64,000 bases of DNA. Source: Penicillus capitatus. Taxonomy: Eukaryota > Plantae > Chlorophyta. Below are positions 1 to 64,000 of this stretch, piece by piece. The notes beneath the pieces are model-generated. The model was given only the letters and a program-made list of their open reading frames with translations. It ran no database searches and was not told where the DNA came from. The stretch covers positions 2,509,696-2,573,695 of the forward strand of contig OZ287694.1 of assembly GCA_965649825.1 (NCBI GenBank), read 5' to 3'. The position numbers and the translations under genes are program-made. Every line of letters begins with the position of its first letter. Within the stretch, counting starts at the first letter, position 1.

Positions 1-95
1 TGGGCCAGACCGATGAGGGGCGCCGCCTTTTCTTGGTCAAAACTGTCAGACAGAAGAACAGTATTGCAGGAATCTAAAAGTGTGACTGGGTGTTC

Positions 96-1337
<1,242 letters not shown>

Positions 1338-1646
1338 CCGTCTCAACAGCGCAGAGCACTCACAAGCATCTCTCCAAAGCCGCGTGAACGCGTTAGACAA
1401 CGCGAGCAAGACAGACGTGTTCAATGACGCGCGTGTCGGTTCGATCTTTTGCGACTGACGGGGTACCTGTGCGCCTTGCATGCGATGGCAGAAGAGTGAG
1501 AGATGCACTGTGCCATCATACACCGAGGGTGGTTTGAAGCGAGAAGTGCGTCTGTCTGTCTGGCCAAAGAGAACGTCGACGCAATCGTGCGACGAATTCG
1601 GATCAAACGATGTATGCCCTAACCCAACATGCCGTCACATCACGAT

Positions 1647-2933
1647 TCATGTTTTTGCATATTTGGTCATGATCTGCTTTCGGAAACTCCTTAGATCCAT
1701 GAGAAAGTCTCGAACGAAATGCGGACACAGACTGAGAATATTGTAAATGGGATCATCCTCATAGTAGATGTCCCTGGGATACTTGCGAATCAATACCCTC
1801 TGGATCACCTTGGCGATGCGAACTGGAGGAGATGCTGAATCGTACAGATCTGAGAAAAATCGCTCGTAGGCTGTGAGAAACATTCGACCACCAAATCTCT
1901 GCATCACATCGGATGGGCCATGCGAGAGCAATCGTGCAGCAGAGACCGGAATCTGACTGAGCGATCCTGTTCGGACAGGACCGGGTACAATTCGAATGAC
2001 CTAGACACGAAGGCGCACATCAGAGTAAGCATCACTGTGCGGAGGGTATCGCACTTGGATGCCGAGTTCGATGAGTTCTTGCCTGAGGCCATCTGTGAAG
2101 GCAGCCATGGCAGACTTGGATGCACAATAGGCTGTGTTGCCGGGTGAGCAGAGGAGTTCTGCCACACTGCTGATGTTGATGATCCTTCCGCCGTTGTATT
2201 TCTCGGCATCACCATGCATCAGCAATGGCAAAAATGCTTTGGTCACACGAATCACACCGAAAAAATTCACTTGCATCACACGAGTATAGACATCGATAGG
2301 CGTGACTTCGACGAAAGATCCATCAAAGGCACCCGCATTGTTGATGATGGCGTAGAGCTTTCGATCAGCCAATCGTGATCGGACAACGTTGACGAAATCG
2401 CAGACATCTGTGTCGGATGTGACATCTGCTTTCATAGAAATGAGATTGGATCTCTGTAGAGAATTCAGTTTCTGGACACCCCCCGCTGTAAGACATCCAG
2501 CAAAAACGAGCACATCGGGAAACGCAGCAGAGATTATTGCCGCCGTTTCCACACCAATCCCCGAATCACACCCAGTGATAACAATCCCACAATTAGAAAT
2601 CTCAGAGTCAAGTTTATCGAACGGTCTGCTCGATCGGAACAGGCGCCACAGATGGGCACAGATCAGAGGAGTCGACACCAAAAAGACAGAAGCACCCATA
2701 AGCGAGAAGAAGGATTTCATGAATCCCAGATAACGGTTGTCTGTGATGTTGGACAACGGCGACGATGGGGGTGTCTGTTTGCCGAGGACGCGAATCTCCA
2801 TCTTCGACGCTCCTCCTTTCTCTGAGAGCTTCTCGTTCACTCGGGGAAACATTTTGGAAAATGTATTCTGCAGAAACCCGATGGTGTCTCTGATGTAGAG
2901 CTTGGACAGCCAATCATCGTCTTTGTCCGCCAT
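1647..2933 (-). CDS. Short-chain dehydrogenase/reductase (RDH/BDH-like), multi-exon
   Basis: TGCDSGIG cofactor motif, NNAG, catalytic YCASK; downstream exons end at TGA 1647. Confidence 0.9.
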
Positions 2934-3082
2934 TCTCGAAACGGCCTGCAACAAATCACCTTCGGATGATGATCAAATGATGATCCCATGATGCACAACG
3001 CCAGCTGATGTCGGGTCAATCTGCTCTCCTAACCGAGCGATGGCTGCCCGGGAGGGCACGACCACATCTGAGCGAGACATGT

Positions 3083-3948
3083 ATGCATCCTATGCACAAG
3101 GCGAAGAGGGGCCGTCTACGTCGACGAAGAACGACCTGTCAGTGTCACGGTCGCGAGATGTCGGTGAAGAGACTTGCTGTGTTTGTGTCTGGAACGGGAT
3201 CGAATTTTCGAAAGATCCACGAATCCTGCAGGATGAAGAAGATCCAAGGAGATATCGTGCTATTGGTGACAAACAATCCAGACTGTCCGGCAGCTGTCTA
3301 TGCCACAGACAACGCCATTCCCACACACGTCTATCCATGTAGAGGCGCCGATGCTGCTCGCGATATTGCCTCTCTTGTCGAGACCGTCCGGGATCAGTAC
3401 CAGACAGATCTGGTTATTCTTGCGGGTTACCTGAAGAAGATCCCTGCGGAGCTCATCCAGGAAAGCCTGCCTGTCGTCGTGAAATGTGATCTAATGATGA
3501 TGTGACTGACGTTCAGATGTATCCCAGGGCAATGCTGAACATTCATCCGGCACTGCTGCCTGCCTTTGGAGGCAAGGGGTTCTATGGAATGAAGGTGCAT
3601 GAAGCTGTCCTTGCCTCCGGTGCCAAGTACTCGGGTATCCCTGCACACCTTGATCCTTGCTACCAACGAAACCATTCTCCAGGAGCAACGGTGCATTACG
3701 TGAACGAAGACTACGATCGAGGCGTGATCTTGGATCAGCGAGTGGTTCCTGTGCTGCAGAATGACACGGCAGCATCACTGGCTCAACGTGTTCTGAGACA
3801 AGTCTGCTCAGCCAGTACGAGAGGAAGGGTCATTGATGGTGTCTGTCCATGACAGGAACACGATCTGTACTGCAGTTGCATCTGTGCCTTGTGTGATGGC
3901 CGCGTTGTGTGGAATGATGACAACACGCCGTTTATTCAGAGCCGTTGA
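3083..3948 (+). CDS. purN: Phosphoribosylglycinamide formyltransferase (GAR transformylase) with N-terminal transit peptide
   Basis: LAVFVSGTGSNF, LVILAGYLK, LNIHPALLPAFGGKGFYGMKVH, GATVHYVNEDYDRG. The last exon reads EHDLYCSCICALCDGRVVW...R*. Start approximate. Confidence 0.95.
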
Positions 3949-4021
3949 TGTTTGCCGTTGTCCTTTCGGAATTACGCACATCCGCCGCCATTCATCGCGG
4001 TCGCGTATCAATGCCTCCTTC

Positions 4022-5196
4022 ATGAACCAAAGTGACACCAGAGAGTCGAAGCGCCCGCTGCGCTGGGGCATCATCGGCACCGGCTCTGTCGCGAAGAAAT
4101 TCACACAGGATGTCATACTCCACGCTTCGGCATTCGGCGAAATCGCATCCGTCCTGACACGGAATGTCGCACAGTCCAATAGTTTTCTAGAACAGTTCGG
4201 CCTGTCGAAGAATCGCGCCTTCTCCGATATGGATACATTTGCCGCGAGTGGAATCGATGTCTGCTATGTGGCGACACCGCACACGATGCATGTCGATATG
4301 ACAATTCAGTGCCTGGAACGCAATCTCCACGTCTTGGTTGAGAAGCCCTTCTCCCTGACCCCCGAGGGACTGACCCGTGTCTTCGATGTACGACTCGAAT
4401 TAGGGTTCAGCAGCAGATTTGAGGTGTGGTGGATGGCTGTGTGATGCAGATTGCTCGACGTAAGAATCGCTTTGTCATGGAGGCCGTGTGGACACGATTC
4501 ATTCCTGCCTTCCAAAGAGTGGTCGATATTATTCAGAGTGGTGGAATTGGAGATGTGGTCTCCATTGATGTCGATTTCGGTTTTGATGGAAGTGACAGTC
4601 CATCCCGACTCACGGATCCATCTCTGGCAGGAGGGGCTCTGTACGACATTGGCACCTATGCTCTGCATCTCGGCACCCTCTTCGCGCAGCCTCCTTCCCA
4701 GACAGATATGCCAGAGATCATCCATACGACATCCAATAGACGAGAGAATGGAGTGGATGAAACATTCACTGCCATTCTAAGATATCCCACCTCCGTATGC
4801 CTGCCCTCTCCATTGAACTGCTGAATGGCGGCGATCGTGCTCTGATTAGGGTCAGCGTCATGTGCCGTTACACATGACACTGTCTATTGTGGAAGCTACG
4901 ACATGCGTCGCCTATATCCGAGGCAACAAAGGATACATACTCATCGAGCAACCTTTCCATTCACCAGATTCCTTCATCCACAACGGTATGCATTGCCGCA
5001 GAGAGGTCGTTGCCGAAATGTGTGCGCAGGGAAGAGAGAAGAGATCAAGAGAGAGGGTCATGGAATGCATTATGAGACGAGGGAAGTCCACCGTTGCATT
5101 CTGAACGGGAAGACGGAATCCGAAATCGTTCCTTGGAATGATAGTCTACGCTGGGCCCAAACATTCAGCAGACTCGCCTATTATGATCAGAAATAA
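4022..5196 (+). CDS. Gfo/Idh/MocA family oxidoreductase (dihydrodiol dehydrogenase-like)
   Basis: [12 protein letters not shown] Rossmann motif, [39 protein letters not shown]. The start could lie further upstream. Confidence 0.9.
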
Positions 5197-5267
5197 TTCA
5201 TTCCGCGTTATTATCCTCATTAAACACGCATACGTCTGTTTTTCAATACGCCTGTCTGTTCGCGACG

Positions 5268-8232
5268 ATGGCTGCTGCCATTGGTGTTCTGCGACGCCAT
5301 CGCGTCTCGCGTCTGCCGACGCTCTTCTTCGCGGGATCCAGTCCGATTCCAAGTCCTCTGATCTCTGCTGCTGTGCCTCTGGTGTGGCAACGGCCATCAG
5401 TGGCACCTTCGACGCTTCTTTCCGGATCCAGTCTTTTCTCGCGATGGCTCAGTGAATTGTCCATGAAGACGGGAGAGGCGTCGGAAGCGGCAGACGATCT
5501 GGAAAGAGTACGCAATATTGGCATCAGTGCCCACATTGATTCGGGGAAGACCACCCTGACCGAACGCGTCCTCTTTTATACGGGCCGAATTTCGAATATG
5601 CACGAAGTGAGAGCCACCTGCTGTTGGAAGAGTGAGAGAGTGAGAAGTCAATAAACAGGTGCGCGGAAAGGACGGCATCGGCGCCACCATGGACAGCATG
5701 GAACTTGAAAGAGAAAAGGGTATGGAACACATACATTTCTGTTGAAGGTCACATCACTCTCTCACACAATACTTTAGGAATCACGATTCAGTCGGCAGCG
5801 ACCTTTTGCAAGTGGAAGGACGTGGATATCAATATTATCGATACGCCAGGGCATGTGGATTTCACGATCGAAGTGGAACGTGCGTTGCGTGTACTGGACG
5901 GTGCCATCCTCGTCGTCTGCAGGTGCGTCTGCTGTCCAACGGCGTCGATGGACTGAGACGACAGATATGGTGTGTCAGTGTGGGCGGTGTGCAGAGTCAG
6001 ACGATCACGGTTGACCGACAGATGCGTCGTTACAGTGTCCCGCGACTATGTTTCATCAACAAACTTGATCGAGCCGGGGCAAAACCGTGGAGCGTCATCG
6101 ATCAGATGCGATCCAAACTGAAACTTAATTGCGCTGCCGTGCAGTTTCCTATTGGACTGGAAGGCAATCACGAAGGAGTCGTTGATGTGATCCGTCATCG
6201 GGCCTTCTACTTTGACGGCGTGAAAGGTCGCCGGTCACACACTGTCTTTCTCAAAATGGATGGCGGCTGTTGGAACAGGGTCTGCTGTCCGAGAGGATGG
6301 AGTGCCGGATGCCTTACTGGCTGATGTTGAGAAGAAGCGAAACGAATTGATCCATCTGATCGCGGATGTGGATGACGAAGTGGGCGATCTCTTTCTCTCA
6401 GAAGAGGCTATTCCTTCGGATGTGTTGGTGTCTGCTATCCGACGGGCAACTGTCGCTCGGAAATTCGTGCCGGTCTTCATGGGTAGCGCCTTTAAGAACA
6501 AAGGTCACGCGTGCTCGCCTCATTGAGTGACCGTGGCCGAGTGTTTGTCGTATCCTGCTAGGTGTGCAAGTCTTGTTGGACGGTGTACAAGACTTTCTAC
6601 CTTCGCCGAATGAGGTGAAGAACGTGGCATTGGATGTGGATAACGATGAACAGCCCATAGGTCACACTTTGTCGACGATACTGTGACGACTCAGAGTGTG
6701 ACATGCATTAGACTTGGAATGCTCGCCGGATGGTCCCCTTGTGGCACTGGCCTTCAAACTGGAGGAAGGCAGATTCGGACAGCTAACCTATATGCGTCTC
6801 TACTCTGGGTATGACCTCTCCTCGCTGAGGACATCCTTATCGTCTATCTGCAGGACGATGAAGAAAAGCAGTTACATTGTGAACACCACGACCAAGAAAA
6901 AGATAAAGGTGCTCTGATGGATCGCGCTATCATGTGTTCTGGCATGTTTTGTCTTTCCACAGGTGCCCAGAATTGTCAAGCTCCATGCAGATGAACTCTC
7001 AGACATTCCCGTTGCCAGGGCTGGAGATATTGTGGCGATGTTTGGCGTGGACTGTGCATCTGGCGACACGTTCACAGATGGCAGTGTTCGTTATGCCATG
7101 TCTTCTATTCGAGTACCGGATCCCGTCATGTCTCTGGCCATTGTGCCTAAATCCAATCAGCAATCAGCTGCCTTCTCCAAGGCCCTACAGCGATTTCAGA
7201 AGGAAGACCCAACATTCAAAGTCGGGCTCAACACAGAGACAGGAGAGACGATCGTCAGCGGAATGGGGGAACTGCACTTGGATGTCTACATCGAACGCAT
7301 GCGAAGAGAATACAAGTATCTCGTGAAAGATCTCAGGAGTCCTTCTCTGGAGGCGGCGGCCATGTTTGTGCATCAAGGGTCGAGTGCGATGTTGGAAAGC
7401 CAAAGGTGAACTTTCGTGAGACGATTTCTGTTCAGGCAGATTTTGACTATCTGCACAAGAAACAGTCTGGAGGTTCAGGACAGTACGGCCGCGTAATTGG
7501 GTACATTGAAACGCTGCCAGAGGGATCAACAGAGAAGCTGAAATTCACGAACAATATTCTCGGGAATGCCATACCGCCACAGTTCATGCCTGCTGTGGAG
7601 AAGGGATTCATCGAAGCTGCCAATTCAGGTGGCCTCACAGGACACCCCGTTCAGGTATCATGGCATACCATACAGGTGGGACGTGCCTCTAGCGAGCAGC
7701 ATAGGGCGTGCATTTCGTTGTGACGGATGGCGTTGCGCATGCTGTGGACAGTAGTGAGCTCGCTTTCAAGCTTGCAGCCATCAATGCCTTCAGGGAGGCG
7801 TTTAAGAAAGCAAAGCCCGTCATTCTTGAACCCATCATGAGCGTGGAAATCACCATCCCCGTCGAATTCCAAGGTAGCATCGATCTCTGAGACGACGACG
7901 CTGATGATATGCCGTTGCCTTTAGGTGCGGTTATGGGCGATCTCAATAGACGAAAGGGCATCGTTCAAGACAGCAGACAAGATGGCGACGACGCCATAGT
8001 TACCGCAAAGATACCCCTTAACGAAATGTTTGGTTACTCGACAGCTCTAAGGTCTATGACTCAAGGTGAGGAATTGCCCCATCATCCGCTGACAAAGATC
8101 ATAGGGGTGACCATTCCCTCTCTTTGTTCAGGAAAAGGAGAGTATGCTATGGAATACACAGAACATTGCAGAGTGTCTCAAGAAATGCAAAATCAGCTAT
8201 TGAACGAATTCAGTCAGAAGCCACAGAAATAA
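5268..8232 (+). CDS. GFM1: Mitochondrial elongation factor G (EF-G1), multi-exon
   Basis: [81 protein letters not shown]. All introns checked are GT-AG; presequence-like N-terminus. Confidence 0.97.
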
Positions 8233-8290
8233 AGTTGACGATCGTCTTCTCTAGTGGATGGGCGCGAGTGCATGCGTTCTTGGTAAATGG

Positions 8291-9752
8291 TCAGTATAGA
8301 ATCTGTCGAGGTGGACCAGATGGTGCTCTGTCTTTGAACACATCGCGGACATCGCGTGTATCGGCCTCCTTTGATCTGGCACGTGTCACAAGGACATCTT
8401 CATCTGATGTGACTGTTGGTTGGAGTGGAGGGAACCTAGGGGGTGGTGGTGGTTGGGGCTCTCTGGGTCGCTTGTCTCTCGGACCTCGACGATCGGGGGA
8501 ACGTTGCTGCCGTTCGTATCGATGCCGATCCGCAAGACGAGCACGTTCGCGAGATCGACTTCGCTCTCTCTTCTTGGCAACATCATAGGCATCCGACCTT
8601 CTCACTCTTCTAATGGAAAAGAATGAGTGACCATGAAGAGGGCTGAGACGTCGAATGGTCTGACCTTTCTGGTGATCGAGATTCCGATCTTCTCTCTCGT
8701 CTCTCGCGCTTTTCACGTTCGTGGTTCTTGAGTTTTTGGTTGAAGCTGTCACGAACACGGCCATCTTCGCGGACATTGGATCTGGAAACGCACGTCCAAG
8801 ACCACTCTTAACGTCAAGAGAGTGATGATCGACCTATTAGGGGCACGCTGTGAAAAGGCGACAGAGAGAGATGCCTTCACAGACGCAGGTCTTCTATTGG
8901 GTTCATCCACGCCTCTTCGATCCGCACCGCCTGAAATCCAATACACCGTTGGCAGGTCACATCACAAAGGAGCAAGCAGTAGTGGCCCACCGCATCCACC
9001 GTTCCCCTTTGCCTCCGTCCGCAATCCTCTCGATTTGAGTTCGACAGACATGAAATCTAATGATTTCTTGGGCACTCTCGGAAAGATCGTCTCAAAGTAG
9101 TACTGCATTCACAGATGCCTTCACCAACATAAGAGAACGAGGCAATGCCGTACATGGCTCAACATGATGTCGAGAACGAAAGAGCCCATCGTCAATGACA
9201 TTCCCGTAGGACTTGGAGAGAACGCCTGTAAAGGACGGGCCACTCCGCGATCTTATGTCTCGAGAACGCGCGTTATTACGGTGTACCTGTTCATCTGGAA
9301 AGTATGGCTCGTACCAATCCCACAGCTCCTTCGGGTCTCCAACATAGCGTAGATACAGAAAGCCGATCTGCAGCAAAGCTCATTGCTTCGCCTATCATCG
9401 GACTGGGTATCTTACCGCACGGATGTAGGGAGAATCGCCGTGGTCGAGCAGTTCCTGTATCTGCTCGGAGTCCAGCTTGAACAGAAACAGTCTGCGGGAC
9501 AGGCAGACAGTTGAGCAGAGATGCATCATCCAGGTGCTCTTACCTGTATAGCAGACAGAACGCTGTTGATGCGCCTCTTGCGTTGCCACTCATCCAGGGC
9601 TCGACGTGTTTAACGTTCAGGTATATTTCGTCGACCACGTCTTCGAAGCTGGCTAGATTCATGCATGTCTCTTTGAAGTAATCCGAAGTGAGAATGTTCT
9701 GGCGCAGGACGTTCTCTAGATTGTATGTCGTCTTGCTTCCGTGGATTTCCAT
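8291..9752 (-). CDS. PRP38B: Pre-mRNA splicing factor 38B (SRL1-like) with RS/RD-rich tail
   Basis: MEIHGSKTTYNLENVLRQNILTSDYFK...VEPWMSGNARGASTAFCLLYR, HGDSPYIRA, GFLYLRYVGDPKELWDW, Arg/Ser/Asp-rich C-terminus. Confidence 0.92.
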
Positions 9753-9808
9753 AATTGCGGTCTTCGTTGCGGCACCAACGACGACAGCGAAATGGGTATG
9801 ATGTCCAT

Positions 9809-10330
9809 TTAGTGAGCAGGATGGCTAACATCCTGCTGTCTGCCATGGGACAGGAGCTGTCTGTCTAAGAGGGTCGGAAGACACACGCATCGCCATGTGA
9901 ACCGGGAGAGAGGCCGCAGATGCAGTGGACGTGCCGTTTTCGTCGGTTTCTTAGCTGCGTCCGACAACAGAGTGACGGCATTAGGGGAAAGGGGGTCCGA
10001 CGGTGGTGCCTGAGTGGATAGATTCTGGGTTTGTGTGTTCGAAGGGCTGTTTGAAATGTCCGGATCGCTGCTCGAGGATAGAGTGATGACCAAAACAATC
10101 GTACCGCCTGAAGTTCATCGAGAACCCTTAAGCCAAACCTGCATTGTACATAACTTCTGTAACGCGCGGACAATCCGTTGCCGTATAAGTCCATTAAAAG
10201 CAGCGTTTCGAAAAGACCCAGTCCGTCTGAGAAGAACGCCGTTCACAGTCACCCAACGCCCGTCATTCGACGTAGGCTGAGGCCCTACCGAAACGCACAC
10301 AAAGCTGTCGCTCGACACGTGGTGCACTCG
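9809..10330 (-). CDS. Hypothetical spliced protein; 5' end unresolved
   Basis: Exon ...NDGRWVTVNGVLLRRTGSFRNAAFNGLIRQRIVRALQKL joins in frame, through a GT-AG intron (gtacaatg...ttcag), to the ORF ending at 9809. No recognisable domain. Confidence 0.35.
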
Positions 10331-10508
10331 CCTTGTGGGATAAGCCGTCGTGGAAATGCTCTTTTCTTTTGTGCCGTGCTCGTTTCATTGGCTCAACGAA
10401 CTCTCTGCGCCTTATGCATGTGACCTTTTCCTCACATCTTTCAGAATTCTTTGGCAGGAGACTCGACATTACATGTGTGCTGTTAGGAAGATGATCCGTT
10501 CATGCTCC

Positions 10509-11208
10509 ATGCAATTTGCGATCGTCGTTTTCCTGTTAGTGGCCACTCCGTGGCATGTGGATGCGTTTCTCAACCACGAGAGGCTGGCAGAGTATTCTCT
10601 GACGATGGACGAGATCTGTGAATTAGAATGCTTTCAAGATATTCTCGATGAGGACTGTGGTGATCTCATGTGTTCGGATATCGAGAGGATTGCCGAATAC
10701 ACAGACGCGATCTGCACCCCCGAGTGCCGGAAATCTTTGATCGGGGAGTCGATGGAGAGGTGCTTGACAAACAGTCTACCACGAAGAACAGACTTCGCCG
10801 GACTGATGGAATTCTTCGACATCGAATATGAATGTACGCCATGACACAGAGAGACTCTCACCCCATCACCTCTGCTCCGCAGATTTCTGCAGTTTGAATC
10901 TGGATGCCGAAGGAAGTCTCGTGAGCGCCTCAATTGATGAGTTTCTTGAGGATGGTTTCGACATTGCCGATCATAAAGATGAAGATGACAGAGAAGAGGA
11001 GGACGAAGACGAAGAAGATGACGACAGAGAAGAGGAACGCGAAGAAGAAGAGGATGAGGATGACAACGAAGAGGACGAGGAGGATGAAGACGACAACGAA
11101 GAGGACGAGGAGGATGAAGACGATAACGAAGAGGACGAGGATGACAACGAGGAGGACGAGGATGAACCACTAGACGAAGATGACAAGGACGATAGAGAAG
11201 AGGACTGA
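10509..11208 (+). CDS. Secreted protein: signal peptide, 8-Cys domain, long Asp/Glu tail
   Basis: MQFAIVVFLLVATPWHVDA signal peptide. A GT-AG intron (gtacgcc...ccgcag) joins ...IEYE to YFCSLNL... in frame. The C-terminal ~85 residues are almost all D/E. Confidence 0.75.
11058..11165 (+). repeat. 30-bp coding tandem repeat (DDNEEDEEDE) in the acidic tail
   Basis: Repeated gacaacgaagaggacgaggaggatgaa units. Confidence 0.7.
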
Positions 11209-11494
11209 TCTGTGGCAATGTACTTTGAATTCCTCCGGCGCGTTGATTCCAGGAGAGACAGCATTTCATTAAGCACTGATCTCTTGTATGCTTTCAAAGA
11301 TTCGATTCTGTGGAATGCATTCACCGTTCAGTTGACGGGGACGTTTCTTTTTCCCTTAAACATCTACCTGATGCCTACGGTTCATCGTCTCAACATTGCT
11401 GCTAATCTGTAAAATGCCTGTCTGGATAATAATAGGTGGGGTTGGGCAGACTTGGTGTTGAGCCGTCCACATACAAGCACGTTCCGACACACGT

Positions 11495-13635
11495 CTATGA
11501 CCACGATTCAACTTGATATCTTCCAGTTTGCTCCAGTTGTCCGAGAAACTGTTCTGCTCTCGAGATGGTCATCCCTCTTTGGGCAATGAGAGCTTGTATG
11601 AGGGAGTGACGTACATCGTTTGGCATTTTATTGGCCGACCCTGAGATATAGAGATAGCTTCCTTGGTGCGTCAATAGATCACAGACGAGGCGTTCATGCC
11701 GCTTGATTTGATGCGTGACATAGAATTTCCTCTCTTGATCCCTCGAGAATGCCGTGATCAGTCCATCTTCTGGATGCAGAATCGATGCTTTCTTGAGTCC
11801 TTCCCATTCAGATGCATAGTAGAAATCTCCAGATGCATTTCTGCAGCCGAAGAACAGGTAGGAAGGCGGCAGGTGAACAGCTGGATCTTTCAACGAAAGG
11901 GCATGACGCTCATGGAGGACAGAGCGAAATGGAGCCACCCCTGTTCCGGGCCCTGAAACAGCTCAGCACACGAATGTCGACTGTGGAGCCATATGGACGG
12001 AATGTTACCAATCAGAAGAAGAGGTGCGTTTGATGCTTTACTGAAATCGAAGGAGCCTTTTTCAATCCAACAAGGAACGATGCTGTTTTCATGACCGGGC
12101 TGCAGACCTGACAGAAAGGATGTGCACAGTCCATTCTTGATGCGATGCGCTTTCGTGATGTATTGAACAATGGCAACTGTCAGGTGGATTTCTTCTGGAT
12201 GTGCCTGTTCGACACACAATCCCTGTCACTTCTGTAAGGCTGGCTGACTGGCTGCTAAACTACCGTGGGCGATGATGCAATGGAGAATCTTCTTGGAAGT
12301 TTTCTGGGACAGGCTTCGAGCAGCCAGCCGAGTGGCGGCTGACTTGAAGGAAAATCGGAGAGGACTTCCAATACGGTTCTGCACAGAAAGCACTCGTGCA
12401 TCCGAATTCATGATCTGAGAAGGGCCAGAAGTACCTTCCTGATTTGCGGTTATAGAGTGACAGCTCTTCACTGCCTGCAGCAGATGCGAGATGGGCCAAA
12501 CGTTCTTTCTCCTTTTTCTCCTCTGCAAAATGGCTCAGCACTTCAAACAGGAATCGACGAGGCGCGGCACCGGCAACATCCAGCACGCCTGTTCAACACA
12601 GAGATCGGATGGGTTGTATGTCGCTGAGGGGATGCATCATTGAAACCACCTTGCACCAATGATCGAGCAACGCATGTCATTCTCTTTCCCGATGCTGCAC
12701 TGGCGACGGAGAGACAGGAGAAGGGATGCAGTCCAAGCCTCTCCAACAACGCATCGACAGATTTCCATGGAGTCAGAGGATGCATTGCCAAGACATCGCC
12801 AGGAACGAAGCTGAAAGGAGACGGTGCCGTATCCAGCACCACGTGCCGAGTGTCTTGGAAATGATCGACGGACGTCAGACGTCTGTTCTCTTTGACCTTC
12901 GCAAGGAACGGCCGGAAAACACTTGGTGCAGATGCATCCAACACCTCCGTCTCCGCCTCCTCTATCTGTTCACTTCAATCGAATAGAACACAGTATCCCA
13001 CACGTGGCTGGCTCTGTGTGCACCTGGGTGAAGCGTCGCATCGCTTCTATCGAATCCTTAAACCAGTCGACGTCTTTCGTTGGCAATGGGCTCTGCCCTT
13101 CCCCGATGACGTCAATGCAGAATGGGTGCTCGCCTAACCCGGCGTCTGAGGAGGGCGGATCCAAAGCCAGCTGTGTTGACAGTTTGTGCCACAGAGCAAT
13201 GAGCCATGGATCTAATGCGCCGTCATAGCCTTCGTCGTGCTGCTCGTCACCCAGACCACGATCGACGATCTTCTGCGCACCGAGACTGCAGAGTCGGTTG
13301 TGGAGCTTCTTGGCAACGACGTTGAACTTGACATAGGCTGAATCGCCCAGGCCGAAAACGGAGAACTGCACGTCCTTTAGCGACCCTGACTGAAGAGACT
13401 TACGAAACAGGAATTTCCAGAATGCCTTCATTCTATCCGGGACGTCACCCTGACCCGTGGTGGCAACCACAAAGACGACAATACTCTCCGTCGGTAGATT
13501 GAGGACGTCATAGCTGTGGAGGGATTGAACAGTCGAATGGAGTCCATAGCGCCGAGCTTCGCGGCCAATTCTCTTCGCCACGTCCTGACTATTTCCCGTC
13601 TGCGTCCCGTAGAGAACCAAAATCTTCTTCGACAT
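11495..13635 (-). CDS. NDOR1: NADPH-dependent diflavin oxidoreductase 1 (Tah18/ATR3)
   Basis: ILVLYGTQTGNSQDVA, VATTGQGDVPD, FGLGDSAYVKFN, GDEQHDEGYD, RRFLFEVLSHF, FFGCRN, YISGSANKMP, terminal RYQVESWS. Confidence 0.95.
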
Positions 13636-13695
13636 CGCGTACGACACAGCGCGACGTGACGCGACAGATACCCCTGGCAGAACTGGCTGCGGCGG

Positions 13696-14387
13696 ATGGA
13701 GGAGACGCACTGGGGGCCTGTCTCAAGGTTCTTGGCATCCAGTGCATTCGGAGACGCGCTGTATGAGTCTCCCTTGCTCTTGATTTTCGTTTTGCCTTGG
13801 ACGTTGACCTTTCTATTGGCGCTCTGCTACATCGATGGAGCTCTGATAGGCAGTATCTCTTATGCAGATGGCGTCATACCTCAGTTGACGACCATTGTTG
13901 GATTTCTGCTGTCTGTTCCCTGGCTGCTGTTGATTGGGAAATCTATGACTTCTTTTTCCAGAGCTCTCGGTAAAATGCTGCTCCGACGACACAGCTGGAG
14001 ATCCTGTCTCTCAGAGAAGAAAGCAGAACTGGATGCATGGATTCCAAAAAAGAAACTTGATCTGTTCAAAACCATTGCAGCCATTGCAGTATGGAGCATT
14101 GCCTCCTTTCCCTTCACCGTGTTGGTCACGCAGATGTTGGAACAGCATCAGGCAGTTGCCTCTCTTTCTTGCTCCTAGCAGCATCACGAACCTGTTCTTG
14201 TTCCATCCAGGTCATGATCGCCGTTTTCTTGTCACTGCTACTGCTCCCGTATTGGCTACTGGCATTGGCAGGCATCTATACCCTCATTGTCGGCTGTGTC
14301 AGAATCTATTCTGGACCATCGAGGCAATATGAAGAGTTGCCAAGAAGCAAAATGGACGAGCATTCAAATGACGAGTTGAACACTTGA
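13696..14387 (+). CDS. Hypothetical multi-pass membrane protein (2 exons)
   Basis: About four hydrophobic segments. A GT-AG intron (gttgcc...atccag) joins EQHQA to VMIAVFLSLLLLPYW in frame. Confidence 0.6.
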
Positions 14388-14439
14388 TCCTTCCCTGCAA
14401 TCGATTTTACAACAGTCGTTTTATGCATTGTACATCTTA

Positions 14440-15842
14440 TTATGTGTCTAGTTGCGCCCCTAGATGAATGCGATAGCCTTCAGGAACACACCATGGCGAT
14501 AAATCAAATCCCTCATCCAACAGTTTCGCCGTTGCCGGTTCAATCGTTTTGAGCAGATCCTTGTGTATGAACCCATTGCTCGCGATCACAGACCTAGAGG
14601 TGTTGTTTGGAGCAACATATCGTTGCAAAAATCGAATCTGCTCACGGAATGGCACGCACCTGTCGAATGGAGAGTATGCAAGTCCATCCATTGTTGTCAC
14701 CATCCCTCCTGCTTCTTCAACCACCAGCACCCCTCCTGCCGTGTCCCATGGCTTGAGACGATACTCCCAGTATGCTTCAGCAATGCCTAGTTGAGTGCAG
14801 TCTGCTCTGTATCGACCAGATGTCAAGTGACTTGTTCTACCGAGTGCAACATGGCAGAGATCGACCGAGGCTGCTCCGAGACGTCGGACACCCTGAGTGA
14901 CATCCGTGAAGTGTTTGAAGAAGGCCATGTTTGTTGACCAGGCATCGTCATGTTCGTATCCAAATCCAGTAATCTGTGCACGGCATCCAACACATCCAAT
15001 CCGCCGTTGCTGCATTTCGGATGCGAGATTTACCAAAAGTGATTTCTCCAGTTCTTTGACTCTGCTGATTTCGATGGGCACTCCGTTTGCTTGGGCACCT
15101 CCATTACGATAGGCTGTGAAGGTCCGTGTATCCCACTGACCAGGACCACCTGAGAATACGACACAGGAAACACATGTCGTTGAGAAATGGCATATGACCT
15201 GTGAATTCAATGACACAACTGGCCAAGACAATGGCATGTCTCAGCACTGCCACAGATACGCCGAAACTAGGATAGCGATGGGCAAAGTTTGTCGTGCCAT
15301 CCAGCGGATCCACACACCATAGGTAATCCGAAGAGGTATTCCCTGTTGTCGGCATAGACACACATGACGCGTTCTGAACCATGCATGACTTTGATGATGT
15401 ATGGATATGACCTGAAACACCGCCTTCCTCTCCAAGTATGGCATGATCTGGAAATTCCTGACGAAGAACTTTCAGAATCGACGCCTCGCTCTTCTCGTCT
15501 GTCGCCGTGATCAGATCTGTTAGCCCCTTGTAGTTGATTTCCTTCGGCTTGTCTGCAAAGTCCATGACCACCTGATCACAGGCACACGTCGCAGTGCTGC
15601 CCGCAGTCCATGTCTCTGTCTACCTCTGCTCCTGCCTCCGCTGCTGTTTTGGCCACTTTCAGCAAATCCGTCTTGGGAATGGTAACCGTGCTGGCTTGAA
15701 CGGCAAAGCGGTGGCGCGCATCGACTGTCCGACCGCCGTTCGGCCGCAGCAGTCTATGTGCTCGTGATTTGAGCGATCCTGCGCATCCAGTGAACAGACC
15801 GGTCGATCGATGGACGTGGAGAAGCGTCCGATAGCCAGACAT
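14440..15842 (-). CDS. IMPL1: Inositol monophosphatase-like protein, chloroplastic
   Basis: DLITATDEKSE, ILGEE, WCVDPLDGTTNFAH, GVRRLGAASVDLC, LKPWDTAGG; transit-peptide-like N-terminus. Confidence 0.93.
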
Positions 15843-15946
15843 TTGGAAGATACGTTGGATAAGATGCCGTCACGACAGGTCGCCTTCATGTGCATACGGT
15901 GTATTCGTTTCACCGTTCACGACAGCTCTCCTCCTTACATCATTCG

Positions 15947-16463
15947 ATGCCAAAAACAACACGGCAGACTCAATCTCGCACAGCACCGAAAGCAGAGCGC
16001 CATCGAAAAAAGGTGAAGCATAGGGTCGTTAGGAGGGTGTCCGTCATCCGTAGACAATTCGCCAATGACTTAGATGTTCGATAACGACGCCCATTCATAT
16101 GGTAGGGTCATGCATCGGGGACAGTCGCTGAGAGGAAGACATCGGTCATAAAATCCAAGTCTTGTCAGAAAATAGGGAAGAGGAAGAAAAGAAAGCAGCA
16201 GAAGCGTCGTCGTGACTGTGTGTCTTCTCCGAGCTGCATGGATCGACTCTCTGATGTGTGTTCTTGGTGGCATTCTAGATGATGAGTATTTTTACGAAGT
16301 GGAAAGAGTTTTGAAGTGTGAGGAGTGGCCGAATGGAGAGAAGAAAGTGCTTGTGAGGTGGAGAGATTTTGGTCCTCAAGCGGATTGCTGGATACCCGAA
16401 GCGAATCTGTGTCTTCCCCTTTCCGCATACCAGATGGAGACAACAACATCCAAGAAGAAATAG
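15947..16463 (+). CDS. Small basic chromodomain-only protein (3 exons, reconstructed)
   Basis: Two GT-AG introns join MPKTTRQ...VVRR / GHASG...KRKKRKQQKRR / HDEYFYEVERVL...VLVRWRDFGPQADCWIPEANL in frame. The chromodomain pattern YxVExVL...WxxF...WxPExNL is present. Confidence 0.75.
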
Positions 16464-17379
16464 TGCAATAATAAGCGCCTAGCTTCGTGAGTGAGAAGCG
16501 ACATCCGCTAACAGCGGTCACTCTACTATTGACATGCAATTAGAATGAGAACTTGGACGTTGACATTTTAGGTTTCGCCATCTTGTCTGACGGACTTCGT
16601 GCTTCAGATGTAAGACGACGAATTCATGCGACTCGACACGCACATCGACAGATGGATGGCTGGGCAGGGCAGAGGTGAAGTGACTGTCCTGCTCGGGGGA
16701 TGCCGATCGATCATCTCATCCTCAAAACCACTGAGGTCGATCGTGCGTCATCGGCATAGCACTTCAAAACCCGTAGTGTATACGGTACGGATGCTTGCGG
16801 CGATGCCCTCATCTCAGTCGAGCATCTATCTCCTTAGGAGGAGTAAGCGGCGGCGACTTTCTTAGCGCAAGCGTTACGGCATCTGGCGTACGATTTGTAC
16901 TTGTCGTCCGCGTCGCAGAACAGAACCCTAGAATAGTCACGCATGACGCACTCTATGAACTTCACTGTCGACCCTCTAATGTGAAGGTCGGTCAAGGTGA
17001 CATCTCGCGCGAAGATGTACCTTTGTGTAGCGACATGAATCTGTCATCACCTGGTTAAGGTGTGCCTAGGCAGACGCTGTTTAAGATAGACTAGGCGATT
17101 GTGGCAACCAATTCCGTGTCTCTATTTGTATTAGAGCAGAGAATGTTCGTTGAAGTTCGTGACATTGCCTCGTTGAGATGAAATCCTCCCACTAGAATAT
17201 GCCGCCTAAGCCACGGTCGTTCATCTCTTGCATCATAACTATGAGCCGTACATGTACGGTAAAAACCGCATATTGTGGTAGGCTTTCCCGTTTGATGTTT
17301 GAGGGAATTTCGCCGTAGCTTTTCGTTTTTGACGTCGAGCTGTTTGTTCTGTTTCTTCTCTTTGTTCACCTTTTTGCGA

Positions 17380-19120
17380 ATGGCTGCACCGAGAAGCGCC
17401 TCAGTTGTTCCCCTTCCTGAACGCGTGCCTGTTACGTTGATTACGGGCTTTTTGGGTTCTGGAAAAACAACACTTGTGAACCGCATCCTCAGTGCAAAGG
17501 GAGACAAGCGCGTCGCTGTCGTGGAAAACGAGTTTGGGGAGATCAATATCGACAACAGCCTTGGTGAGATGCACATTCGCCGCGACCCGCGCATCCCTCA
17601 CATGCGTTCCTGTATGCAGTGTCCGCGAATCTGATTGCTAGTGAAGATATTGTCTCTCTCGAAAACGGCTGCGCGTGCTGTTCTTTGCGAAAAGATGTTG
17701 TCCGCGCTCTGAAGCAACTCTTTGACAGGTCTGTCTTTCTTGCGAACGTAAATGATGTGACAGGTATTCACACGTCATCCATGTGCATTCAGGAGCAGGA
17801 GAGAAGGATACAAGTTTGATGCCATCCTTCTGGAAACAACGGGATTGGCAGATCCTGCCCCCATCGTCTTCACCCTTCTGTCACATCCGTGGATAGCGAG
17901 ACACTTTAAACTTGATTCCATTTTGTAAGCAATCATATGCCTCATGGCTGAGATGATGCGATGGTGATGTGACGTGTCATTAGGTGTGTGGTGGATGCCA
18001 AGTATATTGTAAGGAATGTGGTGGTAGATTCAAAGGGCTCAGCCAACGTGAATGAAGCAGCCCAGCAAATCGCTTTTGGCGATCTGATCTTAATAAACAA
18101 GATCGATATGGTAGATGCAGAAGAGCTTGCGAAAGTGAAAAAGACCGTGCGCACGATTAACCGTAATGCATCATGGATAGACTGTCAACTGAACAAAGCA
18201 GATGGAACGGGTCTTCCTGACGTGAGTCAGATTCTGAATGTGGATTCGTTCTCCCTGGAAAAACTTCGGCAGTTTGATCCTACCTTTATGGAGCCGGAGT
18301 CTGATGATGAAGAAGCAGAAGAAGGCAAAGAAGCTGAGCAGCAAGGTGCATCGCAGAAGGATGAAGAACAACGCAGTGCTGTAACAGATGAAGACGACGG
18401 TGACGCCAATGATGAGAACGACGAGGAAGAGGAATTGAAAGAAACCCATCGTCCAAAGAGAAAGCGTCGCATTCATCATGACAATATGGGCATCTGTTCG
18501 GTTGGAGTTAGAGCCAGAGGACCTCTCCATCAATGGCGATTTAATATGTTTATGAAAGACTTCTTTGCTGAAAGAGCCGAAGATATCTTCCGCAGTAAAG
18601 GCATTCTTTGCATTAAGGTAATAGAGAGCCTATTCTTCGTTCCGCGATCTATTGCTGATGGCGGATGTGCGTCATGGTAGGGGCGAGAGAGCACAAAATT
18701 CGTATTTCAAGGTGTGCACGATACAATCACGTATGGACCATTGCCGGATCCGTGGGGTGAAGATGAAGAGAGAATCAATAAGATTGTTTTCATTGGAAGG
18801 AATTTGAACCGACGTGTACGATTTCATCTCCCTCAAGCATACATACCCACTGAACAACCCTTTCTGCTTGTAGGAGATTACAGAGGCTCTTCGAGACTGC
18901 ATATGGACCCCTCTTCCGGATGGCTGGGTAGAGAAGTTCGATCGTCAGACCCAACGACCCGTTTATGTAAATGAAAAGACAGGTACGTGATGCGTCTTTT
19001 CCTGCCTTCGCAGCTCATGGACTTGTTCTAGGACAGCGTCAGTTTGAGATGCCTCAGTTTGCTGTTGGCCATGTGGAAGCAACGTCGTCCATTCCGTATG
19101 GGAGACGACCGTCTAGGTGA
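17380..19120 (+). CDS. CobW/COG0523 metal-chaperone GTPase with C-terminal WW-like domain
   Basis: [50 protein letters not shown], Cob[11 protein letters not shown]; then [32 protein letters not shown]. Confidence 0.9.
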
Positions 19121-19313
19121 CAAACCATGTATCAAGAGTATGCATGAATGGAAGCTGACACACACATATGTCTATCACTACTGATCTGTATGTATGTGCG
19201 CCGCCGTGTGGACGTGCACGACAAATACATCTTTGTCTGGAGAACATCTATGGCTTAATGTGAAACATTTGTTGACGGCGAGATTACCACCACTCACCGC
19301 TTGTAACGGATTG

Positions 19314-20442
19314 ATGGCGACCATCTTCGCGACACGATGTGCTCGGTCCTTGCACGCACGCCGTACGAGATCGAGTTGCCGGCCGCCCTCTGCGACGAGA
19401 AGCCAACAACAGTTAAGTGGCCGAAGGCTACCGGCTAGAGCGATTCGATCAACATTCGCAACGATGTCGCTGCTGAAAGTGACGGAAAAATCAACTGGCG
19501 TCGAATTTCCTCTTGTTCAACGTTTCTGGTGGAGGACACCGTCTCCAAGACGCTGTCAATAGGAGATGGCCTTCTTTCAGGGAAGGAGATGAGTACAGAT
19601 GTCTTGGCGCCGCCCCTCGTCTCAAGAAGGTTCTATTCTTGAATGTCAAAGTACGGATGGATAGAGTATCGAGAATCGTCTGTGGGATCACCTACCTCTC
19701 TCGACAGGTCTATGCCATTGCTCTATACGTCGAAGCGGCCAAAGCAGCGAAGGAATTGAAGATCCGTGATCGGGGCGATTTCTTCAAAGATGCCGATCAG
19801 AGTTCGTTCTGTGATGCCATCATGGATGGAGCCTTTGACAAAGTCCTACAGGTATGACGGCAACACTGTGGACGATCTGGATGTTATGCAGCTGATCGAT
19901 GCGATAGATTGCATTGGTCAGAGATGTCACGAGCGAGCAGTTTCGCGATGCCATCGAGGAGGCCATTGGAGCGAAGCTGAGGTTCATTGGTGCGTCCTGC
20001 CAGGAGATGTCCTCATTCTCTGAAAGATAAATGCCAGACGGTCCTGTGTTCAGGGGCGAGTGAAGTGTTTGAGGACTTCAAGACATTCATAAGCGAGCAA
20101 GAACTGAAAAAAAGTATGCGGCCTATCCATTGGATCAGGATGAAGCGCATGGATGGACAGGCAGCACTTTCATTCTTCACTGGGGAGTTGGCGGTTATCT
20201 AGACGCAGGTGTTGCTCCTGAGGGCGTGTCTGACTTCTCTGTCGCGGTCAGGAGTTTGCGTGTGTGTTTGTTTGGCTAGATGGTCTTGACTGTTTTAGAT
20301 TGCTGGAGCGAAACGATTCGAGAATGCTGGGTTCTGCCGAAGCATGTTCGAAGTGTACATGGGTCAGAATTCTTTTATTCCAGCCGCCAAGGAGACATGG
20401 GCGAATGGGGCTCGTCTGCTGCTGGAAAGCGCAAACAACTAA
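19314..20442 (+). CDS. Chalcone-isomerase-fold fatty-acid-binding protein (FAP-like), plastid-targeted
   Basis: EKSTGVEFP, CLGAAPRLKKVLFLNVK/VYAIALYVE, GFCRSMFEVYMG...AAKETWANG; transit peptide. Confidence 0.8.
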
Positions 20443-20500
20443 ACACTGCGTCTGATGTCAAGTATCATCGAAAATGAACATACAACCGTCAAGACGCATC

Positions 20501-23500
20501 TCACGAGGTTACAGGCGATCGTTCAACCGGCAGCGATCTCGAACGTGTCTTGTAATTGGCAATGAGGACACGATAGGCATCTGTGTTGAGCAGTCCTTTC
20601 ACAGAAGTGAGGATGTTCTGCTCGTAGTGATAGGCGTTGATTAAACTGAGCAAAATGGATCGGAAGTCTCCAAATCTGTCTTGTCCATGCTCCGTAAGGA
20701 TCAGTTCTGCCACGTCCATTAGAGGAACGAAATCTGCAAACAGACCAGGACACCATCTGCCACCATCCTCACGCAGTGTCTACTTACCAGCCATTGCTGT
20801 GATAACTTCATCCATCAATGCGGCATAGATGTCTCGCAGAAATGCCAGTCGTGGATACTCATGGAACTGATCGTTCTTTTTGATGATGCCTTTGTGATAG
20901 AACCCCGACGGTACATGGATCGATTTCTTCTGTTTCTTGGCGAGATGAGGAAGATGCTTGAAGGCATCGATGAGCACCTAAGCATGCAAGACCACTACAA
21001 TGAGCATCGTTCCTAGCGGACAGAGCACGACTTCCTGAAGCGTGAACCACAGTCGTAGTGTTTCCTTTCTTCGTTTCTCATCTCCACCACCCTTCTTGTC
21101 ACGTCGCAAAGAGTTTCGGCGACAGAGCGCCACGGTAGATGCCAGAGATGACTGCGCTTCTCCCACTTCTTTGGGCAGCTGGCCAAGACGCACGTCAGGA
21201 GTACTGGACACCCGTAGGATAGCGCTGAGAGACAGCTGCCGCGATAGAGAAGTGTCCAAATTGTCCAAAGATCTCGACAGAATTGCCCGTTCCATCATCC
21301 TATTGGCACTGGAAACAGAGAAAACATGGATCGGGATAGGGGCAGGCAGGGAGCTGGTACTTTTCCATTTTCTCAATGAGAACGCGTAATGCTCCAAACA
21401 CGTCTCCTTCTCTCTCCAGTAAGTAAGCTGCGCCATCCTTCAGCCCAAACGACATGCAATCCTCTTTGCATTGTTGGACATCGATCAGGTGATCGTATGT
21501 TCGCAGAAAGGGAAGAACGTTGTCTGGGTCATACTCGCAGAGTAGATTCACATACAGTGTGCAGTGAGACTTCGTCAATAGCTGGTTGGTGTCGGCAGAC
21601 AACGAAACGTTCTCCTACATTCCACATCGAGTTCTTCACTCGTTCGCTGTCGCTGGAATGGGTGTTGTGTACATACATGGTTCAGTGCCGCATCCATAGA
21701 GCTCTGCAGATACTTGAACAGTAGCTGTCGACTGCCATGCAGTCCTTGGATAACCGCCTCTTGATCGTTTGGGAAATGGCGCATCACCATAGAGGCTGCA
21801 CTCTGCGGATCCAAATTGGCCAACTCGCTCATGCAACAGAGCACAGCACCTGAAAGGCAGAGAGCTCTGTTTTCGATGAGGTGACCATAGTCAGAGATGA
21901 CTTTTGAGCTTTTCGAGCTCAGTCGTGTTATTGTAATCCATAAAATAGCTGACGGCCGATTCGAAATAGGCAAAGCACCCTCCGACAGACGTCGTGCCAG
22001 CTTTGATGTGGTAATCCAGGGCAGCCTTGTATTCTCGAAATAGGTGATGGAGTTGGGCAGCAGCAACCAGCATATTTGCATTGATGGCAAGACCTAGTGC
22101 TTTCTGCCCTTCCAGGTACGTCATTTTCATCGTCGATCTACACAACATAAGCAGACATGAATAACATCTATATCTGCTTAGACAAAGAACGAGCACACCT
22201 CTTTGACGAATCGCATTCGAGGCCAACACTCCGAACAATTCCACAGAACTGGATTTCTTCCTCTGTTTCAACATATTTCTCCATCTCTCTTCCTGTACAG
22301 GATCGAAAATGTACATGGCAGACGTATGCGAGAAAGTGTTCTCGAACGTGCCTTTTGATCGGGAAGATAGATGCTCCAGTAACACCAACGCTATTGACGG
22401 ATTGACGACAGCTTGACCAGATGCCGTACACTGGCAGAGAAACGCCAACCAGCTCGAGCGATCTTGTGGAAAGTGCTCCATGAGATCGATTAACGTATCC
22501 ACAATGACCTACAGGTATACAGAGAGAGGTCGGCACAGCTGAAGCCATCTGCCAAACCTGTGTCACTGTGCGGACACTTGTCATCTCTTCAACGGCCCCA
22601 CCGCTGAAGGCCTCCAGCAAATCTTTCTCCATACAGTCCCAATCTTCCAGTGCATTCTTAATCAGGCGAAGAACCAGTGGCGCATGAACTGAGAGTAGAC
22701 ACTGAAGGACAGGATAAGGTTCCGCAACTTCGATGAGGTCCACGTGGTGCTCTTCATCAGTGACCTCTGAGCATGCTCGCATCCTCTGGGTGGCTTTTCT
22801 GATCTCTTCTGCTTTAGTGAAGAGTATGAACCCCAGCATCTGTTTAGACCAATCGACTGCAGGCGCATTAATCAACATATGTGCAAACCTGCTGCTTTGT
22901 GTGCAACGCATGCTGTTCGTCAATTTCTTCCTTTCCCGGTGGATAAGATTCCCCAAACAAACAGCAACGCAGATATAGCAGCAATTTCATGCCATAGTCA
23001 TATGTCTATACATACACAGTGTGGCTGTTGCAAGAGTTTCGTTTGTCAGTGCTTGAAGGACTTTCTCTTTGTTCGGCGCTGCGTGGATGGCGCCAAGGAG
23101 ATATCGCGCCGGTGTGATGCAGTCTTGCAGCATGGGATTGTTGAAGATCGTCAGCAATGCCGTAAAGAGGTGGTGTTCGATGCACAAGGGGATCACCTAT
23201 GAACAGATGGGTGTCCTCTCCTGAAATTCTATGCTGATCTACTCACTACCTGATTGAGATCGAGAGATGAGATATCCATACGCATGACACATCTTTCGAC
23301 CTTCTCAGGTTCTCCAATCGCACAGCAATACTCCACCAGACTCTGCATGATCTCAGGTGGAAGCCTCGCCTTCAGCTCGTTTGACGTCAGTCTCTTTTCC
23401 AGCTTTTCCAAGAAAACATCCTTCACATCTGCGGCAACAAATCTGGAGAAGAACTCCGTGAACAGGACCTAGAGCAACATCTATGTGCTGTCTGGTCTAG

Positions 23501-26151
23501 AAGCCAGAGATGTACATCGATCTGTTCGTTCAAAATACAGATGTCCATCAGCAATCCTGCAATGTCTTGAAGCTCCATTGATTCCGTTTGTTTTGTCTTC
23601 AACGCCCAGTCAAGAAATCGGATGGCGACATCTGAAGTCGTCTTGGTGATGAGGTCGACATTTCTTCCTCCAAGATGCGCCTCGGCTAGTCTAGAAGAAA
23701 CGGAATCGTTGTTTCGACTAGAAAGGGTTCTCAGTTACCCTTCGCGGTAAGTTTGGTTGGTGGCCTGACAGTAGAAAGCCGTCAAGTAGTGCAATGCCAT
23801 CATCCATTTTTCTATGTCAACGAGAATGGATATCGAATCCATCCATTCCAAGAAGTGGCACGTTTTAGTGGCCATATTGCCAAGCACTGTCACAACAGGT
23901 CCTGCACCACAAGGGACATTCATTCCCTTTTATCCACACGGATCAAAATACGACGGACCTGATGCAGAAACTGAAGGAATGGAGGTGTGCATCTCTGTTG
24001 GCTCTGTTCGGAGAGGATACGATATTGGATAGTCGTCAACCTCAACCTGGAGAATGTACAGTTGCCATGCATGGAGATCCAGGGCTGGAATCCTATGACA
24101 CCTGATCCAGAATACGGAGCTTGGTGTCGAACAGGAGGAACTGACAGAGGATGCCTCGGCTTCGAATCACCCCCAGTCTCTCATTGGGCAACCAGCATGC
24201 ATAGATAATGGCTCCATCCTCATCTACAGAACCACTTGACACAATCATCCACGTCTGTCCAGAATGACCAGTGCCTGAGGATTCCCATGTCGCGATGCTT
24301 GCAATGTGTATTTCATGGGCCAGTCTGAACCACCCGGATGTTTCTATGGTGCGCGGGAGATGCCTAAAGGGTCAGTCAGAGTGTCAATACAGGTTCAAAT
24401 AATACAATATTGAATACTTGATGTTGGGGATATCTGGAGATGGATCGCCCAACAGTGGAACCACCAGAAGCGATAATTGCTTTTCCCAACCGATGGCAAG
24501 CACACCGCAGGGAATACAGCCATCTGAAAGACACACTCTGGATGCAGTGTTGTGTTGGCCAAGGCGCAGGTGATCTCTGCATTCATATGCACATGTGCAC
24601 CTATTTCTGGATTGGCATGTGGTGCATATCGAACATGTCTGTTGAGGGGAGCCCAGCATGCGACTGCCACGACATCCTTTTCGATGGTGGCCGGTTTTGG
24701 AATCTGATAGAAAACTGCCAGACGTCCTTCAGTCGATAGTCGCCCAATGCTGCAGATGTTCGGGTGACAGAGACAGAGCATTCCCTCGCCGAAAGGAGGA
24801 ATGGGATCCTGAAGGGTAACATGTCAGAAAGAGAACCATCATCGATCTCACATCTACCTGCACTGCTGCATCTTCGACGTCTTCGGGGAGTCTCATGATG
24901 GGAAAGACGCAGATCAATAGTGGTTGTCTGTTTCCCTCAGACAACATCTTTGTTGAAACGGACATGCGCACCACCCAACTGGTCAATGTGTGACAGTACA
25001 CTGCGCCATTGCCATCTGCTGAGAGCAATGTTGTCTGAGATCTGCCTGGTAAGAAGATTAAACTGTGTACTGCTCCTGCATGTCCTGAGAAGGCCATTCA
25101 ACGCGTTAGAGTGTCATCTTCAAGAGGACACTGAACACACCTCCGATGCTGACGACACACTTCCTGTTGCTGATGTCCCAAATGGAGACGATCCCTTCTG
25201 CACTGCCAACTGCTAATAATAGCCTGTCTTTATCGGTGAAAGAAGAGAACGCTAAGGACGAAATGGTTCCAACCCCCTTTGCATCCGTAAGATCGAATAG
25301 CTCATAGTTCGGAGCGCTTTGCATAGAACTCGATCGAATCTGAATAATGACGAGACCTCTTGAGGTGCCCACGGCAGTGGCAAGACTCATGCCACGCAGC
25401 TGACGTTCACTGATAACCTAAGATCACATAAATGCGTCTCATGGTACGACAGCCGCAGTACTCCGTACTAGTGGAGTCCCATATCTTGCTTGATTCTGCA
25501 GTGCCTTTGACAGCGGTGTCTCCATGGATGAGACTCTGAGGGCAACGGATCCACCAATCATTCCACCCTGTGCATCAGGACGACCTTCAGGATTCCAGTC
25601 ATCCTCGGCGCTTGACAGCGCATTCTTGATCCTCTCAAGCACTGTCGATCCGCTTCTCTCATCGTCCTCTTTCCACACTTTACAGACAGCCACTTCGACA
25701 CCATCCAGTTCCGGATACAGATTCGTTGACGACTGGTTCTGCCCTTGTGCTTCTTGAATCTCTCCGGAAGGAGGCACAGGAGGACTCTGTTCTGTCGTTC
25801 TGGTGCTCGGTGCAAAGGGGCTCAGAGTCGATGATTGTGTCGATGGGGGTCTGGGCAGTGATAAAAGGGAAACAGCAGAGGGCTCTGAACTCTCTGCAGG
25901 ATTAGCTTCGGCTGACTGGGAGTCTTCTAAACTCGAAATTGCCGCCTCCAGTTCCTCTTCCTCGAACAACTGCGTCTCAGTAGAAAGATCGAATTCTTGG
26001 TTCTCCCCTAAGTAGTCTCCCTCAATGACACGCATCCCGTGCGACACTAAGAAGAGCGCAATGGGACCTGGGATGCGAGCACCTGTGATAGGGTTTCTTC
26101 ATCGTCCGACAAAAGGTCGTTTAGCAGCGCGGCCAGTCGTTCGTCGCTCAT
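20501..26151 (-). CDS. VPS8: Vacuolar protein sorting 8 (CORVET subunit), many exons
   Basis: AVGTSRGL propeller start, FLEKLE...LPPEIMQSLVEY...VERCVMRMDISSLDLNQV, LFTALLTIFN, LCEYDP...FLRTYD...AAYLLEREGDV, RFGDFRSILL. The first exon MSDERL... is joined by a GT-AG intron to GDYLGEN. Confidence 0.88.
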
Positions 26152-26249
26152 GTCTTTTCGAAAGGGACGAGTGAAGGACAAGACGAATCTGTTTAACGAG
26201 TCTATGACATCATTAATTGTTAAGTTAGATGGGTGACATCTGTCGTCAT

Positions 26250-29200
26250 TCACACTCCCAGTGTCCATACATCAAGTAAGAATGGAGGAATGAACCTCTC
26301 GGCACGTCTGCGACTCCATCCACCCAGTTCACACATTTCACAGACAAAGGCTACTGTTCTCTGCACTTCCTGAGGCAGAACCATCTTCACTCCAGCGGCA
26401 GCTATCCCCTGAGCAGTTGCGCCGGTGGCTGTTTTCAGATAGGCACGGACACATTGTCCAACATGTTGTAAAAACTGTTCGGTAACGGAAGGAACGTACT
26501 GCAAGAAGACCATTCAATAAGGATGTAGACAGAGATATGGACAGACGTACTTGATAGAGAACGGTCACAAGTCCTGTGGCAAAGGATTTGGCATCTGGGA
26601 TAGTCGATCCCAGTGGACGCATCAATGAAGCGGAGTGCTTGTTGAATTCATATTTCTGCACGATGGATACAGTGGCGAGGAACAGTATGATTGGCACTTC
26701 TGGAGTCGGCGGGTGTTCTGAGGCGTATCTCGTTTCCATTGTATTTACAAAGCCAGTGCTCTGCAAGATGCGGAAAACGCCTGTAATCACCAAAGCAGGT
26801 GTGGATCCTGTAAACCGGAAGCATTTGTCGTTTACCTTCTGCTCCAGTGCCATGAAGAACAGGTGCACTAGCATTCGAGGAGGGAGAGTTGAAGATATCA
26901 CATGAGCTTTCTGCTCCAAGCATAGACAGGTCGACAGACGACAACAAGAAATGACGAGACGATGTTTCACTAGGAAGGGTCTGAAAGCCTACAACAGTCA
27001 CAGCCTAAGTACCGTCTACGTGCATTAACATTGTTCAACCTGAGGCGTCACTGTTTGCATGTTTTGTTTTGCGTGGATGGGTGGGACACCAAAGCGGATC
27101 AGATCTGCAGGAGGATGCAGCCTCGGATTGTTGAGGAAAGTACCTCTTCTTGATACGAAACAGCGTATTCTCTGGATGCAAATTTCCTGATGTGCAACAA
27201 CAGGGTGTTACTCAACGACATCCAGGAAGAAAAGGCAGATACTTTCAAAGAGTGGTGGTTTTTGTCTGCTCACAGGTTCTTTGTCAGAAACCTCGCAGAT
27301 CCGCAGACTGCTGCCAGATGGAACTGGGCTCACAGGGGCAGACGGTTCAATTCTGACCGATGGTGTCTCCATGCTCGGATCTCCTTCGTTGTTCGGTGAC
27401 TGCTCTGTAATGGTTCCGAGATGCGCATTCGCGTCCATGCCAATGGGTTTCCCATACTGAGCAAATGCGGACTCTGGTACGACATTTGGAATCTGGGGAG
27501 TCGATCCTTCGGCAGATCTAGTCGCCTCATCGTCCGCCGATTCATCATAGGCTTCCTGTTCTGTTCTTGAGGATGCTGGATGGTCTTCGAATAGACGAGC
27601 CTGAGATTCAGATATCAGGAGCGCAGGCGTTAAGACATAGAAACAGAATGACCGGTCTGGGATTGGATGCCATAGCTTCTTCCTCTAAGAAGTTGGCATG
27701 TCCTGCCAGAGTAGAGTCAGAGAGATCACTGGCAGTGTCTCTAGCCATCGATGCCGTTTGACGCGAAATCTGGTTGGGTGAAGCAGGACAGCTGCTGAAA
27801 ATGGCATCCTTGTCTTCGACGAAGTCCGACAGCAACTTCATCGCGCGATGGAAGGCGACTGGGGCTCCTAGCCTGGTGAACACACTCTGGCACACATGTG
27901 CCATGCAGAGGACAGAACCCACAGTGATGTATTTCGACACTCAAGAGCAATCAGTTTCCTGATCAGCTGCGATTGTCCAATGGCAGCGATGATCTCGACA
28001 ATCGGCAGCCACACGCGTGTGCCAATGCTGTTGATGGCATCGACATACCACATGGCACCATCGATCGGCACAGACAGTCCAGTACACGACTGGAGCTCTC
28101 TGGCATAGGTGGACACGAGTTTCTGGCCACTCGTTTGTAAGGTGCATGCATCAGCACATATCTCTGGAGAAGTCCGCTTGAGTGAAGGAATGGAGGTAAG
28201 GAGAATCTGAACCGTGGAGTTTCTTCATCAATTTGACCACTCTTGTTGCGAACAATGTGTCCAAGGCAGCCAGCCCTTGGACGCCAATGCTCTGACGAAT
28301 CATGGTCATGGATGAACAGCCAAAGACTTCCGTTCCACTTGCATCAAGCCAGCAACCCTGCACAGAGTAGTGTGTCGTGCCTGGAGAGGTCAGTCGGACG
28401 ATTTCTCTGGCCAGCCGCCCCAAGAACGTGCATGCCGAATCCGGATCGGTGACGACCTACCCAAATGCATGCATCTGTGATGATCATTCCAAGAATCTGC
28501 AACCGGTAAACTTACTGGCCTCTTTGATCCAGACTTGTTCGACTTGCCGTGCACCATCCACTTGTACTCGCGCCGAAGATTGATTGCGATGATGTGTGCC
28601 AATTCACCTAGTAGAGCGGGGATGAGCATCACAAACACTGAAGACTGCTTCTTTGATCGAACCATGGAACAATTTACTCCCTGGGAGATCCAAACAATCC
28701 TGGGTACATTCCAATGAGTGCAATAGTCCATCAAAGTATTCCTTCAGTTCTGTAACTCTGTTCTCAAAGTCGGCCCTTCCAGCAACGACTCCTGTGGAGA
28801 GGGATACCATAGTATAGAGACGTATCTGCTGAATTCAAGAATATCATACCGGAGAATGCCTGACCGATGGACATCGGCCGGGTTCCTTTCAGCGTCACAT
28901 TCTCGAATGTAAACGGCGGCGGAGCGTGTTCAAATTGTAATTTCTGGTTTGCCAGGGATGAAAGCCTCTTTGCTATGTGGTTCTTTATCTTCCCCTCCAA
29001 GTCCTCTCTCAACTTCAAAGGTATCACATCTCCAAGACAGGACTCCACCTTTGTTAAGCCCTGGTGCAACACGTGCTCTTTTTAGCGCAGATGAAACAGT
29101 AGATCTTTCTCAACGGTTGAAAAAAGGGCGATCTCTGATGCCAGAGCAGCCAGTTTTTCGTAATTCCTGCTCGACTCATCAGCTCTTCTATGCCTGTGCT

Positions 29201-31899
29201 GTGAGATTGGCTTAGCAACGAGGCCAAATCTCAAAGAAGGCACTTTGGAGCTTCCATTTCGCCTATGCAAGATTTCTTAGACTGTCCGTCGGGAGAACTG
29301 AGTGCCTTAATTTTTCCGACTGTGTCCGGAGAATCGTCATTTGATCAAGTGCATTGCAGATGCACTCAGGCACGTGGTTAAACACTCTTTCGCCGAAGGA
29401 TCTGAGAAGAGACTCACGGTAGTTGTCCAGCTGAGAGCTCACAGGGTCCTCCTCTAAACATCACAAGTCTTGCCCGGTGCCGAATTCAGAACGCGGAATG
29501 ATTATACGTGATTGCGGATCTTCATTGCTCTCGGGTGTACAACGAAGAACGGATCGCATCTTCATCAACAGACTTCCAATCTTCTCCAGATTGACAGGAG
29601 CCAATCGAACGATGTTTTGGATGATCCTCATGAAGTGTTCGTGCTTCCACAAATGGCAGGCATAGGAGAAGTCAGATGCCACACTCAGTGTGTCCAAGAT
29701 TTCCTGCACGAATACCCTTGTCCCCTAAGAGTGCATGTACAATTGCCTGTGCCTACCTGACGGACACTCATGAGGTGCTGGATGACGACCAGATTACTTC
29801 TGACGTCGTTCACGAGTTTGCGGCTGTTGGCTGTGCAGTTGTCAAGCTGTCCAATATTGACAATCTCATCGAAGGTTCTCTGGACAGAACGTGCCTGAGA
29901 AAGGAACTGAACACACAAGACTCCGTTGCTCTGAAGCGAACCTTTTCTCCAGCTTCGCTCCGAGAGATAGTTCCGAGAGCATCGACTTCAGCAGAGAGGC
30001 ATTTCAGCCAATAGATCAGATGGGAATCTTGATTGGACGCTGTCGATTTCTTCTGCTGTGCGTCATTGGTCTCGATGAGAATTCTACTGAATGGCACAAT
30101 GTGCAGAGTGTGCTTCGAGTGATTGGCTAGACGACCTGAGGTTGTTCTTTACAATACTGCAAGCACTCTCAATTCGATCTTGTCGCGTCTCGATGAGCTG
30201 TTGATAGATACGGAACATCTTGAACTCCAGTGTCGCTACATTAAGAAGAAGGCGTGCGATGCTTTCGCCATCCGTCTGATCTGGAACCTGGAAGATGCAA
30301 CATGACGGACAGAGGCAGACAGGCATGTGTCTGCTTCGTACCCAGTTTCCTGAGAAAGAATGAAGCAGCAACCAGCGCAGAGTGACATTTGCTTCTCTCA
30401 CAAGACTGAATGTATCTGAATTGTGTCGGAGGAACACTTCTATCTGCAGATTGGCAGTAGTCAGATTCCTGCACAGATGTGGACAATGCCAATGGATCGG
30501 GACAGTCCTGTGAACGACCTTTCAATTTCTCTGGCCAGTGCATTGACCTTATCCCAATGTTCATGACTGATTTTGCTCCGTTTCCCTCTTGTGAGTACAT
30601 TCTTCAATGCATTCTTGGCAGCACGATACCCATCCCACTCAAATCTCAGATTTGCCGTATATCCACTAAACCAACTGACGACCCACCGATCTGAAAACAG
30701 TCTAAAGACCACAAGACAAAGCGTCTGATACAGGGAAATGACGATTGAGTACAAACCTTTCCACCACTTGATTCATCATCTCCGCATCTCTGTTCAGGAT
30801 GTCCGGCACAAAGTAAAGCAAGACAAAGGCATAGGCTGATTGACGGGACATGGCTGTTGTTCTGGACCACAAAGAACAGGCAGGCGTCATTGCGTCAGCG
30901 ACTTCGCAGCAAAGTCTCGCTACCTATGTGCTGGATTAGGATAGTGTTTCAACATCCCACAGACATCCATCTGCAGCAGTAGTGCCAGTATAAATCGCAC
31001 CGCCTTCTCTTGAATGGGAAAGTTCCTGAGGTAATTCTGAGGATAGCCTAAACAACGAATCAACGACGGTTTTGGAGTCCTGCATCCGTTAGTCACTCCA
31101 TCTGACCTTGAGGAAACTTCATTCCCGGTATATATCCAGTCCTCTGGCAGAGCTTCATGAGACGGTCATTTTCGAGAACCAAATCCACGATACCAGTGTA
31201 CCGAGCATGAGCCACGATCAATCGTTCTCTTGTTAGACCTTGGCCAAACGTCGCATCATCTCCTGCCATGCTTCAGTGTTGGACATTACCGGGCAAGCAT
31301 GTATCGACCAACAGAAGGAGGGCCCCAACATTGTAAAGCAGCTCTATCAACAGGGAAAGGCTTTCCGGGTCCTTCACACAGACAACCAACCATCGTCCTC
31401 GGTGAATTGTCATCGACATCCAAGTGATCGGACTTGAGACACAGATTCCAGACTGTCTTGTGTATACTTCTGACGTTCAATGTCTTCGACAAGGTCATGC
31501 ACTTGTTGGTAAAACGCAACCACTTGGTAAAGCACATCGAAAGCTTGGCGACATATGTCATGCAGTTCCTGGAAAACAGAGCCACATTTTCAGAGAGATT
31601 GGAGTGAAATCTGTTCATGCTTGTTGACTGCGCGTAAAGAGCCTGTTCAGAAAGCTGCTCTTGGAGAGCTTCACGGTTTCATTATCGACGTCTTTGAGGA
31701 ATCTGAAATCGGCAAGGACAGGAGAGAACTCCGACTTCGTTTCTGTGAAGGCTGGCGGGAGGTCTGCGCTCAGCTGTTGCACTTGAGCGTGGAAGCCATA
31801 GCCCGAGTCCAGCAGACGTCGCAGCACAGGGACGACACTCGATGGGGGGTTCTCGGAAGCCGTTGTTGACGCCGCGCTTTCAGTGGCATCGCCATCCAT
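26250..31899 (-). CDS. WASHC5: Strumpellin (WASH complex subunit 5), many exons
   Basis: FSPVLADFRF, VLLYFVPDIL...MNQVVERF, VTLRWLLLH, LLLNVATLEFK, IGQSQLIRKLI, C-terminal RAERFIPPFLLDVW. Confidence 0.88.
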
Positions 31900-32017
31900 C
31901 GCTGGGCAAATGCAATGCGGCGTCGAGATTGGAGACGTCGCGATTCGCCTTGAGAAACAAAAAGTCTGTTGATGTGACAGTTCTACATTGAGTCCGTCAA
32001 TGCAATGCTTTGAGAGA

Positions 32018-32610
32018 TGAATGCAGAGAAGGGAAAAGCGACTATTACAGCGAAGCGCTTTATTCCGATGATGTTCTCTTTGTGATGACGTGTTGAAGCC
32101 TTGACTTCAGGTAGAGAAGGATCTCTTTCAATGTCACCATGTCACTACGCCGGAAACCGAACAAGAGGGGTCGCTTCGTACTTCTTCGAGCTCGACAGCG
32201 TTACCAGTGGCTGGGTCTGGGCAGAAAGAATGGAGAAGGCACCCGAAAAGTCGTCGTTTTGTCCGATCCTCGTGCTATCTTTTCACCTTTTCCATATGCA
32301 GCCGCTATCAGACAAGAGGTTTGCGCTGTTCTTTTATGGTAGCGCTTGGCCAGTTCAGAACAAAAAAACCGATAAGTATCTTACGTACACGTCTGCCCTT
32401 TACGTCAAAGCAGACCTCTTTCCCGACTGGATCGAAGAGAAGTCGTCCAGGAGATGTGGTTGCTTGTTAATTCTTACCTGCATTAGTTTACAGCATACGC
32501 AGCATAGAAGCTCTTCGAAGCACAAAAAAGGCATTCGATCCAGGAAAGGTGTAGAAAGATGCCTGAAACAGAAGAAAACTCGTCGTGGATCTCTTAGGCA
32601 TGTGACTTAG
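32018..32610 (+). CDS. Possible hypothetical protein (exon structure unresolved)
   Basis: 169-codon open frame with plausible GT-AG intron boundaries; no recognisable motif. Confidence 0.2.
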
Positions 32611-33808
32611 CGCAGTTGGCTGCCTTCCAAGGAGGAAATGCCGCCTGTGATTTGTGTGGATGATGCATCTGATGTCAAGGGGTTTATCTGAAAGATTGTC
32701 TGGACATCGATCCTGTCTACGCTGCTGATATCAGTACAAACTGAATCTCTTTGTCCTGGGACTCGATGCCGTTTGCACAACACATGCAGGCCACTCAATA
32801 CTCTCTTAGCTGTCCGGGTTCAGTGAAGAACTTCTGCCGCAGAGGAAGAGAAGACAAACGTCGAGGTCTCAGCTGGTCAGTTCTCTCTTAACATCAAACG
32901 TATATGGCGTCGTCATTATCTCGCCCGTGTACCAAATCGGCAATTGTGGTTTCTCTTTGGAAAGCAATCGATTCCACAGTTGGAACTCATCAGTTCTGTT
33001 GCGTTTGTGGATTTCTGTGCAAGACTAGCACGAACCGATAGTGTGACCAGATTTGCAGGCAAAAGAATCAGTGAAGCAGAGACTTGGAAACAAGTGGAAG
33101 GAAACAAACAACCAGGTCAAGAAAAACCGTTGTATGTATTACAGATGGCTGAACACAAATAACGGTGAATCAATTCGTCAACTGTGAACCATCGTCTTAC
33201 TTCCATGGTCTAACATAAGGGCAGAGAATCGCAGTGCCGTGCAGCCCATTAAACAGGTACAGTGTTTTAACCAATGAAATATGTGTGTGCGGATGCACAT
33301 TGTGTATTTCTATAGGTGGAGACTACTGATGATCGGTTCTCTGAACTGATACCCAACAACATGCGCCACGGCGAAGTAAAGAGGAGCTAGTATATAGCCG
33401 CGGCAAGCCGAGCTCGGGTTTCAAAGAGATCTTTCTCGAAAGAAAGACAACCGAGGAAGACGGCGCAATGCAAGGTCTGGTTGCATCGTACATCTTTTTT
33501 GAAGGATATCTGGGGCAGCATGACACATCATTTGTTCGGAATTCCATCCGTCTTCAGGGTAGGAAACGCATCCAAGTTCACTGAATCTACTCTCGCGTTA
33601 TGTAGATAGCTGCTCAACAGAAAGTTGAATATCAGAATGATAAAGAATGCGTTGAATCGACGATGATCAGCCACAATCGACGACGATGGGAACATCTGAC
33701 TCGTCTTCTCCACTGAGAACTTTTCTGTGAACTTTCTGCGCGTAGTAGTTTTGTTCGTTGCGTTAATCGGCAAGCGACACTGCTCTATTGCGCTGTCTAC
33801 AATCAAGC

Positions 33809-36800
33809 ATGCAATCCCTAGCTCCGGACGAAGGACCCAGTGGCATCGGGACACCGCCCGCCTTGGGAATTGACCGTCGAACTGTAACTGAATCCACATG
33901 TGTGGAAACCTCGAGAATTGACCGTCGACCTATTACTGAAGCCACAAGCACGGAAGAGCGTGACGACCCAAGACTGTTGCGCGCTGTAGCGAAGAAGTAC
34001 AAAATCGACAGCATGAAGACATTGGTCGCGGCGTACAACTCGACGACGGATGAAAACGAAAGAGCTGTCTTACTCGGATGGTTACGCAAGTATAATGAAC
34101 GAAGCGCCGAATGCCTTGTGTCGAAGGTTGTTTTTGAGTACTCGGAACTGTCCAAAGTCACATTCTGTTCCACAAACGACGACGGCATTTTAGGAAACGT
34201 ATTCCGTACCCTTTGTTCCTGCATCTGCAAAGAAAAGGCTCTCGAACCGAATTTCGCCATCTCTCTCTGCAGCGCACTTGTGCACATCGATCCTGCCGCC
34301 TATGGTGGCGCTCCAGAGCTGGTGGCGCTAGCAATGAAGCTTCTGGCCAGTATTTCTCCGAGACCGAAGCTCGCGCGAAAGAACTTTGCGCGCCATGAAG
34401 CCACCTTTCTCGCGTTGCATCAAACTTTTTTTCTGCTTATGAACAGTAATCAAAACGAGATCAATGAAAAAGAAAAACAAGAGCTTCGTCGAACCATTGC
34501 GTCGAAGGAAGAAGAAATGGAGCTCTCGTGCGAATACTATCCTGTGAATTTTCATTTCACAGCACTTCGTCAGGCGGCAGAACACCTCAAACATAAAGAC
34601 ACTACTTCACGAGCTGCACAAATGAAACAATATCTTATTTGTGGGTTATGCGGATTCGTGTACGTTTTTCATTTCCTAAGAAATCTGGCAAAGTGTGACA
34701 TCGACCCTGAGGCTATTCAAGATGCATACAGAAGAGGTCGAGTTGCCATTGACAATATGGGAGTGGCGAAGAGACCATGGTTTGATTTGTTTCGAAGCCT
34801 GATGGGGAAAAGATTAGAATTGTCGAAGGACGAAACGAAGCTCGGGCTTTTCTTATCCGAGTTTGATGCTGCAATGGAATTGCAACAGAAGATGATAAAA
34901 GAAAAAAACTTGAAGGCTCTAAGATTCAGTATCATTCAAGAGATGAGGCTGGCGGCAAAGCAGAGTGCTAACGAAACTGTGCGTAAAGAGATCACGACAA
35001 AGCTATTGATGCTTTCGGCAAGACGTGCAATCTTTGAAGAGTGGTTTGAAGATGCAGATATCTTTACAGCTTTCTTGGATACTTTACACGAAATCCACAG
35101 AATAAGTGATGATAATCAAGAAACAACCGAAGCGTTCTTGCAAATGCGACAGTCTTGCGAGGGGCGTGCTGGAAGCACGTTGACAGCGTGGCTAGATGGT
35201 GACGCCATGGAAAACAAGCTTCAAATGCGACATCAACAAGAAGCATACGCAGAGCGCCATAAGGTCTTTGTCAAGATTGCTCGGGATGTTGGATACATCC
35301 CCTTAAACAAGATTCGGTCTAACGTCAAAGATCTGAAAGACAAATACAAGCATGACATCTTCGCTAATGTGAGTATAATCTTCATAATGTATCAATTGAA
35401 TTAAGATCATGTCCGTTTCGAAGGTGCCTTCATTGTTCGGAACGGAAGTCGGACATCACGTAAAAGAAATGGAGCATTATGTTGTCGTGTACGAAGAGGT
35501 TGAACGGACGATGATTAAAAGAAGAGAAGACCAAGCAGAGAAGGGGGAAGTAGAGGATTCGTCAACTCGAATGAAGGATCACCCAAGAGAACACTACGAA
35601 AAGAAAAAAAAGGTCGCAAAGCCCGTTTCTCTAGAGGATCTGTTTAAAACAAGATCTTTGAAACCCGGCGATCCGGAAAGGGAAGTTAAGAGGGTTCTTC
35701 TCTACGGAGATCCTGGCTCCGGAAAAACGTGTATCAGCAAGGCCATTGCACATAAGTGGGCACTAGGGGAAACGATGCAAGAGTTCGAAGTCATCTACGT
35801 CGTTCCGATCAGACGTGTTAACGTCGCAAAGTTCGAAGGACCGCAAGGCTTGACATTAAAGGGCGTGATTGCACAAGTGTGCTTCCGCGAGAGAGACGAC
35901 GTCGAATACGAAGATCTCTTGCGTCAAGTCGAAGGCGACCTCGATTCTCCCACCACTCTGCTGATGTTTGACGGATTAGATGAAGCTGGAGAAGACGTCA
36001 GAGAGCTCGTTCGGTCGGCGGAGGATCGTTTGTGCAAGCTGCTAGTACTGACGCGCCCGTACAATCTCCAACAGATACGAGCAAGAGTAGATTGCCAGTT
36101 CGAGTGCCTCGGATTCAGCGACCAGCAACTAACAAACTACGTATACAGAGAACTCCAGAAAGACGAAGCATCGAGACTCCTCCATTCTTTGCAACAGGAT
36201 CGAAGCATGTGGGAGATCGCACACACTCCGGTAACGGCGCATATTCTTTGCTCTTTGTCGAGAGAACATGGCATCACCGTTAAAGATCAAGGAAAGAGGG
36301 CGAGCACGTTTCAGATATACAACAACATGACAAATTTTATGTGGGAGAGATTTAAGGAAAAGCCCGAAGCGAGAACGGTGAACAAGGATACTGTTTTCAG
36401 CGATCTAGAGAAGATAGCTTTCGAAGCACTTCGGAGTGGACAAATACTAGTCGAAGGACGGACTGTCAAAAGCCATGCAACGTCCACAAACACCACTGCA
36501 ATCTTTAAGGAGAGTGGATTCCTTCTATTCGTTCTGGAGGGACAACAATATCAGTTTCCTCATCTCACCTTTCAAGAGTACTTTGCGGGGCGATTTATTG
36601 CTCGAAGCTTGAAAAACAAAGGTTCGGATGAGGAGAGACGAGTACTTAAGTTCATTCAAGAAGGAAAGTATAATCAAAAGAATGCTTTGACAATGTCCTT
36701 AGCAATGCACGCTTTAGCACAAAGGCGATGCACGTTTGCATTGCAAGAGTTGCTTTCGATTTTCGACGAAAACCCCGTCGAGGTTCTTGGAATACAGCAC

Positions 36801-39035
36801 TTTTTCTTAAGAATGCGAGTTCTCGAAGCGACCCTAGAAGCAGCAGACGAAGACGAATTGAAAGACCTCCTCAACGACAAACATGCAATCAAGATCGCTG
36901 TTAGTGCGCGTCAACTCCTCGTGCAGACTGTCGACGACGTTCTAATTCGTAGTATCGTGATCGAGGAGTTCCGACAACTGTCATGCGTTTTGGAGAGATT
37001 TCCTGAAATTCTCTATGACACAATTAATGAAGTGAAGATAATGCTGGCATGCAAGCATAAACTATCACGGGAAAAAATGGCGAAAACTGAAGATGCTTTG
37101 ATCCTCACAAGCTGCTCTATGAAGCAAAGTTACAACATAATGCAATTTGTCTTGACACTGGCAGAAAACGCCGATGATTGGTGCAGTTCAAAGGAATACG
37201 TGAAGAGATTTCGCTCTATCGCAGTACTAATGCCGCAGCACGCACGAGAGCTTCTGCCGATTCTGGCGAAAGGGTGTGTCGACAAAAACGCGACGGTTCG
37301 TGAGAGTGCGATGGAAGCCATAGGTTGCGTCATCACGGTGGCGCCGCAGCTCACAGGAGAGCTTCTGCCGATTCTGGAGAAAGGGTGCGTCGACAAAGAC
37401 TATCATGTGTGTCGGGAAGCGTTTAGGATCATCCATCGTGTCGTCACGGCAGCGCCCCAGCACGCTGGCGAGATTCTACCGATGCTAGAAAAATGGTGTG
37501 TCGACGAAAACTCAGAGGTGCGTTGGAATGCGATGGTGGCCATCAGTCGAATTGTTGGGGCAGCGCCGCAGCATGCTAGCGAGATACTATCGACGCTAGA
37601 AAAATGGTGCGTCGACAAAGACTTGAGCGTGCGTGTGAGTGCGATGGAAGCCATTGGTCATGTCGTGGCGGCGACGCCGTTGTACGCCGGCGAGCTTTTG
37701 CTGACGCTAGCTAAGGGATGCGTCGATGTTTCACCAGACGTGCGCGAGAAAGCGTTTGAGGCCATTGGCCACGTTGCCGCGGTTGCACCGCAGCCTGCTG
37801 GCGAACTCCTGCCGACGTTCGTGGAGAAGTGCGTCAATGAAGACTCAAACGTGCGTCGGAATGCTATGATAGCCATCGGTCGTATCGTCACGGCAGCGCC
37901 GCAGCACGCCGGCGAGGTTCTGCCGACGTTGGAAAAGTTGTGCGCCGACGAAGACATGAGCGTGCGTCGGAATGCAATGGAGGCCACCGGCCGCGTCGTT
38001 GCGGCGGCGCCCCAGAACGCCGGCGAAGTTTTGCCGACGCTAGCGGCGGCGTGCGTCGACGAAGACGTGTACGTGTGTCAGAGAGCGTTTGAGGCCATCG
38101 GCCGCGTCGTCGCTGCGGCTCCCCAGTACGCCGGCGAGGTTCTGCCGACGCTGGCGAAGGGATGTGTTCACAAAAAATGGAACCCGCGTTGGGCGGCAAT
38201 AAAAGCAATCGAAAGCGTTGTCTTGGCGGCGCCCCAGCATGCCGGCGAGATTCTGCCAACGTTGGAAAAGGCTTGCATCGACAGAGTACTGTTCGTGCGT
38301 TCTTCGGCAGTGAGAGCCATCGAAAGCGTCCTCGTGGCGGCTCCCCGGCACGCCAGCGAATTTTTGCCGACGCTGGTGCAGTTCTTCGTCGGCAAAGACG
38401 ATGATTTGCGTCGGTCGGCGATGCGAGCTATTGGCAGCGTCGTCGCGGCGGCTCCCCAGTACGCCGGCGAGCTTCTGCCGACGCTAGTCAAGGGATGCGT
38501 CAGTGTTTCATCAGACGTGCGTGAGAAAGCATTTGAAGCCATCGGCCGCGTCGTCGCGGCGGCGCCCCAGTACGCCGGCGAGCTTCTGCCGACGGTAGCC
38601 AAGGGATGCGTCAGTGTTTCATCAGACGTGCGTGAGAAAGCGTTTGAGGCCCTCGCCCGCGTCGTCGCGGCGGCGCCCCAGTACGCCGGCGAGCTTCTGC
38701 CGACGGTAGCCAAGGGATGCGTCGCCCAATTTGAGCACGAGTTTTGTTCTGCGATGGCGGCATTGAATAGTCTCAGTCCCGAGAATATTATCATTTCGGC
38801 AATGACAACTTTTCCTAAGTGTGGAACCAGCCTTTACTTCTTTTTTGTGCAGCACCCATTCACGTTGGACTCTCTTATAAAGCAAAAAGCGGTTTCTTTT
38901 GTTTTACACAAATTGTCTTCACAAAAAATTGGAACGTGGAGTAAGCATGGTGTTGATTCTTTTGTTTCGTTTGTGAGACGAGAATTTGAAGCGAGGTTTC
39001 CGGGGTTGCTGAAGCATCTAAATACGAAAGAGTAG
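33809..39035 (+). CDS. NLR-like STAND ATPase: unknown helical N-domain + NACHT + HEAT-repeat sensor (~1730 aa)
   Basis: ORFs 33788-35404 and 35409-39035 are joined in frame by a 37-nt intron at 35369-35405 (GTGAGT...TTAAG). Motifs: Walker A GDPGSGKT, Walker B LLMFDGLDE, sensor LTRP, winged-helix FPHLTFQEYFAG. Confidence 0.88.
37236..38725 (+). repeat. 13.5 tandem 111-bp (37-aa) HEAT-repeat units
   Basis: Consensus QxAGELLPTLxKxCVDxxxxVRxxAxxAIxxVVxAAP in exact 111-bp phase (37236 + 13x111 = 38679). The last three units are nearly identical at DNA level. Confidence 0.93.
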
Positions 39036-39502
39036 TTTGAAAAGCTCAAGTTTGTTTCTTCATTCGCGGAAGACGATGTGAGACTACGATATGACGTTGT
39101 TTACATCGAATATGTTAAAAGCCGTTTCAAACAAACACCATACTTTTGATTCTCTTCAAGTCTAATTGTTGGAAAACATAGAGTTTTTTGTTGTCACTTT
39201 TTCCACCAATCAAGCCAAAGTGAACTGTGTGAAGACCTTCTTAACCAAGAAGAAACAGAAGTCGAGGAGCACAGAAGAGAGAGTCTTGCACGACTGTTTA
39301 AACGACGCTTTATAAAGTAATGATCGCCTATCAATTCGTCATTATGCGTCATTCTTCAAAACGGTTCACTTAGCGTGTGTCTTGTCATCGGAGTGCTGTA
39401 CTCGATGAAACGGATTTATCAATTTAAAGAAACGTTTATTTGTGTCTATGGCGAAAGTTCTTAAAAGCTACACAAGAATTCTCTATCAAGGTTGTGCTGT
39501 TA

Positions 39503-39678
39503 TGTCAGACTAAATGAGCACAATGAAGGCATCCCAACGGTATAAGGGAAGTCACATCAGAACCTACTACATGTCATCAGAACCTCTAACACTATAAAAG
39601 GGGGATAATTGCGTTGTTTACGTCATTCTGTTTAAAGTCTTCCGCTAATGCGTATGTTTGTTCACCGACAACGCGACA
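39503..39678 (+). mobile_element. Solo LTR (176 bp) related to the element-B LTR core
   Basis: TGTC...GACA termini, 5-bp TSD TGTTA (39498-39502 and 39679-39683). Shares gtcacatcagaacctac and aacactataaaagggg with LTR B. Confidence 0.8.
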
Positions 39679-39833
39679 TGTTAAGAATCAAAGTTTAATC
39701 TACTTTCGACAAGTAGTTCGTCATGACGGCCGCGACTACTATATGGTTTACGTCGGTGTTCGATCTTTAGGGTCGTATCGGAATCTCACGTGCTTTCTCA
39801 AAGAGTCTTCTCAAAAGTCCCTAAGGTAGATAT

Positions 39834-39967
39834 TGTCAGAATTCGCTATGAAATAACCTCGAGAAGGAAAGTTTATTAAAAGGCAAAATGTACAAACAAA
39901 CAGTTTCATGGTCCTTTTCACAGTAGTTGTCACATCAATTCGTGGACCATCAAACCATTTTCCGACA
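39834..39967 (-). repeat. 3' LTR of element A
   Basis: Direct repeat of 44916-45050. Confidence 0.95.
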
Positions 39968-40001
39968 TGGGCACAACACCTTCCGCTGTGAATACTCCGA
40001 A
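39968..40001 (-). other. tRNA-iMet 5'-half-like sequence at the PPT position of element A
   Basis: TTCGGAGTATTCACAGCGGAAGGTGTTGTGCCCA directly precedes the 3' LTR; plant iMet 5' half is ATCAGAGTGGCGCAGCGGAAGCGTGGTGGGCCCA. Confidence 0.7.
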
Positions 40002-40003
40002 AG

Positions 40004-43000
40004 TCAGAGATGGTAACGCGTCAGCTGAGAGGAGTGGGCCAATATCGGCGGTTTGCCGAGTCCAGGTCGTCGAATTATCCGCGTCGAATCTGATCTTTGC
40101 TCTTCAACAGTGAACGGACCAATACGTTTAGGTCCGAGCTTCTTCAATGGATGATATTGCCGGCCGTGGCTGATCATGAGAACACGGTCGCCGAGACGAA
40201 GTCCCTTGGATCGTCGCTTGTGTTTCCACTCGAAACGATTCCTTTCATAGGCTTTCGAACCGAGTTGCTTCGTCCGCGCCAGTTCCCAGGCCTGCCTGAC
40301 CTCATCTTCTTGCGCAATCACGCCATTCCTGTCTAATCCTCGCATGAGCATGGACGGAGTCGTGCCGATCGCTGAACTCCATGAATTATTGATGGCATGC
40401 ACAGCTCCGTCGACGACGCCGGGCCATCCTTCAGTCGAACCATTCAGCATCCGCCGCATTCGTTCGCAGAGCGTGCCGATCATGCGCTCAGCAAGGCCTG
40501 CTCCGCGATGATGCTTGGTCGGCGTTCTTCGTGTGTCGATGCCATGTCGGGCTGCCCATCTTCTGAAGGCATCTGAGTTCCAGCTGCGAAGGGTCACTGG
40601 TTCTGCCTCGAGTCATCTGGCGAGGAGTCGCTGCTGGCGCGCCAACCGTCCCTGTGGCGCCACGCCAGCAGAACATCATTGGAGCGCAGGACGAGAGGTG
40701 TGACAGAGGTGTGACGATATGCCTTACGTAATGATGTGACCCTCCTAATCCGGGGTATTTAAACGGAGCTGCCGTGCTGTATCTGTCTAGCTATGTAAAT
40801 AGCCATTGCCGACAGAGTTTCCCTGCGCGGCTCGCCATCCGGTCCGGACTCGGCCATCGGGTCGACGTTCACACCAGCACGAGACGTTGTCTGTGCACAG
40901 CAAGTGGATTCGTCCTCATCGAGACATCCAGGCATCGAGAGCCTTTATTGCGTGTTGGGAGCCAGTACCGGGAGTTCTCATGACTTCAACGTACTTCGTC
41001 GCATCGTCGACTATCACCAGAAGATGCGATCCATCGAAAAAGGGTACGGCATGGTCGGCGACGACCCGTTCTCCGGCGTGCTGGGCAGGCTCTGTGCTCG
41101 GGAGGTCTCTCGTTTGTGAATAAGCGTTGAAAGCACAATTCGGGCATTCGTCGATGTAATTCCGAACGTCCTTCTCCATTCCTTCCCAGCGTTCGTGATC
41201 GAGGAGAAGATTCTGAATAGTCACGCGTGGTCCCCAATGGCCAAAATGGGCGTCTCGAATCCTTTGTTCGATCACGTCAAAAGACGGTCGATCGACGGCG
41301 TGCACCTTAGCATTTGATACACGGGGCTTCTTGTCTTCCGGAGGGTTCATCCTTGACAACTGGTCTGCGACTTGATTTGCATTTCCCGGCAAATAGTCGA
41401 ACGTGCACCAGTTTTCATTTGAGCATAGGTAGTCGAAGACTCGTGCTGCCCTTTTGTCCGAGCAGAACGCTTCAATGCCCTTGTTCAGAGCATCCACGAC
41501 TCCTTTGTTGTCAATGATGACTCTCGTGGGAGTCTCTCCGCGAAAGATCCGTGTGTTCTCCAGTGCCCATTTGACGGTTTTCAGTTCGCCGAGGTATGAG
41601 CTTTGATTCGGGCATGGGTCTTTGGCGGATCCAACTGCAACTGTCACCGGATCCTCTTTGTCCTTGAACGAACGCAAGTGGTATCCGCGGTGCAGACCGC
41701 TTCAATCGACGTACAACTCGTACTCGTCGGCTTCTCTACTAAGGCTCAACCGAACGCCTTGTTCGATGAGCCGCGTCCATACCTTCTTCACCTCTTCGTT
41801 CACTCAACTCCACCACGCTTCTGAGCACAACGCAGAATTTTTCTGCGCACGTATCTTCGCCTCGTTAAGCGGAATTATGAGTTGGCTTAGGCCCACGACA
41901 TGAGAACGACAGAAATTCATTGCCCCCAGAACCCTCTCTAACTGCTTGTAGTGCGAAAAGACAGGCAAGATCGCGGCTTTTGAAGCACAATACCGCTCTA
42001 AGTCAAACATACCACCACCGATGTGAAAACCAAGAAAATCTACTTCGGGAACGGAGACGATGATTTTGTCTTTGTTCAACTTGAGGCCAAACTTAGACAA
42101 ACGCTTGAGTGTAAGATGGAGCAGCCTGTCGTGTTCCTCCTGATCCTTTCCCCCGATTAGCAGGTCATCAGCGTAGACGATCACGTCGAGTCCCATGAGA
42201 ATATCCTTCATTCGCTCGACGAACCATATCGGGCTCCAGTCGATGAGGTACCACTTTCCAGACGTACGTCTCATTAAAAATATTGAACCCAAAAAGCAGA
42301 AACGTTTCATGCTTCAGTCCCACAGAGAAGAAGGCGTCTGTAATATCGAGTTTGCTGAATACACGCCATGAGGAAGGAATCGAACGAATCGTTCTAAGAG
42401 TATCGACGAAGGTGGCTCCAGTAAAGTTGCACATCGCGTTGAGGAGACGGTAGTCATTGAGCGTGCGAATCTTTTTCCCGTCTTTCTTGGGCAGGAAAAA
42501 GATCGGCGACAGGAAGACGCCGTCACTTGCCTTGACTCGCTCAATGAAACCCTTTCTCAAGAAGGATTCTAATTCCTCTCGGATACGGCGTTCGGGGACA
42601 AGATTATCAATGCGAGGCACTGTGCGTTGCCCACCGAAGAAGGGGTCACACTTCAGCCGGCATTCCCTAATGTCCACCCTAAGCGCCTTCATAGCCGGCG
42701 TCATCGAGGATCGATCTCCGGAAAACACAGATGCAAACTCACTATAGATGTCGCCTTTTACGGGAAACACCGACTTCACGGCTACGTCCTTATGTTCAGA
42801 CGGCTCTACTGGTAAAAAAACAGCAAGTCAAACGTCCCGACAACCATAAGTTGCAAACGAAAGAGCGGCCAGGGAGTACCTGTGGTTGTTCGGTCGAGCT
42901 AAAAACTTGAACCCTGATCTGCCCACAGTCAGTTATGGAAATTGTATCCAAAATGCCCTTCTTGTCGAGAGAACATAAAAGAGAAACGCACGACAAGTTT

Positions 43001-43590
43001 CCTTCGACCACCCAGGGGAGATATAAACAGACCCACTCACGACTTGGTAGAAAAACTGTTTTCCCGACAGGTAATTTCGCTAGATTTCTACGGCAAACTG
43101 GGCGTACATTCCGCTCCGTTTCCCAGAGCTGTCGAATGTTTATCCCTTCGGAGTCGCCCCCCTCCGAGGGTTTCCTCAAAAAGACGCGGAGCAGATCATC
43201 GCCCGATCCTTCAAGCGGATCGTAGCTCCAAATACTTCCAACGCAGGTATCCCAATGATAAGTTTATGCGCTGAATCGGGAACGACGAGGAAGGACACCT
43301 GACGCGTCTTCTTGCCAAGCTGAGTCCCAAGCTGGAGTACACCCAGCGTCTTTGTCACAGACCCATTGAAACCGGCCAATCTCTTCGGTTCTCCGACGTC
43401 ATGCCACAAATCACTCTCCTTGAAGCCAAGGTCGATTGCTGTCTTCAGGGACATTATGTTTACCGAACTGCCAGTATCTATCAGTCCTTTGAACTTGAGG
43501 GACTTCCCATGTTTCGACGCGAAATTGAACGATACATGCAGGCGGCGTCCAATCAGTGGGGACTCCTCTTTCCCGATAGAGCAAACAGTC
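40004..43590 (-). pseudogene. pol of element A (protease-RT-RNase H-integrase), several frameshifts and one insertion
   Basis: KFKGLIDTGSSVNIMS; LSPIFFLPKKDGKKIRTLNDYRLLN; FSKLDITDAF; VIVYADDLLIG; YLGELKTVKWAL; HFGH...CPNC; VIVDDATKY; GLAERMIGTL, split across frames. Confidence 0.9.
40618..40918. mobile_element. 301-bp insertion inside the integrase of element A
   Basis: Flanked by tcgagtcatc (40608-40617) and tcgagacatc (40919-40928). It interrupts the integrase core between WMSR and VTLRSWNSDAF. Confidence 0.55.
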
Positions 43591-44916
43591 TTTCGTTCGA
43601 CGGGGTAATCTCCTCCTCGGTTGATCCTTCGTTCTCGAAAACCTCTTCCTCTTCTTCATTGGCCCTGGACGCCGCTGACGTCGATATCTTCTTTTGCGTT
43701 TCCACATCTTTTTCGGATCGACTCAGTTCGGTCGTCTCCGTGAGACTCTCCACCAGTTCCGAGGCAAGCTCCTCTTTCCCATCGTCGTCTCCGTCGAGGA
43801 ACGTTTCTAGGGCATCAATACGCGCCCTTCGACGAGCCACCAGTTGCCGGCGGTGGGCACAAAATCCTTTCTCATTGCATGTCTTGCACGGATGTTGCTG
43901 AAAGCATTCTGAATCATCGTGCTTGTCCGTCTGGCAGACCTTGCAGTATCGGTTTCGCAGCAGTGGTCGATAGGGCTGTCTTAACACTAGCGCCTTTTCA
44001 TTTGACCCCTCTCTGTTCCTGATGTCTTTCTTAATGTCTCCAAGAATGGCCTTCATTCCCGTGAGGTCTTCATCCACTTTGGCTTCGAGTCTTGCAACAC
44101 GATCCTCAATTTTTCTCTCCGTCTTCTTTATCTGTTTACCTGCATCCTCTCTTCTCTCCACCTTCTGCTGGATTTTGGCTTTTTCGACGAACGCCATAAG
44201 GAATGCAAAGAACGCTTTGGTGACAGCTATCGGGAGCACAATTCCGGGTGTACCCAGAACCCAACACGATCCAGACTTCAGCAATGATAACACTTTGTGA
44301 ATGTACAAGACGAGTGCGCATAGGAGCGTCCATCCCAGAACACCTTTTCCTATACCAAGGATGGAGGAGAGCGTCCGGATGACATGATGCCGTTGGCCTG
44401 ATTGTCTGTCTTGTCTCCAACGCCAAGCGGGTCTGTGACAATCGTTTTAACGAACTCCCACGCGTGCCTTATCGTCCTCGCAGAAATTCCACCGGTGAGT
44501 TTTAAACAGCACCAGAGGGTGCCACATCCCTCGACCACGAAAATTTCTTCGTTTCGATCGGCTTCGGGCCAGGAGCCTGTCATCCATTGCCACCATGATC
44601 GACTGTTCTTCTTATCAGAGCTCTTCATTGTCTCTTGCTGCATTTGATGAAGTTGTCTTTGCAATTCATCAATTTGCTCTTCATATCGTTTGTTCTTCTC
44701 GGAGAGTCTAGTTATCTCGCTTCGCAGGTTCTTGTTGTCACGCAACACATCCGTGACCGGAACTCCTGACTCCTCGAACCGCTTCTGCACGTCTTGGTCT
44801 TCGTCAGGGTTTTCTTTCTGCGTAACTGCCGCTTCCGCAGGTAACAATGCCAAGCAGAAAAGTAGCAGCGTCACGCCCATATTTCGCATCCGAGTGTAGC
44901 CTCGCTCCGAAACCAT
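43553..44916 (-). pseudogene. Gag-like ORF1 of element A, in two overlapping frames
   Basis: Signal-peptide-like N-terminus, coiled coil, two hydrophobic segments, CX2CX4HX4C knuckle (CKVCQTDKHDDSEC). A -1 frame change occurs in 44352-44448. Confidence 0.7.
44904..44915 (-). promoter_or_regulatory. Primer-binding site TGGTTTCGGAGC of element A (same PBS at 45261 in C and 49417 in B)
   Basis: Adjacent to the 5' LTR; 10/12 identical to the plant iMet PBS TGGTATCAGAGC. Confidence 0.85.
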
Positions 44917-45050
44917 GTCAGAATTCGCGATGAAATAACCTCGAGAAGGAAAGTTTATTAAAAGGCAAAATGTACAAACAAACAGTTTCATGGTCCTTTT
45001 CACAGTAGTTGTCACATCAATTCGTGGACCATCAAACCCATTTTCCGACA
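44916..45050 (-). repeat. 5' LTR of element A
   Basis: Direct repeat of 39834-39967, followed directly by the PBS. Confidence 0.95.
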
Positions 45051-45092
45051 GATATGCCCTAGCATTAGATCCATCCACTTCCTGCAATGCAC

Positions 45093-47640
45093 TGTCACCA
45101 CAAAGTCGAAGAGAGAAGATGATATCATGACATAAAGCATGACGCAATTATAACGTCATGCTAGAAAACCATATAAGATGGGGTGTTTGATACAATCGAT
45201 ATCTTTTTGAAAACAAACGTCTGCCGAATTTAACCTCTTCGATATTTTCGCGTATCAAAATGGTTTCGGAGCTGCGAACCTCGAAAATCGACCTCGAAAC
45301 GTTTACCTCTATACTCGGTTCCGCGGCACTCGTCGAAGACGATTACCGCCCACGCATCAAACATGTTGTCCAGAAGCTAGAGCCGAGGTCGCCGGCCTTT
45401 GAGCTCTTCAGACAGGCGCTTGAGCGCGTCGAGCCCCATTTCCGCTCGCACGCTACTTTCCAGACGGCATTCGTAGGTGACGACGCAACTGTCCAACAAT
45501 TCTTCGCCGCCCAGGCGGCACCCACGACGGAGAACAAATGGACCATCGTGCGGGGAATAATACTCGCAGCGTGCCTAGTATCCTCGCTGTCAGCTGAAGA
45601 ACAGCTAGCGAGATGCACAAAGGGAAAAGGAGTGACATTGTCAGACTTCGTGGACAAGTACCTTGCCGCCTGTACCGTGTCCACCGCGTCCAGGGAGAAT
45701 CAGGTCAAGACATTGTACCGGAAGCTGCCGGCCAATCTCAAGAAGCTGATGCTTCACCTACCTCCGACGGCAACACCGGCCGATATGCGCATGGTGATGC
45801 GCAACATGAGCTTCTGGGAATCAGGGGCAACAGGAAGGGCTGAACCCGATGAGGATGCCATGGACATTGATCTGAGCATAATTCAAGCGAATGCCGCCAC
45901 GACGGATGGAAGGGTGATCATGAATGACGGGACGATCAATTTTTCCGCTATCACGAACGCAGGCAGAGTCATGGTTGGGGCCGGCGAGATCTGCAAGACA
46001 TCAAGACGCGAAGCACAGAACATGCTAAGGTTCCTTCAGCGAATATGCAACAACCAAGACGGACCAACAAATCAGAGGAGGCCAATGAACCAACTAAGAA
46101 GATGGGGAGGACGCCGCGCATTTGTGGCAGCAGAGGAGATCGCACCCGAAGGAAGCGGGGAACCAGTATGCGAGACGCTGAGTCAGGGAGGAGAAGAAGA
46201 CACCGAGCAAGACATGTCGCGAACCTATGCGGCACAAACGACGGGGAAAGGAAAAGAACAGAAAAAAGTGATGAAGCTTGGACTGGTCTCACAGAGCCAC
46301 CTTGGTTACCCAAGAAAGATCGACACTTTAGTCGATACAGGGGCAGAGTCCTCAATCATGTCCCTTGCGCTAGCCAAGGAACTAGGGGCTAAAATCGTAC
46401 CGGACGGGACGAGACTGCTTCTCGCCCACGGGAAGACGGCATAAGTCACCGGGAAATGCGAAATAGACGTGTCCATCGAGAAGACCACACATCCGACCTT
46501 CCGTCTGGATTGTCTGGTGCTACCGAACCCAGGGTATGATTTGCTCTTGGGGATAGACGCGATGACCAAGAACCAGATCTCGGCGCACCCACACAACAGA
46601 TCGGTAAGCATCAAAGGGCGAAACATCAAATGCCTCTTTGCGGGACCAAGAATGGACAAGGAAGTGAAGAATGGGGTCATCAGACAGGGGGACATTGGGC
46701 AATTAACAGAACGAGTTGAACATCTCCCAGCGATTAAGGGAGATAGGATTCAGGTGCCCTTGAACAAATCAGTAGTCTTGGGACCAAAAGAAAGCCGCAT
46801 GGTGAAGACACCGATCGTCATTCCGAGAACAATGGTGCACCAACGAACGCCATCGTTGCACCTCACTTCTCTGTACACCTGGGTGTACAATACGAGACCT
46901 TCTCGACCCTAACCTTGACTAACCATCGCGAGGAGCCCATTCGTATCACGGGGAAGACGACGATTTTTGAAATCCCCGCACAAACAGGAGAAGCCCAGAT
47001 GATCCGCGATTGCAATGGACAGCGACACCAGCTGCGCGGGACCAGGCAATCTTTTCCCAAGCGGCAGTAGACCAGCAGTCAGGCCTACTGTCGAGAAATC
47101 CGAAAACTGACTGCTGCGGTATGGAACAGCTGCTGATTGAATTCCCAGACGTCATCCGTGAAGGAATTGGGCGTTTTTCGGGTCGGGAGGTCGGCATCGA
47201 CGACGCACAAGGGCAGCTGCACTCAGTTTCTACCAAAGTCCCCTACACATTCGCGGCGGAGACTGCAGCATGTAGAAGGGAAATCGATCAACTAATCGAG
47301 GCCGGGGTTGTACGGAGGTTCCACGGGAAGCCGAAGCACGTCATTCCCTGGTTCTCAGTTGCGAAGAAGGACTCGCTTGAAAGGAGAGTAGTCCTCGACT
47401 TCAGAGGGCTAAACACTCTGACCGCCAGGAGGCCTGCCCTACCAATGCATCGCGAAGGGGCGGTCCAAGGTTTGTCCGGGATGTGCACTTTCGCAAAGTT
47501 CGATTTTAGGCATGGATTCTATCAAATTCCTCTGGCAGCTGACCTCCAGCCGTACTTCGTGACGATTTTCGACAAGCTGAACCTTTCGAGACCTTCTTCG
47601 AACACTATAACAAGTCTTCCGCTGTTATCGTTGGCGCGAC
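45093..47640 (+). mobile_element. Truncated Ty3/Gypsy element C (same family as B)
   Basis: Putative 5' LTR 45093-45257 (TGTCA...TCA; unverified, no 3' copy), PBS at 45261. ORF 45260-46444 holds gag (AMDID) + protease (LVDTGAESS), with a premature TAA at 46442. RT N-terminal part (IPWFSVAKKD, VLDFRGLN, KFDFRHGFYQ) then breaks off. Confidence 0.85.
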
Positions 47641-49172
47641 ACTTCCGCGGTGACAGACAGTACGGGCACAAGTAGGTATTTATAAGTCCTCGATCGAATA
47701 GCAAGGCAGCTAGTGACAGCTGGTTCGCTAAGAATTGACAAAGAGGTGAGAATTCATACCGGGTAAACGATTGCATCCATCAGGGGTAGACAAAACGTTC
47801 CCATCCTAGGAGGCGCACTTGTAAGGAGAGGTCGATGTTGTTCCATTGGCGGCTTGTAAGACAGCGGACGTAAGTTTGCGCTTGCGATCGGAAGCGTCTG
47901 CGTCCAGATGGCGAGTTAATTAACTGGGTGTAGACCGTGTGCGGCGGTAGATTCCTGATGTACTTGTTGGCGGAACATTGGAGTCTGGTGTCTCCATCCG
48001 AGAGTCTCCGTCAGGAGGTTTGTTGGTATCATTGATTGGTCGACCAAATGATGGGCGGAACGTCGTGTCATACATACGACAGTAGTGGCCAAGTCCGTAG
48101 AGTAAAATGCCACCATTGTCGAAGATCTTCTGCAGAATCGATTGATTAGCGAATAGACGTACGCTGCGGGACGGGACTAGAGTGTCAGTGGTACGACATC
48201 TTCGTTGGAGGCGTTGGACATGGATCGTTGCTGTCTGAATCTCTGCGTCTGACATGTGGACTAGCGAGGCGCTCTGGAAGCGGAATTCGGTAAGGATCTC
48301 TTCATCGGACAAGCTCAGATAGACTCCTTCTATGACTATGGACGGTCCTGGAGGTGTCGTTGGGGCAACGCCTATGGTCCAAGTGCCGTGGGATTCGAGC
48401 TCGAGAGGCGGACAAGAGGCAGCCACGATGGCTTGTTTGGCAGCTTCACTGAGTTTTAGTTTCCAACCGCCGCGAGGCAAGCGGTTTAAGAATTCAATAT
48501 GGTCATCCAGGGCAGCTGGGAGCTCAAGGCGTTGAATGAAAAAGCGAGTAAGTAAGCGCCTGAAGGATGGGTTTGGAATCGATTCTTGGCGTAGTAGGTC
48601 GGCCTGAGGAGTCAAGAAGCACTGCCTTGAGATGTCTGGTTGGAATGGTCTCAGAAGACGAAGTCTTTGAAGGGCAGACCGTTTTTCAGCCGAGAAATTT
48701 GAGTTGGCGATCTCGGGAGATCGTCAGGCCGTTCGATGGGAGGGTTCGTAGCTCTTGAAGTCCGGTCAGCGCCTTCTCGTGCCTTCTCCGCGTAGGTCGG
48801 CGGGCGGAGTACGGGTCCAGATGCCGGCCAAACCGTAGGGGCGCGTTGCAGGGCTTCGGAAATTCCGACAAAGAGGCGGTCCAATCTGGCTGCAACAATT
48901 TGGCAACGCATGTCTTCTAGATCGTCATCTGCGGCTCCTTGTGCATAAGTCGGCATTTACTGGTACGTCTTCTGTCGTCGGCGGAAGAAGTCGACGAACT
49001 CTGTCCATGGATGTTGGCCTGTAATGTCTGGGTCCTCCGCGATTGTGGCTTCCGTCGGAGTCCTCCGCGGGATTCGGTGCGCATCGCAAGTGCGTTTTCC
49101 TCCCGGCTCGGGGGGAAGGTCGGATTCGGTGTTCCGAGTAGAGGTGGATGGTCGATGTGACATGAACTCCTA
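47640..49172 (-). mobile_element. Internally deleted non-LTR (LINE-like) retrotransposon remnant
   Basis: ORF1-like PPTYAEKAR, SIVIEGVYLSLSDEEIL, VQRLQRR...PSRSVRL, followed by ORF2-C-terminus-like FLANQLSLAALLFDRGLINTYLCPYC. No RT core is left. Confidence 0.6.
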
Positions 49173-49176
49173 CTAG

Positions 49177-49414
49177 TGTCATGATGATGAAGAGCTGAAG
49201 GATGATGGTCCAATAAATGCCTCATCATCGTAAGAGGCACTGATGGCCAAACAGCTCTTAATGGCCACGTCACATCAGAACCTACCCGGCACCTACCCGG
49301 CACCTACTCAGCACCTATGAAACCCAACACTATAAAAAGGGGATTATTGTCACATTGATTATCTTTGTAAGAAACTTTGTTGCGTCTACCACCGTCACGT
49401 ATTTGCCCATGTCA
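49177..49414 (+). repeat. 5' LTR of element B
   Basis: Contains 11-bp acctacccggc repeats, TATA-like ctataaaaagg and TGTAA. Confidence 0.95.
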
Positions 49415-52400
49415 ATTGGTTTCGGAGCTGCGACTTTCGAAGATGGACTGTGAGGAGTTCACGTCCCTTCTCAACTCGGCAGCCTTCGTCGAGGACGATT
49501 ACCGCCCTCGCATCAAGTACGTGATTCAAAGGGTGGAGCCCAGATCGCCTGCCTTCGATCTGATACAGCGGGTCCTCGACCGAGTCGGACAGCGCTTTCG
49601 AACGCAGGCAGCATTCAATGAGGCCTTTTGCGGGACCCGCGGCAATAGTTTGCACTATTTTCGCCGACGAGGTTCTGCGCCTCAAAACTGAGGACATGAC
49701 CACTGTCCTCAGGAACGCTAGCTTCTGGGAGTCGAGCATGTTGACGCGAACGGACGCAGATCATGATCCCATTGACCCCGATGTGGCGACGACGCCGTTG
49801 GTCAACGTTGCCGCCGACGGAAGAGCGATCGGCAACGACGGCTCGATTAACTTTTCAGCGATCTCTAACGCTGGCAGAGTCATGGTCGGAGCCAGGGAAA
49901 TCTGCAGAACCTCCAGACGAGAGGCGCTCAACATGCTGAAGTTCTTACAAAAGATCAACAATTCGAGCAATGCATCGACAAGGCCACGAAGAGCAGCAGG
50001 CCAGTCGAGGAATGGAACGGGCGTCGTGCCTTCGCCGCAGATAAGTCTCTGCCGAAAGGAAACGAAGCACACGTCTGCGAGACCATTAGCGAGACAGAAG
50101 AAGACCCAACGGAACAGGATGTGCAGTTCGCACACACCGTTAGAGCGGTCACCAAGACCAGGAGAGTTTTAAAACTTGGTCTCGTATTTCCGAGCCATTT
50201 GGGATTTCCACGCCATATTAACGCTTTAGTTGATTTTGGCGCCGAGTCCTCCTTTGTATCCCCGGCACGAGCGAAAGAACTGGGAGTGAAGGTCAGGCCA
50301 GACGAGACCCGTCCGCTGTTGGCCCATGGAGAGACCGCGAAGGTCACCGGACGATGCGACTTCCAGGCAGCCCTGGCGCAATCCTCCGACCAGCAATTCT
50401 CCATGAGTTGCCTCGTACTACCGAGGCACGGCTATGATCTACTACTGTGCATGCGCGCGATGATCGACAGTAAGGTCTCCGCGCATCCCCACGACAGATC
50501 TATCAGCATCAGAGGCGACAGGTCAAATGCCACTTCACAGGACCGAAAGCCGACAAAAGGGCGGCTAATGAGATCGCGCATGAGAAGATATGCCACTGCA
50601 CCGAAAAAGTCGATCATCTACCGAGAATCACCGAAGAACGGCTGCAGGTGCCGTTGAACCGGTCAATCGTGCTCGGACCACGAGAGAGCAAGATGCTCAG
50701 ACGCCGAACGTGCTCCCCGGCGCACTCGTGTACAAGAGGGTTCCGACCGTGGCACCGCGATATTCGGTACACCTCGGTGTGCAGTACCACACGTTCTCAA
50801 CGCTCGCCAACCATGCCGCGGAACCAGTGAAGATAACTGGACGAACGACGATCTTGGACGTGCCCGCAAGACAAGACGTCGAGTATACCGCGTGCGATTG
50901 CAACGGAAACCCACATCCGTTGAGAAGCAACAGACCACCTTTTCCCAAACGGCAGTACGCTTGCAGTCAGGCATACTGTCGCTGAAGCCTAAAATTGGCT
51001 GCTGCAGTCTCGAACAGCTGCTGGCCCGATTCCCAAACGTACTTTGTGAAAAAATTGGACGTTTTTCGGGATGGGAGGTCGGCATCCGCGACGTACAAGG
51101 GCAACTACATTCGGTCTTTACCAAAGTTCCCTACACGTTCGCTGCTGAAACGACGGCATGCAGAAACGAGATCGACGCACTCATCGAAGCCGGAGTCGTC
51201 AGCCGATTTCACGGAAAACCGAAGCACATCATCCCCTGGTTTTCTGTTCCGAAGAAGAACTCGCTCGAGCGGCGAGTGGAGCTAGACTTTCGCGGACTCA
51301 ACACGCTGACCACAGGGAGTCCCGCGCTGCCCATGCATCGAGAAGGCGCAGTTCAGAACCTGTCCGGGATGCGCCACTATGCGCAGTTTGATTTCCGACA
51401 CGGATTCTAGCCGATACCTCTGGCACATGGCCTCCAGCCGTATTTCGTCACCGTGTCCGACCGAAAGCCCTACGCCTTCACACGGCTTCCGATGGGTTGG
51501 ATCAACTCAATGGCTTTCTTCGACCAAGATGTTAAAGAAACCATAGCGGAAGCACGAGACCAGTTGAAGCAGCAGAAGACTCGAACGGCAATCGAGAGCT
51601 ATGCCGACGACGTCTGCGTAGGAGCACGGACACAAGAAGATCTCGAGAGAGCAGTTCTCCAACTGCTGACGGTCTATGACAAATACCGGTGGACGGCATC
51701 TCCGAAGAAGTGCCAGGACGGTGTTAACGAGGTCGAGCTCCTCGGACACTGCTTCACGCCCGAAGGCGTTTTGCCCCCCAAAGCACGCTGCAGCAGTTGC
51801 CCCCTGCAGCGCCGCATCAACGAAGACCGCGGTCCGATCGTTTTCGGGACACCTTCGCACCTTGCTGGACTATTGCAAGTGCGACCTCCGCCGCAGCTTA
51901 GCGGCCCCGCTGCAGCAGTCGCTCAATGCAGCGCAGCCTCAAACGAAGACCACAGTCCGTTCGTTTTCGGGACTCTTTCGCACGTTGCTGAACTCTTGCA
52001 AGTGCGACCGCCGCAGCTTAGCGGCCCTGTCGAAACTCACGAACGCCAATACCAAAGTCATCCAACGATACTGGGCGGAGGATCCCAACCGCTGGGCCAC
52101 CCTCCTCCGCTCTCTCAACCGCATCTGGTATCACCGGTCTGACGCAGCTGGCCGTAATGTCGACCTGTATGTCGACGCTAGGATGGCTTTGGGTACGCGT
52201 TGTTCGACAGTGACTCTAAACGTCTCCTCCGCCTTCGAGCTGGCGGATTCCAACGTGAACCGTTCCGATCCAGTGGCAACGCTGAGCTACTCGGAATGAA
52301 AGAGGCGCTGAAGAAACAGGCACCTGCTCATGGGCAAACATCTCACCATCTTCACTGACGCCACCGTTGTCAAACAAGCGAGTCGAAGCAGCGAGCAGAG

Positions 52401-52900
52401 CTTCCTCGTGCAGTGTCATCTACACACCCTCAACCTCTCTGCAGGAAAGGACCAACGACGACCGAAGCTCCCGCGCTTGCGGCCACCGCACACCACAACT
52501 GCTGGCCAGTGTGGTACCTGCAGATGGAAAACTATCTGAAGACAGGTCGATGTCCCGATGACGCCAACCCCCAGTGCCAACACTTTGCCCGCCACGATTC
52601 GCCCGTCGCGCAGTCATTGAATACGTGGCAACCTATGAGGCAGTGCGTAGGCATGGACGTCATCGACCCCATGAAGCCTGACGGCTCCTCAAACTATATC
52701 ATCGCCGCAGTGAACCTCTGCACACGATTTTGTCTTCTCTCGGCATCCTCGCAAGCCAAAGCGACATCCATCATCAAACTGCTCGAGCGCTGGACAGCCC
52801 TCTTCGGCAACCCCGAGTGTCTGCAGACAGACAACGATTCAGCGCTCGTAGGCAATCAGTTATCCAATTGGATGTCGGCCCGAGGAATTCAACGCCGCAC

Positions 52901-52948
52901 CATCCCGTGATCGCACCATCCCGTGATCGCACCATCCCGTGATCGCAC
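52901..52948 (+). repeat. 3 x 16-bp tandem repeat (catcccgtgatcgcac) disrupting the element-B integrase
   Basis: Three exact copies. Confidence 0.9.
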
Positions 52949-53441
52949 TGCATAGGGACCTCCGAGCGTCTCAGCCGAGACGTCATCCGCCGTCCACACC
53001 GCCTTCAAAACTCAAGGCAAATGGACATCAGCTCTTCCCCAGATTCAGGCACTGCTAAACGCGCTTCCGAACTCGGTGACCAAACTCAGCGCCGCACAGA
53101 CCGCTTTCGGTTCTCAACCTCTCCCGCACTTCATTCCCGCGCCACTCACTTTCACCGCGCCCTTCTTGCAACTCGTTGGACCGCCATCGATCACCAGAGG
53201 CAGCACCAGCAACCACACCAACAACTGCCCCACTCTCACCGTTGCTCCGACATCCTAGTCGGCTCCCTGGTGCTGCTTTTTGACAATCAACACGCGCAGA
53301 CGCACGGCAACCAGCTTCCTCCGCGGTGGCTCGGACCGTAGACGATTCACGATACATTTTCTTCCTAACGTTACCGTTTCGTTTCTTCTTCTTCCAAGCA
53401 ACCCTTTCTCGCACATCGCGATCATCTACGACGTTTTTTCA

Positions 53442-53467
53442 ATCGGAGTTCAGCGCAGGGAAGCGAT
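53442..53467 (+). other. tRNA-iMet 5'-part-like sequence at the PPT position of element B
   Basis: ATCGGAGTTCAGCGCAGGGAAGCGAT precedes the 3' LTR; plant iMet is ATCAGAGTGGCGCAGCGGAAGCG. Confidence 0.65.
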
Positions 53468-53705
53468 TGTCATGATGATGAAGAGCTGAAGGATGATGGT
53501 CCAATAAATGCCTCATCATCGTAAGAGGCACTGATGGCCAAACAGCTCTTAATGGCCACGTCACATCAGAACCTACCCGGCACCTACCCGGCACCTACTC
53601 AGCACCTATGAAACCCAACACTATAAAAAGGGGATTATTGTCACATTGATTATCTTTGTAAGAAACTTTGTTGCGTCTACCACCGTCACGTATTTGCCCA
53701 TGTCA
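53468..53705 (+). repeat. 3' LTR of element B
   Basis: Identical direct repeat of 49177-49414. Confidence 0.95.
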
Positions 53706-53786
53706 CTAGCATCGCAGTTGCATTGGCTAAGTCGTTTGGAGAACATGCGGAACCTCCTGCTGAGGTCACGTGGGTGGTCGAGCACA

Positions 53787-56700
53787 CCACGTCACATCAT
53801 GTGTAACCTGACCTGTACGATCTGGAAGTGCTCTATGACGCCGGCGACACGGTCCAGCGAGGGTGGGAATGTGTCGGCGCGGTCGAGTGGATGCCGACGG
53901 ACCCTTGGTTGGAGCCCGACGGCGGCGTGCTCGGGCTGTGGCGCGACCTTTCCGGATTCGACATTTCGGCAGATTGCGGCCGACGGAGGGCCCACCGTCG
54001 GCAGACTTCGACGCAGACGGGTGCGGGACGCCTCGGGACACACCGCGGATGCCGATCGGTGCAAGCTCGTTTGGCTTTGGGCGGTGTCGTACGGAGTTGA
54101 AATCGTGGCGGTTACGTCGCATCAGGTGTAACCTGGCCTGTCAGTACGATCTGGAAGTGCACGACGACGCCGGCGACACGGTCGAGCGAGGGTGGGAATG
54201 TGTCGGCGGGGTCGAGTGGATGCCGACGGACCCTTGGTTGGAGCCCGACGGCGGCGTGCTCGGGCTGTGGCGCGACCTTTCCGGATTCGACATTTCGGCA
54301 GATTGCGGCCGACGGAGGGCCCACCGTCGGCAGACTTCGACGCAGACGGGTGCGGGACGCCTCGGGACACACCGCGGATGCCGATCGGTGCAAGCTCGTT
54401 TGGCTTTGGGCGGTGTCGTACTTGGTTGAAATCGAGGCCGTTACGTCGCATCAGGTGTAACCTGGCCTGTCAGTACGATCTGGAAGTGCACGACGACGCC
54501 GGCGACACGGTCGAGCGAGGGTGGGAATGTGTCGGCGGGGTCGAGTGGATGCCGACGGACCCTTGGTTGGAGCCCGACGGCGGCGTGCTCGGGCTGTGGC
54601 GCGACCTTTCCGGATTCGACATTTCGGCAGATTGCGGCCGACGGAGGGCCCACCGTCGGCAGACTTCGACGCAGACGGGTGCGGGACGCCTCGGGACACG
54701 CCGCGGATGCCGATCACCGGAGGCTCGTTTGGCTTTGGGTGTCGTACGGAGTTGAAATCGTGGCCGTTACGTCGCATCAGGTGTAACCTGGCCTGTCAGT
54801 ACGATCTGGAAGTGCACGATGCCGCCGGCGACACGGTCCAGCGAGGGTGGGAATGTGTCGGCGGGGTCGAGTGGATGCCGACGGACCCTTGGTTGGAGCC
54901 CGACGGCGGCGTGCTCGGGCTGTGGCGCGACCTTTCCGGATTCGACATTTCGGCAGATTGCGGCCGACGGAGGGCCCACCGTCGGCAGACTTCGACGCAG
55001 ACGGGTGCGGGACGCCTCGGGACACACCGCGGATGCCGATCACCGGAGGCTCGTTTGGCTTTGGGCGGTGTCGTACGGAGTTGAAATCGTGGCGGTTACG
55101 TCGCATCAGGTGTAACCTGGCCTGTCAGTACGATCTGGAAGTGCACGACGACGCCGGCGACACGGTCCAGCGAGGGTGGGAATGTGTCGGCGGGGTCGAG
55201 TGGATGCCGACGGACCCTTGGTTGGAGCCCGACGGCGGCGTGCTCGGGCTGTGGCGCGACCTTTCCGGATTCGACATTTCGGCAGATTGCGGCCGACGGA
55301 GGGCCCACCGTCGGCAGACTTCGACGCAGACGGGTGCGGGACGCCTCGGGACACACCGCGGATGCCGATCGGTGCAAGCTCGTTTGGCTTTGGGCGGTGT
55401 CGTACGGAGTTGAAATCGTGGCCGTTACGTCGCATCAGGTGTAACCTGGCCTGTCAGTACGATCTGGAAGTGCACGACGACGCCGGCGACACGGTCCAGC
55501 GAGGGTGGGAATGTGTCGGCGGGGTCGAGTGGATGCCGACGGACCCTTGGTTGGAGCCCGACGGCGGCGTGCTCGGGCTGTGGCGCGACCTTTCCGGATT
55601 CGACATTTCGGCAGATTGCGGCCGACGGAGGGCCCACCGTCGGCAGACTTCGACGCAGACGGGTGCGGGACGCCTCGGGACACACCGCGGATGCCGATCG
55701 GTGCAAGCTCGTTTGGCTTTGGGCGGTGTCGTACGGAGTTGAAATCGTGGCGGTTACGTCGCATCAGGTGTAACCTGGCCTGTCAGTACGATCTGGAAGT
55801 GCACGACGACGCCGGCGACACGGTCGAGCGAGGGTGGGAATGTGTCGGCGGGGTCGAGTGGATGCCGACGGACCCTTGGTTGGAGCCCGACGGCGGCGTG
55901 CTCGGGCTGTGGCGCGACCTTACCGGATTCGACATTTCGGCAGATTGCGGCCGACGGAGGGCCCACCGTCGGCAGACTTCGACGCAGACGGGTGCGGGAC
56001 GCCTCGGGACACACCGCGGATGCCGATCGGTGCAAGCTCGTTTGGCTTTGGGCGGTGTCGTACGGAGTTGAAATCGTGGCGGTTACGTCGCATCAGGTGT
56101 AACCTGGCCTGTCAGTACGATCTGGAAGTGCACGACGACGCCGGCGACACGGTCGAGCGAGGGTGGGAATGTGTCGGCGGGGTCGAGTGGATGCCGACGG
56201 ACCCTTGGTTGGAGCCCGACGGCGGCGTGCTCGGGCTGTGGCGCGACCTTTCCGGATTCGACATTTCGGCAGATTGCGGCCGACGGAGGGCCCACCGTCG
56301 GCAGTCTTCGACGCAGACGGGTGCGGGACGCCTCGGGACACACCGCGGATGCCGATCGGTGCAAGCTCGTTTGGCTTTGGGCGGTGTCGTACGGAGTTGA
56401 AATCGTGGCGGTTACGTCGCATCAGGTGTAACCTGGCCTGTCAGTACGATCTGGAAGTGCACGACGACGCCGGCGACACGGTCCAGCGAGGGTGGGAATG
56501 TGTCGGCGGGGTCGAGTGGATGCCGACGGACCCTTGGTTGGAGCCCGACGGCGGCGTGCTCGGGCTGTGGCGCGACCTTTCCGGATTCGACATTTCGGCA
56601 GATTGCGGCCGACGGAGGGCCCACCGTCGGCAGTCTTCGACGCAGACGGGTGCGGGACGCCTCGGGACACACCGCGGATGCCGATCGGTGCAAGCTCGTT

Positions 56701-59700
56701 TGGCTTTGGGCGGTGTCGTACTTGGTTGAAATCGTGGCGGTTACGTCGCATCAGGTGTAACCTGGCCTGTCAGTACGATCTGGAAGTGCACGACGACGCC
56801 GGCGACACGGTCCAGCGAGGGTGGGAATGTGTCGGCGGGGTCGAGTGGATGCCGACGGACCCTTGGTTGGAGCCCGACGGCGGCGTGCTCGGGCTGTGGC
56901 GCGACCTTTCCGGATTCGACATTTCGGCAGATTGCGGCCGACGGAGGGCCCACCGTCGGCAATCTTCGACGCAGACGGGTGCGGGACGCCTCGGGACACA
57001 CCGCGGATGCCGATCACCGGAGGCTCGTTTGGCTTTGGGCGGTGTCGTACGGAGTTGAAATCGTGGCGGTTACGTCGCATCAGGTGTAACCTGGCCTGTC
57101 AGTACGATCTGGAAGTGCACGACGACGCCGGCGACACGGTCCAGCGAGGGTGGGAATGTGTCGGCGGGGTCGAGTGGATGCCGACGGACCCTTGGTTGGA
57201 GCCCGACGGCGGCGTGCTCGGGCTGTGGCGCGACCTTTCCGGATTCGACATTTCGGCAGATTGCGGCCGACGGAGGGCCCACCGTCGGCAGACTACAACG
57301 CAGACGGGTGCGGGACGCCTCGGGACACACCGCGGATGCCGATCACCGGAGGTTCGTTTGGCTTTGGGCGGTGTCGTACTTGGTTGAAATCGAGGCCGTT
57401 ACGTCGCATCAGGTGTAACCTGGCCTGTCAGTACGATCTGGAAGTGCACGACGACGCCGGCGACACGGTCGAGCGAGGGCGGGGATGGGTCGGCGGGGTC
57501 GAGTGGATGCCGACGGACCCAAGTTTGGCGACCGACGGCGGCGTCCTCGGGCTGTGGCGCGGCCTTTCCGGATTCGACATTTCGGCACACTGCGGCCGAC
57601 GGAGGGCCCACCGTCGGCAGTCTTCGACGCAGACGGGTGCGGGACGCCTCGGGACACGCCGCGGATGCCGATCGGTGGAGGCTCGTTTGGCTTTGGGCGG
57701 TGTCGTACGGGGTTGAAATCGTGGCCGTTACGTCGCATCAGGTGTAACCTGGCCTGTCAGTACGATCCGGAAGTGCACGACGACGCCGGCGACACGGTCC
57801 AGCGAGGGTGGGAATGTGTCGGCGGGGTCGAGTGGATGCCGACGGACCCAAGTTTGGAGCCCGACGGCGGCGTTCTCGGGCTGTGGCGCGGCCTTTCCGG
57901 ATTCGACATTTCGGCAGATTGCGGCCGACGGAGGGCCCACCGTCGGCAGTCTTCGACGCAGACGGGTGCGGGACGCCTCGGGACACACCGCGGATGCCAA
58001 TCGGTGGAGGCTCGTTTGGCTTTGGGCGGTGTCGTACTTGGTTGAAATCGTGGCGGTTACGTCGCATCAGGTGTAACCTGGCCTGTCAGTACGATCCGGA
58101 AGTGCACGACGACGCCGGCGACACGGTCCAGCGAGGGTGGGGATGGGTCGGCGGGGTCGAGTGGATGCCGACGGACCCAAGTTTGGCGACCGACGGCGGC
58201 GTCCTCGGGCTGTGGCGCGGCCTTTCCGGATTCGACATTTCGGCACACTGCGGCACACGGAGGGCCCACCGTCGGCAGACTACAACGCAGACGGGTGCGG
58301 GACGCCTCGGGACACACCGCGGATGCCAATCGGTGCAAGCTCGTTTGGCTTTGGGCGGTGTCGTACTTGGTTGAAATCGTGGCCGTTACGTCGCATCAGG
58401 TGTAACCTGGCCTGTCAGTACGATCTGGAAGTGCACGATGACGCCGGCGACACGGTCCAGCGAGGGTGGGGATGTGTCGGCGGGGTCGAGTGGATGCCGA
58501 CGGACCATTGGTTGGAGCCCGACGGCGGCGTCCTCTGGCCGTGGCGCGGCCTTTCCGGATTCGACATTTCGGCACACTGCGGCACACGGAGGGCCCACCG
58601 TCGGCAGTCTTCGACGCAGACGGGTGCGGGACGCCTCGGGACACGCCGCGGATGCCAATCGGTGGAGGCTCGTTTGGCTTTGGGCGGTGTCGTACTTGGT
58701 TGAAATCGTGGCGGTTACGTCGCATCAGGTGTAACCTGGCCTGTCAGTACGATCTGGAAGTGCACGACGACGCCGGCGACACGGTCGAGCGAGGGCGGGG
58801 ATGGGTCGGCGGGGTCGAGTGGATGCCGACGGACCCTTGGTTGGAGCCCGACGGCGGCGTCCTCGGGCTGTGGCGCGGCCTTTCCGGATTCGACATTTCG
58901 GCACTCTGCGGCCGACGGAGGGCCGACCGTCGGCAGTCTTCGACGCAGACGGGTGCGGGACGCCTCGGGACACGCCGCGGATGCCGATCGGTGCAAGCTC
59001 GTTTGGCTTTGGGCGGTGTCGTACGGAGTTGAAATCGTGGCGGTTACGTCGCATCAGGTGTAACCTGGCCTGTCAGTACGATCCGGAAGTGCACGACGAC
59101 GCCGGCGAGACGGTCGAGCGAGGGCGGGGATGTGTCGGCGGGGTCGAGTGGATGCTGTAGGACCCTTGGTTGGAGCCCGACGGCGGCGTCCTCGGGCTGT
59201 GGCGCGGCCTTACCGGATTCGACATTTCGGCACACTGCGGCCGACGGAGGGCCCACCGTCGGCAGTCTTCGACGCAGACGGGTGCGGGACGCCTCGGGAC
59301 ACGCCGCGGATGCCGATCGGTGGAGGCTCGTTTGGCTCTGGGCGGTGTCGTACTTGGTTGAAATCGTGGCCGTTACGTCGCATCAGGTGTAACCTGGCCT
59401 GTCAGTACGATCCGGAAGTGCACGACGACGCCGGCGACACGGTCCAGCGAGGACGGGGATGGGTCGGCGGGGTCGAGTGGATGCCGACGGACCCTTGGTT
59501 GGAGCCCGACGGCGGCGTCCTCGGGCTGTGGCGCGGCCTTTCCGGATTCGACATTTCGGCACACTGCGGCCGACGGAGGGCCCACCGTCGGCAGACTACA
59601 ACGCAGACGGGTGCGGGACGCCTCGGGACACGCCGCGGATGCCGATCGGTGGAGGCTCGTTTGGCTCTGGGCGGTGTCGTACGGGGTTGAAATCGTGGCC

Positions 59701-62700
59701 GTTACGTCGCATCAGGTGTAACCTGGCCTGTCAGTACGATCCGGAAGTGCACGACGACGCCGGCGAGACGGTCGAGCGAGGGCGGGGATGTGTCGGCGGG
59801 GTCGAGTGGATGCTGTAGGACCCTTGGTTGGAGCCCGACGGCGGCGTCCTCGGGCTGTGGCGCGGCCTTACCGGATTCGACATTTCGGCACACTGCGGCC
59901 GACGGAGGGCCCACCGTCGGCAGTCTTCGACGCAGACGGGTGCGGGACGCCTCGGGACACGCCGCGGATGCCGATCGCCGGAGGCTCGTTTGGCTCTGGG
60001 CGGTGTCGTACTTGGTTGAAATCGTGGCGGTTACGTCGCATCAGGTGTAACCTGGCCTGTCAGTACGATCCGGAAGTGCACGACGACGCCGGCGACACGG
60101 TCCAGCGAGGGTGGGGATGGGTCGGCGGGGTCGAGTGGATGCCGACGGACCCTTGGTTGGAGCCCGACGGCGGCGTCCTCGGGCTGTGGCGCGGCCTTTC
60201 CGGATTCGACATTTCGGCACACTGCGGCCGACGGAGGGCCGACCGTCGGCAGTCTTCGACGCAGACGGGTGCGGGACGCCTCGGGACACGCCGCGGATGC
60301 CGATCGGTGGAGGCTCGTTTGGCTTTGGGCGGTGTCGTACGGGGTTGAAATCGTGGCCGTTACGTCGCATCAGGTGTAACCTGGCCTGTCAGTACGATCC
60401 GGAAGTGCACGACGACGCCGGCGACACGGTCCAGCGAGGGTGGGAATGTGTCGGCGGGGTCGAGTGGATGCCGACGGACCCAAGTTTGGAGCCCGACGGC
60501 GGCGTTCTCGGGCTGTGGCGCGGCCTTTCCGGATTCGACATTTCGGCAGATTGCGGCCGACGGAGGGCCCACCGTCGGCAGTCTTCGACGCAGACGGGTG
60601 CGGGACGCCTCGGGACACACCGCGGATGCCAATCGGTGGAGGCTCGTTTGGCTTTGGGCGGTGTCGTACTTGGTTGAAATCGTGGCGGTTACGTCGCATC
60701 AGGTGTAACCTGGCCTGTCAGTACGATCCGGAAGTGCACGACGACGCCGGCGACACGGTCCAGCGAGGGTGGGGATGGGTCGGCGGGGTCGAGTGGATGC
60801 CGACGGACCCAAGTTTGGCGACCGACGGCGGCGTCCTCGGGCTGTGGCGCGGCCTTTCCGGATTCGACATTTCGGCACACTGCGGCACACGGAGGGCCCA
60901 CCGTCGGCAGACTACAACGCAGACGGGTGCGGGACGCCTCGGGACACACCGCGGATGCCAATCGGTGCAAGCTCGTTTGGCTTTGGGCGGTGTCGTACTT
61001 GGTTGAAATCGTGGCCGTTACGTCGCATCAGGTGTAACCTGGCCTGTCAGTACGATCTGGAAGTGCACGATGACGCCGGCGACACGGTCCAGCGAGGGTG
61101 GGGATGTGTCGGCGGGGTCGAGTGGATGCCGACGGACCATTGGTTGGAGCCCGACGGCGGCGTCCTCTGGCCGTGGCGCGGCCTTTCCGGATTCGACATT
61201 TCGGCACACTGCGGCACACGGAGGGCCCACCGTCGGCAGTCTTCGACGCAGACGGGTGCGGGACGCCTCGGGACACGCCGCGGATGCCAATCGGTGGAGG
61301 CTCGTTTGGCTTTGGGCGGTGTCGTACTTGGTTGAAATCGTGGCGGTTACGTCGCATCAGGTGTAACCTGGCCTGTCAGTACGATCTGGAAGTGCACGAC
61401 GACGCCGGCGACACGGTCGAGCGAGGGCGGGGATGGGTCGGCGGGGTCGAGTGGATGCCGACGGACCCTTGGTTGGAGCCCGACGGCGGCGTCCTCGGGC
61501 TGTGGCGCGGCCTTTCCGGATTCGACATTTCGGCACTCTGCGGCCGACGGAGGGCCGACCGTCGGCAGTCTTCGACGCAGACGGGTGCGGGACGCCTCGG
61601 GACACGCCGCGGATGCCGATCGGTGCAAGCTCGTTTGGCTTTGGGCGGTGTCGTACGGAGTTGAAATCGTGGCGGTTACGTCGCATCAGGTGTAACCTGG
61701 CCTGTCAGTACGATCCGGAAGTGCACGACGACGCCGGCGAGACGGTCGAGCGAGGGCGGGGATGTGTCGGCGGGGTCGAGTGGATGCTGTAGGACCCTTG
61801 GTTGGAGCCCGACGGCGGCGTCCTCGGGCTGTGGCGCGGCCTTACCGGATTCGACATTTCGGCACACTGCGGCCGACGGAGGGCCGACCGTCGGCAGTCT
61901 TCGACGCAGACGGGTGCGGGACGCCTCGGGACACGCCGCGGATGCCGATCGCCGGAGGCTCGTTTGGCTCTGGGCGGTGTCGTACTTGGTTGAAATCGTG
62001 GCCGTTACGTCGCATCAGGTGTAACCTGGCCTGTCAGTACGATCTGGAAGTGCACGACGACGCCGGCGACGCGGTCGAGCGAGGGCGGGGATGTGTCGGC
62101 GGGGTCGAGTGGATGCCGACGGACCCTTGGTTGGAGCCCGACGGCGGCGTCCTCGGGCTGTGGCGCGGCCTTTCCGGATTCGACATTTCGGCACACTGCG
62201 GCCGACGGCGGGCCCACCGTCGGCAGTCTTCGACGCAGACGGGTGCGGGACGCCTCGGGACACGCCGCGGATGCCGATCGCCGGAGGCTCGTTTGGCTCT
62301 GGGCGGTGTCGTACTTGGTTGAAATCGTGGCGGTCACGTCGCATCAGGTGTAACCTGGCCTGTCAGTACGATCTGGAAGTGCACGACGACGCCGGCGACA
62401 CGGTCCAGCGAGGGCGGGGATGTGTCGGCGGGGTCGAGTGGATGCCGACGGACCCTTGGTTGGAGCCCGACGGCGGCGTCCTCGGGCTGTGGCGCGGCCT
62501 TACCGGATTCGACATTTCGGCACTCTGCGGCCGACGGAGGGCCGACCGTCGGCAGTCTTCGACGCAGACGGGTGCGGGACGCCTCGGGACACGCCGCGGA
62601 TGCCGATCGGTGGAGGCTCGTTTGGCTCTGGGCGGTGTCGTACGGGGTTGAAATCGTGGCGGTCACGTCGCATCAGGTGTAACCTGGCCTGTCAGTACGA

Positions 62701-64000
62701 TCCGGAAGTGCACGACGACGCCGGCGACACGGTCCAGCGAGGGTGGGGATGGGTCGGCGGGGTCGAGTGGATGCCGACGGACCCTTGGTTGGAGCCCGAC
62801 GGCGGCGTCCTCGGGCTGTGGCGCGGCCTTTCCGGATACGACATTTCGGCACACTGCGGCCGACGGAGGGCCGACCGTCGGCAGTCTTCGACGCAGACGG
62901 GTGCGGGACGCCTCGGGACACGCCGCGGATGCCGATCGCCGGAGGCTCGTTTGGCTCTGGGCGGTGTCGTACGGGGTTGAAATCGTGGCGGTTACGTCGC
63001 ATCAGGTGTAACCTGGCCTGTCAGTACGATCCGGAAGTGCACGACGACGCCGGCGACGCGGTCGAGCGAGGGCGGGGATGTGTCGGCGGGGTCGAGTGGA
63101 TGCTGTAGGACCCTTGGTTGGAGCCCGACGGCGGCGTCCTCGGGCTGTGGCGCGGCCTTACCGGATTCGACATTTCGGCACACTGCGGCCGACGGAGGGC
63201 CCACCGTCGGCAGTCTTCGACGCAGACGGGTGCGGGACGCCTCGGGACACGCCGCGGATGCCGATCGCCGGAGGCTCGTTTGGCTCTGGGCGGTGTCGTA
63301 CTTGGTTGAAATCGTGGCGGTTACGTCGCATCAGGTGTAACCTGGCCTGTCAGTACGATCCGGAAGTGCACGACGACGCCGGCGACACGGTCCAGCGAGG
63401 GCGGGGATGGGTCGGCGGGGTCGAGTGGATGCCGACGGACCCTTGGTTGGAGCCCGACGGCGGCGTGCTCGGGCTGTGGCGCGACCTTACCGGATTCGAC
63501 ATTTCGGCAGATTGCGGCCGACGGAGGGCCCACCGTCGGCAGACTTCGACGCAGACGGGTGCGGGACGCCTCGGGACACACCGCGGATGCCGATCACCGG
63601 AGGCTCGTTTGGCTTTGGGCGGTGTCGTACTTGGTTGAAATCGTGGCCGTTACGTCGCATCAGGTGTAACCTGGCCTGTCAGTACGATCTGGAAGTGCAC
63701 GACGACGCCGGCGACACGGTCCAGCGAGGGTGGGAATGTGTCGGCGGGGTCGAGTGGATGCCGACGGACCCTTGGTTGGAGCCCGACGGCGGCGTGCTCG
63801 GGCTGTGGCGCGACCTTACCGGATTCGACATTTCGGCAGATTGCGGCCGACGGAGGGCCCACCGTCGGCAGACTTCGACGCAGACGGGTGCGGGACGCCT
63901 CGGGACACACCGCGGATGCCGATCACCGGAGGCTCGTTTGGCTTTGGGCGGTGTCGTACTTGGTTGAAATCGTGGCCGTTACGTCGCATCAGGTGTAACC
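53787..64000. repeat. 329-bp GC-rich satellite array, ~31 monomers, runs off the window end
   Basis: Period 329 (e.g. 54122, 54451; one 326-bp unit to 54777). The first monomer is diverged; two sequence subfamilies and a 2632-bp duplication are present. Confidence 0.98.

Follow-up and report, generated by a model that had tools for sequence, protein, structure and literature searches.

A compact Ty3/gypsy-type LTR retrotransposon (element A) carries, immediately upstream of its 3' LTR and at the place where a polypurine tract (PPT) is expected, a 34-nt look-alike of the 5' part of initiator tRNA-Met, the tRNA whose 3' end is complementary to the element's own primer-binding site (PBS). The element lies in the 64,000-nucleotide stretch of DNA analysed here (hereafter the window). 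The look-alike runs in the same sense as the tRNA, is anchored to the LTR edge, is conserved in related lineages and families, and is absent from relatives that use other tRNAs. In our preferred reading, to which we give a probability of roughly 0.4, the motif would be the plus-strand priming region of these elements (the equivalent of a PPT), derived from the initiator tRNA, with the element's own RNA acting as the primer. A same-sense part of the primer tRNA at the plus-strand site appears to be undescribed, and the motif hints at a new priming mechanism.

The features on which the comparison is based are listed in Table 1. The two LTRs of element A are 98.5% identical, have TGTC...GACA termini and are flanked on both sides by the 5-bp sequence ATATC. 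Read along the element strand, the Pfam domains follow in the order RVT_1 (42779-41804), Integrase_H2C2 (41677-40916) and integrase C-terminus; in its relatives the order is gag-asp protease, RVT_1 and rve. By its LTRs with a target-site duplication (TSD), its domain order and its tRNA-complementary PBS, element A is a Ty3/gypsy-type (Metaviridae-like) retrotransposon, one of several compact Ty3/gypsy-like elements that form a small clade. Pfam found no RNase H domain in element A. The coding region is split over several frames; the copy in the window is degenerate and frameshifted. Its gag AUG consists of the last LTR base and the first two PBS bases.

Table 1. Features of the tRNA-Met-primed elements in the window (strand is that of the element; TSD, target-site duplication).
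Feature	Positions	Strand	Remarks
Element A 3' LTR	39834-39967	-	134 bp, TGTCGG...CTGACA
Element A 5' LTR	44916-45050	-	135 bp
TSD ATATC	39829-39833 (3' side) and 45051-45055 (other copy)		
Element A PBS TGGTTTCGGAGC	44904-44915	-	directly after 5' LTR, 0-nt spacer
Element A internal region	40004-44903	-	gag, RT (RVT_1), integrase zinc finger, integrase C-terminus
Motif TTCGGAGTATTCACAGCGGAAGGTGTTGTGCCCA	40001-39968	-	34 nt, abuts 3' LTR, at expected PPT position
Element B2	49177-53705	+	LTRs 49177-49414 and 53468-53705 (238 bp, 100% identical), flanking CTAG
Element B2 PBS TGGTTTCGGAGC	49417-49428	+	after 2-nt spacer
B2 tRNA look-alike ATCGGAGTTCAGCGCAGGGAAGCG	53442-53465	+	tRNA nt 2-23, 2 nt upstream of 3' LTR
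Element B1 PBS TGGTTTCGGAGC	45261-45272	+	third element; no detectable LTR pair

At the 3' end of element A, the integrase stop codon (TGA, 40006-40004) is followed by CT and then by the motif, and the 3' LTR (TGTCGG) begins at 39967. The first-pass annotation had placed and described this stretch accurately on the minus strand, and had remarked that it holds no clean PPT. Within the 36 nt before the LTR, no run of purines is longer than GGAAGG, 13 nt from the LTR, and the 13 nt adjoining the LTR (GTGTTGTGCCCA) are not purine-rich. In element B2 the longest run at the equivalent site is AGGGAAG, 5 nt from the LTR. A classical PPT, taken as at least about 8 uninterrupted purines abutting U3, is present in neither A nor B2.

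We scanned a metagenome collection with a tRNA-shaped pattern that specified only the acceptor stem implied by the PBS and the universal T-arm bases. Forty-five loci matched, and 25 of these carry one identical 72-nt sequence, TTCGGAGTGGCGCAGCGGAAGCGTGGAGGGCCCATAACCCTCAGGTCCCTGGATCGAAACCAGGCTCCGAAA, which ARAGORN calls as tRNA-Met (CAT). Once CCA is appended, the final 12 nt of this sequence are perfectly complementary to the PBS TGGTTTCGGAGC. It also contains GGGCCCATAACCC and the T loop ATCGAAA, which we take to be hallmarks of an initiator tRNA. Its first pair is U1:A72; the usual pair in eukaryotic initiator tRNAs is A1:U72. The first-pass annotation had used a plant tRNA as its reference; the match to initiator tRNA-Met stands, with U1:A72 in place of A1:U72. 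The contigs with the matching genes (JAABU...) come from Antarctic cryptoendolithic, lichen-dominated rock metagenomes (PMC7171226), and the loci around these genes contain no LTR pairs. They suggest an uncultured eukaryote as the host, probably an alga or fungus associated with lichens, and nothing marks it as a land plant. ARAGORN called no tRNA gene in the window, nor in any of the loci L001-L004. At least five elements, belonging to four families, share the identical 12-nt PBS, which matches the tRNA at 12/12 positions in each of them; from this PBS and the motif we infer that the host of the window probably has an initiator tRNA of this kind.

Aligned to nt 1-34 of this metagenome-derived tRNA, the element A motif is identical in 27/35 columns, in the same sense, and the first base (T) of the 3' LTR is also the next base of the tRNA. 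Its local score of 26 is reached by 0/5000 shuffles (mean 10.5, sd 2.0), so the same-sense likeness to the 5' half of the initiator tRNA, noticed at first against the plant reference, holds against a real tRNA gene. Control alignments to the reverse-complemented and the reversed tRNA stay at background (8-11 for the reverse complement vs 19-26 in sense). When all 45-nt segments on both strands of the window (128 kb) were scanned, the two best-matching segments were those just upstream of the 3' LTRs of A (28) and B2 (25), and the third-best score was 23 (mean 10.3, sd 2.3).

The likeness is not spread evenly over the tRNA. The element A motif covers the acceptor strand, U8 and the D loop and ends on the anticodon-loop bases CCCA. 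In family A the anticodon stem (2/5) is where mismatches cluster, and the matches fall in the acceptor 5' strand (8/8), the D loop and the anticodon loop (5/5). Over its first 7-8 nt the motif is identical to the acceptor strand that the PBS implies, as had been claimed for 7 nt and as the real tRNA genes confirm. Past the LTR border the likeness ends: in the first 70 nt of the LTRs of A, A', A'' and B2, the 3' part of the tRNA (after the anticodon) scores at or below the shuffle mean, and in the outer-family LTR its similarity is weak, with 291/2000 shuffles reaching the score.

Protein searches for related elements returned few relatives, all from ENA metagenome assemblies, and about five independent lineages could be compared. 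The comparison of 3' ends leaves out L005 and L059 (3'-truncated fragments) and L006 and L007 (short contigs without the 3' end). A collection of viral contigs contained no relatives. A broad repeat search returned a satellite array only.

The closest relatives extend the motif beyond a single copy. Lineage A' (L002, L003 and L004, from a separate sample) has 58-60% integrase amino-acid identity to A and keeps the PBS core; upstream of its 3' LTR it reads CTTTCGGAGTTAGCGCTTGGAAGGTGATGTGCCCA, directly followed by the LTR start TGTCAG. The non-coding DNA beside the motif is not conserved: between the integrase stop of A' and its motif lies an unrelated spacer of about 75 nt, and A has no such spacer. 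Lineage A'' (L054; about 77% nucleotide identity to A') reads TTCGGGGTTTGCGCTCGGAAGGTGATGAGCCCA, again directly followed by TGTCAG. Aligned across all three lineages, the invariant parts are TTCGG[A/G]GT, GGAAGGTG, TG.GCCCA and the LTR start, while D-stem positions and part of the D-loop positions vary; A' and A'' both keep TTCGG[A/G]GT and GGAAGGTG.TG.GCCCA immediately before TGTC. All three also deviate from the tRNA in the same way: C23 is lost, and GTG[A/T]TG[T/A]G stands for the tRNA's GTGGAGGG. These shared deviations indicate that the motif is conserved for its own sake, and not only for its match to the tRNA.

More distant families show a shorter version at the equivalent position. The B2 site (TTTTTTCAATCGGAGTTCAGCGCAGGGAAGCGAT, followed by the LTR start TGTCATG) matches tRNA nt 2-23 at 20/24 positions, a score reached by 0/5000 shuffles. 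An outer family with the same PBS (L002; clean copy L055) reads GCGCAGTGGAAGCTT, followed by T[G/A]TGGGG, and matches the D arm of the tRNA at 12/13 positions, with 5-6/5000 shuffles reaching the score; over all lineages besides A and B2, 5-20/5000 shuffles do so. B2 and the outer family both keep GCGCAG.GGAAGC, which ends 2-3 nt before the LTR, and their match to the tRNA stops at about nt 23-24, in the D arm. Of the acceptor-strand box (TTCGGAGT), found 27 nt before the LTR, A and A' keep every base and B2 keeps 7/8. A run of T upstream of the motif is present in A' and B2. The spacer at the PBS end agrees with the spacer at the motif end, with 0 and 0 nt in A and 2 and 2 nt in B2. The motif is thus conserved and anchored to the LTR edge in the A' and A'' lineages and in the B2 and outer families. 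L053 and L057, distant RT/integrase relatives from other hosts and with other PBSs, have instead the PPTs AAGTGGGGAGGAA and TTGGAAGGAGGA, each followed by TG, and these align to the tRNA over 5-11 nt only, which is not significant.

Several identities for the motif can be set aside. Rfam returned nothing at gathering level, and a permissive scan of 39900-40060 gave no tRNA match; together with the ARAGORN and folding results, this rules out a tRNA gene or folded pseudogene. We recovered no conserved RNA fold of the motif (alifold -0.66 kcal/mol, from sequences too few for covariation), and the folds of single sequences are no better than those of shuffles (z -0.9 to +0.6) and differ between lineages. 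As a mimic of tRNA shape it would have a D stem of at most 3 pairs and an anticodon stem with no 3' partner; the LTR comes next. A whole tRNA lying across the LTR border is ruled out by the LTRs, which have no similarity to the tRNA 3' part. Helenus and TRIMp3 offer the nearest parallel of that kind, as LTR retrotransposons with a tRNA-derived sequence, in their case a tRNA-like sequence in the LTR that has been proposed as an RNA polymerase III promoter (Kojima 2024, PMC10886601). Unlike theirs, our motif comprises the tRNA 5' part only and lies outside the LTR, and its similarity ends at the LTR edge.

Nor is the motif a binding site for the tRNA of a known type. A 3' PBS of the Ty3 type is ruled out by the same-sense orientation and by the background score of the reverse complement. 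A simple second PBS is ruled out as well, since the acceptor box is followed by T (U8 of the tRNA) where the PBS has C, and the box of B2 begins with A and not with T. Minus-strand priming by a half-tRNA, as in copia and Ty5, does not apply either, because the 5' PBS complements the 3' end of the tRNA. The absence of both a fold and a tRNA 3' half in the LTR fits a role at the level of sequence or of a hybrid.

How could a piece of tRNA have come to lie at the U3 border? During minus-strand synthesis, RT may have switched template at this border onto a packaged tRNA, copied it from an internal position as far as nt 1, and gone back to the genomic RNA. The 5' part of the tRNA would thereby have come to lie, in sense, immediately before U3, and its purine-rich D loop (GCGGAAG) might then have served as a PPT core. 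Today, RNase H would spare an oligonucleotide of element RNA once the minus strand is made. The oligonucleotide of family A would end in ...GUGCCCA-3' and that of B2 in ...GGGAAGCG-3', and the plus strand would start at LTR base 1 in A and 2 nt upstream of the LTR in B2. The position at the U3 border, the anchoring and the matching spacers all point to the motif's 3' end as the end of the plus-strand primer. We prefer the element's own RNA as this primer because the A lineages share deviations from the tRNA, and because the motif matches the tRNA at only about 75% of positions vs 12/12 for the PBS.

Like a classical PPT, of which Ty3 (GAGAGAGAGGAAGA) and Ty1 (GGGTGGTA) provide examples, the motif lies directly upstream of U3, at the expected plus-strand start, and it has a short purine core (GGAAGG or AGGGAAG) and, in A' and B2, a T run upstream. 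Unlike in a classical PPT, these purines do not reach the border, to which family A presents 13 nt of mixed composition; moreover, the whole 24-34 nt resembles the primer tRNA in sense, including a non-purine box 27 nt upstream of the LTR. Three observations count against priming from the element's own RNA. An RNase H-resistant primer is usually rich in purines, which the last 13 nt in family A are not; the perfectly kept acceptor box TTCGGAGT would have no reason in a plain PPT role; and the matches in family A cluster in parts of the tRNA that are single-stranded once it sits on the PBS, which would suit hybridisation in trans.

This last point leads to the possibility that the plus strand is primed by the tRNA, whole or as a 5' fragment, annealed to the minus-strand complement of the motif and cut, or ending, at the LTR edge; one tRNA would then serve both strands. 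We judge it unlikely on the present comparisons, including its variants, in which the RNase H-resistant PPT would be replaced either by the same tRNA molecule, freed by its pairing with the PBS, or by a 5' fragment roughly 24 or 35 nt long. In its favour, the likeness is specific to the sense orientation; it stops either right at the LTR border or 2 nt short of it, and the spacers next to the PBS agree with this. The duplex between tRNA nt 1-36 and the complement of the motif has a predicted energy of -51 to -32 kcal/mol vs -21 for the 12-bp PBS duplex (RNA parameters, unmodified bases), and 0-1/1000 shuffles reach the value. In family A, moreover, the anticodon stem is mismatched, and the matches concentrate in the two loops (D and anticodon) and on the 5' side of the acceptor stem. 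The ends of the motif at about nt 23-24 (B2 and outer) and at nt 35 (A) fit common sizes of 5' tRNA fragments and 5' halves.

An internally cleaved initiator tRNA already acts as a primer in Ty5 and copia (PMC5371799). As in these elements, the tRNA concerned is the initiator, the motif of family A stops within the anticodon loop, the region where their primer is cut, and the minus-strand copy of the motif resembles a half-tRNA binding site. Their site, however, is found on the genomic RNA beside the 5' LTR, complements the tRNA and is used for the minus strand, whereas the motif lies by the 3' LTR in the same sense, and the elements here also have an ordinary PBS for the tRNA 3' end.

Other considerations speak against the tRNA as the plus-strand primer. 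The identity to the tRNA is about 75% and includes indels, against 12/12 for the PBS of each element, and the A lineages keep common deviations from the tRNA. The position on the tRNA at which the motif ends differs by family, so each would need a separate cut. Two modifications usual in eukaryotic initiator tRNAs, m1G9 and m2,2G26, would hinder the pairing, although the modifications of this host may differ. Finally, priming of this kind has no precedent known to us.

We reserve a fairly small share of probability for explanations that we have not thought of. It is rather improbable, in our view, that the motif acts in the genomic RNA as a mimic of the tRNA for a protein (Gag/NC, RT-IN or a host factor), in packaging or in placing the primer. 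Such mimicry would need the same-sense orientation that is seen, and with no 5' leader in these elements (the gag AUG lies in the PBS) cis-acting signals may need a 3' untranslated site. There is also a retroviral precedent for same-sense mimicry of a tRNA: the tRNA-like element of HIV-1, a folded structure in the 5' UTR beside the PBS, binds LysRS (PMC5113203, PMC5689005). In both cases the primer tRNA is mimicked in sense inside a retroelement genome; unlike the HIV-1 element, however, the motif has no supported fold and lies at the PPT site rather than beside the PBS. The lack of a conserved fold, the D stem of 3 pairs at most and the anticodon stem left unpaired on its 3' side all argue against recognition as a tRNA, and the strict anchoring to the LTR edge would be left unexplained.

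Very improbable, to our mind, is a bridging role, in which the box UUUCGGAG would pair with tRNA nt 66-73 as a second PBS that does not prime, or the motif would pair with a tRNA-binding box at the 5' end, so that the ends of the RNA are linked. The 8-nt box is identical to the core of the PBS, and in Ty3 one portion of the PBS sits at the genome's 3' end (PMC5371799). Ty3 uses a bipartite 5'-3' PBS, with a 3' segment in U3 that is complementary to the T and D arms (Gabus et al. 1998; PMC5371799). It resembles our elements in being of the Ty3/gypsy type, in its initiator tRNA primer and in having a tRNA-related sequence near the 3' PPT/U3 border, but its segment lies in U3 and is complementary, whereas the motif lies upstream of U3 and in the same sense. 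In Ty1, the 3'-terminal CYC3 pairs with CYC5/Box 2.1, and Box 2.1 has elsewhere been proposed as a partner of the tRNA (PMC3592414). If CYC5 is the tRNA-binding Box 2.1, CYC3 would be same-sense to a segment of the tRNA.

Unlike our motif, CYC3 is short and pairs with a 5' box; we found no conserved 5' partner for the motif. Predicted duplexes between the motif and the 5' region are no better than shuffles (p 0.09, 0.085 and 0.85), and the long ones are unrealistically bulged. The only antisense k-mer common to A and A' is GACATGG, which belongs to the terminal inverted repeat (short or non-contiguous pairings could escape this comparison). The box is also followed by T and not by C, and in B2 it reads ATCGGAGT, so that it tracks the 5' end of the tRNA and not the PBS. 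Bridging through the box would, besides, account for only 8/34 nt of the motif.

A chance likeness between a degenerate PPT and the tRNA can practically be dismissed: the purine-rich D loop GCGGAAG will align to any PPT that contains GGAAG, as the 5-11 nt alignments of L053 and L057 illustrate, but shuffles reach the score in 0/5000 cases for A and B2 and 5-20/5000 for the other lineages, the likeness is sense-specific, its two best matches within 128 kb are at these sites, the pattern repeats independently at the equivalent position in three families, and neither the acceptor box nor CCCA is a purine tract.

The first-pass annotation knew of no earlier description, and we found none in the literature searched: neither a same-sense segment of the primer tRNA at the PPT position nor a tRNA-primed plus strand has a precedent in the openly searchable literature, which is incomplete. 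To our knowledge, plus-strand priming in every retrovirus and LTR retrotransposon studied starts from a purine tract of the element's own RNA. At the least, then, the motif would represent a new evolutionary source of a plus-strand priming site, through capture of a primer tRNA, and an atypical primer end that is partly non-purine. Should priming by a tRNA fragment be true, it would be a new replication strategy and would tie 5' tRNA fragments to the biology of retroelements, where, as far as we know, it is so far mainly 3' fragments targeting the PBS that have played a part. At nt 9-13, 23 and 27-30 the element has other bases than the tRNA, by which the source of the primer can be distinguished directly.

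In element A (the degenerate Ty3/gypsy-type retrotransposon on the window's minus strand), its diverged lineage A' and the third window element B1, the PBS passes into gag without any leader between them. In all three, the final base of the LTR joins bases 1 and 2 of the PBS to make the gag start codon (A|TGGTTTCGGAG, read as M V S E), and the gag AUG sits within the initiator-tRNA binding site.

The primer itself is an initiator-type tRNA-Met with U1:A72 in place of the usual A1:U72 (L008, L010 and 23 more loci). Six loci (L011, L028, L037, L045, L047 and L049) carry a variant gene with a 15-nt intron after nucleotide 37, and in L028 and L047 a decayed copy of the primer tRNA lies approximately 250 nt upstream of the tRNA gene. 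On contigs of the Antarctic rock metagenomes (L010, L016, L018, L024 and L030), additional exact TGGTTTCGGAGC sites were found at a distance of 2-4 kb from the initiator tRNA genes. The contig stretches examined contain no LTR pairs, and these sites may represent truncated elements using the same primer.

All four element families also share a motif, ATGG[A/T]CC...GAAT, within the first 15-35 nt of U3. In some families it is found reverse-complemented (GGTCCA vs TGGACC), a pattern that resembles a site for protein binding more than a signal in RNA. A 12-mer of A's tRNA look-alike, CAGCGGAAGGTG, recurs in the 'outer' element, a member of another family with the same PBS, within purine-rich surroundings of its integrase ORF (L002 9611-9622); this second occurrence may represent either a central PPT or a chance match.

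Coordinates of features in the window and at related loci
Feature	Location	Strand	Description
gag start, A	window 44916/44915	-	LTR/PBS junction
gag start, B1	window 45260	+	LTR/PBS junction
gag start, A'	L002 3929		LTR/PBS junction
TGGTTTCGGAGC sites	L010 865; L016 3765; L018 4515; L024 1548; L030 2723		exact
U3 motif, A LTR	window 39940-39955		approximate position
U3 motif, B2 LTR	window 53495-53505		approximate position
U3 motif, L002	9048-9065; 10965-10985
ORF, 1208 aa	window 35409-39035	+	intronless; N-terminal NACHT NTPase domain, then long HEAT-repeat array
XK-related gene (PF09815)	L054 8983-10212	-	409 aa; adjoins A'' fragment; same sample as window
Satellite array	window 53789-64000		329-bp unit, 31 copies, 93-100% identical, GC ~66%

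The same composite, A' inserted within the RT gene of 'outer', occurs three times (L002, L003 and L004; ERZ26696514), with two copies approximately 18.5 kb apart on one contig, which suggests segmental or tandem duplication of the nested pair rather than independent insertions. Element A directly adjoins the 5' side of B1 (window 45051-45272; B1 PBS at 45261), for which an LTR pair was not detectable. The LTRs of B2 (window 49177-53705) are 100% identical but its ORFs are only fragmented, and it may therefore be non-autonomous or recently homogenised.

The architecture of the 1208-aa ORF is NLR-like, its HEAT-repeat array being coded by approximately 13 tandem 111-bp units (window 37248-38724). 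The XK-related gene beside the fragment of A'', a further diverged A-family lineage, may hint at what the host is. The satellite array begins approximately 80 bp past B2 and continues off the end of the window.

Follow-up and report, generated by a model that had tools for sequence, protein, structure and literature searches.

How does a retrotransposon prime its second DNA strand when the site just upstream of its 3' LTR, normally occupied by a purine tract, instead resembles the 5' part of the tRNA that primes its first strand? The question is raised by positions 53442 to 53467 (ATCGGAGTTCAGCGCAGGGAAGCGAT) of the 64,000-nt stretch of DNA analyzed here, referred to as the window. This segment reads ATCGGAGT-TCA-GCGCAG-GGAAGCG-AT and is followed at 53468 by TGTCA, the first bases of a 3' LTR. 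A preliminary description had matched it to nt 1 to 24 of a plant-type initiator tRNA-Met (tRNA-iMet) at about 20 positions, ending 2 nt before the LTR, and regarded it, together with a similar site in a second element, as a conserved functional element of a lineage of algal Ty3 elements rather than a chance match. Our analysis confirms that the observation is real, whereas the interpretation is only partly supported, as detailed below.

To establish which element the segment belongs to, the window was compared to itself, leaving out a satellite that fills 53754 to 64000. This satellite is a tandem array of at least 31 copies of a 329-bp unit (93 to 100% identical, GC about 66%), which starts 49 bp after the 3' LTR and runs off the end of the window. 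The segment lies in a 4.5-kb Ty3/Gypsy-type element, element B (49177 to 53705, plus strand), with a 238-bp LTR pair at 49177 to 49414 and 53468 to 53705 (TGTCA...TGTCA) that is 100% identical and is bounded by a CTAG target-site duplication at 49173 to 49176 and 53706 to 53709. Two nucleotides (AT) after the 5' LTR, at 49417 to 49428, is the primer-binding site (PBS), TGGTTTCGGAGC. The internal region, 49429 to 53441, is a decayed gag-PR-RT-RH-IN, with Pfam matches to Asp_protease_2, RVT_1, and rve in that order, as in Ty3/Gypsy (Metaviridae) elements; intact relatives show RVT_1, RT_RNaseH, Integrase_H2C2, and rve. A nonsense codon at 51408 to 51410 falls in the RT motif GFYQIP, and there is a 122-bp tandem duplication at 51786 to 52027. 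An alternative genetic code was considered for the in-frame stop, but intact relatives read GFYQIP within standard-code ORFs of 700 to 940 aa, so it is a plain nonsense mutation. With identical LTRs but dead genes, and a 3' 1.1 kb only 84% identical to an intact copy, B looks like a non-autonomous or recombinant copy moved in trans.

Element B is one of three elements that sit side by side next to the satellite in a transposon-rich block. Element A occupies 39834 to 45050 on the minus strand, with 135-bp LTRs (3' LTR at 39834 to 39967, 5' LTR at 44916 to 45050), a 5-bp target duplication (GATAT), and the same 12-nt PBS at 44904 to 44915, directly abutting its 5' LTR. Element C (about 45093 to 47700, plus strand; PBS at 45261 to 45272) is a third, 3'-truncated element of the B lineage, of the same family as one found at a retrieved locus, L004 (L numbers denote loci and contigs retrieved for comparison). 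At 35409 to 39035 (plus strand) is a 1,208-aa ORF that combines a NACHT NTPase domain with about 13 HEAT repeats, an NLR-like architecture, and whose DNA has 111-bp periodic internal repeats.

We next asked which tRNA the PBS specifies. ARAGORN finds no tRNA in the window, and the first loci retrieved also hold no tRNA gene. As the PBS fixes the 3' acceptor strand of the primer, the 5' end of the gene was predicted and public metagenomes were scanned for TCGGAGTGGCGCAGNGGAAGCG. The dominant hit, about 35 gene copies on GenBank JAABU* metagenome contigs (L006 to L058; for example, L006 7540 to 7611), is a 72-nt tRNA-Met(CAT) gene, TTCGGAGTGGCGCAGCGGAAGCGTGGAGGGCCCATAACCCTCAGGTCCCTGGATCGAAACCAGGCTCCGAAA, with the initiator-type T-loop GATCGAAAC, G4:C69, and an unusual U1:A72 pair in place of the near-universal eukaryotic A1:U72; some copies carry an intron after nt 37. 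With CCA added, its 3' end, GCTCCGAAACCA, is the exact complement of the PBS. The same 12-mer occurs in all A- and B-lineage elements, 0 to 3 nt after the LTR, while the 13th nt varies among them, so that the PBS corresponds exactly to nt 65 to 76. These contigs share no DNA with the window's assembly, and the tRNA is therefore host-type by inference from the PBS, not by direct observation.

Against this tRNA, the segment in B aligns to nt 2 to 24 with 20 matches, 1 mismatch, a 2-nt insertion, and a 1-nt deletion (score, 28), and the similarity ends 2 nt before the LTR without continuing into it, as a whole tRNA would require. The reference thus needed correcting from that of the preliminary description: motif position 1 (A) does not match U1, while G4 matches, as had been stated. 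The counterpart in element A, TTCGGAGTATTCACAGCGGAAGGTGTTGTGCCCA (39968 to 40001, minus strand), is colinear with tRNA-iMet nt 1 to 35 and abuts the 3' LTR, which begins TGTCGG; counting the first T of the LTR, 29 of 36 positions match (score, 34 to 36). Random 40-mers reach 28 in 18 of 200,000 trials (P of about 9e-5) and 30 in only 3 (at most 1.5e-5 for A), these probabilities resting on random sequence, as the contigs retrieved held too few non-Met tRNAs for a specificity panel. On both strands of window positions 1 to 53750, the only sites scoring ≥28 are these two junctions, both on the sense strand of their element and both ending at the LTR; the next best site scores 26. Chance is excluded. 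Neither junction is a recognizable tRNA gene or pseudogene or tRNA-derived SINE, as an Rfam search at E ≤10 returned no tRNA or other credible family at either one.

To determine whether the motif is conserved, we retrieved DNA around relatives of the B RT from ENA assembly ERZ25074695 and around relatives of the pol of the most intact of these from ERZ26696514 and a Logan assembly; a scan of viral contigs for pol relatives found none. Absence of the motif from other B-family copies had been set beforehand as a condition that would refute the interpretation, but two further B copies (L002 and L001) carry the identical motif. Eight other families with different LTRs (L003, L001 minus strand, L005, L059, L061, L062, L063, and L064), with 54 to 81% pol identity to one another, all read CGGAGT-NNN-GC(G/A)CAGGGAAGCGAT|TG, giving nine LTR-distinct families from two assemblies. 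A relative with 37% pol identity from a third data set (L060) has the same PBS and keeps the D-arm half, ACGCAGTGGAAGCTT|TG, at the same distance from its LTR. The motif ends exactly 2 nt before TG in all nine B-lineage families and in L060, and the LTR ends are fixed by 4-bp target duplications in five copies (B, L002, L005, L059, and L061). Four copies with 100% identical LTRs (L002, L005, L063, and L064) show that elements with this site are active, as do the intact ORFs of several. A tRNA-Gln gene (L059 2144 to 2215) lies 825 bp upstream of the L059 element, and in L029 an LTR end with the same PBS (1544 to 1559) lies 2.1 kb from a tRNA-iMet gene (3701 to 3772), which may hint at integration near Pol III genes.

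The conserved sequence has a modular organization. Module 1, TCGGAGT (53443 to 53449), corresponds to tRNA nt 2 to 8, with CGGAGT invariant (identity, 1.00) in the nine families. It is followed by a spacer (TCA, 53450 to 53452) of constant length but free sequence (mean pairwise identity, 0.32), which replaces tRNA G9. Module 2, GCGCAGGGAAGCG (53453 to 53465), corresponds to the D-arm, nt 10 to 24 lacking C16, and together with the AT that follows (53466 to 53467; invariant in the B lineage) has an identity of 0.99. In every intact B-lineage copy the pol reading frame runs through the site (...HRDHLRxFxxRSxAQGSDC...) and ends 24 to 150 nt inside U3 of the 3' LTR (L005 10673 to 10708, L059 7725 to 7778, L061 7662 to 7685, L062 4035 to 4184, and L063 7680 to 7751). 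The constraint is nevertheless on the nucleotides, as mean pairwise identity at third codon positions is 0.97 in the motif but 0.40 in the 22 codons upstream, with 0.59 over the first 12 nt of the LTR. Moreover, the motif is non-coding in A and L060, so it is not a protein signal, and the coding-dead B copy of the window keeps its last 27 nt identical to the intact L002 copy, while its 3' 1.1 kb is only 84% identical to that copy.

Elements A and B are deeply diverged, sharing only 26% identity over 178 aa of pol, with 5-bp versus 4-bp target duplications and LTRs without detectable similarity, so that B is a genuine second case. The preliminary description had based this on unrelated LTRs and Gag proteins; here the divergence rests on pol, duplication length, and LTRs. 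The junction of A is known from a single decayed copy, as a protein search returned only the window's own product, and a second A copy (L001 6140 to 6881, 97% identical) breaks off after 741 bp, on a contig that also holds a B copy and a cousin element in the opposite orientation. The claims that the match is not chance and that it is a conserved, position-anchored cis element are thus supported. That it acts by mimicking the tRNA is not established, and an algal host is not established by the sequences retrieved.

We consider it most likely, with a probability of roughly 0.6, that the 26 nt are the plus-strand priming site of a Ty3/Gypsy-type element, built from a captured 5' segment (5' acceptor strand plus D-arm) of the same tRNA-iMet whose 3' end primes the minus strand. 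The position 2 nt from U3, the colinearity with the tRNA, the strict nucleotide-level conservation across families, and the absence of any other purine tract nearby come directly from the sequences, whereas RNase H resistance, priming, and every other functional step are inferred. In this view, after minus-strand DNA has been copied across the site, the element's RNase H would spare the genomic RNA segment ending ...GCGCAGGGAAGCG, whose last 8 nt are 7/8 (88%) purine, and that RNA would prime plus-strand strong-stop DNA. The AT would become the 2 nt that integrase trims, mirroring CA|AT|TGG at the PBS side, and CGGAGT, held at a fixed 3-nt distance, would act as an upstream determinant. The tRNA segment was probably captured once or twice in the past, by template switching either onto packaged tRNA or onto a read-through RNA from an LTR inserted in a tRNA-iMet gene, and kept because its G/A-rich D-arm can serve as primer. 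No purine run ≥10 nt lies near the 3' LTR of any B-lineage element, or anywhere outside the LTRs in the B copy of the window, and there is no second, internal copy of the motif such as a central polypurine tract (PPT). AGGGAAG, previously described as the only purine run, is the longest near the junction, yet at 7 nt it falls short of the uninterrupted run of about 8 to 15 purines of a PPT; three C residues interrupt the tract, which is 75% purine over 12 nt. Element A fits less well, as its junction, GTGTTGTGCCCA|TG (39968 to 39980, minus strand), has only 38 to 42% purine (42% in the last 12 nt before the LTR), which a classical RNase H-resistant primer does not explain; its pol stop codon lies 2 nt before the tRNA-like stretch, so that its whole 3' untranslated region is the tRNA copy. 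A plain PPT model also does not explain why module 1 is conserved.

An unlikely but not excluded alternative is that the tRNA itself primes the plus strand, so that one tRNA species would prime both strands and replace the PPT mechanism. The complement of the motif on minus-strand DNA would act as a second PBS for the 5' part of tRNA-iMet, up to G24 in the B lineage and up to A35, in the anticodon, in element A; the bound tRNA, either a free copy or the molecule still attached to the minus strand, would be nicked at the end of the hybrid, and its 3'-OH would start plus-strand DNA at U3. This would be the mirror image of the half-tRNA-iMet priming established for copia and Ty5 (PMC5371799). In keeping with this, the colinearity starts at nt 1 to 2 and ends exactly at U3 in two lineages with only 26% pol identity, and A, which lacks a purine tract at the junction, matches tRNA nt 31 to 35 perfectly in its last 5 nt (GCCCA), favoring a tRNA primer there. 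L060 carries T at D-loop position 16, and a T16 variant of the same tRNA exists. Deviations in both A and B fall at nt 9 to 10, which carry base-pair-blocking methylations in known initiators. In contrast, all nine B-lineage families keep the same departures from the tRNA (C16 missing, two extra nt at position 9, and AT where the tRNA has UG), which selection for pairing with the tRNA should have removed. A is only 29/36 identical, a literature search found no precedent, and plus-strand priming from genome-derived RNA is universal in the elements studied so far.

More doubtful still is a protein-binding tRNA mimic, in which an acceptor-stem-like and a D-arm-like hairpin would be recognized by whichever element or host protein selects tRNA-iMet (Gag/NC, RT, or a tRNA-binding host factor), coupling genome packaging or RT recruitment to primer selection, as the tRNA-like element of HIV-1 does with LysRS. 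RNAalifold independently predicts both hairpins, the first pairing columns 49 to 54 with 66 to 71, with CTACGA (53426 to 53431) as a possible, weakly supported partner of TCGGAG, and A has an analogous CTCTGA-ctt-TCGGAG hairpin in its minimum-energy fold; module 1 is conserved although a purine-tract primer would not need it. Covariation amounts to one compensatory change (A:U to U:A, in L059) against 7 broken cells of the 72 counted, 6 of them in the acceptor-stem-like helix, with an unfavorable covariation term (+0.69), and fold z-scores are 0.1 to 0.6, no better than shuffles. The only change in the D-stem breaks a pair without compensation, and the upstream strand of the first helix is also a Leu-Arg codon pair whose synonymous changes break pairs. 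This model does not explain the exact abutment on U3.

Two further readings are very unlikely. A Ty3-style 3' half of a bipartite PBS, pairing with the primer tRNA to bridge the genome ends for minus-strand transfer, is suggested by the tRNA-iMet-related sequences at the 3' end of the Ty3 genome (PMC5371799) and by the ability of TCGGAG to pair with tRNA nt 66 to 71, but the motif has the same sense as the tRNA, lies upstream of U3, has a duplex energy with the tRNA no better than that of shuffled motifs (z of -1.0 for the full tRNA and +0.7 to +1.1 once nt 65 to 76 are occupied by the PBS), and has no conserved complementary partner inside the elements, which also leaves Ty1-style cyclization unsupported. 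Coincidental likeness of an ordinary purine-rich tract or coding constraint, although PPTs are usually conserved within lineages and the motif lies within pol in intact B-lineage copies, is contradicted by the random probabilities, by the restriction of scores ≥28 to two sites in 107 kb at the same anatomical position, by the match to the very tRNA that the PBS specifies, by invariant third codon positions, by the non-coding motif of A and L060, and by the D-arm-like block of A, which lies 13 nt further from the LTR with the gap filled by tRNA-colinear sequence.

Full-text searches found no description of tRNA-derived or tRNA-primed plus-strand sites, and the nearest known features all differ in sense, position, or the part of the tRNA involved. 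Like the PPT of retroviruses and LTR retrotransposons, the motif sits immediately upstream of U3, with a 2-nt gap before TG, is G/A-rich at its 3' end, is the most conserved non-LTR cis element of its lineage, and presumably supplies the plus-strand primer. However, it has only 7 consecutive purines, compared with 13 in Yarrowia Tyl3 (PMC5014426) and 16 after pol in an outgroup chromovirus contig (L065), which is circularly permuted with LTR ends that could not be placed; it is also colinear with the element's own primer tRNA and has a second conserved module upstream. Ty3 is likewise primed by tRNA-iMet and carries further tRNA-iMet-related sequence at the 3' end of its genome, but its segments are complementary to the T and D arms and lie in U3 (1998, as summarized in PMC5371799). 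Half-tRNA priming in copia and Ty5 uses a 5' fragment of tRNA-iMet cut in the anticodon loop, where the copy in element A stops, and on the bottom strand the motif looks like such a PBS next to an LTR; in those elements, however, the site adjoins the 5' LTR and primes the minus strand (PMC5371799), while here a normal 12-nt 3'-end PBS is present and the tRNA-half site lies at the plus-strand priming position. The HIV-1 tRNA-like element also copies part of the primer tRNA, but it lies next to the PBS in the 5' leader, mimics the tRNA-Lys3 anticodon arm, and acts by binding lysyl-tRNA synthetase, whereas the copy here is at the 3' end and covers a different part of the tRNA. Helenus and Cassandra TRIMs have incorporated tRNA- or 5S-derived sequence, but these are non-autonomous elements with a whole tRNA-like unit inside the LTR acting as a Pol III promoter (PMC10886601), whereas here autonomous elements carry only the 5' third of the tRNA, outside the LTR, at the inferred priming site.

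Plus-strand priming from an RNase H-resistant PPT is treated as universal for retroviruses and LTR retrotransposons. Here, two deeply diverged lineages in one host have, at that exact site, a sense copy of the 5' part of their own primer tRNA, as inferred from the PBS, and one of them (A) has no purine tract there at all. The U1:A72 initiator tRNA that these elements are inferred to use is itself unusual for a eukaryote. At minimum, this shows that primer-tRNA sequence can be captured and turned into what is inferred to be an essential cis element, and it gives annotators a lineage marker; at most, it points to a second use of the tRNA in reverse transcription.
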